Position numbers and translations under genes: made by a program | NCBI RefSeq assembly: GCF_013122565.1 | Contig: NZ_CP053258.1 | Source: Escherichia coli | GTDB taxonomy: Bacteria; Pseudomonadota; Gammaproteobacteria; Enterobacterales; Enterobacteriaceae | Strand: one strand, 5' to 3' | Length of the DNA: 64,000 nt | The notes under the pieces: model-generated | Told to the model about the DNA's origin: nothing | The model's input: only the letters and a program-made list of their open reading frames with translations | Database searches by the model: none | In this document: piece by piece, positions 1 to 64,000 of the stretch | How positions within the stretch are numbered: the stretch's first letter is position 1 | How the letters are laid out: every line of letters starts with the position of its first letter

Positions 1-3000
1 CTTTGCCGTATCTTCTGCCACGGCGGTAATGGTCACCGTCACTGGCTTCATTTCGTACCCGCCATAGGTCAGGGCGTTAAATGTGAACGTATAGACACCA
101 GGCTTGCTGGTACTAAATGTACGCGTGATTTTTCCGCTCACGAAATGGTCATTTTTCGACGGCAGGAACTGATAATCCTTCTCCGTCACCCCTTCCGGCG
201 TCTGAATGTCGACCCACATATTCCCCCCAACGGGGTTGTTTGCCGACATCAGTGTCACCTCCAGCTTCGCAGTCGATTTCCCATCCGCCACCAGAGATTG
301 CACATCAGATGATGCGGTGAGTACCGCATTTTTATCATCCGCGACGAATTTAGATTCGGCAGTTTTCGTCGATACCTGACCGTTGTTCTGACTCACTTGC
401 GCCGTGAGTGTATATGTCGCCGCAACAGTAGTGGTAGCGGTGAAAATAGCCTGCCCTTGCTCATTCGTTGTCGCAGTGCCATTCGGTTCCAGGTTTAACG
501 AAGCCGGGCTGGCAGTCAGCGTCACTTCGCTATCTTTCAACAGGTTGTTATTGGCATCAGTCACCGTAACTTTATACGTTTGTTTGGCTTTGCCGTCCGC
601 CAGCGCATAGTTGCCAATCACCTCAATACCGGAGACGGTTGCGGTAGCCTTATCGGCTACAAACGTTATAGTCTGCGTATTCGAAGGCTGGCTATTCCCT
701 GCCGATGCCGTGATCTCATACGTTCCGGCAGTCACTGAAACCACCTGCAACTCTGCTTTCCCCTCATCGTTGGCTTTCACCCAGACATTATCGCCTGTAA
801 GCGGCTTGACACCCCGGGGCAGATTAAAGGTCACCAGGCTCCCTGGAACAGGGTTACCATTTTTATCCTCAACGGTCGCCGTCAGCGTAAAGGCATCTTT
901 GCCGTTTGCCACTTTTTGAACGGCGGTGTCTACCTGCAGGTTTGCCTGACCGGTGCTGGCATCCGCGTTGAATTTCACCGTGACCGTCTTCTGAGCACCA
1001 TTCACCGAAGCGGAAATATTGTGTTCTCCCGCAACCGTTGACATAAGCTCAATGTCCACTTTCCCTGCCGCATTGGTTGTTACTGTATTCCCCGTCTTGC
1101 TGGTCACACCCTGCGGTAAAGTCAGCGTAACTTCTTGCCCCTGCAACGGGTTACCATAGCTGTCCACGACGGTCAGGGTTATCTGGTTAGCAGACTGTCC
1201 ATTAGCCAGTTGGTTATTAACCTTCACTGTCATATCACGAATATCAGCCTGAGAAGCGTCCCCTGCAACGTTCAGCACCAGTGGCTGAGCAACAGCATTT
1301 TGGCCGTTCACTCGCGGCATCACAGACAACTGACCCGCAGCCGATCCCAGCGTTAAGGTCGCCACGTAGACCCCATTACCTTTCTCTGTCCAGTTTCCTG
1401 CTGAAGGACGCTCACTCCCCGTGCTGGCGGCACCGCTAAACACTGGTGCATCTGGCTTCAGCCCGGTGACCGGGTTCCCGTACGCATCCTTCACGGTGAA
1501 GGTGAGTTCCGTCGTCGTTTTGACGGTCGGAGCCTTATTGTCCGCAACAAGCGTAGAGTTCGCTGATGACATCTCTCCGGCGATGACCGTCAACTGCGCG
1601 GCTTCGGTGGCTGCTGGCTGGCCGTTGAAGAGCGGCATGACACGAAGCTCGCCCGTCTTTCCGCCTGTAGTCAACGTAGCAACATAGGAACCGTCACCTT
1701 TTTCGGTCCAACTGGAAACGGTCGCCCCTTCAGAGGCGGTCCCCGTCAAACTTGCCGACAACGCAAGACCACTGATAGCGTTGCCATGCGCATCTTTCGC
1801 CACCAGCATCACGGTTGTGCTTTCGCCGGCTTTTACGTGATCTTCTGCGACAGAGACTTTCGACTGGTTTGAAGATAACGCATCAGCCACCACGGTTACT
1901 TTTGCCGCATTTGCTGCCGCATCCTGTCCATTTAGCTTCGGCATAACTTCTAATTCACCCGCCGTAGAGCCGAGAGTAATCTGCGCAGTCCACGTCCCAT
2001 CACCATTATTTGTCCAGCCCGATGCCGTAGAACCTACAGCAGCGGCACCCGCTAATGACGGCGCTTCCGGCGTGAGGCTGGTCACAGGGTTGTCATAGGC
2101 ATCTTTTACCGTCCAGATTGCCGTAACTGTACCCCCAACCACCGGTTTATCAGGATTCAGGGTGATGGACGAATGTGCTGCATCAAGCGGCCCGGCAACA
2201 AACTTCAGCGTTTGTTGTAATGTGCCCAGCTGATACTGCTCGCTGAAGGCACGCACAACAACATTTCCTGCGCGAGTCGAAGAAACCGTAGCGCTGTAAA
2301 CCCCTGGTTTTATTTCCGAAATGGCACCAACGGTAACACCATTAATGTCTTGCGGAACAAGTCGCAGGCGGCTGGCTTCTCCCGTCACCGGATTACCCTC
2401 GGAGTCCACCGCAGTCAACGTCAACGTATAGGCTTGCTGACCATCAGCAACCACGTCACCTGACGGCTCGTTAGCGCTCAGGGTGGAGTTTGCCACATCC
2501 ATCATCGTGGCCCGCAGTTCTGCAGTGACGGTTTTGCTCATGCCATCAACGCTAACAGTAATCGTTGCCTCACCTGACTGCGTTCCGGTAGTAAAGACAG
2601 ACTGATACACCCCTGCTTCAGTTTCGGTGAACTCACCCAGTGTTGGCTTTGCCTGTGATTTAGTGGACTTCAGGGAACGAGTCACAATATTTCCAGCCGG
2701 TTTGAAGGCTAGTTCAGTCTTGATCTGATCTTTCATGCCCGTGACTGGCTGGCCCTCGGCGTCGCGCAGAGACAGCACCAGCGGTCTTTGCTCATTACCG
2801 TTAGCAAGCATTTGAATACGGCTCTGACCGTCAAGCGTTAACGCCGTGCGATCGGCACTCATACCTGCTCCGGTAATGACCACCTCTGTCTGCACGCGTT
2901 TTGAGGCATTGCCTTTGTTATCGTAGGCAACCGCAGAAATCGCATAATAATTGTCTTTGCCTGCCTGGTAAGCCGGGAGCGTCACTTGCCACTGATTACC

Positions 3001-4233
3001 CTGCCCCGTAATTTTTCCGCCTGCGGCCAGCAAAGACGGCGCTTCCCATTGAACATTTTTCAGACCGTGAGTTGCTTTACTCACCACAAGCCCCAGGGAA
3101 ACCGTCTGCCCGCCCTTGCCTTCAATACGTTCAGGCAGAGCAATACGGATCACTTCAGATTTGCGGTACTCAAGAACGATGTTGTTATTACGCTCAACCA
3201 GGTCATAGCGGCTGCCTGCCAGCATTCGACGCTCGCGAATGCTGTCTGTATCGAGTTGTTTTTGCAGAGGTTCGCCAATCCGATAATTAACTTCCAGGCC
3301 AAAGCGAGTGTCATTCTCACCACTCTTGCCCTGCTTATGCCCGGCACTCAGGGTCAGAAGAGGCACTGGCGTATAGGTCACCTCGGCAGAAATAGCATGC
3401 GGGTCTTTCTGGCGTTTATCTTTACCAAACAGCCCGACTTCATCGCCATAATACTGTTCATACATCAGGCTTGCGCCAAGCTGCGGCCAGGCGGGTAAAT
3501 AGCCCTCAGCACGAATATCCCAGCCATTCGCCGGGCGTTCCTGATAATCCTCAACATCCGGCGATTTTTTCCAGCCAGAAGCCCGGATATAACCATTGGC
3601 GCTCAGTTTCAAATAATCACGCCAGTATTCCGCACCAACACCAATGCGGGTATGACTACGGGATAAATCATGGTCGATAAAGGTGTTCACCCCCGCCATC
3701 CAGTCATTTCCTGAAAAATGACGCCAGCCAAAACCAATATTTGACTGAGTGCGATCATCTGTACGATGTATTGCCCCCTGAGTGAACAACATATTTGTCG
3801 GCGTATCATAAATAGGATAAAGCATTTCCAGAGAAGAATCCTTCAGCGAGAAATCTTTATCGACATTGAGTTTGACGCGCGCAGTACCGTATTTCCCGAG
3901 CCACTCCTGTATTTCCTGGTTAGCTTTAGCGGTGGCCATTCCGGTAATAAAGTTACGTGTCGCATCGCTATCTGGCTGACTGCTTAAAAAATTCCCAGCA
4001 TTTGCGGCAAACGACGCGACATTTTTCTCCACATTATTATCAGCAGCTACTGTGGTATTTTCCATGCTCAACCGTGGCTGAACCGCATGCTGCGCGCGTG
4101 CCGCCATTACTGGGGTAAAGGTGACCGCGAGTGGAAAAAGAACCTGAACAGAGATATTTGCCCACGCCACACAGCGGGCCAGAACTGAATAACGAAATCG
4201 TGGTTGTTTATGACCTGTTTTATAACGCGACAT
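1..4233 (-). CDS. eaeH: Intimin/invasin-like inverse-autotransporter adhesin with tandem bacterial Ig-like (Big) domains (EaeH/FdeC-like); start ATG at 4233-4231, 3' end runs off the window (>=1411 codons in window)
   Basis: Hand translation of minus strand from ATG at 4233 (AGGAAA RBS ~10 nt upstream) gives MSRYKTGHKQPRFRYSVLARCVAWANISVQVLFPLAVTF... then a beta-barrel-like region (GFGWRHFSGNDWMAGVNTFIDHD...) and many ~100-aa repeats of the type ...TLTVVDSYGNPLQGQEVTLTLPQG.... The ORF track omits it because it has no stop in the window. Frame continuity to position 1 was not checked codon by codon. Confidence 0.8.
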   Translation of the reverse strand, partial: MSRYKTGHKQPRFRYSVLARCVAWANISVQVLFPLAVTFTPVMAARAQHAVQPRLSMENTTVAADNNVEKNVASFAANAGNFLSSQPDSDATRNFITGMATAKANQEIQEWLGKYGTARVKLNVDKDFSLKDSSLEMLYPIYDTPTNMLFTQGAIHRTDDRTQSNIGFGWRHFSGNDWMAGVNTFIDHDLSRSHTRIGVGAEYWRDYLKLSANGYIRASGWKKSPDVEDYQERPANGWDIRAEGYLPAWPQLGASLMYEQYYGDEVGLFGKDKRQKDPHAISAEVTYTPVPLLTLSAGHKQGKSGENDTRFGLEVNYRIGEPLQKQLDTDSIRERRMLAGSRYDLVERNNNIVLEYRKSEVIRIALPERIEGKGGQTVSLGLVVSKATHGLKNVQWEAPSLLAAGGKITGQGNQWQVTLPAYQAGKDNYYAISAVAYDNKGNASKRVQTEVVITGAGMSADRTALTLDGQSRIQMLANGNEQRPLVLSLRDAEGQPVTGMKDQIKTELAFKPAGNIVTRSLKSTKSQAKPTLGEFTETEAGVYQSVFTTGTQSGEATITVSVDGMSKTVTAELRATMMDVANSTLSANEPSGDVVADGQQAYTLTLTAVDSEGNPVTGEASRLRLVPQDINGVTVGAISEIKPGVYSATVSSTRAGNVVVRAFSEQYQLGTLQQTLKFVAGPLDAAHSSITLNPDKPVVGGTVTAIWTVKDAYDNPVTSLTPEAPSLAGAAAVGSTASGWTNNGDGTWTAQITLGSTAGELEVMPKLNGQDAAANAAKVTVVADALSSNQSKVSVAEDHVKAGESTTVMLVAKDAHGNAISGLALSASLTGTASEGATVSSWTEKGDGSYVATLTTGGKTGELRVMPLFNGQPAATEAAQLTVIAGEMSSANSTLVADNKAPTVKTTTELTFTVKDAYGNPVTGLKPDAPVFSGAASTGSERPSAGNWTEKGNGVYVATLTLGSAAGQLSVMPRVNGQNAVAQPLVLNVAGDASQADIRDMTVKVNNQLANGQSANQITLTVVDSYGNPLQGQEVTLTLPQGVTSKTGNTVTTNAAGKVDIELMSTVAGEHNISASVNGAQKTVTVKFNADASTGQANLQVDTAVQKVANGKDAFTLTATVEDKNGNPVPGSLVTFNLPRGVKPLTGDNVWVKANDEGKAELQVVSVTAGTYEITASAGNSQPSNTQTITFVADKATATVSGIEVIGNYALADGKAKQTYKVTVTDANNNLLKDSEVTLTASPASLNLEPNGTATTNEQGQAIFTATTTVAATYTLTAQVSQNNGQVSTKTAESKFVADDKNAVLTASSDVQSLVADGKSTAKLEVTLMSANNPVGGNMWVDIQTPEGVTEKDYQFLPSKNDHFVSGKITRTFSTSKPGVYTFTFNALTYGGYEMKPVTVTITAVAEDTAK

Positions 4234-5128
4234 TGAGATAATTTCCTGATGAACGAATTAACGAACATATGCAGACACAAATAATGGCGTCTGCTTGTCA
4301 GAAAAACCGGGAATTTCCCGGTTTCCTTTTCCGCAGAAAAGGAAATACCTTTATGTAAGAAAGTGCACCGCCACCTAATATATTCAGTGTCTGTAGCCAC
4401 TCATCAGGTGGTTGGGCGCGGGATTATATTTTTATTTATGGGTGAAAATTTAGCTTTTTGTGCAAGTCATTAAAGTATGATTGTCACACTATATTCTCCG
4501 TTTAAATACAGTGAATATATTTTTATTTAAAGTGAATAATGATGTTCTGCTTTTAGTGACCACGATTAGAATTACGCCTAAAGAGGTATATGTTCATAAT
4601 AAGCCAATATTTTTTAAGGGTATTTATTTTCTTTCATCGGGCTATAAAATCCCGAAATATCGGATTTGCACAGCACCGATCAACAGTGCTTAAGCAGGCG
4701 GGTGCTGTTTACGACCAGGATAGTTAAGATAATATCCGGGAAAAGTTGGACATCAGCCCTGTAGAACCTGAATAAGTTCGCCTGACTTTACATAATCATG
4801 AACCGCGTTTTCGGAGCCACAGGCGGTACCAAAGTAAAAGGCTGGTGATGGGTACCTTTAGCCGAATCAGGTAGAAGTCATGAAATTCCCCCCTTAATCC
4901 ACAGCGTGTTCCTGAACTAACCATTCCGGATAGACTATTGGATCAAATTCAGGCATCGAAAGGAACAGGCTGTTTCCCGTTAAGGGATTAATTATCTATT
5001 TTCCTTAATAGATAACTGATGTAATACCTCTATTCAAATTTGTGATACATGTCAAAAAATTGGTTGACCAAACTCGTTATTTATATAAGGACACTTACGA
5101 AGTGCATTTTTAAAGCGAGGAAGTACCA

Positions 5129-5230
5129 ATGAAAGAGAATAAAGTACAGCAAATCAGTCATAAACTGATCAATATCGTTGTTTTTGTTGCAATAGTAGAA
5201 TACGCCTATTTATTTCTCCATTTCTATTAA
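5129..5230 (+). CDS. Small hydrophobic 33-aa protein (MKENKVQQISHKLINIVVFVAIVEYAYLFLHFY), predicted single-TM small membrane protein
   Basis: ATG preceded by GAGGAAG 8 nt upstream; polar N-terminus followed by one hydrophobic helix; inside an AT-rich intergenic region. Resembles the class of small membrane proteins annotated in the E. coli ykg region (possibly ykgR-like, from memory only). Confidence 0.4.
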   Translation: MKENKVQQISHKLINIVVFVAIVEYAYLFLHFY

Positions 5231-5290
5231 TAACGGCAATAAACTGTTCACTTTAGTGATATTTAAAATATGCATCCTTTTTCTGCTTTT

Positions 5291-5320
5291 CAAGCTGTTC
5301 AAGCTGTTCAAGCTGTTCAG
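5291..5320. repeat. Tandem repeat, 3.3 copies of the 9-bp unit CAAGCTGTT
   Basis: caagctgtt caagctgtt caagctgtt cag read directly in the AT-rich spacer. Confidence 0.9.
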
Positions 5321-5657
5321 CGGCGTAAGAGAAAGTATTGAGTATGAATTCGACGATTTAACCATATCTGTTTGATTGGTAATCATCCGTGATTAATGCT
5401 GGTCTATTGATTACGCCAGCATTAACCGCTTAGGGATGTATTCTTCCTGTTCATATACAGCCCTCGAAAAAGAGAGCAAATAAAACTGTGTCCAATATTA
5501 CTCTACCACTCCAGACCGAAGTATCGGTAGAATTAGCAGAACGGCTGGTACAGTAGATTGGGATAGCGTCATTTGTCAGGCATTCCATTGCCATAATAAT
5601 AATTATGAATCAATAGACGTGCTTCTTGATCATGTCTTAAAAATTATACCACGAGCC

Positions 5658-5888
5658 TTATGAAGCATCATTTTTACTGACTGGTGTTAACTTTGCTATC
5701 ATATAAACTCTGTTCTTAAAAAACGCGCCCAGAATTTTATATGATTTTCCTTGTTTTTCTGCCTGTAAAGAAATTTCTTTTTCAGTGCTGTCAATGGTTG
5801 AACCGACGGCAGTAATCGTTTTGGCGACGCTACTGAAAGATAATAAAGACAGTGTCATCACAACAATTAAAGAACAGATAGTATTCAT
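5658..5888 (-). CDS. Small secreted protein, DUF1471/YhcN-like (signal peptide + ~55-aa mature domain)
   Basis: ORF track 5658..5930; internal Met gives MNTICSLIVVMTLSLLSFSSVA (signal-peptide-like) then ...AEKQGKSYKILGAFFKNRVYMIAKL, matching the pattern of YahO/YjfY-type small periplasmic stress proteins. Start chosen at the internal Met; the printed sequence and ORF track appear to disagree by 1 nt here. Confidence 0.4.
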   Translation of the reverse strand: MNTICSLIVVMTLSLLSFSSVAKTITAVGSTIDSTEKEISLQAEKQGKSYKILGAFFKNRVYMIAKLTPVSKNDAS

Positions 5889-6103
5889 GCTAATTCTCCT
5901 GACAATTGAGAGGATGAGTTTTATATACATAGATATTAAACATGAGTCATATTTACTCCAAGAGAAAATACCCCTTCTGTAATTAAACCTTCATCTCCTT
6001 CGGAATGAGTAATGCATAATATAATGCATCTTGCTATGCAAAACAGTGGATATAAATTTTCCTCCCGACCTATTTAATAAAACGTGAATGTAAAAGTTAT
6101 TCT

Positions 6104-6841
6104 TCAGTTTGCAGATGCAGTGGGTCTGATGGTAATTTCGGTTGTATCAACGCTTTCGGGCGATTCAATAATATGCCTTACAGCACGGGCAATATCCGCA
6201 GGTTGAAGTGCAACAGAACGGTAGACATCCATTGCCTTCATGGTTTCCACATGGGTAATGGTTGAAGCCAGTTCACTTTCGACAACGCCAGGATTTACGC
6301 ATGTCACACGGATTTTCGAGCTTTCCTGCCGTAAGCCATCAGAAATAGCCCTTACTGCAAATTTTGATGCGCAATAGACTGCGCCTGTGGGCACAACAGA
6401 AAGGGCACCAATAGAACCAAGATTGATTATCTGACCGGAACCCTGTGCTTCCATCACCGGAAGTACAGCGCCAATTCCCCAAAGTACACCTTTGATATTC
6501 ACGTCTATAGTGAGCTCCCATTCATCCTGTTTTCCTGCTGCAAGCGGTGAAAGCGGCATAACGCCCGCATTATTGATAAGAACATCAACTCGCCCCCAGC
6601 TATCCAGCGCTGCTTGCACGAAATCGGCCATGGACTGTCGGTTTGTGACATCCAACTCCCGCGCTTTAGCAATTCCTCCTGCGCGGCAGATTTCGGTTGC
6701 AATGGCTTCGATACGCTCAACTCTGCGTGCGCCCAGTAAAACCTTTGCACCTGTCGTTCCCAGCGCTCTGGCAATACCTTCCCCAATACCACTTGATGCG
6801 CCGGTAATTAATATGACCTTATCCATTACGTTCTCCTTCAA
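6104..6841 (-). CDS. Short-chain dehydrogenase/reductase (classical SDR)
   Basis: ITGASSGIG Rossmann motif near N-terminus, NNAG, YCASK catalytic motif; 245 aa (alternative start at MDKVILITG). Confidence 0.85.
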   Translation of the reverse strand: MKENVMDKVILITGASSGIGEGIARALGTTGAKVLLGARRVERIEAIATEICRAGGIAKARELDVTNRQSMADFVQAALDSWGRVDVLINNAGVMPLSPLAAGKQDEWELTIDVNIKGVLWGIGAVLPVMEAQGSGQIINLGSIGALSVVPTGAVYCASKFAVRAISDGLRQESSKIRVTCVNPGVVESELASTITHVETMKAMDVYRSVALQPADIARAVRHIIESPESVDTTEITIRPTASAN

Positions 6842-6924
6842 ATGTGTTCGGAGAGAGAATAGAACTTTATGATTGGTTCCAGTATCCTGCTTTCAATGTA
6901 CTCAGTGGTTAGCGGCATTAAACA

Positions 6925-7824
6925 ATGAAAATCGATCTTAATCTTTTACCCATTTTTATCGCGGTAGCAGAAGAGAGTAATTTTAGTAAAGCCGCCGCAC
7001 GACTGGGCGTTACCCGTTCAGCGGTCAGTCAGGGAATAAGACGCCTTGAAGATGCATTCGGGACAATGCTTGTAATGCGGACCACGCGCTCAGTTAATTT
7101 GACGGAAGCGGGAGAACGGCTGCATAAATCGTTGTCATTACCTTTATCCGGTATTGAGGCAACGTTCGAAGAGATGGTTTCTGACCATGTGCCACGCGGA
7201 CTTCTCAGAATCGCGGTGACGTCGATAGCAGAAGAATTTCTTTCAGGTCCGCTAATCGCTTCGTTTGCAGCTGCCAATCCAGCCGTTACGCTTGATATTG
7301 TTGTAACGGATGAGGAATTCGATATCGTGGCCGCAGGTTACGATGCTGGCGTAAGGCTCGGAGAGGTCATTGAAAAAGACATGATTGCTGTGCCCATTAC
7401 CGGCAGGCAGCGTGAAATGGTCGTTGCCTCTCCCTCCTATCTCGCAGCCAACAGCACTCCTGTTCATCCGCGTGAACTTGTGAATCATAAGTGTATCGGC
7501 TGGCGTCAGTCCCCGGAGGTTGCGCCTTATCGCTGGCCATTTGAAGAAAACGGGAGAGCTTTCGACCTTGCGATTGAACCGCAGATTACGACTAATGATC
7601 TGCGTCTGATGTTGCGGCTGGCTCTTGCCGGTGGAGGAATAACAATTGCCACTCAGGAAACTTTCAGGCCGTATATTGAAAGCGGTAAGCTTGTATCGCT
7701 GCTTGATGACTTTCTTCCACAATTTCCGGGCTTCTATCTGTATTTCCCACAGCGTCGCAATATTGCACCAAAGCTCCGCGCCCTGATTGACCACGTCAAA
7801 GAATGGCGGCAGCAATTGACTTAA
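6925..7824 (+). CDS. LysR-family transcriptional regulator, divergent from the SDR gene
   Basis: N-terminal HTH (LNLLPIFIAVAEESNFSKAAARLGVTRSAVSQGIRRLE), 299 aa, LysR substrate-binding-like C-terminus; divergent 83-bp intergenic region with the SDR gene. Confidence 0.9.
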   Translation: MKIDLNLLPIFIAVAEESNFSKAAARLGVTRSAVSQGIRRLEDAFGTMLVMRTTRSVNLTEAGERLHKSLSLPLSGIEATFEEMVSDHVPRGLLRIAVTSIAEEFLSGPLIASFAAANPAVTLDIVVTDEEFDIVAAGYDAGVRLGEVIEKDMIAVPITGRQREMVVASPSYLAANSTPVHPRELVNHKCIGWRQSPEVAPYRWPFEENGRAFDLAIEPQITTNDLRLMLRLALAGGGITIATQETFRPYIESGKLVSLLDDFLPQFPGFYLYFPQRRNIAPKLRALIDHVKEWRQQLT

Positions 7825-8389
7825 ATGTCTGCACCTGCACGGCCTGATGTCAGAACAATATTTTGATGAATTGCCTACACCAGCTAGCCGCAGCACATTC
7901 TTGCATACGACATGTCTGCGGTTTACTTTTCACGCTCAAACCTTATGGTAAAGCACAATAATGATCCCCAGGGCTATATAAATGTTTTGTAATTAGCTCT
8001 TAAGACGAACTTTTCAGACTAACTTCTTTATTCATCCATAATGAAGACTGTATTAGGAAGTTCTCTAAAAACATGAATAACCACTGTCTTACAATGAATT
8101 TAGTTTACAGAACATTCTTATTGAGAAAAAACAACACTGTACACACCCAATAATATAGAAATGTAAATTTAAGTTTATTAATCTTTTGAATTATAATCAT
8201 AACTTTCTGTTAACCATTAGAATATCAATAGATTATAATCACTGAACACACATTTTTATAATTGCTATTCCCACACTCAAAATGCGCATCCCAATATCTT
8301 ATTTGACACTTTGTTGTTTGCTACTAGAGTTAATTGGGTGCTGACAAGGCACATGTTATTTACAAATTGGAAATCAGAGGAGAAATGAT

Positions 8390-8572
8390 ATGACCGAACA
8401 TCGTGGCGGTGCAGGTAATTTCGCTGAAGATCGACAAAAAGCTTCTGACGCAGGTCGTAAAGGTGGCCAACAAAGTGGTGGTAATTTTAAAAACGATCCA
8501 CAAAGAGCATCAGAAGCAGGGAAAAAAGGTGGTCAGAATAGCCATGGCGGCGGTCGTAAATCTGACTCTTAA
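8390..8572 (+). CDS. yciG: YciG/YmdF-like KGG-repeat general stress protein
   Basis: 60 aa, repeated GG..K...A.EAG.KGGQ motifs (RKGGQQSGGNF, KKGGQNSHGGGRK); preceded by 560 bp of AT-rich non-coding DNA; RBS GGAGAA. Confidence 0.8.
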   Translation: MTEHRGGAGNFAEDRQKASDAGRKGGQQSGGNFKNDPQRASEAGKKGGQNSHGGGRKSDS

Positions 8573-8645
8573 TTTTTCATCTCCCTAAATTCGTGAATAA
8601 CTGCAGCTAACTGCGAGCCTACGGGCTCGCAGGGACAACTCTGGA

Positions 8646-9152
8646 GTGATTATGCAAATTAAATCTGTTGAAGATATCTTCATCCATTTATTATCTGACA
8701 CATATAGTGCTGAGAAACAACTAACCAAGGCACTATCTAAACTTACTCGCTCCGCATATAGTGATAAATTAACCGCTGCTTTTCAGTCACATCTTGATGA
8801 GACACATGGTCAAATTGAACGCATCGACCAGGTTGTTGATTCTGAAGATGGTATTAAACTAAAAAGAATTAAGTGCGCCGCAATGGAAGGCCTTATTGAA
8901 GAGGCGAATGAGGTAATTGAAAGCACTGACAAAAATGAAATACGTGATGCTGCGTTGATTGCAGCAGCACAAAAAGTAGAACACTATGAAATTGCCAGTT
9001 ATGGCACCCTGGTAACACTTGCTGAGCAATTAGGATTTAAAAAAGCGGCTCAACTCCTGAAAGAAACTCTGGAAGAGGAAAAAGCTACTGATGTCAAATT
9101 AACAGACCTGGCATTTAATAATGTTAATAAAAAAGCTCAGGATAACTCCTGA
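8646..9152 (+). CDS. yciF: YciF-like DUF892 ferritin-like stress protein
   Basis: 168 aa; paralogous to the next gene; operon order yciG-yciF-yciE as in the known yciGFE(-katN) stress operon. Confidence 0.8.
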   Translation: MIMQIKSVEDIFIHLLSDTYSAEKQLTKALSKLTRSAYSDKLTAAFQSHLDETHGQIERIDQVVDSEDGIKLKRIKCAAMEGLIEEANEVIESTDKNEIRDAALIAAAQKVEHYEIASYGTLVTLAEQLGFKKAAQLLKETLEEEKATDVKLTDLAFNNVNKKAQDNS

Positions 9153-9186
9153 ACTATAGACTTCACTTTTTTAGGAGAAATATATT

Positions 9187-9693
9187 ATGAATAGCATTGA
9201 ACATTATCATGACTGGCTTCGTGACGCACACGCAATGGAGAAACAAGCGGAATCAATGTTGGAGTCTATGGCCAGCAGGATAGAAAACTATCCTGAGTTA
9301 CGTTCCAGAATTGAGCAGCACATTAGCGAAACAAAGAACCAGCTTTCACAGCTTGAAAGCATACTTGATCGTAATAATATTTCTCGCTCTGTCATTAAAG
9401 ACTCTATGAGTAAAATGGCCGCGTTTGGGCAATCTATTGGTGGAATTTTTCCATCTGATGAAATTGTCAAAGGTTCGATCAGTGGCTATGTTTTTGAACA
9501 ATTTGAAATTGCGTGCTACACATCTCTTCTCGCAGCAGCCAAAAATGCGGGTGATACAGCTTCAGTACCAATTATTGAAGCAATTCTTAATGAAGAAAAA
9601 CAAATGGCTGAATGGCTTCTTAACCATATTCCAGACACCACTGAGCAGTTTATGGTCAGATCTGAAATTGATGGCGCTGAAGCAAAAAAATAA
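9187..9693 (+). CDS. yciE: YciE-like DUF892 ferritin-like stress protein
   Basis: 168 aa, MNSIEHYHDWLRDAHAMEKQAESMLESMASRIENYPEL...; tight spacing to flanking genes. Confidence 0.8.
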   Translation: MNSIEHYHDWLRDAHAMEKQAESMLESMASRIENYPELRSRIEQHISETKNQLSQLESILDRNNISRSVIKDSMSKMAAFGQSIGGIFPSDEIVKGSISGYVFEQFEIACYTSLLAAAKNAGDTASVPIIEAILNEEKQMAEWLLNHIPDTTEQFMVRSEIDGAEAKK

Positions 9694-9711
9694 TTCTTTA
9701 GAGGAGGAATT

Positions 9712-10602
9712 ATGTTTAGACACGTGAAAAAACTTCAATATACAGTACGTGTAAGTGAACCAAACCCAGGCTTAGCTAATCTACTTTTAGAACAATTCGG
9801 CGGCCCACAGGGTGAGCTTGCAGCTGCATGCCGATACTTCACTCAAGGTTTAAGTGATGAAGATGCAGGTCGAAGGGATATGCTGATGGACATAGCAACA
9901 GAAGAACTAAGCCATCTCGAAATTATTGGTTCTCTTGTTGGTATGCTCAACAAAGGTGCAAAAGGAGCACTCGCTGAAGGAACTGAGAATGAAGCGGAGC
10001 TTTACCGTTCCTTAACTCAAAATGGCAATGACAGCCATATAACTTCTCTTCTCTACGGAGGAGGCCCAGCATTAACTAATTCAGCTGGAGTACCCTGGAC
10101 TGCAGCTTATGTTGATACTATTGGCGAAGTCACAGCCGATCTTCGTTCAAATATTGCAGCTGAAGCTCGTGCAAAGATCATTTACGAGCGTCTCATTAAT
10201 GTTACTGATGATCCTGGAGTGAAAGACACTCTGGCATTTTTAATGACCAGGGAAGCAGCACATATGCTTTCTTTTGAAAAAGCATTACATTCAATTCGTA
10301 ACACTTTTCCACCAGGAAAATTACCACCGATTGAGAAGTACAAAAACGTATATTACAACATGTCAGAAGGTGAAGATGTCAGAGGTAGTTGGAACAGTGA
10401 TGAAAACTTTGATTATGTTTCCGATCCAGTTCCAGCTGTTGACGGTGGGGATGGGAAGGCCTCGATAATTCTTTCGACCAAGCAAGAAGCTATGATAAAA
10501 GCTATGGCAACAAGGTTGAAATCCCATGAAGATATCAATCCTGTCACTGGCGCTGAGCTTGCTGAAGGAGAGCCACAAACAAAGGTAAATAGTAAAAACT
10601 AA
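9712..10602 (+). CDS. Manganese (non-haem) catalase, KatN-like
   Basis: 296 aa, ferritin-like di-metal fold with EELSHLEIIG and REAAH motifs typical of Mn catalases; fourth gene of a yciGFE-katN-type arrangement (known from Salmonella). Confidence 0.8.
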   Translation: MFRHVKKLQYTVRVSEPNPGLANLLLEQFGGPQGELAAACRYFTQGLSDEDAGRRDMLMDIATEELSHLEIIGSLVGMLNKGAKGALAEGTENEAELYRSLTQNGNDSHITSLLYGGGPALTNSAGVPWTAAYVDTIGEVTADLRSNIAAEARAKIIYERLINVTDDPGVKDTLAFLMTREAAHMLSFEKALHSIRNTFPPGKLPPIEKYKNVYYNMSEGEDVRGSWNSDENFDYVSDPVPAVDGGDGKASIILSTKQEAMIKAMATRLKSHEDINPVTGAELAEGEPQTKVNSKN

Positions 10603-10692
10603 TTATCTTCTGGTATTTAGCTATCTCTCATAAATTTTAATGGCCGCAGAGATATCCTAAGCTCTAGCCACTGAAAATACATTTATATTTCG

Positions 10693-10727
10693 AAGCCCGC
10701 GATATTATAAGCGGGCTTTTATTTTAA
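10693..10727 (+). terminator. Rho-independent terminator after the Mn-catalase gene
   Basis: AAGCCCGC-gatattataa-GCGGGCTT followed by TTATTTT. Confidence 0.6.
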
Positions 10728-11050
10728 CCTTCTGGTATTACAGGCCACTCAATATCCGGTGCTACTGATGGCTCAACACGATTCAACAACATCCGATATG
10801 TCTTCCATGCGGCCATTCAACATTTCGCAGAAATGCAACTAAGAGACATTACTGAATCAAAAATTTATTCAGCAATGCAGAAAATGACGAACCGGCGTCA
10901 TGAGGAAAACTGGAAACTCAGGGCAGAAGCATGCAGAAAAAAGGGAAACCTGTTCCAGAATACACGCCAAACCCAGCGTCTGTTGCAACGAAGGCTACGC
11001 ATCTTTCATTTATAAAAGCCCTGCTAAGAGCCGCAGAGCGTGAATAGAAA

Positions 11051-11718
11051 ATGCTGGATAAGGCACCAATTATTAAAGTGCCTCAACCGAAGAATAAACG
11101 GATCCGCTGGCTGGAACCTCATGAAGCACAAAGGCTGATTGATGAATGTCCGGATCCATTAAAGTCTGTTGTTGAATTTGCACTGGCAACAGGTTTAAGA
11201 CGCTCGAACATCATCAACCTTGAATGGCAACAAATAGACATGCAGCGCCGGGTGGCCTGGATAAACCCGGAAGAGAGTAAATCAAACTGCGCGATTTGCG
11301 TTGCGCTGAATGATACTGCATGTCGAGTATTGAAAAAACAAATCGGGAATCACACCGTTGGGTATTTGTGTAAAAGGAAAGCTGTACAAAACCAGACGGA
11401 ACGAAAGCGCCAACAGTCAGGAAGATGCAGTATGACGCAAACACAGCCAGGAAAACGGCGCTGAGACGAGCTGGTATTGATGATTTCAGATTTCACGACT
11501 TGAGACACACCTGGGCAAGTTGGCTGGTTCAAGCCGGAGTCCCGTTGTCAGTGTTACAGGAAATGGGAGGCTGGGAGTCTATCGAAATGGTTCGACAATA
11601 TGCTCACCTCGCACCTAATCACCTTACCGAACACGCACGGCAAATAGACTCGATCCTAAACCCATCGGTCCCAAATTTGTCCCAGTCAAAAAATAAGGAA
11701 GGTACTAACGATGTGTAA
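11051..11718 (+). pseudogene. Tyrosine-recombinase (phage integrase) remnant: catalytic C-terminal half only, with a frameshift near 11425-11464
   Basis: Two overlapping frames (11051..11464 and 11425..11718) together give an integrase catalytic domain ([19 protein letters not shown]...; [39 protein letters not shown]); N-terminal ~200 aa absent; ends 15 bp from the tRNA 3' end in convergent orientation. Confidence 0.7.
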
Positions 11719-11732
11719 CTTATTGATTTAAA

Positions 11733-11808
11733 TGGTGCCGATAAGAGGAGTCGAACCTCCGACCTTCGCATTACGAATGCGCTGCTCTACCAACTGAGCT
11801 ATATCGGC
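11733..11808 (-). tRNA. thrW: tRNA-Thr (anticodon CGU)
   Basis: Minus-strand sequence GCCGATATAGCTCAGTTGGTAGAGCAGCGCATTCGTAATGCGAAGGTCGGAGGTTCGACTCCTCTTATCGGCACCA folds as a canonical cloverleaf with CGT anticodon and CCA end. Confidence 0.95.
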
Positions 11809-11922
11809 CCTGAAAGGACATGTTCACGAACGTGAATCACGGTGGACAAGGTTAAAACTAACCGGGCGATGCGTCAATGGCCTTGTGAATCAAATGGCTA
11901 CTTTTGCATCACCCGGTTTTAT

Positions 11923-13176
11923 TTACGCACGAATGGTGTAATCACCAATGCCGATCCACTTGTAAGTGGTCAGTGCTTCCAGCCCCATTGGGCCACGCGC
12001 GTGGAGTTTTTGTGTGCTTACCGCCACTTCCGCACCCAGACCAAACTGGCCGCCGTCGGTAAAACGCGTAGAGGCGTTAACGTAAACAGCGGACGAATCC
12101 ACTTCGTTAACAAAACGCTGGGCGTTGCGCATATCGCGGGTCAGGATCGCATCGGAGTGTTGTGTGCCGTGTTCACGAATATGGGCGATGGCATCGTCAA
12201 GATCGCTGACGATTTTGACGTTCAAATCTAATGACAGAAACTCATCGTCATACTCTTCGGCTTTAACCGCCACCACCTTCGCGGGGCCTGTCTGCAACTG
12301 CGCCAGCGCAGCAGCATCTGCGTGTAACGTCACGCCGCTTTCCGCCATTTGCTTGCTTAATGCGGGCAGGAAGCTATCGGCGATGTTTTTATTTACCAGC
12401 AACGTTTCTACCGTATTACATGTGCTCGGACGCTGAGTTTTCGCGTTGACGATCACTTTTAATGCTTCAGCGATCTCTGCACTTTCATCAACGTAAATAT
12501 GGCATACGCCTATACCACCAGTGATCACCGGGATTGTCGACTGTTCGCGGCACAGTTTATGCAAACCAGCGCCACCACGCGGGATCAGCATGTCGATGTA
12601 TTTATCCATACGCAGCATTTCACTGACCAGCGCACGGTCAGGATTATCAATCGCCTGCACGGCACCCGCCGGTAAGCCACAGGATTTCAGGGCGTCCTGA
12701 ATCACCGCCACCGTTGCCGCGTTAGTGCGACAGGTTTCTTTGCCACCACGCAGGATCACCGCATTACCGGTTTTCAGGCACAGCGAAGCGACATCAACCG
12801 TCACGTTCGGGCGCGCTTCATAAATCACGCCAATAACCCCCAGCGGTACGCGACGACGCTCAAGACGCAGGCCGCTGTCCAGTACGCCGCCATCGATTAC
12901 CTGCCCCACCGGATCGGCGAGATTGCACACCTGGCGCACATCGTCGGCAATGCCTTTCAGCCGTGCGGGCGTCAGTGCCAGACGGTCAAGCATCGCTTCG
13001 CTAAGGCCATTGGCACGCGCGTCAGCAACATCCTGGGCGTTAGCGTTGAGGATGATTTCGCTTTGTGCTTCCAGTTCATCGGCGATTTTTTCCAGCACGC
13101 GATTTTTTTCGCGGCTGGAGAGTTGCGCTAATTTATACGAGGCTTGCTTCGCGGCAATGCCCATTTGTTCCAGCAT
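11923..13176 (-). CDS. proA: Gamma-glutamyl phosphate reductase
   Basis: 417 aa full-length match to ProA by recollection ([38 protein letters not shown]...); 11-bp spacing from proB. Confidence 0.95.
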
Positions 13177-13187
13177 CAGCCTGCTCC

Positions 13188-14291
13188 TTAACGGGTAATC
13201 ATGTCATCACGGTGAACGGCAACCGGGCCGTATTCATATCCCAGTATTGCATCAATTTCTTGCGAGTGGTGTCCGGCAATACGGCGTAATGCATCGCTGT
13301 TGTAACGACTGACGCCGTGAGCGATATCGCGACCTTCGAGGTTGCAAATGCGGATGACTTCACCACGCGAGAAATTGCCAGTCACGCTTTTAATGCCTTT
13401 CGGCAACAGGGAGCTGCCGCGTTCAAGAATGGCGGCAGTTGCCCCTTCATCTACCGTGATTTCACCCGCCGGCGGCGCACCGAAAATCCAGCGTTTACGG
13501 TTTTCAAGCGGAGTCGCCTGGGCATGGAACAACGTACCGACGGAAATGCCTTCCATCACATCACCAATAACGCCCGGCTTGCTGCCCGCGGCAATAATGG
13601 TGTCGATACCCGCACGGCAAGCCACGTCTGCGGCCTGCAATTTGGTACTCATGCCGCCAGTTCCGAGGCCTGAAACGCTGTCACCGGCAATCGCGCGCAG
13701 TGCGTCATCAATGCCGTAAACATCTTTAATCAGTTCTGCCTGCGGATTGCTGCGCGGGTCAGCGGTATACAAACCTTTTTGATCGGTCAGCAGCAACAGT
13801 TTATCGGCACCCGCCAGAATCGCCGCCAGCGCAGAAAGGTTATCGTTATCGCCGACCTTAATCTCTGCCGTAGCGACAGCATCGTTCTCATTGATTACCG
13901 GAACGATATTGTTATCGAGCAACGCTCGCAGGGTGTCGCGGGCGTTCAGGAAGCGTTCACGGTCTTCCATATCAGCACGGGTCAGCAGCATCTGCCCGAC
14001 GTGAATGCCATAAATCGAAAACAGCTGTTCCCACAGTTGAATCAGTCGACTCTGCCCTACCGCCGCCAGCAGTTGTTTCGAGGCGATAGTCGCTGGCAGT
14101 TCCGGGTAACCCAGGTGCTCACGTCCGGCGGCGATCGCGCCCGACGTCACAATAACAATCCGATGCCCGGCGGCATGTAACTGCGCGCACTGGCGAACAA
14201 GTTCAACGATATGGGCACGGTTCAGGCGGCGCGATCCGCCTGTTAGCACACTGGTGCCGAGTTTTACCACCAGCGTCTGGCTGTCACTCAT
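13188..14291 (-). CDS. proB: Glutamate 5-kinase
   Basis: 367 aa starting [19 protein letters not shown]; the ORF-track start (14378) is an upstream in-frame extension. Confidence 0.95.
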
Positions 14292-14479
14292 GATTCTCTG
14301 CCATTCAATTTTAGGAAAAATGATATCAAACGAACGTTTTAGCAGGACTGTCGTCGGTTGCCAACCATCTGCGAGCAAAGCATGGCGTTTTGTTGCGCGG
14401 GATCAGCAAGCGTAGCGGCAGTTGTTTACGCTTTTATTACAGATTTAATAAATTACCACATTTTCAGAATATTATTAAT

Positions 14480-14498
14480 CTGTAATATATCTTTAACA
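14480..14498 (+). promoter_or_regulatory. Pho box (PhoB binding site) upstream of phoE
   Basis: CTGTAATATATCTTTAACA matches the CTGTCATA-type direct-repeat Pho box about 80 bp upstream of the phoE start. Confidence 0.6.
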
Positions 14499-14578
14499 AT
14501 CTCAGGTTAAAAACTTTCCTGTTTTCAACGGGACTCTCCCGCTGAATATTCGCGCGTTAATTAAAATCAGGAATGAAA

Positions 14579-15634
14579 ATGAAAAAGAGCACTCTGGCAT
14601 TAGTGGTGATGGGCATTGTGGCATCTGCATCCATACAGGCCGCAGAAATATATAACAAAGATGGTAATAAACTGGATGTCTATGGCAAAGTTAAAGCCAT
14701 GCATTATATGAGTGATAATGACAGTAAAGATGGCGACCAGAGTTATATCCGTTTTGGTTTTAAAGGTGAAACACAAATTAACGATCAACTGACTGGTTAT
14801 GGTAGGTGGGAAGCAGAGTTTGCCGGTAATAAAGCGGAGAGTGATACTGCACAGCAAAAAACACGTCTCGCTTTTGCCGGATTGAAATATAAAGATTTGG
14901 GTTCTTTCGATTATGGTCGTAACCTGGGCGCGTTGTATGACGTGGAAGCCTGGACCGATATGTTCCCGGAATTTGGTGGCGACTCCTCCGCACAGACCGA
15001 CAACTTTATGACCAAACGCGCCAGCGGTCTGGCGACGTATCGGAACACCGACTTCTTCGGCGTTATCGATGGCCTGAACTTAACCCTGCAATATCAAGGG
15101 AAAAACGAAAACCGCGACGTTAAAAAGCAAAACGGCGATGGCTTCGGCACGTCATTGACATATGACTTTGGCGGCAGCGATTTCGCCATTAGTGGGGCCT
15201 ATACCAACTCAGATCGCACCAACGAGCAGAACCTGCAAAGCCGTGGCACAGGCAAGCGTGCAGAAGCATGGGCAACAGGTCTGAAATACGATGCCAATAA
15301 TATTTATCTGGCAACTTTCTATTCTGAAACACGCAAAATGACGCCAATAACTGGCGGCTTTGCCAATAAGACACAGAACTTTGAAGCGGTCGCTCAATAC
15401 CAGTTTGACTTTGGTCTGCGTCCATCGCTGGGTTATGTCTTATCGAAAGGGAAAGATATTGAAGGTATCGGTGATGAAGATCTGGTCAATTATATCGATG
15501 TTGGTGCTACGTATTATTTCAACAAAAATATGTCAGCCTTTGTTGATTATAAAATCAACCAACTGGATAGCGATAACAAATTGAATATTAATAATGATGA
15601 TATTGTCGCGGTTGGCATGACCTATCAGTTTTAA
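14579..15634 (+). CDS. phoE: Phosphate-starvation-inducible outer membrane porin PhoE
   Basis: 351 aa with signal peptide [21 protein letters not shown] and porin C-terminal ...VGMTYQF. Confidence 0.95.
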
Positions 15635-15642
15635 TGGATATT

Positions 15643-15663
15643 GCCGGATGTGATGCATCCGGC
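15643..15663. terminator. Hairpin between convergent phoE and crl (likely bidirectional terminator)
   Basis: GCCGGATG-tgatg-CATCCGGC inverted repeat immediately after the phoE stop. Confidence 0.45.
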
Positions 15664-15672
15664 ACATTTCAC

Positions 15673-16131
<459 letters not shown>

Positions 16132-17376
16132 TTAACACAAACGTTTTTCGATCCAGTCGGTGATTTCCTGAAGACCTTTGTCAAAATTCCGATACACCGG
16201 GTTAAATGGGATCTCTAATAATTTACCGTCAGCAGATGATGAGGTGATTAAGCGTGAGTCCTCTTCCGGGCTGAACGGATCGTTCTTCCAGTAGCCTGAT
16301 AACATTGGCGTTGGGCAGCGACGTCCCAGCAATCCTTGCACTTTTAATGAATAGCGATTCAGCTCCACGCGCAACGCTTCGTCGGAAGCATCATGCATCC
16401 CCAAACGACTCGCCAGAACGTCAAGATACATTTCCGGCACCTGTTGCTGGCACTTAAAATCACTCAACAGGGTATGAACTACCGGACCAAGACAGGCAAC
16501 CGCTTTCAGACGCGGCGATTCAAGGTATGCCAGACGCACTGCAACGTTAGCGCCGAAACGGAAACCAAAGGCCGCGACGCGAGTGTGATCCACCCACGGT
16601 ACGTTAGGCAGCGCCTTTAAGACGTGCTGATGCAACAGGCTGGAGTCCTGGGTGAGCTTCCATTTTGAAGAAAAGCCCACCGACGGCATATCAATAGTCA
16701 GCATCGCAATGCCGCGCGGCGCAAAATAACGTTCATACAGGCTGTAATAGTCCGTCTGCATCGCATCCAGACCACCACACATTAATACTGTCGGGAACGG
16801 GCCATCGCCTTTCGGCATATGCAAAAAGCCGGTGATGGGCGCACCGCCGGGTACGGTAAACTCCATCTGCCGCATCGTGCCCGGCAGACGCTGAGCGGCC
16901 TCTTCATAGGCGCGGTTTGACAAAGCCTGCGCTTGCTCAGCCAGGTCATCTCCTTTCAGATGAGGATAGGCGGCAATGTTGTACAACGTAGCCGCATGAA
17001 GCCAGTGTCGACCACTGAGTTGCGGATCTTCTTCCGCACAGGCTTTTTGTTGCCACACCATCGCCTGGGTGGCCCACTCATAAATCCAGTTGCCGCCGCG
17101 GTAGCCAATCACCGTATCGTATAAATCATCGTCGGTACGTTCGGCATCGCTCATCACAATACGGGCCTGGACGTCGAGGATTTCACGTGGGTCAATGCCG
17201 CGCCAGATCCACATCAGACGGTTAATCATGCGATACCAGTGAGGGATGGTTTTACCATCAAGGGCCGACTGCACAGGCGGTTGTGCGCCGTGATTAAAGC
17301 GGCGGACTAGCGTCGAGGTTTCAGGATGTTTAAAGCGGGGTTTGAACAGGGTTTCGCTCAGGTTTGCCTGTGTCAT
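16132..17376 (-). CDS. frsA: Esterase FrsA (alpha/beta hydrolase)
   Basis: 414 aa, [30 protein letters not shown].... Confidence 0.95.
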
Positions 17377-17467
17377 GGATGCAGCCTCCAGAATACTTAC
17401 TGGAAACTATTGTAACCTGCCTGAAGTTAAAAAGAACAACGCCCGGCAGTGCCAGGCGTTGAAAAGA

Positions 17468-17926
17468 TTAGCGACCGGAGATTGGCGGGACGAATACGAC
17501 GCCCATATCCCACGGCTGTTCGATCCAGGTATCTTGTGGGATATCAACAACATAATCATCAACCAGCGGACGACCAGCCGGTTTTGCGAAGATGGTGACA
17601 AAGTGCGCTTTTGGATACATTTCGCGGATTGCCACTGCAGTACCACCGGTATCCACCAGGTCATCAATTACGATGAAGCCTTCGCCATCGCCTTCTGCGC
17701 GTTTCAGCACTTTAAGCTCGCGCTGGTTGTCGTGATCGTAGCTGGAAATACAAACGGTATCGACATGACGAATACCCAGTTCACGCGCCAGTAACGCACC
17801 CGGTACCAGACCGCCACGGCTTACGGCAATAATGCCTTTCCATTGTTCAGAAGGCATCAGTCGGCTTGCGAGTTTACGTGCATGGATCTGCAACATGTCC
17901 CAGGTGACGATGTATTTTTCGCTCAT
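17468..17926 (-). CDS. gpt: Xanthine-guanine phosphoribosyltransferase
   Basis: 152 aa, [39 protein letters not shown].... Confidence 0.95.
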
Positions 17927-18186
17927 GTGAAGTGTCCCAGCCTGTTTATCTACGGCTTAAAAAGTGTTCGAGGGGAAAATAGGTTGCGCGAGATTATAGA
18001 GATCTGGCGCACTAAAAACCAGTATTTCACATGAGTCCGCGTCTTTTTACGCACTGCCTCTCCCTGACGCGGGATAAAGTGGTATTCTCAAACATATCTC
18101 GCAAGCCTGTCTTGTGTTGACAACATTTTCTGCTAACCCTGTGACCTGCAATACTGTTTTGCGGGTGATCGACAAGGAGACTTAAC

Positions 18187-19644
18187 GTGTCTGAACTGTC
18201 TCAATTATCTCCACAGCCGCTGTGGGATATTTTTGCCAAAATCTGTTCTATTCCTCACCCGTCCTATCATGAAGAGCAACTCGCTGAATACATTGTTGGT
18301 TGGGCAAAAGAGAAAGGTTTCCATGTCGAACGCGATCAGGTAGGTAATATCCTGATTCGTAAACCTGCTACCGCAGGTATGGAAAATCGTAAACCGGTCG
18401 TCTTACAGGCCCACCTCGATATGGTGCCGCAGAAAAATAACGACACCGTGCATGACTTCACGAAAGATCCTATCCAGCCTTATATTGATGGCGAATGGGT
18501 TAAAGCGCGCGGCACCACGCTGGGTGCAGATAACGGCATTGGTATGGCGTCTGCGCTGGCGGTTCTGGCTGACGAAAACGTGGTTCACGGCCCGCTGGAA
18601 GTGCTGCTGACCATGACCGAAGAAGCCGGTATGGACGGTGCGTTCGGCTTACAGAGCAACTGGTTGCAGGCTGATATTCTGATTAACACCGACTCCGAAG
18701 AAGAAGGTGAAATCTACATGGGTTGTGCGGGGGGTATCGACTTCACCTCCAACCTGCATTTAGATCGTGAAGCGGTTCCAGCTGGTTTTGAAACCTTCAA
18801 GTTAACCTTAAAAGGTCTGAAAGGCGGTCACTCCGGCGGTGAAATCCACGTTGGCCTGGGTAATGCCAACAAACTGCTGGTGCGCTTCCTGGCGGGTCAT
18901 GCAGAAGAACTGGACCTGCGTCTTATTGATTTCAACGGCGGCACACTGCGTAACGCCATCCCGCGTGAAGCCTTTGCGACCATTGCTGTCGCAGCTGATA
19001 AAGTCGACGCCCTGAAATCTCTGGTGAATACTTATCAGGAGATCCTGAAAAACGAGCTGGCAGAGAAAGAGAAAAATCTGGCCTTGTTGCTGGACTCTGT
19101 AGCGAACGATAAAGCTGCCCTGATTGCGAAATCTCGCGATACCTTTATTCGTCTGCTGAACGCCACCCCGAACGGTGTGATCCGCAATTCCGACGTGGCA
19201 AAAGGTGTGGTCGAAACCTCCCTGAACGTCGGTGTTGTAACCATGACCGACAACAACGTAGAAATTCACTGTCTGATCCGTTCTCTGATCGACAGCGGTA
19301 AAGACTACGTGGTGAGCATGCTTGATTCGCTGGGTAAACTGGCTGGCGCGAAAACCGAAGCGAAAGGCGCATATCCTGGCTGGCAGCCGGACGCTAATTC
19401 TCCGGTGATGCATCTGGTACGTGAAACCTATCAGCGCCTGTTCAACAAGACGCCGAACATCCAGATTATCCACGCGGGCCTGGAATGTGGTCTGTTCAAA
19501 AAACCGTATCCGGAAATGGACATGGTTTCTATCGGGCCAACAATCACCGGTCCACACTCTCCGGATGAGCAAGTTCACATCGAAAGCGTAGGTCACTACT
19601 GGACACTGCTGACTGAACTGCTGAAAGAAATTCCGGCGAAGTAA
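18187..19644 (+). CDS. pepD: Cytosol non-specific dipeptidase (aminoacyl-histidine dipeptidase), GTG start
   Basis: 485 aa, MSELSQLSPQPLWDIFAKICSIPHPSYHEEQLAEY...; M20 peptidase motifs. Confidence 0.95.
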   Translation: MSELSQLSPQPLWDIFAKICSIPHPSYHEEQLAEYIVGWAKEKGFHVERDQVGNILIRKPATAGMENRKPVVLQAHLDMVPQKNNDTVHDFTKDPIQPYIDGEWVKARGTTLGADNGIGMASALAVLADENVVHGPLEVLLTMTEEAGMDGAFGLQSNWLQADILINTDSEEEGEIYMGCAGGIDFTSNLHLDREAVPAGFETFKLTLKGLKGGHSGGEIHVGLGNANKLLVRFLAGHAEELDLRLIDFNGGTLRNAIPREAFATIAVAADKVDALKSLVNTYQEILKNELAEKEKNLALLLDSVANDKAALIAKSRDTFIRLLNATPNGVIRNSDVAKGVVETSLNVGVVTMTDNNVEIHCLIRSLIDSGKDYVVSMLDSLGKLAGAKTEAKGAYPGWQPDANSPVMHLVRETYQRLFNKTPNIQIIHAGLECGLFKKPYPEMDMVSIGPTITGPHSPDEQVHIESVGHYWTLLTELLKEIPAK

Positions 19645-19700
19645 TTATTTGATTTGCTGCCGGATGGCGTTCAATCACCTTCCGGCAGTTTCATCCTTCA

Positions 19701-20315
19701 TTATCCTTCGATAAAAGCCATCCCTGTAAATGTCCGTCGCGGGTTGCCACGTTCAATCTGGTGATGGAACATTCGCCGCTGCGATTTCAGCACCGCGCTA
19801 TTCTCCTGTTGCTGTTGTTCCAGCTTCCAGGCAATCAGCAATCGCGCCAGCCGTTTGTTAGCATGCTGGCTGCGCTCTGACTGAACCTTCACGCTAATAC
19901 CGGATGCCAGATGCGTGGCACGTACCGCCGAGTCGGTTTTATTGACATGTTGACCGCCCGGCCCCGACGAACGCAGCGTCTCATACCGGATCGCATCGGA
20001 TTGCCCCTGCTCATCAGCGGTAAAACGCCCAATGCCCAGAAACCAGTTTTTACGCCCGTGATGTGGGCGATACGGGCTCGGGCAAATCCACTGAATAGTG
20101 CCACACCAGCTTTCGCTTAACGCCCATGCGTTGTCGCCATCCAGAGAAATCAGCGCCGAACGCAGCGTGTCAGAGTAGCGGCCTGTTTCTGTTTCCAGCA
20201 CCGTTACCGCGACGTCTTGTCGGGCAGTTTCTTTAATTAGCCTGTCCAGCGCCTTTTTCACTGCGAGACAACATTCTTCCGGCCCCTGCGCTGAGGAGAG
20301 TTGTAGCAAGATCAT
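19701..20315 (-). CDS. prfH: Peptide chain release factor homologue PrfH (apparently full length, ~204 aa)
   Basis: Starts [19 protein letters not shown]...; contains GGQ motif ([17 protein letters not shown]); ATG overlaps the stop of the upstream RtcB-like gene (ATGA). ORF-track start at 20399 is an upstream extension. Confidence 0.85.
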
Positions 20316-21463
20316 CCTTTTTTCCCTCCACTGTTTTTGAGCGTTAGCACCGGACGCAGTCGCGCGACAGGAATAATTAACCCAGCCTGCACCAGACATT
20401 GCACCACGCTTTCAGCCGATTTATAAGCTTGTGGCGCTTCTTCAAAGATGAGTTGTTTATCGCGACAAATTACCCGGCTGCCAAGTTCAGTACGCGAGAG
20501 TTGCGTCACCGTGTATTTCGCTGCCAGACGCCCTTTACAATCGGTGCGCCCCCATTTACGCCCAGCCCCATGCGCCAGCGAATGCAATGTTTCCTCACTC
20601 CTGACGGGCTGAACCAGCCAGGAGTAATCACCGCGTGAACCGGGAATAACCACCAGACCACAGTCATCAGGCGTGGCACCTTTACGATGTAAGACCCCTT
20701 GTTGATCACCGATTCGACACGCGCTAACAAAGTTATGCGCCACATCCAGAACCGGACTTCCGGTGGCCTTAACCTGTTGCATTATGCGCAAAGCGATCAG
20801 CTGGCGATTAATACGCGCAAACGCCAGCGCATCGTCATGTTCCGCAATATAACGTAGCGCGTCGTCACTGCCTTCAGGCAAACCATGATGCGAAAACGAG
20901 GCAATATGCCGCTGTAAAATAGACTGCCCTAAACCACGCGAGCCGCTATGAACCAACAGTTGCAGATGCTGCGCATCCAGACCTGCCAGTGCAAACAGTT
21001 CAGCGTTGATGATTTGATCAACTTGTTGCAGTTCAGCGAAATGATTGCCGCCACCGATAGAGCCAAGCGAGCTGCGCCACGGATGCTGTGCAAATGCTGA
21101 CGGCAGGTTTTCCTCCAGCCAGCTTTCTTCAGCAACGTCATCCAAAGCTGATAATCGCTTTTCAAACTTATCGGCGTTGTATTTGCGAGCGAGAATATCT
21201 GTTTGCCATAGCGCCATGCCGCAGCCGATATCATTGCCGACCAGTGCCGGGTAAAAACGACCAACTGAGAAGAACGCTGCGCCAATCGGGTAGCCGCGTC
21301 CGGGATGTAAATCTGGCATCCCCACTACGCGCTGCATGTTGGGTAAATTTGCCGTGGTGTGTAATTGTTGGATCGCTAAACTCTCGATCCACAGGTCATC
21401 AGATGCGATGGTAAATACCGCATCGGATAAGGGACGAATATATTTGCCCATGTACCATTCCAT
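20312..21463 (-). CDS. RtcB-family RNA ligase paralogue (RtcB2-like), partner of PrfH
   Basis: 383 aa with RtcB hallmarks ([36 protein letters not shown]...HRKGA); translationally coupled to prfH. Confidence 0.85.
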
Positions 21464-21768
21464 TTATACTCGTCATACTTCAAGTTGCATGTACTGCGAC
21501 TGCGTTCGTTCACCCCAGTCACTTACTTTAGTAAGCTCCTGGCGATTCACTCGCTTGTCACCTTCCTGCAACTCGAATTATTTAGAGTATATAAATATTA
21601 AAAATCAGGAAATGGCAGACGAATCCAGGGCAAGAAAAAAGAATTAATCCTGGAAAGGTCTGCAAAGAGTCATTGATAAAGGATTTGTCATGATTTACCT
21701 CCTTGCAGTTTGTGGAATCAGAAAACGCGCACATACTAGGCGGGCGTTATTTTCATTGCAAGCTGGAT

Positions 21769-22221
21769 TTAATGTTGCGGTTTATATCGCATATAAAAAT
21801 TAGTAAACCACGCACCCCGGCATTCAACGCGCTGCTGCTTAACTGTCTGAAAACCATAACGTTCAAAAAAGGGTTTTGCGGTTATGCTGGCGTCCACCGT
21901 AAGTTCGGATTCAGACTTAATCCAAGGTTTTAACAAAGCACTGGCAACCCCACGGCGGGTGTATTCAGGGTCAACAAATAACATATCGATATAATGTTCA
22001 ATGCGGGAAATAAAACCAACCGGTTGTGCATTAATGACTGCAACCCGCACTTGTGATTTCGCGAGTTTCTCCTTCCAGCGAGATTCGTCAATCTGCGCCC
22101 AGACTGCAATTTGTTGTGGTGAATAATGCTCACTGGCTGTCATCGTAACCGCTCTAATGAAAATAGCGCATAGTTGCTGAAAATCGCCAGGCTGATAGTT
22201 TCTTATTTGTATGTTATTCAT
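21769..22221 (-). CDS. yafP: GNAT-family acetyltransferase YafP
   Basis: 150 aa, [25 protein letters not shown]...; start overlaps dinB stop by 4 nt. Confidence 0.9.
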
Positions 22222-23273
22222 AATCCCAGCACCAGTTGTCTTTCCATTTGAGGGTCAAGCAACGTCACATGCAGCCCCACCAGTCGCACACCGCGCCCGC
22301 CGCGGCGTTCATCCCAGGTTTTACGCGCGGTGGCGATTAGATCAGCTTTATTCAGCCGCGGCCAGACGTGCTCCTGGGTGGTTTGCTGAAAATCGTCGAA
22401 CTTTAATTTCACCCCCTGGCGAGCAATCAGTAAATCAGGTTTTACCTTTGCCAGACGGCGTTCAAGTTCCGGATACAGCCGCTCGATAATCGCTTCACAT
22501 TCAGACCAGTGATGAATATCTTCCGCCATCGTGCGTTCCACGCCGACGGATTTTCGCAACCGTTCGCTGTTAACATCGCGTTCGTCAATCCCCTGACTAC
22601 GCTCCCACAAAATGCGGCCAAATTTGCCAAAACGTTTAAGCAACGTCACCAGATCACACTTTTGTACATCACCGCAGGTCCGCAGCCCCATCGCTTCCAG
22701 TTTTGCCGCCGAGACTTTGCCGACGCCGGGGATTTTTGCCAGTGGTAAGGTTTGTAAAAATGCCGGAACTTCTGCCGGCGTAATCACAAACTGGCCGTTG
22801 GGTTTATTCATGTCGGAGGCGATTTTGGCGAGAAACTTTACTGGTGCCACGCCCGCAGACGCCGTCAGTTGCAGCTCGCTGAAAATCGTCTGGCGGATTT
22901 CCTGGGCGATGAGGGTCGCAGAACCGTGGCAATGGACGCTATCGGTGACATCGAGATAAGCCTCATCCAGTGACAACGGTTCAATACGCGAGGTGTAACG
23001 CGAGAAGATTTCACGGATATGATTTGAGGCTTCTTTGTAGGCGTCAAAGCGCCCCGGAAGCAAGGTGAGATGTGGGCATAATTTGAGCGCCATCCCAGTA
23101 GGCATAGCGCTACGTACGCCAAATTTACGCGCGGGATAATTGGCGGTGCTGATCACCCCCCGACGTTCGCGGCTGCCGCCAATAGCAATAGGGATATCGC
23201 GCAGGGCGGGATTGTCGCGCATCTCCACTGCGGCGAAAAAGCAGTCCATATCCACATGAATGATTTTACGCAT
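22218..23273 (-). CDS. dinB: DNA polymerase IV (Y-family translesion polymerase)
   Basis: 351 aa, [34 protein letters not shown].... Confidence 0.95.
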
Positions 23274-23289
23274 TGCTCACCTCTCAATA

Positions 23290-23305
23290 CTGGTAAAGTA
23301 TACAG
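23290..23305. promoter_or_regulatory. LexA (SOS) box in the dinB promoter
   Basis: CTGGTAAAGTATACAG (CTG-N10-CAG) about 17 bp upstream of the dinB start. Confidence 0.75.
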
Positions 23306-23343
23306 TGATTTCAGGGTTTGAGAAATGCGTAAAGATTCAGCAT

Positions 23344-23979
23344 TTAACGCGTTCGCTGCGAAAGCACCTGCTGCTTATCCAGCTTTTGCACCAGTGGCTG
23401 CACCACTTTATCCCCATGCTGACCAAAGTATTGATACAGCGTATCGGACGCACTTTTGGTCAGCACCATAATCTCAATACGCCGATTGCCCGCACTTTGC
23501 GGATTTTTCGCGTCCAGCAGCATCTGGTCCGCCATTGCGCTTACCTGCATCACTTTATCTTCCGGCATTCCTGCCTCTTCCAACACCCGACGAGCCGAAA
23601 GCGCGCGGTCACCCGAAAGGTTCCAGTTGTTGTAGATATTGTTTTTGTAAGCCATCGCATCGGTATGCCCGGTAATAATAATTTTGTTATCGAGCGAGTC
23701 GAACACTGGCGCGAGCTCCACCAGCAAAGTTTTAAAGAACGGCATAATCTGCGCGCTGCCGCGTTCGAACATATTGCGGTTCTGGTCGTCTTTAATCAGC
23801 ACGCGTAATCCCTGCGGGACAATCTCCATCTCCAGATTCGCTTCCATATGCGCATCACGGGCAATGGTGTTGATACTGGTTGCCAGCTCGCCAAGCTCGG
23901 TGGCGGATTTCTTCTTCAGCAGCGCCGTATTCTCGTTGACGTCGCGCGCTTTTTTCTCCGTCTCTTCCGGCACCGCCAC
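23344..23979 (-). pseudogene. lafU: lafU' remnant: MotB-like flagellar motor protein with OmpA-like C-terminal domain, 5'-truncated (Flag-2 deletion scar); upstream boundary approximate
   Basis: C-terminal OmpA/MotB peptidoglycan-binding domain (ITGHTDAMAYKNNIYNNWNLSGDRALSARRVLEEAGM...NRRIEIMVL); N-terminal part of the 296-aa ORF lacks a MotB-like TM segment. Confidence 0.65.
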
Positions 23980-24073
23980 GGTGGCAGGTTTTGGCGGATG
24001 AGACGGGCTGATTTTATTTAACGGCGACAACCCGCCACCATTGAAAATCGACTGCCCGTGCAGCGCGGCGATA

Positions 24074-25813
24074 ATGCTTTCACGCTCGGATTTACTGACG
24101 CTGTTGACAATCAACTTTATTGTCGTCACCAAAGGGGCCGAGCGTATTTCCGAGGTTTCCGCCCGCTTTACCCTGGACGCGATGCCCGGCAAACAGATGG
24201 CGATTGACGCCGACCTTAACGCCGGGTTGATCAACCAGGCGCAGGCGCAAACCCGGCGTAAAGATGTTGCCAGCGAGGCCGATTTCTACGGCGCGATGGA
24301 CGGGGCATCGAAGTTTGTGCGCGGGGACGCCATCGCCGGGATGATGATTCTGGCGATCAACCTGATCGGCGGCGTCTGTATCGGCATCTTCAAATACAAC
24401 CTGAGCGCCGACGCTGCCTTCCAGCAGTATGTGCTGATGACCATCGGCGACGGCCTGGTGGCGCAGATCCCTTCCCTGCTGCTCTCCACCGCGGCCGCGA
24501 TTATCGTCACCCGCGTCAGCGATAACGGCGATATCGCCCATGACGTGCGCCACCAGCTGCTGGCAAGCCCGTCGGTGCTCTACACCGCCACCGGGATCAT
24601 GTTCGTGCTGGCGGTGGTGCCGGGGATGCCGCATCTGCCGTTTTTGCTGTTCAGCGCCCTGCTTGGCTTTACCAGCTGGCGGATGAGCAAACGCCCGCAG
24701 GCGGCGGAGGCGGAAGAGAAAAGCCTCGAAACGCTGACCCGCACTATCACCGAAACCAGCGAGCAACAGGTCAGTTGGGAAACCATTCCACTGATCGAGC
24801 CCATCAGCTTAAGCCTTGGCTACAAGCTGGTGGCGCTGGTGGACAAAGCACAGGGTAACCCGCTCACCCAACGTATTCGCGGCGTGCGGCAGGTGATTTC
24901 TGACGGCAACGGCGTGCTGCTGCCGGAGATCCGCATTCGGGAAAACTTCCGCCTTAAGCCGAGCCAGTACGCCATTTTCATCAACGGCATTAAGGCTGAT
25001 GAAGCAGATATTCCGGCGGATAAACTGATGGCCCTGCCCTCCAGCGAAACCTACGGCGAGATTGACGGCGTGCTGGGGAACGACCCGGCGTACGGGATGC
25101 CGGTGACCTGGATCCAGCCCGCGCAGAAAGCGAAGGCGCTGAATATGGGGTATCAGGTAATCGACAGCGCCAGCGTGATTGCCACCCATGTGAACAAGAT
25201 TGTGCGCAGCTATATTCCTGATTTATTTAATTATGATGACATCACGCAGTTGCATAACCGTTTGTCGTCGATGGCACCGCGCCTGGCGGAGGATTTAAGC
25301 GCGGCGCTCAATTACAGCCAGTTGCTGAAAGTGTACCGGGCGCTGCTGACCGAAGGCGTTTCCCTGCGCGATATTGTCACCATCGCCACCGTGCTGGTCG
25401 CCAGTAGCACAGTGACCAAAGATCATATTCTGCTGGCGGCCGATGTGCGCCTGGCGCTGCGGCGCAGCATTACCCATTCGTTCGTTCGCAAGCAGGAGCT
25501 GGCGGTGTATACGCTGAATAATGAGCTGGAAAATCTGCTGACCAACGTGGTGAATCAGGCGCAACAGGGCGGCAAAGTGATGCTCGACAGCGTGCCGGTG
25601 GACCCGAATATGCTCAACCAGTTCCAGAGTACGATGCCGCAGGTAAAAGAGCAGATGAAAGCGGCGGGGAAAGACCCGGTGCTGCTGGTGCCGCCGCAGT
25701 TGCGCCCTTTGCTGGCGCGCTACGCAAGGTTGTTTGCGCCGGGGCTGCATGTGCTGTCGTATAACGAAGTGCCGGATGAGCTTGAGTTGAAGATTATGGG
25801 GGCGTTGAGTTGA
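24074..25813 (+). pseudogene. lfhA: lfhA' remnant: FlhA-like flagellar export protein lacking about 120 N-terminal residues (Flag-2 deletion scar)
   Basis: Homology to FlhA begins mid-protein (IVVTKGAERISEVSARFTLDAMPGKQMAIDADLNAGLI...); divergently oriented and overlapping the lafU' ORF. Confidence 0.7.
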
Positions 25814-25849
25814 TGGCTTTTAAGAAACGCAATACGATGACATCAATTT

Positions 25850-26248
25850 ATGACGTCAGGGATTGATAAGATGATGAAAACGCGTTCATTAATATCTCAA
25901 GCATCGAACATTATCACAATTAAAGGTCAACCAGCCGCAGTGACATTTGAAGCCGATATCAACGCATTTCGCGGCAAGTTCCTCAATGTAAACGGTTATT
26001 GTGACTTTGTAGCCACAAGTATTGAGGCATTATATCGTGAAGGCGAAAGCGCGCTGGATGAGTGGATGGCGGATTGTGAAGAGGACGGTATTGCCCCTTT
26101 TCGTGAAGAAGAAGAGCAAAAACGCCTGACGCTTCGTGTTCCTCATCACATTGATTCGCGGCTGACCATCGTCGCCAGACAACATTCCATTTCAAAAAAC
26201 CAGCTCATTATTGATGTCTTAGAACGTGAGTTTTCAGCCCAGATGTAA
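25850..26248 (+). CDS. HicB-like antitoxin-type protein with C-terminal ribbon-helix-helix DNA-binding domain (orphan; no hicA seen)
   Basis: 132 aa; N-terminal HicB-like segment (AAVTFEADINAFRGKFLNVNGYCDFVATSIEALYREGESALDEWMADCEEDGIAPF), C-terminal RHH-like KRLTLRVPHHIDSRLTIVARQHSISKNQLIIDVLEREF. Confidence 0.45.
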   Translation: MTSGIDKMMKTRSLISQASNIITIKGQPAAVTFEADINAFRGKFLNVNGYCDFVATSIEALYREGESALDEWMADCEEDGIAPFREEEEQKRLTLRVPHHIDSRLTIVARQHSISKNQLIIDVLEREFSAQM

Positions 26249-26250
26249 AC

Positions 26251-26282
26251 AGGTCGGATGCCGCGTGGCATCCGACCTTTTG
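26251..26282. terminator. Rho-independent terminator / REP-like hairpin between the HicB-like gene and yafL
   Basis: AGGTCGGATGCC-gcgt-GGCATCCGACCT followed by TTTT. Confidence 0.6.
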
Positions 26283-26304
26283 CCAGTTCGTCAATATTAC
26301 CCAT

Positions 26305-27054
26305 TTACAAAATCGTCTCTTCCGTCAAAATCCGCCGCGCGCCTAAAAAATGATCCTGCCAGAAAGGTTCAGCTAATCGGCTTATCCGAATGGTTTCGCC
26401 GGTACGTGGTGACTCGATAAACTGACCGTCTCCCAGATACACCCCCATATGATCGGCTATCTCGCGGCTGTGAATATGGAAAAACAGCAAATCTCCCCGG
26501 CGCAGGTCGTTATTCGCCACAATCGTTGCCCGACGGTAGTGATACATCTCATTAGCCGTGCGCGGGAGTTTCGCCTCGAGGATCTTGTTGTAGGCATAAA
26601 AAACCAACCCGCTACAGTCGAAGCCTTGATCGGGCCGTGTGCCGCCCCAGACGTAAGGCTTGCCAAGCTGCTGCTCCAGGCGGTGGATCGCCACTTCGGT
26701 GATGTTATGCAGGTGATCGCTGCTTAAAAAGTGGTTGTTTTCCGCCAGCGCCTGCCAGCGTCTGTCACTCGCCTTGAGCGGTGCAGGAAACCATTCTGGA
26801 TGCTGTTTTATCTGCTCCCGGTTGTGCTGGCGCAGCGCCCTTCTGCTTTCGGCATTGCCTTCCACAATATAGCTGGCCTGTTTTTTCAGATGGGTTTGGT
26901 ACTGTTTTAATAACCGCGCACGGTTTTGCATCCGCTGGCGGGCGGCGTAGCTGAAAGAGATGTGTGATGTGGTGGCGCTGGCAAATGAAGAAAACGGCAA
27001 GCAAAGCAACAGTAATCCCGACAACACAAAGGATGGAATCGACGGCAAGGACAT
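26305..27054 (-). CDS. yafL: NlpC/P60-family peptidoglycan endopeptidase lipoprotein YafL
   Basis: 249 aa from MSLPSIPSFVLSGLLLLCLPF...; NlpC/P60 motifs (GFDCSGLVFYAY, H...GVYLGDGQFIESP). Confidence 0.9.
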   Translation of the reverse strand: MSLPSIPSFVLSGLLLLCLPFSSFASATTSHISFSYAARQRMQNRARLLKQYQTHLKKQASYIVEGNAESRRALRQHNREQIKQHPEWFPAPLKASDRRWQALAENNHFLSSDHLHNITEVAIHRLEQQLGKPYVWGGTRPDQGFDCSGLVFYAYNKILEAKLPRTANEMYHYRRATIVANNDLRRGDLLFFHIHSREIADHMGVYLGDGQFIESPRTGETIRISRLAEPFWQDHFLGARRILTEETIL

Positions 27055-27231
27055 ACTCAATAATGGCTGGTCATGCTTTAATGTTGCAGTGTATCCCGGA
27101 TCGTTTCTGAACAAACTTAATAAACCATTATTATAAAATTAACAGATATATTTCAGTGGATTATGTAAATACATCAGTTTATTAAATTGCTCATGAATTG
27201 CCGCTGTTGCTCAATTGAGCTACAATTCAAG

Positions 27232-27247
27232 CTGAATATATATACAG
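27232..27247. promoter_or_regulatory. LexA (SOS) box upstream of dinJ-yafQ
   Basis: CTGAATATATATACAG, a near-consensus CTG-N10-CAG box about 17 bp upstream of the dinJ ATG. Confidence 0.8.
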
Positions 27248-27263
27248 CACAGGAGATACCCCA

Positions 27264-27524
27264 ATGGCTGCTAACGCATTTGTTCGCGCCCGAATCGATG
27301 AGGATTTGAAGAATCAGGCGGCGGACGTACTGGCCGGGATGGGGCTGACCATCTCTGACCTGGTTCGCATAACCCTCACAAAGGTCGCGCGTGAAAAGGC
27401 ATTGCCGTTTGATTTACGCGAGCCTAATCAATTAACTATTCAATCAATCAAAAACAGCGAAGCTGGCGTTGGTGTTCATAAGGCCAAAGACGCCGATGAT
27501 TTATTTGATAAATTAGGAATTTAA
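27264..27524 (+). CDS. dinJ: Antitoxin DinJ (RHH family)
   Basis: 86 aa, MAANAFVRARIDEDLKNQAADVLAGMGLTISDLVRITL.... Confidence 0.95.
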   Translation: MAANAFVRARIDEDLKNQAADVLAGMGLTISDLVRITLTKVAREKALPFDLREPNQLTIQSIKNSEAGVGVHKAKDADDLFDKLGI

Positions 27525-27526
27525 AT

Positions 27527-27805
27527 ATGATTCAAAGGGATATTGAATACTCGGGACAATTTTCAAAGGATGTAAAACTTGCACAAAAGCGTCATAAGGA
27601 TATGAATAAATTGAAATATCTTATGACGCTTCTTATCAATAATACTTTACCGCTTCCAGCTGTTTATAAAGACCACCCGCTGCAAGGTTCATGGAAAGGT
27701 TATCGCGATGCTCATGTCGAACCGGACTGGATCCTGATTTACAAACTTACCGATAAACTTTTACGATTTGAGAGAACTGGAACTCACGCGGCGCTCTTTG
27801 GGTAA
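27527..27805 (+). CDS. yafQ: Toxin YafQ (RelE-family ribosome-dependent mRNA interferase)
   Basis: 92 aa, MIQRDIEYSGQFSKDVKLAQKRHKDMNKLKYLM...; 2-nt spacing after dinJ. Confidence 0.95.
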   Translation: MIQRDIEYSGQFSKDVKLAQKRHKDMNKLKYLMTLLINNTLPLPAVYKDHPLQGSWKGYRDAHVEPDWILIYKLTDKLLRFERTGTHAALFG

Positions 27806-27960
27806 AGCCCGCTTCCGATGAAATTTGTAAACCCTGCGCCGACAGGCTTGCGTAAAACTCTTTTGGTGATAATGTGAGCCTTCCAAATCCAGACTATTCC
27901 GATTTGGGATCTATTTTGCCGTCCTGGCGTGTGTAACCGTTTTATCAAGGAATAAGCAGT

Positions 27961-28701
27961 ATGCGTAAAATCGCATTAATTCTTGCGATGTTGTTGATCC
28001 CGTGCGTTTCGTTTGCCGGTTTGCTGGGCAGCAGTAGCTCGACCACGCCAGTGAGCAAAGAGTATAAGCAGCAGTTGATGGGATCCCCTGTCTACATCCA
28101 GATCTTCAAGGAAGAACGTACGCTCGATCTCTACGTCAAAATGGGCGAGCAATATCAACTGCTCGACAGCTATAAAATCTGTAAATATTCCGGCGGCTTA
28201 GGGCCAAAACAGCGTCAGGGCGATTTCAAAAGCCCGGAAGGGTTTTATAGCGTCCAGCGTAATCAGTTAAAACCAGACAGCCGTTACTACAAAGCGATTA
28301 ATATTGGTTTCCCCAATGCCTATGACCGTGCGCATGGTTATGAAGGGAAATACCTGATGATCCACGGCGATTGTGTTTCCATCGGCTGCTACGCGATGAC
28401 CAATCAGGGTATTGATGAGATCTTCCAGTTCGTTACTGGTGCGCTGGTGTTTGGTCAGTCAAGTGTGCAGGTGAGTATTTACCCGTTCCGCATGACCGAC
28501 GCCAACATGCAGCGCCATAAATATTCCAACTTTAAGGACTTCTGGGAGCAACTGAAGCCGGGTTATGACTACTTTGAGCAAACCCGTAAGCCACCGACCG
28601 TTTCTGTGGTCAATGGTCGTTACGTGGTCAGCAAGCCGTTAAGCCACGAAGTTGTGCAGCCACAACTGGCATCAAACTACACGCTCCCCGAGGCAAAATA
28701 A
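27961..28701 (+). CDS. yafK: L,D-transpeptidase-like periplasmic protein YafK
   Basis: 246 aa with signal peptide; YkuD-like domain ([21 protein letters not shown]). Confidence 0.9.
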
Positions 28702-29439
28702 GCGCCATTCGCCTGGCATAATCTTTTGCCAGGTTTCATTGCCCGTCAGCGGCTGTGTCGCAATCACCGTGACCACATCATTCGGTGTGGTCTGCGAGCT
28801 GAAGTCGATTTCCACATCCTGATCCAGCAACGTTGCCACGCCAAACGGTGCGCGGCGGGTGATCCAGTGCAGATTGGTCGAGCAATACGCCATTACATAG
28901 CGCCCATCCGAAAGCAGCATGTTGAAAACGCCCTTCTGCCGCAGTTCGTCCGCCAGTGAAGCGATATATTTAAACACTGCTGCCATGTTGCCCGGCGTGC
29001 GCGGGTAACGCTGCGTTAATTTATGCAGCAGCCAGCAGAAGGCTTTTTCGCTGTCGGTTTCACCGACCGGGCGGAAGTTGCCGGTTTCCAGTGATTTGTA
29101 GCCCGTCAGTTGTCCGTTATGGGCATAAGTCCAGTTACGCCCCCATAACTCGCGGGTAAATGGGTGAGTATTTTCCAGCGCCACCTCGCCCCGATTAGCC
29201 TGGCGAATATGAGCCACCACCGAACAGGATTTTATCGGGTAGTCCTGGACAAGTTTGGCGATGGGGGAATTAAAGCTGGGTTGTGGATCTTTAAATGTGC
29301 GACAGCCTTTACCTTCGTAAAAGGTAATGCCCCAGCCATCTTTATGTGGCCCGGTTCCACCACCACGCTGTACAAGTCCGGTGAAACTAAAGCAGATATC
29401 GGTAGGGACGTTGGCGCTCATCCCGAGCAATTCGCACAT
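28672..29439 (-). CDS. yafJ: Class II glutamine amidotransferase-like protein YafJ
   Basis: 255 aa starting [19 protein letters not shown] (N-terminal Cys nucleophile); 3' ends of yafK and yafJ overlap convergently by 30 nt. Confidence 0.9.
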
Positions 29440-29501
29440 GGGTAACCTCCACAACAGCGGGAGCGCATGGCCCCCGGCGAAGATTGATTTAAGAATTTTC
29501 A

Positions 29502-29637
29502 GGTCGGATGCGGCGTGAACGCATTATTCGGCCTTCGGTTCGCGTACAGATTTGTAGGCATGATAAGACGCGTCAGCGTCGCATCAGGCATCAGCGCACA
29601 AATGCTGGATGCGGCGTAAACGCCTTATCCGGCCTAC
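29502..29637. repeat. REP/BIME cluster (repetitive extragenic palindromes) between yafJ and gmhA
   Basis: Three REP-like units: GGTCGGATGCGGCGTGAACGC..., inverted CGTCAGCGTCGCATCAGGCA, and GCTGGATGCGGCGTAAACGCCTTATCCGGCCTAC. Confidence 0.8.
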
Positions 29638-29644
29638 GCCAGAC

Positions 29645-30223
29645 TTACTTAACCATCTCTTTTTCAATTAACTGGATCAGGATATGGATCACTTTAATGT
29701 GGATCTCCTGAATGCGGTCGGCATAACCAAAGTGCGGAACGCGAATTTCGATATCCGCCGTGCCAGCCATTTTGCCGCCGTCTTTACCGGTCAGGGTGAT
29801 CACTTTCATCCCCTTCTCACGCGCCGCTGCGATCGCTTTGATCACGTTTGCAGAGTTACCGGAAGTGGAGATCCCCAGCAGTACATCGCCTTCGCGACCT
29901 ACCGCTTCAACGTAACGGGAGAAAATATCATTGAAACCGAAATCATTACCGACGCAGGAAATATGACTAACGTCAGAAATAGCAATCGCCGGGTAGCCCG
30001 GACGGTTTTCACGGTAGCGACCGGTCAACTCTTCGGCAAAGTGCATGGCGTCGCAATGGGAGCCGCCGTTGCCGCAGGAAAGCACTTTACCACCGGCTTT
30101 AAAGCTGTCTGCTAACAGGACCGCCGCGCGCTGAATGGCGTGAATATTGGCGTCATCTTTTAAAAAGTTAGCCAGCGTTTCCGCCGCTTCGTTCAGTTCG
30201 TTACGAATAAGATCCTGGTACAT
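29645..30223 (-). CDS. gmhA: Phosphoheptose (sedoheptulose-7-phosphate) isomerase
   Basis: 192 aa from [21 protein letters not shown]...; SIS domain. ORF-track start is an upstream extension. Confidence 0.95.
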
Positions 30224-30462
30224 GAGGATATCCTTCAGCATAAATGTAATAGACAAAATGCAGTGTACCGGATACCGCCAAAAGCGAGAAGTACGGGCAG
30301 GTGCTATGACCAGGACTTTTTGACCTGAAGTGCGGATAAAAACAGCAACAATGTGAGCTTTGTTGTAATTATATTGTAAACACATTGCTAAATGTTTTTA
30401 CATCCACTACAACCATATCATCACAAGTGGTCAGACCTCCTACAAGTAAGGGGCTTTTCGTT

Positions 30463-32907
30463 ATGATGATTTTGAGTATTCTCGCTACGGTTGTCCTGCT
30501 CGGCGCGTTGTTCTATCACCGCGTGAGCTTATTTATCAGCAGTCTGATTTTGCTCGCCTGGACAGCCGCCCTCGGCGTTGCTGGTCTGTGGTCGGCGTGG
30601 GTACTGGTGCCTCTGGCCATTATCCTCGTGCCATTTAACTTTGCGCCTATGCGTAAGTCGATGATTTCCGCGCCGGTATTTCGCGGTTTCCGTAAGGTGA
30701 TGCCGCCGATGTCGCGCACTGAGAAAGAAGCGATTGATGCGGGCACCACCTGGTGGGAGGGCGACTTGTTCCAGGGCAAGCCGGACTGGAAAAAGCTGCA
30801 TAACTATCCGCAGCCGCGCCTGACGGCTGAAGAGCAAGCGTTTCTCGACGGCCCGGTAGAAGAAGCCTGCCGGATGGCGAATGATTTCCAGATCACCCAT
30901 GAACTGGCGGATCTGCCGCCAGAGTTGTGGGCGTACCTTAAAGAGCATCGCTTCTTCGCGATGATCATCAAAAAAGAGTACGGCGGACTGGAGTTCTCGG
31001 CTTATGCCCAGTCTCGTGTGCTGCAAAAACTCTCCGGCGTGAGCGGGATCCTGGCGATTACCGTCGGCGTGCCGAACTCATTAGGCCCGGGCGAGCTACT
31101 GCAACATTACGGCACTGATGAGCAGAAAAATCACTATCTGCCGCGTCTGGCGCGTGGTCAGGAGATCCCTTGCTTTGCACTGACCAGCCCGGAAGCGGGT
31201 TCCGATGCGGGCGCGATTCCGGACAACGGGATTGTCTGCATGGGTGAATGGCAGGGCCAGCAGGTGCTGGGGATGCGTCTGACCTGGAACAAACGCTACA
31301 TTACGCTGGCACCGATTGCGACTGTGCTTGGGCTGGCGTTTAAACTCTCCGACCCGGAAAAATTGCTGGGTGGTGCAGAAGATTTAGGTATTACCTGTGC
31401 GCTGATCCCGACCACCACGCCGGGCGTGGAAATTGGTCGTCGCCACTTCCCGCTGAATGTGCCGTTCCAGAACGGACCGACGCGCGGTAAAGATGTCTTC
31501 GTACCGATCGACTACATTATCGGCGGGCCGAAAATGGCCGGGCAAGGCTGGCGGATGCTGGTGGAGTGCCTCTCGGTGGGCCGCGGCATCACCCTGCCTT
31601 CCAACTCAACCGGCGGCGTGAAATCGGTAGCGCTGGCAACCGGCGCGTATGCGCACATTCGCCGTCAGTTCAAAATCTCTATTGGTAAGATGGAAGGGAT
31701 TGAAGAACCGCTGGCGCGTATTGCCGGTAATGCCTATGTGATGGATGCTGCGGCGTCGCTGATTACCTACGGCATTATGCTCGGCGAAAAACCTGCCGTG
31801 CTGTCGGCTATCGTTAAGTATCACTGTACCCACCGCGGGCAGCAGTCGATTATTGATGCGATGGATATCACTGGTGGTAAAGGCATTATGCTCGGGCAAA
31901 GCAACTTCCTGGCCCGTGCTTACCAGGGCGCACCGATTGCCATCACCGTTGAAGGGGCTAACATTCTGACCCGCAGCATGATGATCTTCGGCCAGGGGGC
32001 GATTCGTTGCCATCCGTACGTGCTGGAAGAGATGGAAGCGGCGAAGAACAATGACGTCAACGCGTTCGATAAACTGTTGTTCAAACATATCGGTCACGTC
32101 GGTAGCAACAAAGTTCGCAGCTTCTGGCTGGGCCTGACGCGCGGTTTAACCAGCAGCACGCCAACCGGCGATGCCACTAAACGCTACTATCAGCACCTGA
32201 ACCGCCTGAGCGCCAACCTCGCCCTGCTTTCTGATGTCTCGATGGCAGTGCTGGGCGGCAGCCTGAAACGTCGTGAGCGTATCTCGGCACGTCTGGGTGA
32301 TATTTTAAGCCAGCTTTACCTCGCCTCTGCCGTTCTGAAGCGTTATGACGACGAAGGCCGTAATGAAGCCGATCTGCCGCTGGTGCACTGGGGCGTACAG
32401 GATGCGCTGTATCAGGCAGAACAGGCGATGGACGATTTACTGCAAAACTTCCCGAACCGCGTGGTTGCCGGGCTGCTGAATGTGGTGATCTTCCCGACCG
32501 GACGTCATTATCTGGCACCGTCTGACAAGCTGGATCATAAAGTGGCGAAGATTTTACAAGTGCCGAATGCCACCCGTTCACGTATTGGTCGCGGTCAGTA
32601 CCTGACGCCAAGCGAGCATAACCCGGTTGGTTTACTGGAAGAGGCGCTGGTGGATGTAATTGCCGCCGACCCAATTCATCAGCGGATCTGTAAAGAGCTG
32701 GGTAAAAACCTGCCGTTTACCCGTCTGGATGAACTGGCGCACAACGCGCTGGCGAAGGGGCTGATTGATAAAGATGAAGCCGCTATTCTGGTGAAAGCTG
32801 AAGAAAGCCGTCTGCGCAGTATTAACGTTGATGACTTTGATCCGGAAGAGCTGGCGACGAAGCCGGTAAAGTTGCCGGAGAAAGTGCGGAAAGTTGAAGC
32901 CGCGTAA
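30463..32907 (+). CDS. fadE: Acyl-CoA dehydrogenase FadE
   Basis: 814 aa from [24 protein letters not shown]...; N-terminal membrane segment and ACAD domains. Confidence 0.95.
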
Positions 32908-32913
32908 TTGAAT

Positions 32914-32940
32914 AACGGAGCCGAAAGGCTCCGTTTCTTT
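32914..32940. terminator. Bidirectional Rho-independent terminator between fadE and ivy
   Basis: AACGGAGCC-gaaa-GGCTCCGTT followed by TCTTT. Confidence 0.65.
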
Positions 32941-32949
32941 ATCGGCTAA

Positions 32950-33423
32950 TTATTTAAAATTAAAGCCATCCGGATGGTTTTCCAGGCTGCCGGTCAACGC
33001 CGCGAACAGCACCGTTTTACCATCAATCGAAAGCGCATCGTTCACATTCAACCAGGTGAGTTTCTCTTGCGACGTTTTCTCATCAATAGTCGAGAACAGC
33101 CCCGTCATCTGATTAGATTTCTCGGACCACATCACAGCGATACGTTGCGAGCCACAGTCATGCGGTTTGCACGCGCTCATCACCTGATACGTCTCATCTC
33201 CCAACGTTACGGTTTGTGCGGGAGTATAAGTACCGCCTTTCATCACCCAGGCAGGCAGCTTATGCCCTTGCACCATCTGATTAAACGCAGCTTTGGTGGT
33301 TTCGCCCTTTGCAAGGCTGCTAATGGTTAAATCATCCTGCGCCATTGCACTGGTGGCGATGACCAGAGCGGCGACTGTCGTTATTGCCTTAAACATCATT
33401 CCTCCCGGGCTTATCCTGCCCAT
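32950..33423 (-). CDS. ivy: Periplasmic inhibitor of vertebrate C-type lysozyme
   Basis: 157 aa with signal peptide; SACKPHDCGSQRIAV... Ivy loop motif region. Confidence 0.9.
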   Translation of the reverse strand: MGRISPGGMMFKAITTVAALVIATSAMAQDDLTISSLAKGETTKAAFNQMVQGHKLPAWVMKGGTYTPAQTVTLGDETYQVMSACKPHDCGSQRIAVMWSEKSNQMTGLFSTIDEKTSQEKLTWLNVNDALSIDGKTVLFAALTGSLENHPDGFNFK

Positions 33424-33576
33424 GTTATTAACCTCCTAAAGCCTGGCGATAACACGATAATTTGCAAATCAGATATTTCCAATATCAGCATTTGTTATCA
33501 ATTTATTCTGCGCTAAGGCAACTGCCTGATAAGGTGTTAAAGTTATAAAACCCTTCGCATAAAGGAGTTGTACACC

Positions 33577-34347
33577 GTGCCTGGTTTGAAGATTACGCTT
33601 TTGCAGCAACCACTGGTGTGGATGGATGGTCCTGCCAACCTGCGCCATTTTGATCGTCAACTGGAAGGTATTACCGGGCGCGATGTGATCGTTCTACCGG
33701 AGATGTTTACCAGCGGCTTTGCCATGGAAGCGGCAGCTTCGTCGCTAGCACAAGATGACGTAGTGAACTGGATGACAGCTAAGGCGCAGCAGTGCAATGC
33801 GCTGATTGCAGGCAGTGTTGCATTACAAACGGAGTCTGGTTCGGTTAACCGCTTTTTGCTGGTTGAGCCGGGCGGCACGGTACATTTTTATGATAAGCGT
33901 CATCTGTTCCGCATGGCAGATGAGCATCTACATTATAAAGCGGGCAATGCGCGAGTGATTGTGGAATGGCGCGGCTGGCGTATTTTGCCGTTGGTGTGCT
34001 ACGACTTACGTTTTCCGGTGTGGTCGCGCAATCTCAACGATTATGACCTCGCCATCTACGTTGCCAACTGGCCTGCTCCGCGCTCTCTGCACTGGCAGGC
34101 CTTGCTGACAGCCCGCGCGATTGAGAATCAGGCGTATGTGGCGGGATGCAATCGCGTCGGCAGCGATGGCAACGGCTGCCATTATCGCGGTGACAGCCGG
34201 GTGATTAACCCGCAGGGCGAGATTATCGCTACTGCCGACGCGCATCAGGCAACACGCATTGATGCGGAGCTGTCGATGGTGGCATTGCGGGAATATAGAG
34301 AAAAGTTTCCGGCATGGCGGGATGCGGATGAGTTTAGGTTGTGGTGA
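33577..34347 (+). CDS. yafV: Carbon-nitrogen hydrolase (omega-amidase, nitrilase superfamily) YafV, GTG start
   Basis: 256 aa; E-K-C catalytic triad context (LPEMF..., HYDKRHLF, VCYDLRFP); AAGGAG RBS 9 nt upstream of GTG. Confidence 0.9.
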   Translation: MPGLKITLLQQPLVWMDGPANLRHFDRQLEGITGRDVIVLPEMFTSGFAMEAAASSLAQDDVVNWMTAKAQQCNALIAGSVALQTESGSVNRFLLVEPGGTVHFYDKRHLFRMADEHLHYKAGNARVIVEWRGWRILPLVCYDLRFPVWSRNLNDYDLAIYVANWPAPRSLHWQALLTARAIENQAYVAGCNRVGSDGNGCHYRGDSRVINPQGEIIATADAHQATRIDAELSMVALREYREKFPAWRDADEFRLW

Positions 34348-34449
34348 GTGGGTGTTGTGTTTAAGGCCGGGGAAGACTACGAAAGCCCCTAACTTAAACA
34401 CAATATTACGCCAGAAGTCACCATTTCCAAAACACAGCGCCGCTGTACC

Positions 34450-34683
34450 GTGGGTTATCTGCCCAACCGCAGCGACACGCCGGTGATCAAAATCAGCGCC
34501 AAATGGCTGAGAGAAGCGGGATTTGCGATCGGCACGGGCGTTACCGTGAGGATCTCGGAAGGCTGCCTGATCCTGCTTGCGGATAACAACGAAGTACAGG
34601 AACTGCGCAGGGAACTTTATCAGGTTAAACAGTCAGTTAAGGGGATGCGTGACGGGATGTTTAGTGTGCTGAACGAGAGTTAA
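34450..34683 (+). CDS. SymE-like (AbrB/SpoVT-fold) toxin-family protein, short form (77 aa, GTG start); possibly an N-terminally shortened remnant
   Basis: PVIKISAKWLREAGFAIGTGVTVRISEGCLILLADN resembles the core of K-12 SymE ([34 protein letters not shown], from memory); followed by an imperfect hairpin at 34690-34725. Confidence 0.5.
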   Translation: MGYLPNRSDTPVIKISAKWLREAGFAIGTGVTVRISEGCLILLADNNEVQELRRELYQVKQSVKGMRDGMFSVLNES

Positions 34684-34729
34684 ATAATAAAAAGCCGGGA
34701 AGATTTTATTTCCTACCCGGCTTTTAACA

Positions 34730-35179
34730 TTAATGCTTCAAGGGGAATGACTTCATCAGTAATTCTTCTAAAGAAGAATATAAAAATTCCATTTCATAAG
34801 AGTCATGCAGAAAAACAAATATCTTACCATCTGTATTCATAAGAATAGGGTTTCCGCAGCCATCATCTGAAATAGCATAAAATGAATTCAATATATTTTT
34901 ATCAAGATCTTTATATATTTCCCTAAACTTCAGAGTAAGATCAACTACAGAAGCCTTTCCTACTAAGGAACCATTTTTAAAGGCATGTATAGCTATGCCA
35001 CCAAAGGCCCCACCAAATTTCTTAATAAACTCAATATATTGTATATTGAATTTAATATTTAATATTTTTTCAGCCTGAATGATCTCCTCATCAGAAGCTG
35101 GTATACCATATAGGACCATATCTTGGTCAGATGTTATCTCATCTCTGACTCTTGCTAGCAATTCTTCATTCATACGCAA
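34730..35179 (-). CDS. Predicted immunity protein for orphan toxin 4 (SMI1/KNR4, SUKH-like)
   Basis: 149 aa, AT-rich, directly downstream of an rhs C-terminal toxin module; IQYIEFIKKFGGAFGG motif typical of SUKH immunity proteins. Confidence 0.6.
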   Translation of the reverse strand: MRMNEELLARVRDEITSDQDMVLYGIPASDEEIIQAEKILNIKFNIQYIEFIKKFGGAFGGIAIHAFKNGSLVGKASVVDLTLKFREIYKDLDKNILNSFYAISDDGCGNPILMNTDGKIFVFLHDSYEMEFLYSSLEELLMKSFPLKH

Positions 35180-36297
35180 CCGCCCCCTCTATTGCTTAAA
35201 ACTTTTTCAGCTTGTGATTTCCAGAATTCTTTTTTCCACAGGTTAAATTCTTGACGATTATTTATACCTGAACCTTTTTTATTTCCATTTGGGTGCTGAC
35301 CAGCGTTATTTGTACTTGAACCATGATGTTTATCTGGCATAGCAGTAATTGGCCCTTGTGATTGCTGCCTGTCATGGTGCAATACTATTACATTCCCTTG
35401 CCTATCGCTCGGAGATAAACCAAATGGATGAGGAGCATCATCACTGTTCATAAAAATAATTCTATTAAGCTCGGAATCACTTAAGTGACTTAAATCCGTG
35501 TAACCTGATACATCTAAAGTTAATCCTCTGCTATCAGTAAAAGTAACAGTTAAACCCAGAGGATCGATCCAACTTATTGGATTAGGCGCATATTGGTATA
35601 AGTTTATCCCACCCGCCAGCCCTATCGGGTCCTGACTGATAAACCTCCCGCACTCCGGCGCATAATACCTGAACAGATTGTAATGCAGTCCCGTCTCTTC
35701 ATCATAATACTGCCCCGGCAGCCGCAGCGGTTGCTCAAAGTACGCCCCGCTGTTGCTGATGTCGCCCCGGTTTTCACCAAATCCCGCCTGATAGCCCGCC
35801 CACACCAGCGTCCCGTCCGCCGCGGTCACCTCCTGTACCGTGCCCGTCAGGTCCGTGTGGTAATACCAGATTTTTTGACTCTCTCCGCGCCCGGTGATGG
35901 CGGCCACCGGCGTGTACGGCTGTTCCGCGTCGTACAGGTATGTCCGCTTTCCCTGCCACGTTGTCTCCTGCAACAGCCGGAACCCTTCCCACACAAACGT
36001 TGTCCGGCTTCGTTCTCCCCGGTCGGTATGGAGATTGCTGGTCGCCTTGCTGATGCGCCTGCCCAGCGCATCATACTGATACCGCGTCTCGCTGTTGCTG
36101 CTGATGACCCGCGTTAACTGACCCTGCGCGTTCCACTCCAGCTGTTGGTCCCTGCGCTCTGTCAGTTCGCCCCATTCGTTATAGCGGTAACGGTCACGCC
36201 CGTAGCCCGGCAGGCGGTTATCCGGCACCGCTCCCTGATGCTCATCCGTCAGCAGGTTGCCCGCTTTGTCGTAATAATAATGGTCATGGTCGTACAT
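35170..36297 (-). CDS. Orphan rhs C-terminal toxin module 4: 5'-truncated Rhs core (to DPLGL) plus LHH/HNH-like nuclease-type tip
   Basis: Rhs core homology from about 36345 down to the DPxGL motif, then a divergent ~125-aa tip containing VIVLHHDRQ...KHHG...N...H (HNH/LHH-like). Confidence 0.65.
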   Translation of the reverse strand: MYDHDHYYYDKAGNLLTDEHQGAVPDNRLPGYGRDRYRYNEWGELTERRDQQLEWNAQGQLTRVISSNSETRYQYDALGRRISKATSNLHTDRGERSRTTFVWEGFRLLQETTWQGKRTYLYDAEQPYTPVAAITGRGESQKIWYYHTDLTGTVQEVTAADGTLVWAGYQAGFGENRGDISNSGAYFEQPLRLPGQYYDEETGLHYNLFRYYAPECGRFISQDPIGLAGGINLYQYAPNPISWIDPLGLTVTFTDSRGLTLDVSGYTDLSHLSDSELNRIIFMNSDDAPHPFGLSPSDRQGNVIVLHHDRQQSQGPITAMPDKHHGSSTNNAGQHPNGNKKGSGINNRQEFNLWKKEFWKSQAEKVLSNRGGGCV

Positions 36298-36376
36298 CTG
36301 CCCCGTGCGACTGGTCAGCCAGCCGCTGCGATCATACGCAAAATGCCCCCATCCGCATGCAAGCAGTATTTATCCT

Positions 36377-36682
36377 TTAGGAAAAGAGATTTATAGCTTT
36401 CTCTTGAAGTTCTATACCTATATCCTCAAGTTTGATCAGCTCGTCCTTACTGTACATTCCCTCCCGAAAAGAAAACATTCCATATACATCCATTAGTGCC
36501 AATCCTAAAACTTTTGGAACCATAATTTCATCAGCATATATTTCCGCCAAAAAATCCAGCGCCTTATATAATTCTTCAATTTCATTATCAAAAAAATCTT
36601 TCTTGAGTCTTAATCTAACAGGTATTGAATCATCTCCTAATAATTTATCGACCACTATTTTCAATGCAATCTCTTTATCCAT
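36377..36682 (-). CDS. Predicted immunity protein for orphan toxin 3
   Basis: 101 aa, AT-rich, immediately downstream of orphan module 3. Confidence 0.55.
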   Translation of the reverse strand: MDKEIALKIVVDKLLGDDSIPVRLRLKKDFFDNEIEELYKALDFLAEIYADEIMVPKVLGLALMDVYGMFSFREGMYSKDELIKLEDIGIELQEKAINLFS

Positions 36683-36698
36683 ATATCATTTCCTGTCT

Positions 36699-38315
36699 TT
36701 AACAAGATCTAATAGCATTTGATGGGACATGGCCTTCCACAAGTACTTCTCCAGAACTAACTGCATAGTTACGGGCTGGTCCTTTTAATCCAGCATCCGT
36801 TGCTTTCTCTACCGTGGATAAGTCAATAATATTCCGATTACCTTTAACATCAGGAATAACATCGTCAGTATCAAATGTAACTGTAGTTTGGCCTGGTTCA
36901 CGGTATCGTACTGCTACATATTCATTTACGGTAGTTGAAATGAATTGTGAGCCTTTAAACGAATCATTACTACCATTTCTAACATGACCAGCAGCGCTCA
37001 TTCCTCGCCCCGGGTTCTTTGCAGATAGCCCCTCACTAATAGATTCATCCGCACGAATATTTCGAAATACCTTGATTAAGCCAAGAGGATCAATCCAGCT
37101 AATCGGATTCGGCGCATACCTGTAAAGATTCAGACCGCCACGGATCGAAATCGGATCCTGACTGATAAACCTCCCGCACTCCGGCGCATAATACCTGAAC
37201 AGATTGTAATGCAGCCCCGTCTCTTCATCATAATACTGCCCCGGCAGCCGCAGTGGTTGCTCAAAGTACGCCCCGCTGTTGCTGATGTCGCCCCGGTTTT
37301 CGCCAAATCCCGCCTGGTAGCCCGCCCACACCAGCGTCCCGTCCGGCGCGGTCACCTCCTGTACCGTGCCCGTCAGGTCCGTGTGGTAATACCAGATTTT
37401 TTGACTCTCTCCGCGCCCCGTGATGGCTGCCACCGGCGTGTACGGCTGTTCCGCGTCGTACAGGTATGTCCGCTTCCCCTGCCACGTTGTCTCCTGTAAC
37501 AGCCGGAACCCTTCCCACACAAACGTCGTCTGCCGCTGTTCCCTCTGGTCCGTATGGCGGCCATATGTCGCCTTGCTGATGCGCCTGCCCAGCGCATCAT
37601 ACTGATACCGCGTCTCGCTGTTGCTGCTGATGACCCGCGTTAACTGGCCCTGCGCGTTCCACTCCAGTTGCTGGTCCCTGCGCTCTGTCAGTTCGCCCCA
37701 TTCGTTATAGCGGTAGCGGTCACGCCCGTAGCCCGGCAGGCGGTTATCCGGCACCGCTCCCTGATGCTCATCCGTCAGCAGATTGCCCGCTTTGTCGTAA
37801 TAATAATGGTCATGGTCGTACATCTGACCCGTGCGACTGGTCAGCCAGCCGCTGCGGTCATAGCTGAACACCAGGCAACCGCGCAGTTTGTCATTGATGC
37901 CGCCGACTTCACCGTCTGCGTTCCAGATATAATCCCGCGCTGTCACGCTGTCTTTCTGCGCCGGGGGGTTACCGGCCTGCTGCGGATTCTGGCTGCCGCC
38001 TGGCAGGCTGCGCTGCCAGCTTAACCGGTTATCGGCGTTGTAGCCGCTGAACGTCGCCAGTTTCCCCTGGGTGCGCATCACCTGACGGTGCAGGCTGTCA
38101 CGCTCATATTCACTGACCGTGATACCGTCCAGTGCCGTCTGGAGCAGATGCCCGCTGCCGTAGTAAAGATGGCTGAGATGCTGCCCGTCCGGCAGGGTAA
38201 TGCCGGTGGGATTGCCCAGCGCGTCACGCTGATATTTTATGCTGCCGTGCACGCTGTGCTCTGCCGTCAGCCAGCCGCTGCGGTCATACGCAAAACGCAC
38301 CGTGTCCGCCTGCAA
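36699..38315 (-). CDS. Orphan rhs C-terminal toxin module 3: 5'-truncated Rhs core plus unique ~125-aa tip (possible ADP-ribosyltransferase-like R/STT motifs)
   Basis: Starts inside the rhs core ([17 protein letters not shown]...), ends DPLGL + IKVFRNIRADESISEGL...GSQFISTTVNEY.... Confidence 0.65.
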   Translation of the reverse strand: MQADTVRFAYDRSGWLTAEHSVHGSIKYQRDALGNPTGITLPDGQHLSHLYYGSGHLLQTALDGITVSEYERDSLHRQVMRTQGKLATFSGYNADNRLSWQRSLPGGSQNPQQAGNPPAQKDSVTARDYIWNADGEVGGINDKLRGCLVFSYDRSGWLTSRTGQMYDHDHYYYDKAGNLLTDEHQGAVPDNRLPGYGRDRYRYNEWGELTERRDQQLEWNAQGQLTRVISSNSETRYQYDALGRRISKATYGRHTDQREQRQTTFVWEGFRLLQETTWQGKRTYLYDAEQPYTPVAAITGRGESQKIWYYHTDLTGTVQEVTAPDGTLVWAGYQAGFGENRGDISNSGAYFEQPLRLPGQYYDEETGLHYNLFRYYAPECGRFISQDPISIRGGLNLYRYAPNPISWIDPLGLIKVFRNIRADESISEGLSAKNPGRGMSAAGHVRNGSNDSFKGSQFISTTVNEYVAVRYREPGQTTVTFDTDDVIPDVKGNRNIIDLSTVEKATDAGLKGPARNYAVSSGEVLVEGHVPSNAIRSC

Positions 38316-38488
38316 CTAGCTGTTCAGATGGTGAATTTAACTACACCTTCTGGTTATCACCGTATTCAAGTGCCGCGATGCAACTACTGGGAAACTACAC
38401 TCATTCTCTTATTATTTTTAGAAATTTTCATCTATTAAATAATACACATGACCGATATTATTTAACCCTGCTGGGTATAACTGAAAAA

Positions 38489-39340
38489 TTATTTATTTTT
38501 AATTAAATTCATTAAATCCCAAACATTGCTATCATAATGATTGAAACCTTGAATCACAAGATAAGACAATGCTTTCATATCCAACAAAAATCTGATTTTC
38601 CCGTCTATAATTTTTGTATTTTCCGTTATAAACAATCGTTCCAATTTAACAAGATTACTTATTTTAGCTACGCTTGGAATATCACCCATTTTTGAAAAAG
38701 ATATTTTTTTAATTGAAGGTAATTTACTTACATCTTCAATGATTGACACTGCCATTTTTTTGCATAAAGATAAAGACACTTCTTCTATATTTTTCAAACC
38801 ATCTAAAAAAGTCGTGTCCGAAGCCTTAGATAATCCAGATAACTTGATGCTCCTTAAAGTCTTGATAGATGATAAATTAGGGATTGTTTGAATATTGCTA
38901 TTTTTTATCTCTAATGATTGCAAGAATGATCTCCCCGCAACATGCTCTTTTTTTTCTTTAAAATCTATCAATGTTATTTTTTCCAGAGTTCTGTGATTAA
39001 ACAAATTATCAATTCCATTTCGACCTATTAATACAGCCTCTTTTAAAAATGGGAAATATGATAAATCAAGTCTCATTTTATCATCATTCAAAAGATGGAT
39101 GAGTTGTATTTTTTTCAACGAATACAGTTGTGATATATCCTTTATTTTATTGCCTGTGATATATATTTCATTAATGAAATTAATTTCATCAAGAAATGAT
39201 AAATCAGTTATAAGCGGTGACAAAACCAACCCGTTAACTTTCTTTTCCTTCATCGTGTCAACAATATGACTTGTATCGTCATGCTTTTCATACACAAGGA
39301 CACGACTTCCCCGTACACCATAATTTTCCACTAGTCTCAT
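38489..39340 (-). CDS. Leucine-rich-repeat protein (283 aa), positioned as the immunity gene of orphan toxin 2
   Basis: AT-rich; repeated L..L..L.L..N.I LRR-like units (LSFLDEINFINEIYITGNKIKDISQLYSLKKIQLIHLLND..., IQTIPNLSSIKTLRSIKLSGL); 20 bp downstream of orphan module 2. Confidence 0.55.
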   Translation of the reverse strand: MRLVENYGVRGSRVLVYEKHDDTSHIVDTMKEKKVNGLVLSPLITDLSFLDEINFINEIYITGNKIKDISQLYSLKKIQLIHLLNDDKMRLDLSYFPFLKEAVLIGRNGIDNLFNHRTLEKITLIDFKEKKEHVAGRSFLQSLEIKNSNIQTIPNLSSIKTLRSIKLSGLSKASDTTFLDGLKNIEEVSLSLCKKMAVSIIEDVSKLPSIKKISFSKMGDIPSVAKISNLVKLERLFITENTKIIDGKIRFLLDMKALSYLVIQGFNHYDSNVWDLMNLIKNK

Positions 39341-39359
39341 ATATTTCCCCTTAAATAAA

Positions 39360-40820
39360 TCAACACTCCCCCTTCACTCTAAAATCTTGATCTGAAACAT
39401 TTCCTGTATTTGGTGGTCGTTTTTCATTACTGGTTACTCCTCTTCCTCCATTTTTAGCTATTTTCATTGCCTCTAAATTATTTAGCCATTGTTTACTAAT
39501 TCCAGCATATTTATCAAAATTCAACGAATCCAACATTGCCTGAGTTAACTTTCCACTTCGGGCATGTTGCAACATTCTCTGATATAGATTTTTTGTTTGA
39601 CCTGCATACATTTTACCCGCACCTTCATCAAAAAACTCATAAATTGCTTGCCCTTTATATTTTGCAGTAACATCTCTTATTTGTTCTAAAAAATCACTAG
39701 CGAGTCTTACTAATCCCCAAGGATCAATCCACCTCAGCGGATTCGGCGCATACCTGTAAAGATTCAGCCCACCCCGGATCGAAATCGGGTCCTGGCTTAT
39801 GAACCTTCCGCACTCCGGCGCATAATACCTGAACAGATTGTAATGCAGCCCCGTCTCTTCATCATAATACTGCCCCGGCAGCCGCAGCGGTTGCTCAAAG
39901 TACGCCCCGCTGTTGCTGATGTCGCCCCGATTTTCTCCAAATCCCGCCTGGTAGCCCGCCCACACCAGCCTCCCGTCCGGCGCGGTCACCTCCTGTACCG
40001 TGCCCGTCAGGTCCGTGTGGTAATACCAGATTTTTTGACTCTCTCCGCGCCCGGTGATGGCCGCCACTGGCGTGTACGGCTGTTCCGCGTCGTACAGGTA
40101 TGTCCGCTTTCCCTGCCACGTTGTCTCCTGCAACAGCCGGAACCCTTCCCACACAAACGTCGTCCGCCGCTGTTCCCTCTGGACCGTATGGCGGCCATAT
40201 GTCGCCTTGCTGATGCGCCTGCCCAGCGCATCATACTGATACCGCGTCTCGCTGTTGCTGCTGATGACCCGCGTTAACTGGCCCTGCGCGTTCCACTCCA
40301 GTTGCTGGTCCCTGCGCTCTGTCAGTTCGCCCCATTCGTTATAGCGGTAACGGTCACGCCCGTAGCCCGGCAGGCGGTTATCCATCACCGCGCTCTGATA
40401 CTCGTCCGTCAGCAGATTGCCCGCTTTGTCGTAATAATAATGGTCATGGTCGTACATCTGCCCCGTGCGGCTGGTCAGCCAGCCGCTGCGGTCATACGCA
40501 AAGCGCACCGTGTCCGCCTGCATGTGGTGCAGCCGTTCCCCTTCTTTCGTCGGGGTGAGCGTCACTTCCGTTATCTGGTCAAGACGGTTGTAGCTGAAGG
40601 TCCGTGTACTGTGCTGCGTGTCACTGCGCAACAGGCGGCCCAGCGCATCACGCTCCTGCCGCTCATTACGCCCCCCGCCTTCTGTACCCTGCGTCTGGAT
40701 GATGACCGGATACCCGCCCGCATTCAGCGCCAAATGGCTGAGAGAAGCGGGATTTGAGATCGGCACGGGCGTTACCGTGAAGATCTCGGAGGGATGTCTG
40801 ATCCTGCTTGCGGATAACAA
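39360..40820 (-). CDS. Orphan rhs C-terminal toxin module 2: 5'-truncated Rhs core with an internal deletion, plus GIY-YIG nuclease-like tip
   Basis: Core homology starts at ...[14 protein letters not shown] (40727); lacks ~130 codons between the two YDRSGWLT repeats; after DPWGL the tip reads AIYEFFDEGAGKMYAGQTKNLYQRMLQH (GIY...YIG...R...H pattern). Confidence 0.65.
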   Translation of the reverse strand: MLSASRIRHPSEIFTVTPVPISNPASLSHLALNAGGYPVIIQTQGTEGGGRNERQERDALGRLLRSDTQHSTRTFSYNRLDQITEVTLTPTKEGERLHHMQADTVRFAYDRSGWLTSRTGQMYDHDHYYYDKAGNLLTDEYQSAVMDNRLPGYGRDRYRYNEWGELTERRDQQLEWNAQGQLTRVISSNSETRYQYDALGRRISKATYGRHTVQREQRRTTFVWEGFRLLQETTWQGKRTYLYDAEQPYTPVAAITGRGESQKIWYYHTDLTGTVQEVTAPDGRLVWAGYQAGFGENRGDISNSGAYFEQPLRLPGQYYDEETGLHYNLFRYYAPECGRFISQDPISIRGGLNLYRYAPNPLRWIDPWGLVRLASDFLEQIRDVTAKYKGQAIYEFFDEGAGKMYAGQTKNLYQRMLQHARSGKLTQAMLDSLNFDKYAGISKQWLNNLEAMKIAKNGGRGVTSNEKRPPNTGNVSDQDFRVKGEC

Positions 40821-40914
40821 CGAAGTACAGGAACTGCGCAGGGAGCTTTATCAGGTTAAACAGGCAGTTAAGGGGATGCGGGACGGGATGTTTAGTGTGC
40901 TGAACGAAAGTTAA
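40728..40914 (+). pseudogene. SymE-like gene, 5'-truncated copy (3' ~190 bp plus hairpin duplicated from 34497-34725)
   Basis: ...SAKWLREAGFEIGTGVTVKISEGCLILLADNNEVQELRRELYQVKQAVKGMRDGMFSVLNES nearly identical to the 34450 copy; upstream part of the track ORF is antisense rhs sequence; perfect hairpin at 40923-40955. Confidence 0.55.
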
Positions 40915-40975
40915 ATAATAAAAAAGCCGGGAAGGTAAATAAGCTTCCCGGCTTTCCACAACAATTTTAACTTAA

Positions 40976-41464
40976 TTAATCATAAGCATCGCCGTAATTT
41001 TCATATTTCCAATAAATATATTTACCACCTGAGCTATATAATTTATGCAATAATTCTGTAAAAGTCATTGCAATAATTGGACAACTACCTACAACGCCAT
41101 GTATCTCATAATTGCTATCATAACAGCGTCCATTTCTTTCTGTAGAAAAATCAATGGATAAATAATCATTATTATCGGTCCTGCAAATTAAGTACCATGA
41201 AGATGATATATCATCCTCACATGGCTCACCAACTATAAATTTATTTGCCTGTAATATTTCATTATTTTTCAAAATAGTGAAGGAGATTTCCTGCTCTTCA
41301 GAGCAAAACAATTTTATTCCATTACATATTTTGTAAAAACGAACAACATCATCAGGATATTTTAAATAATCAGATGGTAATAAAGGCAAATTACCATCTG
41401 GTGGAATAACTTCACATCTGTTATCATTTTTTATCAAGTCAAGTAATTCATCAATGCCATTCAT
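40976..41464 (-). CDS. Predicted immunity protein for orphan toxin 1
   Basis: 162 aa, AT-rich, immediately downstream of orphan module 1. Confidence 0.55.
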   Translation of the reverse strand: MNGIDELLDLIKNDNRCEVIPPDGNLPLLPSDYLKYPDDVVRFYKICNGIKLFCSEEQEISFTILKNNEILQANKFIVGEPCEDDISSSWYLICRTDNNDYLSIDFSTERNGRCYDSNYEIHGVVGSCPIIAMTFTELLHKLYSSGGKYIYWKYENYGDAYD

Positions 41465-41473
41465 ATTACCACC

Positions 41474-43312
41474 TTAAAAAATAACAGTATCAAACTTCCC
41501 AGAGTATATAAACTGGTTCAATGCCCGGTAATATGCTTCCCTACTGGCAACAGGAACATTTGCGGCATCAAACATTCGTTCAGTAAGATCTTTCATTTCT
41601 CTGCTACTTACTGTTGTCCAATCCACTTTCCCACCAACTCTTCTTCCGGTTTTCTGCTCTAACCAATCTCTATATACTTTTTTTGTTGCAGCATGATTAG
41701 CCTCGGATAATGCAATTGTTGGTGACTTTGAAGGATATTTCCCTCCATAAGATGGCACATTCTTAGACATCCAAATATCAAGCACACCATGATGGTTTTC
41801 TAAAGAGGAATTAATTGGTCGATAAGGAACAACATCAAACTCTTTAACTTCACCGCACTTAAGTCCAAGGGGATCTATCCACCCCAGCGGATTCGGCGCA
41901 TAAGCATACTGGTTCAGCCCACCCGCCAGCCCTATCGGGTCCTGGCTTACGAACCGCCCGCACTCCGGCGCATAATACCTGAACAGATTATAGTGCAGCC
42001 CCGTCTCTTCATCATAATACTGCCCCGGCAGCCGCAGCGGCTGTTCAAAGTACGCCCCGCTGTTGCTGATATCGCCCCGGTTTTCGCCAAATCCCGCCTG
42101 GTAGCCCGCCCACACCAGCGTCCCGTCCGCCGCGGTCACCTCCTGTACCGTGCCCGTCAGGTCCGTGTGGTAATACCAGATTTTTTGACTCTCTCCGCGC
42201 CCCGTGATGGCGGCCACCGGCGTGTACGGCTGTTCCGCGTCGTACAGGTATGTCCGCTTTCCCTGCCACGTTGTCTCCTGCAACAGCCGGAACCCTTCCC
42301 ACACAAACGTTGTCCGGCTTCGTTCTCCCCGGTCCGTATGGCGGCCATATGTCGCCTTGCTGATGCGCCTGCCCAGCGCATCATACTGATACCGCGTCTC
42401 GCTGTTGCTGCTGATGACCCGCGTTAACTGGCCCTGCGCGTTCCACTCCAGCTGCTGGTCCCTGCGCTCTGTCAGTTCGCCCCATTCGTTATAGCGGTAG
42501 CGGTCACGCCCGTAGCCCGGCAGGCGGTTATCCATCACCGCTCCCTGATATTCATCCGTCAGCAGGTTGCCCGCTTTATCGTAATAATAATGGTCATGGT
42601 CATACATCTGCCCCGTGCGGCTGGTCAGCCAGCCGCTGCGGTCATAGCTGAACACCAGGCAACCGCGCAGTTTGTCATTGATGCCGCCGACTTCACCGTC
42701 TGCGTTCCAGATATAGTCCCGCGCTGTCACGCTGTCGCTGTGTGACGGGGGTGTGGCTGTCTGCTGTGGGTTCTGGCTGCCGCCTGGCAGGCTGCGCTGC
42801 CAGCTTAACCGGTTGTCGGCGTTGTAGCCGCTGAACGTCGCCAGTTTCCCCTGGGTGCGCATCACCTGACGGTGCAGACTGTCACGCTCATATTCACTGA
42901 CCGTGATACCGTCCAGTGCCGTCTGGAGCAGATGTCCGCTGCCGTAGTAAAGATGGCTGAGGTGCTGCCCGTTCGGTAACGTGATGTCGGTGGGATTGCC
43001 CAGCGCGTCACGCTGATATTTTATGCTGCCGTGCACGCTGTGCTCTGCCGTCAGCCACCCGCTGCGGTCATACGCAAAGCGCACCGTGTCCGCCTGCATG
43101 TGGTGCAGCCGTTCCCCTTCTTTCGTCGGGGTGAGCGTCACTTCCGTTATCTGGTCAAGACGGTTGTAGCTGAAGGTCCGTGTACTGTGCTGCGTGTCAC
43201 TGCGCAACAGGCGGCCCAGCGCATCACGCTCCTGTCGCTCATTACGCACCCCGCCTTCTGTACCCTGCGTCTGGATGATGACCGGATACCCGCCCGCATT
43301 CAGCACAAACAT
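41474..43312 (-). CDS. Orphan rhs C-terminal toxin module 1: 5'-truncated Rhs core (~1.6 kb retained, homology up to ~43468) plus unique ~130-aa tip
   Basis: Core identical in register to the main rhs from ...[12 protein letters not shown] to DPLGL; tip KCGEVKEFDVVPYRPINSSLENHHGVLDIWMSK... (possible xHH nuclease-like motif, weak). Confidence 0.65.
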   Translation of the reverse strand: MFVLNAGGYPVIIQTQGTEGGVRNERQERDALGRLLRSDTQHSTRTFSYNRLDQITEVTLTPTKEGERLHHMQADTVRFAYDRSGWLTAEHSVHGSIKYQRDALGNPTDITLPNGQHLSHLYYGSGHLLQTALDGITVSEYERDSLHRQVMRTQGKLATFSGYNADNRLSWQRSLPGGSQNPQQTATPPSHSDSVTARDYIWNADGEVGGINDKLRGCLVFSYDRSGWLTSRTGQMYDHDHYYYDKAGNLLTDEYQGAVMDNRLPGYGRDRYRYNEWGELTERRDQQLEWNAQGQLTRVISSNSETRYQYDALGRRISKATYGRHTDRGERSRTTFVWEGFRLLQETTWQGKRTYLYDAEQPYTPVAAITGRGESQKIWYYHTDLTGTVQEVTAADGTLVWAGYQAGFGENRGDISNSGAYFEQPLRLPGQYYDEETGLHYNLFRYYAPECGRFVSQDPIGLAGGLNQYAYAPNPLGWIDPLGLKCGEVKEFDVVPYRPINSSLENHHGVLDIWMSKNVPSYGGKYPSKSPTIALSEANHAATKKVYRDWLEQKTGRRVGGKVDWTTVSSREMKDLTERMFDAANVPVASREAYYRALNQFIYSGKFDTVIF

Positions 43313-43517
43313 CCGTATCAGACCGTCCGGGCGCTGTTCTCCCGTCAGCCGTCCGTCCGCATCGTGACTGAACCGGTAAAGCGCTCCGTTGCCGTTGCTC
43401 AGACTGGCAATCCATCCCTCCGCGGTATAATGCCAGCGCGTCTCCCGTTTCTCTTCATCCGTGTGGCACGCCAGTTAACATACGTCTACTGACAAAACCA
43501 TTAGTCCAAACAAAATC

Positions 43518-48474
<4,957 letters not shown>

Positions 48475-48497
48475 AGAAAAATTCCTTTTATATTTTT

Positions 48498-50711
48498 TTA
48501 TTCAGAAACGTCCGGGGTAGGTAACGGGGCAATATCATCCGCAGTCATGGCTGTGCCGCCATCCGGATTCATATCAATGCCACTGCCAATGAGTTGCATA
48601 ACATCGCTGGTGTGCAGTAAAAGTTGTTTTCCGCAAAACTCAATCGAGCCATCCTTGTGTAATACAAGCGCTGCATTGCCGCAACGAAGGGTAAATTGAT
48701 CGCCAACATCCAGACGATATGTCGTTCCGACATTGATGGTTTGAGCCAGTTTGACGGAAAGACCATCATTTTTTGTGATGGTGGCATTACGGTCTTCTCC
48801 CACGCTGATGGTTTCATTTTTGACAATGGTTTTTATGCGATCGACCATGACCGTGTGGGTTTCATTGTTTTTTACCGTGGTATTGAGGTCTTTTTCCGCA
48901 TGGAACTTCACCTCTTCTGCCCCCGTTTTATCGTCAAAGCGCAGCATGTTTCCGTTGGTCGGCCCGCCATACAGCGAGTGGCTGAATATCCCGCTCTGCG
49001 AGGCCATACCCGGCAGTCCCCACGGCGGCATGGTGTCCTGGTTATAGGTGCGCCCTACAATGATCGGTAAATCCGGGTCGCCGTTTTTGAAATCCACCAG
49101 CACTTCCTGACCGATGCGCGGGATCTGGATCATGCCGAATCCTTTCCCTGCCCACGGATAGCTGACGCGGATCCAGCAGGAGCTGTTTTCGTCATTATTA
49201 CCGTAACGATCCCAGCCAAACTGCACCTTCACCCGTCCATATTTGTCCGTCCAGATTTCCTGCCCCGCCGGGCCGGTGACGATGGCGCTCTGCGGGCCTT
49301 TGGTGTGGGGTTTGCTCAGGGTTCGCTGTGGGCGGTAAACTTCGCTGGTTGGGTGCAGTTCAAACGTGGTGACATAGGTAAAATGCTGATCCTGGCCGCT
49401 GTGCTGCGCATTGTCCCGTAAAAACAGCGTGGTCTGTACCAGCAGGTATTCCTGATTAATTTCTGCCGTCGGGTGATTCATCAATGTAAAGGTGTACCCG
49501 GTCATGAGGGTACGGATATGACCGGCCCCATGTGCCCGGCTGCCTGGGCTACGCTGCGCTTCCATACGAATACGCGTCAACATCTCGCCTTCGCCCGTAG
49601 TGAAGTAATCACCAGGCCATTCGTAATGCTCGTATTCAGCATGACCGGTATCACGCGGACTGGCCACGGTACTTTTAAGCAGCGAACGAGGCTTCATAAA
49701 ATCAAAATCGTCCATCACCCACTTTCCAGTACGCAGCCTCTCACTGGCCGTAATGGTGTGAATAAATTCCTTATCCAGTTTCAGCCCTTCCTGGTGCCAC
49801 TCCACCAGTGGCGAGTCAGGGCACGCTTTATGACCATTGATGGCATCCGCCAGCACCAGCGTGTGGCTGTTCTCGCTGTGCTCAAACCACCAGTAAATTC
49901 CCCACTCCTGCATCAGGCGCTGGATGAAATCAAAATCCGTTTCACCGTACTGTACCTGCCAGGCACGAGGTGGATAATTTTCCACCAGCCGTTTTTCCAC
50001 CGGAAAGGAATATTCATCCAGTACTTCATCGAGAATATCCACCACGGTTTTATTCTGGAACGCTTTGTAGTCGCTGGTGTGGGTCAGCAGTTTCAGCCAC
50101 GGTTCAATGCGTAATTCATACGTTACCGAGCGGCCCTCATGGCCCACCACCCGCGCCGCTGTCACCAGCCCGCTGATATGCCGTTTGCCGCCGCCGTCCA
50201 GTTCGATATTGACGCACAGATCTTTGCCCACCATGGGCTGAAGCGGCAGGTTAGCAGCGGGGGAAACGTACCCCAGGTTCAGGGCGTCCGGCGTTTTAAG
50301 CTGTACTGTGTAGGAAAACAGATTCCCAAGCCCTTCCGAACCATTCATGCCTGCAAACAAAAGCATCTGCGGCGGCACCGCACTACCACTTACTGTGACG
50401 TTATGCGCCCCCGGACCACCTGCAGCAAGCGACGCCGCCGCATCCTGAACTGCACCAGCCATATCCGATATCCCTGCTGCGGCGGCTGCGGCTTGCGCAG
50501 CAGCTACTGCGGCTTTAACCAGACCTGACGGTTCCGGCAACGCACCAAACAGGTCCGCCGCTGCCTGTTCTACCATCTGCTCGGCTGCATCAGCTACATC
50601 GGTTGCGGCTGAACCAGGGCTTATACCACCACTTTCGCCAGCTATTGGTGGTGTGGTGATGACGGGTCCACCGTTTCCAACTGGTTTATTACCCGTAGAT
50701 ACAAAACTCAT
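48498..50711 (-). CDS. vgrG: T6SS spike protein VgrG (737 aa as the longest ORF, includes a ~100-aa Ala/Gly-rich N-terminal extension; true start uncertain)
   Basis: gp27/gp5-like VgrG body ([25 protein letters not shown]..., C-terminal ...[19 protein letters not shown]...); N-terminal [22 protein letters not shown]...[10 protein letters not shown] segment precedes the conserved start of the VgrG fold. Confidence 0.85.
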
Positions 50712-50735
50712 GATATTTGCTCCTTTAATACCGGA

Positions 50736-51122
50736 TTAAAATCTAGCCCCTGGTGGCCAAAAAATATAAGTAATAACTCTCCATTGCCCGTCTTTATAAT
50801 GAAACCAACATGTCAGATTCAAATCCCCCTGCAAATTCCAGAACATTTCCTTAATAGGAACATCTTGAAATTCAGGATCTGTTATGCGATAAGTTTGATT
50901 CAAGCCGATATAATACTCACCAACAAATTTATATCGTGGCCTCACGAACTCATGAGCAGGCGGCCCATATTTTTTCATAAAAAAGATGTCATTACTTCCA
51001 TCATGTATATCATTTTCTTCATAATATTTGGTGGATTGAGCAACTGCAGAAGGCTTGAAAACATTCACTGTAGTTATGTAAGTTATTGAAAGAAAAATCA
51101 CTATAATGCAGAAAAATTTCAT
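50736..51122 (-). CDS. Predicted periplasmic immunity protein 1 (signal peptide; paralogue of 52819..53181)
   Basis: 128 aa, MKFFCIIVIFLSITYITTVNVF... signal peptide; shares ...EFQDVPIKEMFWN..DLNLTCW.HYK.GQW.VI...WPPG..F with the paralogue; 4-nt overlap with upstream effector gene. Confidence 0.6.
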   Translation of the reverse strand: MKFFCIIVIFLSITYITTVNVFKPSAVAQSTKYYEENDIHDGSNDIFFMKKYGPPAHEFVRPRYKFVGEYYIGLNQTYRITDPEFQDVPIKEMFWNLQGDLNLTCWFHYKDGQWRVITYIFWPPGARF

Positions 51123-51820
51123 TTGGTTACATTCAATAAAGTAAATTTAGTTTCAGGCATTATGACATTCAACGTTATAGTTGCGTTTTTAAGGTATCGT
51201 TCCCGAAGCTCCATTCCCACATTCATCAACCCACTAATATCTCCAACATACGGAGACGAAGAATCATAATCATCATCTAAGTAACCAAGTACATGTCCGG
51301 CTTCATGAGGTATATTTACTTGCAACGTATTGTTACAGTTAATACATTTCGCTACTTTTTCCAGGTCCGCTGAATCAACATGAACCGTACTGTTTTTAAA
51401 ATCAACATATGTTCTTAAATCAGCACCAGGCAAAACCTTTGTTGCAATAACCAACCAGTCTTCATTCTGAGATGCAGAAATTATTCTTACATCAAAAGGC
51501 AAAGCTTTACCCTGAAATTTTTTAGCGAACTCAGATTCACCGGAAACAGAATAAGTTATTTTCCCATTCCATGCCTGCTGAACAGATAAATATATCGCTC
51601 GCATAAAAATAGCTTTTTCCCATATAGTCCAGTCATCTGTAACGGTATTATCCTTATACCACTCATACTTCCATCTTATCACAGCCGTAATCGAACCAGT
51701 ATTTTGATTTAATAAATACGTCCTCCTACCATCCTTATGTATAATGATATCGCCATCAATATTTGTTTTTTCATAGTATTCGGCCAGCAAACTATTCTCA
51801 TCATATTTAAGCTTGGTCAT
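51119..51820 (-). CDS. Candidate T6SS effector 1: HExxH zinc-metallopeptidase-like protein (233 aa)
   Basis: HEAGHVLGY motif plus conserved block LMNVGMELRERYL shared with the 268-aa paralogue; AT-rich; no signal peptide; followed by a signal-peptide protein. Confidence 0.6.
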   Translation of the reverse strand: MTKLKYDENSLLAEYYEKTNIDGDIIIHKDGRRTYLLNQNTGSITAVIRWKYEWYKDNTVTDDWTIWEKAIFMRAIYLSVQQAWNGKITYSVSGESEFAKKFQGKALPFDVRIISASQNEDWLVIATKVLPGADLRTYVDFKNSTVHVDSADLEKVAKCINCNNTLQVNIPHEAGHVLGYLDDDYDSSSPYVGDISGLMNVGMELRERYLKNATITLNVIMPETKFTLLNVTK

Positions 51821-52032
51821 TTTACTCTCATTAAATAATAATTATTTGTATCGAAAATATTATTTTATATATTACGAGTATTGCCCCTTCAGCCGCAGCG
51901 CATCCACATACCGTCCTTCACTGCAGGGCAAGATTACGAAAGCCCGCCCCCCGCAAGGACTGACGCGAGGTAGTTTCTGTCCATGGCTGCTTTTCTCATC
52001 TTACGTCTTAACCCTGCCTTGGTTTCGCCGTA

Positions 52033-52794
52033 CTACACCTGCCAGGCGCGGGGGGGATAATTTTCCACCAGCCGTTTTTCCACCGGAAAGGAATATTCAT
52101 CCAGTACTTCATCGAGAATATCCACCACGGTTTTATTCTGGAATGCTTTGTAGTCGCTGGTATGGGTCAGCAGCTTCAGCCATGGCTCAATGCGTAATTC
52201 ATACGTTACCGAACGGCCCTCATGGCCGACCACCCTCGCCGCCGTCACCAGCCCGCTGATATACCGTTTTCCGCCACCGTCCAGTTCAATGTTGACGCAC
52301 AGGTCTTTGCCCACCATGGGCTGAAGCGGCAGGTTAGCAGCGGGGGAAACGTACCCCAGGTTCAGGGCGTCCGGCGTTTTAAGCTGTACTGTGTAGGAAA
52401 ACAGATTCCCAAGCCCTTCCGAACCATTCATGCCTGCAAACAAAAGCAGCTGCGGCGGCACCGCACTACCACTTACTGTGACGTTATGCGCCCCCGGTCC
52501 ACCGGCAGCAATCGACGCCGCCGCATCCTGAACTGCACCAGCCATATCCGATATCCCTGCTGCGGCGGCTGCGGCTTGCGCAGCAGCTACTGCGGCTTTA
52601 ACCAGACCTGACGGTTCCGGCAACGCACCAAACAGGTCCGCCGCTGCCTGTTCTACCATCTGCTCGGCTGCATCAGCGACATCGGTTGCGGCTGAACCAG
52701 GGCTTATACCACCACTTTCGCCAGCTATTGGTGGTGTGGTGATGACGGGTCCACCGTTTCCAACTGGTTTATTACCCGTAGATACAAAACTCAT
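52033..52794 (-). pseudogene. vgrG: vgrG 5' fragment (N-terminal ~255 codons duplicated; body replaced)
   Basis: Near-identical to the first ~780 bp of vgrG at 49935-50711, including the Ala-rich N-terminal segment; homology breaks near 52017-52036. Confidence 0.75.
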
Positions 52795-52818
52795 GATATT
52801 TGCTCCTTTAATACCGGA

Positions 52819-53181
52819 TTAAAATTTGGATCCTGGCGGCCAATAAACTCGGGATATAACTATCCATTTACCATTTTTATAATGAAGCCAACATGTTAAA
52901 TTTAGATCTTTATTAACATTCCAAAACATCTCCTTAATAGGAACATCTTTAAATTCAGGATTATTTGAAGGGTAAGTCCGTTCTATGCCACCATAATAAA
53001 TACCTACAAAATCATGCCTTGGGTTTATAAAATAATGTTCAGGAGAACCATATTTTCTCACTAGTGAATCTTCATCATCCCCCCACTGAACATCTTTGTT
53101 ATGCATCTCACTGGCAAAAATATCTAGAGTTACAAGCAATATCAATAACGTAAAAAATAGAGCGATTTTCTTCTGGATCAT
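52819..53181 (-). CDS. Predicted periplasmic immunity protein 2 (signal peptide; paralogue of 50736..51122)
   Basis: 120 aa, MIQKKIALFFTLLILLVTLDIFA signal peptide; conserved C-terminal block with paralogue. Confidence 0.6.
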   Translation of the reverse strand: MIQKKIALFFTLLILLVTLDIFASEMHNKDVQWGDDEDSLVRKYGSPEHYFINPRHDFVGIYYGGIERTYPSNNPEFKDVPIKEMFWNVNKDLNLTCWLHYKNGKWIVISRVYWPPGSKF

Positions 53182-53984
53182 TTTATTACACTCGCAACAG
53201 AAAACGTAGTTAAGGGATATACTAAATTCAAGTCAATACAGACACCTTCCAGGTAGCGTTCCCGAAGTTCCATCCCAACATTCATTAACGCGGCAGTATC
53301 TATTTTATATTTAGACACAGGCTTACCAAACTTATCAAGTTCATATTCATCCTCCAGATAACGAATCATATGTCCAATTTCATGAACTATATTTACCTGA
53401 TAAAAACCACATATTGACTGATTCTCTGGAGCACATTTTTCTGATAACGAAGTATCTTTAAAATAAAAATGAGCAAACCGATTTTTCCAGTTAACATAAG
53501 GCCTGCCATCATCATTACCAGGAACGGTTCTTAATACGTCTACATTCCAGTGTTCTTTTTGATGGACCGGAATCATATTTATGCTGAAAGGCAATCTTTT
53601 ACTCTTGAATTTCTCAGCAAAATCAGAGTCCCCTGAGACAGATAAAAATATCTTATCATTCCATCCATAACAGATTGCAGAAAATGATTCATATATAAAA
53701 CTAACTTCATCCAGGTATGTCCAGTTATCTCCTACATTGTTCTGATTCACCCAGTTAAATTTCCATCTCATTAATAATGCAATGTCGCCTGTATCACTAT
53801 TCAGGATATATTCGCCATGTTCTGTATTCATCCTGAGACACTTCCCATCTTCTACGGTGTCAGGGCAAAACTTATGCATGAGTTTAATAAAGAATTCATG
53901 CGATAGATTTATTTTACTCTCTCCAACAACACCATCTACATGTGTTGTGAGCGAACCAGATTTATTCCCTGAAGAAGAACTCAT
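53178..53984 (-). CDS. Candidate T6SS effector 2: HExxH zinc-metallopeptidase-like protein (268 aa)
   Basis: HEIGHMIRY motif and LMNVGMELRERYL block; first ~10 codons and the 25 bp upstream resemble the vgrG 5' end (MSSSSGNKSGS vs [11 protein letters not shown]). Confidence 0.6.
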   Translation of the reverse strand: MSSSSGNKSGSLTTHVDGVVGESKINLSHEFFIKLMHKFCPDTVEDGKCLRMNTEHGEYILNSDTGDIALLMRWKFNWVNQNNVGDNWTYLDEVSFIYESFSAICYGWNDKIFLSVSGDSDFAEKFKSKRLPFSINMIPVHQKEHWNVDVLRTVPGNDDGRPYVNWKNRFAHFYFKDTSLSEKCAPENQSICGFYQVNIVHEIGHMIRYLEDEYELDKFGKPVSKYKIDTAALMNVGMELRERYLEGVCIDLNLVYPLTTFSVASVIK

Positions 53985-54311
53985 GCTATTGACTCCTTTA
54001 ATACTGGGGTAGAGATTTAGCCCACGACAGTCGTATTCCTGTTTTTTACATCCAATAAAATAGAATATTAATAAATTAGGATAATATTTTTACTTTACTC
54101 ACTCTACTTTCAATCTGAGTTCTCCGTACAATCGGGTTCTGACATTGAACCTTCCGACTGAAATACACCACTCCCCCCTCTATCCAGTCGCAACGCATCC
54201 ACATACCGCCCCCTTGCTGTTCTGCTGCCAGAACCATCCATGCCCCTGCTGCGCCTGCGTTAACATTTTTGCTAGCCAGCACGGTCACGGCAGGCAATTC
54301 CATGACATGTA

Positions 54312-54773
54312 CTACTCATCCGTACAACCCAGCCCCCGGCGCTGAACCACTTCACTGGCAAACGTTGCTCCGGTTTTTTTCATTATTCCCTGCTGGATTT
54401 TTTGTAACTCCGGGTATACAACCCGCTCACATTCATTTATTTCCCATATGTCACCCGTCTTAGGACTAACCGAAAACAACCCTAAATAGTCTGTTGCTCC
54501 AGCAGTCGGCGTATCATAGCCAAGACTAAAATCATAATATCCGGGATGAGGCGCATTGCCCTGACCATCCTGTAAATCTCCATCAATAAAAATCCCTTCC
54601 AGCGATAAATTATACTTTTGGTGCCTGAGTACAATAATAAGCAGTTTTTCCGCCTGTGCTTTCGTCATCCCTTCGCGGTTTATATCTGATAAATTAAATT
54701 CAGACGTATTCCCCTGAACGTAGCAAACCGCAGAGGCAAGAAGAAAAAAAACAAATATTATTTTACGGGGCAC
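54312..54773 (-). CDS. Predicted periplasmic immunity protein for the glucosaminidase-like effector (signal peptide)
   Basis: 153 aa, MPRKIIFVFFLLASAVCYVQG signal peptide; overlaps the upstream effector stop. Confidence 0.55.
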   Translation of the reverse strand: MPRKIIFVFFLLASAVCYVQGNTSEFNLSDINREGMTKAQAEKLLIIVLRHQKYNLSLEGIFIDGDLQDGQGNAPHPGYYDFSLGYDTPTAGATDYLGLFSVSPKTGDIWEINECERVVYPELQKIQQGIMKKTGATFASEVVQRRGLGCTDE

Positions 54774-55228
54774 GCCATTCTCCTTCCGACCATAATAATA
54801 ATGTCAGCAGTTTTTTTGGCATAATTATCTGTTCCGCCTGTGCTACTATCTCCAGAATTAAATCCGGCCTTTACCAGAGCATCACAGAAAGCCAAAGCAT
54901 CCTTTATGTCTCTGGCTGCATTACCATATTTTATTGCAAAAGATCGTGCACAGATTGAAAAAGACGGAAAAGTAGCCACCCGGGTTTTCTTGTTACCGTG
55001 CGGACGGATTTCGCCTGACTGAAATGATGCAGGGGCATGCAGGGAGAAATAGTTGTTATATTCCCTGGCAATACGGCCTGTACCATACTGGCTCTCCGCC
55101 GCGGCAAGCCCCAGAATATTTTCCACAGGAACATTAAGTTGTTTAGCGATTAATTCACATTCTTTCAGATGCTGCTGAACAAACCTTACTGCATTAACAT
55201 CATTACAGGCTTTGTCATAAGACCCCAT
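54758..55228 (-). CDS. Candidate T6SS glycoside-hydrolase effector (GH73 / FlgJ-type glucosaminidase-like, Tge-like)
   Basis: 156 aa; ILGLAAAESQYGTGRIAREYNNYFSLHA matches the GH73 catalytic-Glu region pattern (A..ES.wG.......NN.FG); no signal peptide; followed by a signal-peptide protein. Confidence 0.55.
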   Translation of the reverse strand: MGSYDKACNDVNAVRFVQQHLKECELIAKQLNVPVENILGLAAAESQYGTGRIAREYNNYFSLHAPASFQSGEIRPHGNKKTRVATFPSFSICARSFAIKYGNAARDIKDALAFCDALVKAGFNSGDSSTGGTDNYAKKTADIIIMVGRRMACPVK

Positions 55229-55255
55229 GATCCACTACTCCTTATCTGATTATTT

Positions 55256-56029
55256 TTAATGCTGCCGGATATCCAGCCGCAACGCATCCACATACCGCCC
55301 CTCGCTGTTCTGCTGCCAGAACCAGCCCTGCCCCTGCTGCGCCTGCGTCAGCATTTTGTCCGGCCAGCCCGGCCACGGCAGGTGGCGCACACCGGGCAGT
55401 TCCACTACCGGCACGTCCGGCAGGCCGGTGAGTTCCCGGCTACGCTGCGGTACACGTCGTAAGCCGCGTAGCCACTGCGCCCAGCGCGGCCCCGGTCGCC
55501 ACATCGCCCAGAGCTGGTCTGTCTGCTCCGCCAGTCGACCGCAGCGTTCTGTCTGTGGTGAGACATGAGCTGCCGTCAACTGCGCCAGCCAGTACAGCCA
55601 GCCCTTTGTGTCATCCAGGCTCTCTTCCAGCCATTCCCGCCCGGCACGCTGGTAAATCACCAGTGGCCACGACCTGCCCGTACTGTCACGTGAGGCGGTC
55701 AGCACCCCGGTCAGCCACTCATCGCGCCCGCCAATGGGGAGAAATCCCGGCGATAATACAAAGCTCCACGGTAGCGGATGGTGTTCCGGCACCTCCGTTT
55801 TCTCGCGCGGTGACAGGTGCATCCAACCGTCATTTACTCCGGTTTTCGCAGCATCCGTTCCTTCCGGCAGAACAATATGCCGCCCCTGTCCCAGCCACGT
55901 CTGCTGGTTCAGCCACGCCTGCCACACCTGCCCATCGTTCGCGCTCACCCGCCAGCGCACGTAGTCCCGCTGATCCGGCAGTCTGCCGAACATCGCCGGA
56001 ACCGATACCACCGCAGCCCGGCGCATCAC
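55256..56029 (-). CDS. tagF: T6SS-associated protein TagF-like (DUF2094)
   Basis: 257 aa directly downstream of and overlapping tssM; 3'-end sequence recurs as ~30-100 bp remnants at 54196-54300 and 51888-51912. Confidence 0.6.
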   Translation of the reverse strand: MMRRAAVVSVPAMFGRLPDQRDYVRWRVSANDGQVWQAWLNQQTWLGQGRHIVLPEGTDAAKTGVNDGWMHLSPREKTEVPEHHPLPWSFVLSPGFLPIGGRDEWLTGVLTASRDSTGRSWPLVIYQRAGREWLEESLDDTKGWLYWLAQLTAAHVSPQTERCGRLAEQTDQLWAMWRPGPRWAQWLRGLRRVPQRSRELTGLPDVPVVELPGVRHLPWPGWPDKMLTQAQQGQGWFWQQNSEGRYVDALRLDIRQH

Positions 56030-59000
56030 AGCGCTCGCTCCGGGCAGGCGAAGCGTTGCAGTAGCCCACGGTTCACCGGGTCAAAATCCCGTCCTGCGGT
56101 GATTTCCAGCACCACCCGCCGCCCGTCAAAGCTATATTCAACCTGCTGTGTTCCCCGTACCGCCGTCTCCTGCGCGTTACCCGCATCCAGCAGGTGAAAC
56201 AGCGCCCACGGTCCGTTAGTCAGCAGCGTCGAGGTGTCCTGGCGGATGCGCGGGCTGGCGGTGATTTCCGCCATTGAGCCGTTGCGCGGCCCCGGCCAGT
56301 TCACTTTCAGCGGTCTGACCGGGCCGTGAGCGTAACGCAGCACCTGACCGTCGATATCAATCACCAGTTCAGTGATTGCAGGGTCCATATCCACGACGCG
56401 GACCTGCATCGCCCAGGAAAACTTTTTCCCGCCTTCACCGTTAAAAAAAACGCTGCGGATCTGTTTCGCCTCCTGAAACGGCGTCAGGTCCGGCCCCTGT
56501 AAGGTCATGTTGCCTTCGGTCGGTTTGTAGCGCCACGGGTTGCTGGCGGTGTCCGCCAGCGGGGCCAGTTGCTTCGTCCAGAACGCATCCAGCACACCGC
56601 CGCTGGCAAAGATATGGTTAAAATCGTCCGCGCTGACCTCCTGCGGGCTGTCGGTAAAGGGGTAGCGCCCGTCAATAGCATCACGGCACTCATCGCCAAT
56701 CACCGCTTCCATCTGCGCGTTCAGCACTTCACCGGTGCCGGCGTTGATTTTGCGCGTTCCCTGCTGCGTGAGATCCAGCAAAATATTTTTCAGCGGTGCG
56801 GGCAGTTTTGCCGCCTCCAGTTGCAGTTTATCCGCCGCCGAAATACGGCCAGGTAATGTGCTCGCTGCCAGCGCGCTGTCGGCGATGGTGAGCTGGGTGT
56901 AATATTCATTGAGCATTGTCAGCAGCGAATTTAACTGCGGCGCGCCACCAGTCTGCCCGCTGTCTGTCCGCCCGGAAACCACTTCCCGCAAGGCGGCGAA
57001 ACGGTCATCCACCAGTGATTTCTCCAGCCGCTCTTCCGGGTGGATGTCCTGTAACAGCTTTGCCGTCTGCCCCGCTTTTCCCACATTGCCGGAGAGCCGG
57101 TCCTGCGCACGCTGGGCCATCTGCTTTTGTCTGGCCTGCGCATCCAGCGGCGGCACCAGCGTGGTCTGCTCCACCACCGCTTTACTCAGGCGCATCAGCG
57201 GGGAATCCGGCGAGGCCAGGGTACGCAGCACCTGAAGGTCATACGCCAGCCCGGGACTGCCGTCTTCCCCGGCACTGTTGATGCTGTGAATACTTGCCAG
57301 AAAATCCTGCCAGCGGCGGGCATATTCAGCCAGGTACAGGCGGCGTACCTCACGGGTAACCGGGAGTTCCTGCCCCGGCAACTGGCTCATCACAATATCC
57401 GTTGTTTTTTTTTGCGCGTTTTCCCGGCCCATCACCCAGGCATCGTCCGCTGATGCGGCTGCGACAAACTCCGACAGCCGTTTGTCGAACAGTTCCCGGT
57501 AGCCTTCGCGAGTGAAGATGCCGGGCACGCCCCTATCCAGCGGCGCGCCATCCGTGCGGACAAAAACCGTTCCCGCATCCGCGCCCACAGCGCGAACCAG
57601 CGAAAACTCCTGCGGTGCTTCGCTCTCCATGGAAGCCAGGGCTCGAGTGTAGATACGCTCGGTGCTGGTATGGCCGTCAAGGAAGGCTCGCGCCTGGCGG
57701 ATCAGCCCCTCATCTTTTTCCCAGGGCGAATGCACCACGCGGCTGCCGTCAAACAGGGCATCGATATGCTCCAGCACGGCGGCGCGACCGCCGAACTCCG
57801 CCACGCTGTCGCGGTTGTCCAGGTCGTTCAGCACCCAGGCGTGGATCTCCGCCGCGTTGTATTTATCCTCGTGGTCCTTATCGAGGTTCAGCAACAGATA
57901 AACATGCAGGGCGTCATAGGCGGCTTTGCTGTCCTGACGCGCAATCGCATCCGAAAGCACGTATTCCATGCGTTTCACCAGCGGTGGCAGCAGTAACTGG
58001 TCCAGCAGGCGGTCATACAGGGATGCGACGCTCTCCATCACCGGCGGAACGCTGTAAAGACCATAACGCCAGGCCAGCGGCGGCGAGTCCGGGTCCAGTC
58101 CCGGCCAGGCAGAGAGCGCCCGTGCCTGGTTCAGCAGGGCCGGAACAGGCTGCATAGCAGGTTTTCCGGTATAGGCTTTGACATCACCATCCAGTTGGGT
58201 CGTCCGGCTGGCGATTTCATTCAGATAACCGCTGTTACCCTGCTGGCTGCCCTGCATTCCCTGCCACAACCAGAAAGCCAGCGCCAGTACCAGCAGATGC
58301 CCGCCAGTGCGCAGCAGGCGGTAACGCCAGGCCCACTGAAGGTTCGGCTCCACCAGGTGCGCTTCGCGGAAGATAAACTGCGTCAGTAGATCGTGCAGGA
58401 AATAGCTGCGGTTGCCGTCCGGCAGGGTATGGGATGGGGAATCAGCCTTCCCTTTGATAGCACGGACAAAACGCTGCCAGATGCCCGTCTTGTCAGCCAC
58501 GGCGTCTGCCTGCGCCTGCGCGGCGCTGGTAAAAAATACGCCGCGCAGGGTGTTGTTAAGCTGGGTGGCGTCAAATTTTGAATCGAGGAAAATCTGCTCA
58601 ATGGCTTCCAGCAGCGGCGCACCCAGCGCGGCAAATTCACGCGGGAAGCGATAGAGCCGCTGGCGGCTTTTAAGGTCGTACTCTTCCTGCAACCGGGTAT
58701 CCAGCCCCTGATCCAGCCGCAGGGTCAGGTTTGCCAGTTCCTGGCTACAGAGCGCATGCAGCGACTGCGGATCGCTGGCGTGACGCCTGCGGCTGTATGG
58801 CAGAGTAAAGCCCCAGACCTGGGCGCGCAGGTGGCTGGTCAGCCCGTGGAAATACTCCGTAAAGCCCGGCAGCAGATCCATCTTGGTGACAACCAGATAG
58901 ACCGGAAAACGAATACCCAGCGTCTCCCGCAGTTCCGCCAGCCGCGCACGCAGGGCCGCACAGGCAGCCAGCCGTTCCGCCGGGGACTGCGCAGTCAGAT

Positions 59001-59892
59001 CCGCCACGTTCAGCGTCAGGATCACGCCGTTGAGCGGTGCGCCGGGGCGGTGTTTACGCAGCAGTCCCAGAAACCCGTGCCACTCCCCGGCGTTGCGCTG
59101 GGTCGCGCTGATTTCGCCACCGTCATCGTGACGGGCATAGCGCCCGGCGGTGTCAATAAGCACTGCTTCGTTGGTAAACCACCAGTCGCAATGCAGCGTT
59201 CCGCCGCCCGGCACGGTGAGGATATGCGCGGTTTGCTCCATCTGCTCCGCCAGCGGAAACTGCAATCCGGTGTTGAGCAGTGCTGTGGTTTTACCGTCGC
59301 CGGGGCTACCGATAACCATGAACCAAGGCAGTTCGTACAGAAAACGTTTTCCTTCCAGTACGTTACGCCAGCCCGGCAGGTCTACGCGCAGCTGTTTCAG
59401 TTGCCGAATAGCGCGAGTGACAATATGGCTGACGGTGCGTAAGTCGGCTTTAATTTCCCCGGCCACCGGTACGTCTTCCCCGCGCGGATGCAGGAAACGG
59501 CGCAGCAGTTGTTCGTCCAGACGCAGCGCCCGCCACAGCCGGTACAGGCCATACAGCGCATAAGACAGAAGGATCAGGCCGATAAGCGTCAGACGCAGCC
59601 ACAGCGGCGCAAATGGATGAACATCACCGAAAGCCAGCAACGGTGAGACAAAGCCGATAACCAGGCACAGAACCGTAACGCCAATGATGCTCATAGACCA
59701 GTTAACCAGCCACAGTGCGAGGAACATCAGTAACAGAACGATGGTGACTAACCGACTTCCCACGGACGCGAGTGGATGCAGGGTGTCAAACGCGACCAGC
59801 GGCCCAATAAACCAGACCAGCAACGCCAGCATTACCAGGCCAACAATGGCCAGCGCGCGGCGGGAAAACAGCATACTGAGAAATTTTTGCAT
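56026..59892 (-). CDS. tssM: T6SS membrane core protein TssM (IcmF-like)
   Basis: 1288 aa; N-terminal TM helices, Walker A GSPGDGKTT, large periplasmic C-terminal region; GC-rich. Confidence 0.9.
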   Translation of the reverse strand: MQKFLSMLFSRRALAIVGLVMLALLVWFIGPLVAFDTLHPLASVGSRLVTIVLLLMFLALWLVNWSMSIIGVTVLCLVIGFVSPLLAFGDVHPFAPLWLRLTLIGLILLSYALYGLYRLWRALRLDEQLLRRFLHPRGEDVPVAGEIKADLRTVSHIVTRAIRQLKQLRVDLPGWRNVLEGKRFLYELPWFMVIGSPGDGKTTALLNTGLQFPLAEQMEQTAHILTVPGGGTLHCDWWFTNEAVLIDTAGRYARHDDGGEISATQRNAGEWHGFLGLLRKHRPGAPLNGVILTLNVADLTAQSPAERLAACAALRARLAELRETLGIRFPVYLVVTKMDLLPGFTEYFHGLTSHLRAQVWGFTLPYSRRRHASDPQSLHALCSQELANLTLRLDQGLDTRLQEEYDLKSRQRLYRFPREFAALGAPLLEAIEQIFLDSKFDATQLNNTLRGVFFTSAAQAQADAVADKTGIWQRFVRAIKGKADSPSHTLPDGNRSYFLHDLLTQFIFREAHLVEPNLQWAWRYRLLRTGGHLLVLALAFWLWQGMQGSQQGNSGYLNEIASRTTQLDGDVKAYTGKPAMQPVPALLNQARALSAWPGLDPDSPPLAWRYGLYSVPPVMESVASLYDRLLDQLLLPPLVKRMEYVLSDAIARQDSKAAYDALHVYLLLNLDKDHEDKYNAAEIHAWVLNDLDNRDSVAEFGGRAAVLEHIDALFDGSRVVHSPWEKDEGLIRQARAFLDGHTSTERIYTRALASMESEAPQEFSLVRAVGADAGTVFVRTDGAPLDRGVPGIFTREGYRELFDKRLSEFVAAASADDAWVMGRENAQKKTTDIVMSQLPGQELPVTREVRRLYLAEYARRWQDFLASIHSINSAGEDGSPGLAYDLQVLRTLASPDSPLMRLSKAVVEQTTLVPPLDAQARQKQMAQRAQDRLSGNVGKAGQTAKLLQDIHPEERLEKSLVDDRFAALREVVSGRTDSGQTGGAPQLNSLLTMLNEYYTQLTIADSALAASTLPGRISAADKLQLEAAKLPAPLKNILLDLTQQGTRKINAGTGEVLNAQMEAVIGDECRDAIDGRYPFTDSPQEVSADDFNHIFASGGVLDAFWTKQLAPLADTASNPWRYKPTEGNMTLQGPDLTPFQEAKQIRSVFFNGEGGKKFSWAMQVRVVDMDPAITELVIDIDGQVLRYAHGPVRPLKVNWPGPRNGSMAEITASPRIRQDTSTLLTNGPWALFHLLDAGNAQETAVRGTQQVEYSFDGRRVVLEITAGRDFDPVNRGLLQRFACPERAL

Positions 59893-60179
59893 TATTGTTC
59901 AGAACTCCATGCGATAATCAGTAATAGCAAAATGCCGCAAGCTGAAAAAATCCTTCCAGTACGGGCTACTGAAAGAAAATAAAGAGCAATCTGAACAATT
60001 ATCAAAATAAAATAAATCAACATTTTGATTATTTCTCTGTTCCCATTTCCCTGAGGCAACGTTGTCATTGAAGGATCCATATCCTGCATCCATTGATACT
60101 CATTCCCGGAAAAAAGCATGATGATGATCAGACCCATAATGAATAACAACCATCCTGATATCTGAATTATTCTTCTCAC
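59892..60179 (-). CDS. Small polytopic membrane protein (95 aa), candidate immunity/accessory protein
   Basis: Two to three hydrophobic helices (WLLFIMGLIIIMLF, IYFILIIVQIALYFL, ACGILLLLIIAW); AT-rich; stop overlaps the tssM start. Confidence 0.5.
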   Translation of the reverse strand: MRRIIQISGWLLFIMGLIIIMLFSGNEYQWMQDMDPSMTTLPQGNGNREIIKMLIYFILIIVQIALYFLSVARTGRIFSACGILLLLIIAWSSEQ

Positions 60180-60187
60180 GAAGACTC

Positions 60188-60871
60188 CTAATGGGCGATG
60201 AGTAAATTAGAGAAATGCAACCAGTTGTTGACAATAAAATTGCCATAGCTGGTATCTTCCTTTATTTTCTCCAGAGTAAGCGACATACCCCGGTTATAAC
60301 GGGCACCAATAATTCTTATCTGCTCTTTCGTCAGGTGTGGTAAGGAGGACTGAAATTCATCTCTTTCAGCTAATTTATAAATATGTCTGGCCACAAGTTG
60401 AATATTAAAAATATCATGCTGGAGGCAATTTGCCAGTTCACGCAATTGAGAGGTATCCATTTTTGACTCATCAAGCCCAAGCGTTCTGGCTGCGGTTCGC
60501 AATTGCATACTCACTGCACCAAAAGATGTTTTTTCTGGTCTCGAAGTTATTGTGATATGTTCATCAATCCACTCAGGCCCACTCCAGTCAATAGTCCGAG
60601 CATCAAATGCCAGCATATCTACAATACTGGGATCCCCCCCGACTTCTATCCAACACACACCTGCCAGTAAAGGTGCTGGCAAATTATATGTATTGGCAGC
60701 CGACGTTATCAGAAGATGGTTATGTTTTACCCAGCCATCTTTGAAATAACGCCCAAACGGTACACCACCGCCCCATTTTTTTGGCGCTAATTTCCAGAAA
60801 AGAAATTCGGTCACGCCCCATACCGGTGAATGATTCGATGCATTGCAGTCCAGATTATTCATTTTTCTCAC
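60188..60871 (-). CDS. Unknown 227-aa protein inserted between tssL and tssM (candidate effector or peptidoglycan-remodelling accessory protein)
   Basis: AT-rich (~40% GC) in a GC-rich operon; contains LLAGVCWIEVGG and FGAVSMQLRTA, loosely reminiscent of lytic transglycosylase / Cys-hydrolase motifs; no confident family assignment. Confidence 0.5.
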   Translation of the reverse strand: MRKMNNLDCNASNHSPVWGVTEFLFWKLAPKKWGGGVPFGRYFKDGWVKHNHLLITSAANTYNLPAPLLAGVCWIEVGGDPSIVDMLAFDARTIDWSGPEWIDEHITITSRPEKTSFGAVSMQLRTAARTLGLDESKMDTSQLRELANCLQHDIFNIQLVARHIYKLAERDEFQSSLPHLTKEQIRIIGARYNRGMSLTLEKIKEDTSYGNFIVNNWLHFSNLLIAH

Positions 60872-62184
60872 TCCACCACCAGAATTTCCACCCGACGGTT
60901 CTGCGCCCGTCCGGTTTTAGTGCTGTTATCGGCCACCGGTACGGTATCTCCTTTCCCGACGACCCGAATCCGGCTGACCGGAACACCACCGGACGTCAGC
61001 AGTGAAGCCACTTCCGTCGCCCGTTTTTCCGACAACACCTGGTTGGAGGGGAATTCAGCGGAGTGGATCGGCTGACTGTCGGTGTGTCCGGTCACCGTCA
61101 CCGCGCCGCCCACACGCGCAATCTCTCGCGCGGCCTTATCAATCACCGGGCTTAGCGCATCATTCACGGTTTTCTGCCCTGGTATAAACATCGTATCGCC
61201 ACGAAAGATTACACGGCTGTGATGGTCATCTTCCTCCACCGTCAGCAGGCCACGGGCGATTTCGTTCGCCAGCAGGATTTTCAGCCGCAGTTTATGCACT
61301 GGAACGGGTGGCGGCGGTAGATTTTTACCAATGGCGTCGATACGCTGTTGTACGGTTTCGGTAGCGAGGTTCATCCGGTGGCTGTAAAGGCCAAACAGCG
61401 TCAGCATCACCAGCAGAGCGATTCCGGCGCTCAGCCAGACCGGCACCCGGCGCATCCGCCGCATTCGCCCACTGACGGCACCGGCAAAACCCGGCGAGAG
61501 CATCGGCGTGATTGGATCGCGACGCTGGACCAGTTGAGTCAGCAGTTGCTGACGGATATCGTCCAGTTGCTTACGCCCGTCAGGCCGTACACTGTAGCGG
61601 CCTTCAAAACCCAGCCCCAGAATGTGGTAGATGATCTCCAGTACATCGTTGTGCTCCTGGAAGCTTGCGGCCAGACGCCCAATTATCTGAAACAGCTTGA
61701 TGCCGCCTTCACTTTCGCCATGAAAAGTGACCAGCAGGCTTTTTCCAGCCCAGACACCGCGCCGTCCCCAGGTGGTGTTGTTGGCGGCTTCGTCCAGCGA
61801 AGTGCATAGGCAATAACGCACAGCCAGCACATGTTCGCGGCGAAGGTTTGCTTGATCGCATAACGTCTGATATCGACGAACTTCACGCTCCAGTAGGGCG
61901 CGATAATGTTCGACAAAACCAGGGGATAGTTCACGGGGCATTTGCGCCAGCGCGCATAACAGAGGGCTGGCCGCCGCCAGGAGAGGATTCACAGCACCAG
62001 TGATCTCAGCCAAACGGAGCTTCAAATCTGGCCCGTCTTCAACCACCACCTTTATATCTTCCCTGCGAAGGCTGTCCTGGATGAGCGTATCGTAACCTTC
62101 ATTATCAGGCGACCTTGTTCCCTTCATTGAAGTCTGTAATGGCAGAGTATTCACCGCAGGTTGCGTCAGAATATCGTCGGTCAT
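60868..62184 (-). CDS. tssL: T6SS membrane protein TssL (DotU-like) with C-terminal OmpA-like peptidoglycan-binding extension
   Basis: 438 aa; DotU-like N-terminal domain, TM helix (VWLSAGIALLVMLTLFGL), C-terminal OmpA-like domain (VTVTGHTDSQPIHSAEFPSNQVLSEKRATEVASLL...NRRVEILVVE). Confidence 0.85.
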   Translation of the reverse strand: MTDDILTQPAVNTLPLQTSMKGTRSPDNEGYDTLIQDSLRREDIKVVVEDGPDLKLRLAEITGAVNPLLAAASPLLCALAQMPRELSPGFVEHYRALLEREVRRYQTLCDQANLRREHVLAVRYCLCTSLDEAANNTTWGRRGVWAGKSLLVTFHGESEGGIKLFQIIGRLAASFQEHNDVLEIIYHILGLGFEGRYSVRPDGRKQLDDIRQQLLTQLVQRRDPITPMLSPGFAGAVSGRMRRMRRVPVWLSAGIALLVMLTLFGLYSHRMNLATETVQQRIDAIGKNLPPPPVPVHKLRLKILLANEIARGLLTVEEDDHHSRVIFRGDTMFIPGQKTVNDALSPVIDKAAREIARVGGAVTVTGHTDSQPIHSAEFPSNQVLSEKRATEVASLLTSGGVPVSRIRVVGKGDTVPVADNSTKTGRAQNRRVEILVVE

Positions 62185-63524
62185 TTATCGCGAACTCCCC
62201 ACAGCTCCAGCTCCAGGCCTGGAAACTCTCCGGCGGTATGCATTGCCATACCGCCATAGCGGGCGATATGTTCCCACAACACGCCGTCGCGGCGGATGTC
62301 GTAATAGATGTAACCGGACTGAAACGGGATCTGACGCGGTGGCACTGGCAGCACCTGTAGAACAAGACCAGGAAGGTGCGAGCGAATTAGTTCCGGCAGG
62401 CGTTCTGACGGCCCTATTTTGGTCTGAGCCGAAAAATGTTGTAGTAAGGTGTCGGCGGACATCTGTGCCTTCACCGCCAATACTAACGAGCTGAAATCTG
62501 ACAGTTCGGTAGGTTCAACCACCGCATTGAGAATACCGTAAATTCCCTCTTCCAGAGGGATTCGCTGCGCCCCACGTATTAGCACAGCATTCAGCAGATA
62601 CTGAACCTCGTCCACTACCGATTTCAGCCCGGCATAGGGCGTCAAATGCTTATATTCTTTATATTCTTCCGGACGGCGTGTTTGCGGGCGCACGTAGGTA
62701 GAGAGTTCTCCGGCAAGTGCGCAGAGGTTACGATACAGCACCTCAGGCGACAGCGGTGTTTTCGACATATGGATCAGTAAGGGGCCGAAACGATTAAGAA
62801 CTTGCAGAAGCAGGTAATCAGACACTTCCGCCGCTTCATGACCGTGTTTGTCGCTCCCCGTCAATCGTTCCGCCAGTGAATTTGCACGCATTTTTATCAG
62901 ATCGTTAATCCACGATAGCCAGGTACATATCAGCGTACTGGCCTGGTAGTTCGCCACTGGCGGGATCAACTCTTTGTCTATATCGACCCGACCATCGGGA
63001 TGCAGCGCCGTGATGCGTGTCAGCGGCAGGCCGATCCACGCGTCTGTCACCGCCTTTTCCGGTAATAGTCGCAAGCGTAGGTGGCTAAGTTGCAGCAGTT
63101 GCGCGCCGCGCCCTAGCGAATTGGCATCACGGATTTCATTTTCATGCACCGAAAAGCGTGCCAGTGATTCAGGGTTATTGTCGAAGCTTGTTTCTTCACT
63201 GTTCGGCGTACGTATTGGCACAGCCAGATAAATCAACTGGTTAAGATGTTCTGGAAGGATGGTCAGAGGCGGCGGGAGTGGTGTGTGACCCGGCGCATTA
63301 AAAGGAGTACCGTCAGCAAATACTCCGGAAGCCTTTGTAAGTACCAGTTTTCCGATGTTCAGCGCCTCACTACCAATTCCATACTCATTGAACCCCCAGA
63401 AAAAAGGTGAAAGAGGCAAACTGCGATAATGAATGACATGTTCCAGATAGCGTTCCTGCTGCTGAAACATCTGTGGCAGCAAAAATTGTCCTTCACTCCA
63501 GACCACCCGGTTATTCCAACTCAT
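62181..63524 (-). CDS. tssK: T6SS baseplate protein TssK
   Basis: 447 aa, MSWNNRVVWSEGQFLLPQMFQQQERY... typical TssK N-terminus. Confidence 0.9.
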   Translation of the reverse strand: MSWNNRVVWSEGQFLLPQMFQQQERYLEHVIHYRSLPLSPFFWGFNEYGIGSEALNIGKLVLTKASGVFADGTPFNAPGHTPLPPPLTILPEHLNQLIYLAVPIRTPNSEETSFDNNPESLARFSVHENEIRDANSLGRGAQLLQLSHLRLRLLPEKAVTDAWIGLPLTRITALHPDGRVDIDKELIPPVANYQASTLICTWLSWINDLIKMRANSLAERLTGSDKHGHEAAEVSDYLLLQVLNRFGPLLIHMSKTPLSPEVLYRNLCALAGELSTYVRPQTRRPEEYKEYKHLTPYAGLKSVVDEVQYLLNAVLIRGAQRIPLEEGIYGILNAVVEPTELSDFSSLVLAVKAQMSADTLLQHFSAQTKIGPSERLPELIRSHLPGLVLQVLPVPPRQIPFQSGYIYYDIRRDGVLWEHIARYGGMAMHTAGEFPGLELELWGVRDK

Positions 63525-63527
63525 AAT

Positions 63528-64000
63528 TTACTCATCCCGTTCTTTAATCACTATGGCGCTTTGCTCTATGCCAGCATCCAGTTCGACTTTTTTCTTCGGC
63601 ATAAAGCGGCTGTACCAACTTTTTTCCGGTGGCTCAGGAATTTTATATGTAGCCCGCCAGACCGATTTTCCCAGATTGCGGTATCCGGCGAGGATCCCCA
63701 GCGTGGTGGTTTCCTTATTGAGGGCGCGGCGCAATTTTTTCTCCTCGCCCGGACGCAGGATAAAGCTGTCGCGGTGGAGTAAATCATCAGCAAGAACAGC
63801 CTTGTCATTGTCCTGAAGGGACCACCAGTCCGCCGCCGTGAAAGCTGCATCATTTTTCAGTTCATAAACGCGTATCTCTATGGGCGCGGCTTTTTTCTGA
63901 TTGTCAGGATTCACCTTATCGGAAGCCTTAATCACCAGATCGAGTCTTTGTGACATCAGGTCCGGCACGTCGTCGCTGTCAATGCTGCACCCGGAAAGCA
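63528..64000 (-). CDS. tssJ: T6SS outer-membrane lipoprotein TssJ (5' end off-window)
   Basis: Minus-strand frame continues past the window end through a lipobox (...LSGCSIDSDDVPDLMSQ...); the track ORF start MPDLMSQ is internal. Confidence 0.75.
   Translation of the reverse strand, partial: LSGCSIDSDDVPDLMSQRLDLVIKASDKVNPDNQKKAAPIEIRVYELKNDAAFTAADWWSLQDNDKAVLADDLLHRDSFILRPGEEKKLRRALNKETTTLGILAGYRNLGKSVWRATYKIPEPPEKSWYSRFMPKKKVELDAGIEQSAIVIKERDE

Follow-up and report, generated by a model that had tools for sequence, protein, structure and literature searches.

The 64,000-nt stretch of Escherichia coli DNA analysed here (the window) carries two small genes inserted between the T6SS genes tssL and tssM, all four on the minus strand. 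The upstream flank is a long-form tssL (60868–62184) encoding an OmpA-like peptidoglycan-binding domain (NCBIfam PRK08126 at 650 bits, TIGR03349, and TIGR03350), and the downstream flank is tssM (56026–59892; NCBIfam TIGR03348, 1058 bits). The first inserted gene, X, encodes a predicted T6SS cargo effector with a lysozyme/lytic-transglycosylase-like fold. Its open reading frame stretches to a GTG at 60871 (60188–60871, 227 aa), while RefSeq and the family alignment prefer the ATG at 60862, giving a 224-aa protein (60188–60862). The second gene, Y (59892–60179), encodes a 95-aa, three-helix inner-membrane protein that is distantly DUF2645-like and is the predicted cognate immunity protein. Only 5 nt separate the tssL TGA from the X ATG, a GGAG precedes the GTG start of Y, the Y stop and the tssM start share bases (TAATG), and no convincing terminator was found between tssL, X, Y, and tssM; X and Y are packed into one operon with the flanking tss genes. 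Their composition is foreign to it. GC and GC3 are 0.43 and 0.40 for X and 0.36 and 0.39 for Y, against 0.57 and 0.61 for tssL and 0.61 and 0.71 for tssM. The original prediction of an AT-rich two-gene insert at this site thus holds, with both open reading frames where it placed them and GC3 of 0.39–0.40 versus 0.61–0.71 in the flanks. A Tge2-like pair also lies downstream within the 64-kb window.

The same prediction described the X product as a protein of unknown family, which is right at the sequence level because the single sequence has no match in Pfam, NCBIfam, or the PDB sequences. No Pfam family, SLT (PF01464) included, matches X even at E ≤ 10, and only two of 40 relatives reach SLT at E ≤ 0.1. 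A profile (A1) compared with all PDB sequences likewise returned only an unrelated MtrE match at E ≤ 10; Tse3 and Tge2 (4kt3) were among those sequences and gave no match. X belongs to a strongly conserved family, with 52–63% identity between members across Gamma- and Betaproteobacteria and 450 representative clusters (at 50% identity) in a profile search.

Structural comparison with Foldseek assigns X a lysozyme/SLT-type fold, with the Tse3 muramidase as its closest, though weak, match (E 0.015). X has an SLT fold and does not match the Pfam SLT/GH23 family HMM. Examination of the alignments highlights the motif WIEVGGDP (residues 71–78; 60629–60652, minus strand, translation checked), which contains Asp77 and the predicted catalytic acid, Glu73. 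X shares this combination of lysozyme-like fold and catalytic Glu with the type VI glycoside hydrolase effectors (Tge; Tge1 is Tse3). E73, G76, D77, and P78 are invariant across 36 homologues, and E273 of a separate alignment of fusion proteins is invariant in all 40. Judged by eye, two further segments look like SLT-enzyme motifs, T-S-F-G-x-V-S-x-Q like GLMQ and A-R-Y-N-R-G like AYNxG. The fold, nearest to that of Tse3, makes peptidoglycan the likely target of X. Hydrolysis, as by the muramidase Tse3, and lytic-transglycosylase chemistry cannot be told apart from the X sequence. The N-terminus of X, MNNLDCNASNHSPVWG, is hydrophilic and a signal peptide is absent, so the Sec pathway to the producer's own periplasm is closed.

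Y is the polytopic 95-aa membrane protein that had been predicted: hydropathy places helices at approximately residues 6–24, 50–70, and 76–92, and an AF2 model at residues 1–23, 46–69, and 73–94. The predicted topology is N-in with a periplasmic loop after helix 1 and ∼25 residues facing the periplasm. This loop holds the best-conserved stretch of Y, NEYQWMQDMDPS (60069–60104, minus strand, translation checked), just past helix 1. Among 23–36 partners Tyr28 is invariant, D35 is at least 90% conserved, and W30, M31, and P36 are kept in most. PGAP labels WP_001542644.1 a ‘DUF2645 family protein’, and Y itself matches DUF2645 (PF10840) weakly (E 0.016); 14 of 23 Y relatives match at E ≤ 0.1, and only two of 23 at E ≤ 0.001. 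YjeO of E. coli K-12, a DUF2645 protein, shares the three-helix layout and has DKEWM right after helix 1, whereas the scores for Y are marginal, and where the Y family has its invariant Tyr YjeO has a Glu. To our knowledge DUF2645 has no known function, and no publications turned up in a literature search on this domain or on the RefSeq accessions. An AF2 model of X joined to Y by a (GGGGS)6 linker, built with 26 paired sequences, reached a pTM of 0.69, with low pLDDT (57–72) in the Y loop and no readable interface, and is uninformative about X–Y binding.

Comparison of complete E. coli genomes indicates that the tssL–tssM interval is a variable cargo slot. X-Y occupies it in 98 of 5,426 genomes, and in another 15 the same T6SS carries a Tlde1-domain protein (122 aa) and a partner (147 aa) instead. 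A candidate Salmonella effector/immunity module with those protein sizes has been described (PMC10469887). The exchangeable cassette (59949–60867) is the segment that lacks homology to the Tlde1-type strains; blastn alignment with them breaks at the tssL stop codon (60868) on one side and, on the other, at 59948, a point 56 nt upstream of the ATG of tssM. In these strains the 3′ end of Y survives upstream of tssM as a decayed stub (...IGKTFSACGLLLLMITMWSSEQ*). In E. coli E69, Y is intact and X is frameshifted; a broken effector beside an intact immunity gene is a common pattern for effector/immunity pairs. Orthologous loci do not all carry X-Y at a matching GC content, as structural components of the T6SS would, which favours an acquired pair. 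Published SPI-6 variable regions follow tssC, tssM, and vgrG, with none between tssL and tssM (PMC10469887), and two surveys of Salmonella T6SS effectors (PMC10469887, PMC12994826) describe neither the X family nor this slot.

Beyond E. coli, X-Y is spread across the Proteobacteria in varied contexts. In Snodgrassella the pair follows tagF in the orthologous T6SS. The order hcp-X-Y occurs in Pseudomonas caricapapayae and in one Burkholderiaceae MAG, hcp is convergent to X-Y in the P. graminis/P. tremae group, and in Salmonella the pair sits within an array of Rap1a/Tae4, Tge2/Tgi2, and Tlde1-type pairs adjoining vgrG. Among ∼54 single-domain loci, six adjoin hcp and two are near vgrG; ∼43 have no T6SS genes within 10 kb, and we assume that these copies depend on a T6SS as well. 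Many copies of the pair are free-standing two-gene units. A three-helix partner lies downstream of X in nearly all 54 loci. For one X relative the next gene instead matches FGE-domain families (PvdO, GldK, EgtB) and has a hydrophobic N-terminus; FGE-like proteins are a described class of T6SS immunity protein (bioRxiv 10.1101/2021.05.21.445229). X-Y is thus a mobile pair, tied to T6SS genes in independent lineages.

The X domain is also found at the C-terminus of longer proteins. Of 40 such fusions sampled for domain content, nine contain eCIS_core (DUF4157) and one each PAAR, DUF4280, and WXG100; two show Rhs/YD-type core motifs by eye, and several bear PG_binding_1 or OmpA-like peptidoglycan-binding domains. 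The gene for the PAAR-X fusion directly follows vgrG. In both fusions whose downstream region was examined, a Y-like gene encoding a three-helix protein follows the X domain (positions 7081–7410 of locus L064 behind PAAR-X, and 7880–8218 of locus L067 behind eCIS_core-X). The partner is co-inherited with the X domain whatever the delivery module.

Taken together, these observations argue that the pair arrived by horizontal transfer and consists of a T6SS cargo effector, X, with its immunity protein, Y; X would cut the peptidoglycan backbone and Y would neutralise it. We put the probability of this reading at about 0.78. The pair shows three features looked for in T6SS effector/immunity pairs, namely linkage to a T6SS cluster or to hcp, vgrG, or PAAR genes, variable presence with foreign composition, and a co-inherited partner. 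The variable slot, the mobility of the pair, and the fusion architectures all support the original suggestion of an acquired effector/immunity pair. The suggestion that the effector is ‘membrane-targeting’ is not supported: X has a lysozyme/SLT fold nearest to Tse3, and only the presumed immunity protein Y is membrane-embedded. Under the effector/immunity reading, X and Y would be transcribed together with tssJKL-tssM, and X, lacking a signal peptide, would join the T6SS as cargo, probably by way of Hcp, and be shot into the periplasm of nearby cells, where its lysozyme/lytic-transglycosylase-like domain would cut the glycan backbone of peptidoglycan, with Glu73 within WIEVGGDP as the likely catalytic acid, and would so be toxic. 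Producer cells and their kin would carry Y in their inner membrane, where it would neutralise arriving X. We conjecture that the most plausible route is for the conserved Y segment, (N/D)KYxWMxxxDPS, to be presented to the cleft that holds the active site of X.

Polytopic membrane proteins are unusual as immunity proteins against peptidoglycan hydrolases; Tsi3 and Tgi2, which have been characterised, are periplasmic and either soluble or lipoproteins. A membrane-embedded immunity protein would be accounted for if the pair were an effector and immunity protein directed at something other than mature peptidoglycan. The target might then be lipid II or a similar membrane-proximal glycan, strands still nascent at the synthase, or a different envelope polysaccharide. 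We consider this improbable, as the best structural neighbours of X all cut mature peptidoglycan and several X-domain fusions hold domains that bind it.

We think it very unlikely that X instead serves the producer as a dedicated remodelling enzyme, opening its peptidoglycan wall so that TssJLM can assemble, with Y anchoring or regulating X. Dedicated wall opening has precedents in the recruitment of MltE in enteroaggregative E. coli (EAEC), in TagX of Acinetobacter, and in EtgA and VirB1 of other secretion systems, and the original prediction had offered a peptidoglycan-remodelling accessory factor as its second option. The chemistry of that option stands, but the role does not: a Tlde1-domain pair replaces X-Y within the same T6SS of 15 other E. 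coli genomes, Snodgrassella holds the pair at a different site, most X homologues are distant from any T6SS gene, and X cannot reach its own periplasm through Sec. The foreign composition of the pair and the PAAR, Rhs/YD, eCIS-core, and WXG100 delivery modules found in X-domain fusions likewise argue against an assembly factor. A dedicated secretion-system lytic transglycosylase of the EtgA, VirB1, or IagB type was also rejected, since X has no Sec signal and orthologous clusters either lack it or carry something else in its place.

Equally hard to credit is an endolysin and holin-like pair (a lysis cassette or type-10-secretion-like release) in which Y passes X across the producer's inner membrane. 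A signal-less lysozyme-fold protein beside a ∼95-aa three-helix protein of typical holin size, and the many free-standing copies, would fit such a pair, as would the match of X to phrog_11932 (E 3e-73; no assigned function), from which it follows that some relatives sit in regions called prophage. However, a tblastn search with X across 50,697 phage genomes gave zero matches, and a phage lysis cassette was rejected on that result; Y has no PHROG match and no charged C-terminal tail of the class I holin kind, its conserved part being the predicted periplasmic loop; the flanks examined lack phage and spanin genes; and the PAAR, Rhs, and eCIS fusions and the hcp/vgrG adjacency would be left unexplained.

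X-Y would be a new, unnamed family within known T6SS effector/immunity biology, the general understanding of which would stay unchanged. If the effector/immunity reading is true, it gives a function to the strongly conserved, unannotated X family, makes tssL–tssM a fourth variable cargo slot of the E. coli SPI-6-like T6SS, and offers in Y a candidate, open to testing, for an inhibitor that blocks a cell-wall glycosidase from within the membrane. X would also join the small and portable peptidoglycan hydrolases, which attract interest as enzyme antibacterials. It is tempting, if still doubtful, to speculate further that X-Y represents an undescribed, widespread toxin/immunity superfamily, pairing a multi-route lysozyme-fold warhead with a tiny polytopic inner-membrane inhibitor that acts through its short, conserved periplasmic loop. 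Its routes would then span the T6SS (as free cargo or with PAAR or DUF4280), Rhs/YD proteins, eCIS (DUF4157), and WXG100-type proteins; Y would be a lysozyme inhibitor tethered to the membrane, which would set it apart from the Tsi3, Tgi, Ivy, and Pli/Mli inhibitors, and DUF2645, YjeO of E. coli K-12 included, would be an immunity family.

Two described proteins were considered as X and set aside: T6EC3 (PMC11148199) is a SleB homologue and a different protein, and PseM (PA0989) differs in its signal peptide and in a fold unrelated to that of X. By fold, the closest known system comes from Pseudomonas aeruginosa, where the T6SS muramidase effector Tse3 (Tge1) is paired with the immunity protein Tsi3. 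Tse3 is ∼400 aa long against 224 aa for X, however, and profile comparison with the PDB sequences detects no homology between them. Tsi3 is a periplasmic protein and Tgi immunity proteins are soluble or lipoprotein periplasmic proteins, whereas Y has three membrane helices. The Family 1 lytic transglycosylases of GH23 (Slt70, MltE, MltC) and goose-type lysozyme belong to a related fold class, but X lacks a signal peptide or lipobox, is not a housekeeping enzyme, and has an immunity-like partner. In organisation, X-Y resembles Tge2/Tgi2 and Tlde1/Tldi1 of Salmonella SPI-6 variable region 2 (PMC10469887), which are likewise small, AT-rich, wall-targeting pairs in the same type of T6SS cluster, and a Tlde1-domain pair is the allelic alternative to X-Y in the tssL–tssM slot. 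Their enzymes are glucosaminidase- and L,D-transpeptidase-like, unlike X, and their immunity proteins are periplasmic with signal peptides, unlike the membrane-embedded Y.

A minus-strand T6SS operon occupies the final 10 kb of the window, running from a partial tssJ through tssK (62181–63524), the long form of tssL (60868–62184), X, Y and tssM (56026–59892) to tagF (55256–56029). X, the predicted effector, spans 60188–60862 (to 60871 from a GTG start), with its ATG 5 nt past the tssL stop codon. Y, its predicted immunity partner, spans 59892–60179; it begins at a GTG with GGAG upstream, and its TAA stop codon shares bases with the tssM ATG. Packing is tight throughout, and no convincing terminator was found between the operon genes. 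Both inserted genes are AT-rich (GC 0.43 for X and 0.36 for Y), and their GC3 values of 0.40 and 0.39 compare with 0.61 for tssL, 0.71 for tssM and 0.74 for tagF. The ORFs and composition confirm, as written, the original prediction of an AT-rich two-gene insert between tssL and tssM.

X matches nothing in Pfam (even at E ≤ 10), NCBIfam or the PDB sequences, whether searched as a single sequence or as a 36-sequence profile. A word-indexed search nonetheless recovers a large, strongly conserved family of 299 clusters at 90% identity, and X is 52–63% identical to proteins of Rhodanobacter, Burkholderia, Yersinia, Paracidovorax, Methylobacter, Massilia and others. W71, E73, G76, D77 and P78 are invariant in the alignment, which contains further motifs at T112-S-F-G115..S118..Q120, G186-x-R-Y-N-R-G192 and Y206-G207; by eye, these residues and motifs appear similar to E-S, GLMQ and AYNxG, which are characteristic of SLT enzymes. 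The AF2 model of X is confident (pLDDT 87, pTM 0.84), and its top five Foldseek matches in the PDB are all Tse3 entries, with weak E-values (0.015–0.08). From these features X is assigned a lysozyme/lytic-transglycosylase fold; it lacks a signal peptide. Muramidase and lytic transglycosylase chemistries are not separable from sequence alone.

Y consists of three hydrophobic helices. Its basic N-terminus and basic helix 2–3 loop suggest an N-in topology, with the ∼25-residue loop after helix 1 probably periplasmic. In nearly all of 54 loci, drawn from contigs that represent each species by one genome, a comparable three-helix gene of 95–115 aa lies 3′ of X; L019, L023, L048, L054 and L055 clearly depart from this pattern. 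Pairwise identity among Y sequences is only 16–30%. Only Tyr28 is invariant; conservation reaches at least 90% at D35 and Q63, and most partners also share W30, M31 and P36. Apart from Q63, in helix 2, all of these fall within a (N/D)KYxWMxxxDPS segment that immediately follows helix 1. Pfam matches of Y to DUF2645 are weak; RefSeq labels Y as hypothetical or ‘DUF2645 family protein’ and X as hypothetical. YjeO of K-12, the DUF2645 namesake (yjeN-yjeO, L068 9394–10019), shares the three-helix layout of Y and has DKEWM directly after helix 1, with Glu in place of the invariant Tyr of the Y family. The upstream yjeN is not X-like, and YjeO could be an immunity-type orphan. Among the exceptions, the Azoarcus MAG locus L054 (10001–11563) encodes an X relative (44% identity) followed by no Y-like gene; instead, the product of the next gene, 249 aa long and hydrophobic at its N-terminus, matches FGE-domain families (PvdO, GldK, EgtB). 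A T6SS immunity class made up of FGE-like proteins has been published.

Searching 1.84 billion representative proteins with a profile returned 450 relatives of X, in many of which the X domain forms the C-terminus of a 300–1,088-aa protein. Pfam searches of 40 such fusions identified eCIS_core (DUF4157) in nine, PG_binding_1 and OmpA in three each, and PAAR, DUF4280 and WXG100 in one each; two more carry Rhs/YD-type core motifs, recognized by eye, immediately N-terminal to the X domain. In both fusions whose neighborhoods were examined, a small membrane protein travels with the X domain although the delivery modules differ. The PAAR-X gene, directly after vgrG, precedes a three-helix Y-like ORF with NEYDGM, and a cyanobacterial eCIS_core-X gene precedes a three-helix ORF with YPYEW. 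Such constancy is as expected of polymorphic-toxin immunity genes. Several eCIS_core-X and PG_binding-X fusions (P0160, P0163, P0201, P0183 and P0153) share a conserved middle region immediately before the X domain, with the pattern FAIRS.AGS.VK.G...Y.W..ENDP..., which may be the source of weak Pfam Ntox3 matches. The membrane-embedded immunity protein makes it possible that X targets a membrane-proximal glycan other than peptidoglycan, but the best structural neighbors of X and the peptidoglycan-binding domains of some fusions favor peptidoglycan.

With 99.7% identity to E. coli chromosomes, the region is matched in 144 of 5,426 complete E. coli genomes, 98 of which carry the entire X-Y slot. 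The cluster has a SPI-6-like order (tssH, tssBC, Tae4/Tai4, hcp, tssJKL, X, Y, tssM, tagF, vgrG, DcrB, Rhs). In the orthologous T6SS of 15 E. coli genomes, the slot between tssL and tssM holds a 122-aa Tlde1-domain protein and a 147-aa protein; a pair of the same sizes in Salmonella has been named a candidate effector/immunity module (PMC10469887). The two locus types cease to be homologous precisely at the stop codon of tssL on one side and, on the other, 56 nt before the ATG of tssM. Directly upstream of tssM, Tlde1-type strains retain a decayed, stop-interrupted 3′ remnant of Y that ends in FSACGLLLLMITMWSSEQ and a stop codon (e.g., L008 9393–9720 in E. coli 2012C-4221). X-Y therefore probably held the slot first and was later replaced by the Tlde1-type pair. 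In E. coli E69 (L010 10001–10972, CP089930.1), a frameshift splits X into 40- and 184-aa ORFs, the C-terminus of tssL is altered, and Y has stayed intact. The system looks to be in decay but to have kept its presumed immunity gene.

Beyond E. coli, the pair changes position. In the orthologous cluster of Snodgrassella alvi, X-Y follows tagF and the tssL-tssM slot holds an unrelated 174-aa gene (L011 4647–5171) without a family match. The ORFs after this X-Y (11227–13762), one of 199 aa and four of similar size (153, 153, 159 and 159 aa), suggest an effector with an immunity array behind it. A Salmonella enterica contig places X-Y among Rap1a/Tae4, glucosaminidase/Tgi2PP and DUF2195/Tlde1 pairs in a run that ends at vgrG. 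An orphan hcp precedes X-Y in Pseudomonas caricapapayae and a Burkholderiaceae MAG, and is convergent to it in P. graminis, P. tremae and a related Pseudomonas; two MAGs have vgrG near X-Y. Other copies are mostly free-standing two-gene units amid unrelated genes. The polymorphic slot, movement between slots, orphan hcp neighbors and free-standing copies indicate that X-Y is cargo rather than machinery.

A holin-endolysin pair would also combine a cell-wall enzyme with a small membrane protein, and X does match phrog_11932, a family without assigned function. However, tblastn of X against 50,697 phage genomes gave no match, Y lacks both a PHROG match and a charged C-terminal tail, the pair is not flanked by phage genes, and the PAAR, Rhs, eCIS and hcp links would be left unexplained. 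A role as a T6SS assembly accessory, including the peptidoglycan-remodelling factor offered in the original prediction, is contradicted by several findings: the E. coli slot is polymorphic, Snodgrassella carries the pair in another slot, orphan copies exist, X has no signal peptide and its domain occurs in toxin-type fusions.

As an effector, X would probably be exported via Hcp, given the hcp-X-Y operons and its small size. It would be toxic in the periplasm, with Glu73 as the putative catalytic residue, and Y would inhibit it through its loop. An AF2 model of X and Y joined by a (GGGGS)6 linker, built from 26 paired sequences, reached a pTM of 0.69; it predicts a short helix at QWMQDM, assigns the Y loop low confidence (pLDDT 57–72) and speaks neither for nor against X-Y binding.

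The window contains other AT-rich minus-strand pairs. Just downstream of tagF, 54312–55228 encodes a 156-aa protein with weak FlgJ/glucosaminidase matches and one of 153 aa whose N-terminus is hydrophobic. In a Salmonella contig, proteins of these sizes at the equivalent position match Pfam Glucosaminidase and T6SS_Tgi2PP, so this pair looks Tge2/Tgi2-type. The very AT-rich 52819–53984 encodes a 268-aa and then a 120-aa protein (GC 0.36 and 0.33; GC3 0.31 and 0.26). Neither matches NCBIfam; in PHROGs the former has no match and the latter only a marginal one (E 0.049). Lying beside a vgrG fragment, these two genes are possibly a further effector/immunity pair. The truncated N-terminal vgrG fragment (52033–52794), upstream of a full vgrG (48498–50711), a PAAR-Rhs gene (43871–48010) and an orphan Rhs C-terminal tip (41474–43312) make 41474–52794 a typical displaced-toxin array.

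The X family and its tssL-tssM slot are undescribed in the literature searched; large bioinformatic effector catalogs may list the domain unnamed. We rate X-Y as a probable, unnamed T6SS cell-wall glycosidase effector and its immunity protein, of a kind already known. X is predicted to act like Tse3 (Tge1), but it lacks sequence homology to Tse3 and Tge2, the Tge proteins compared. It does not demonstrably belong to any named Tge family, and its immunity partner is of another kind.
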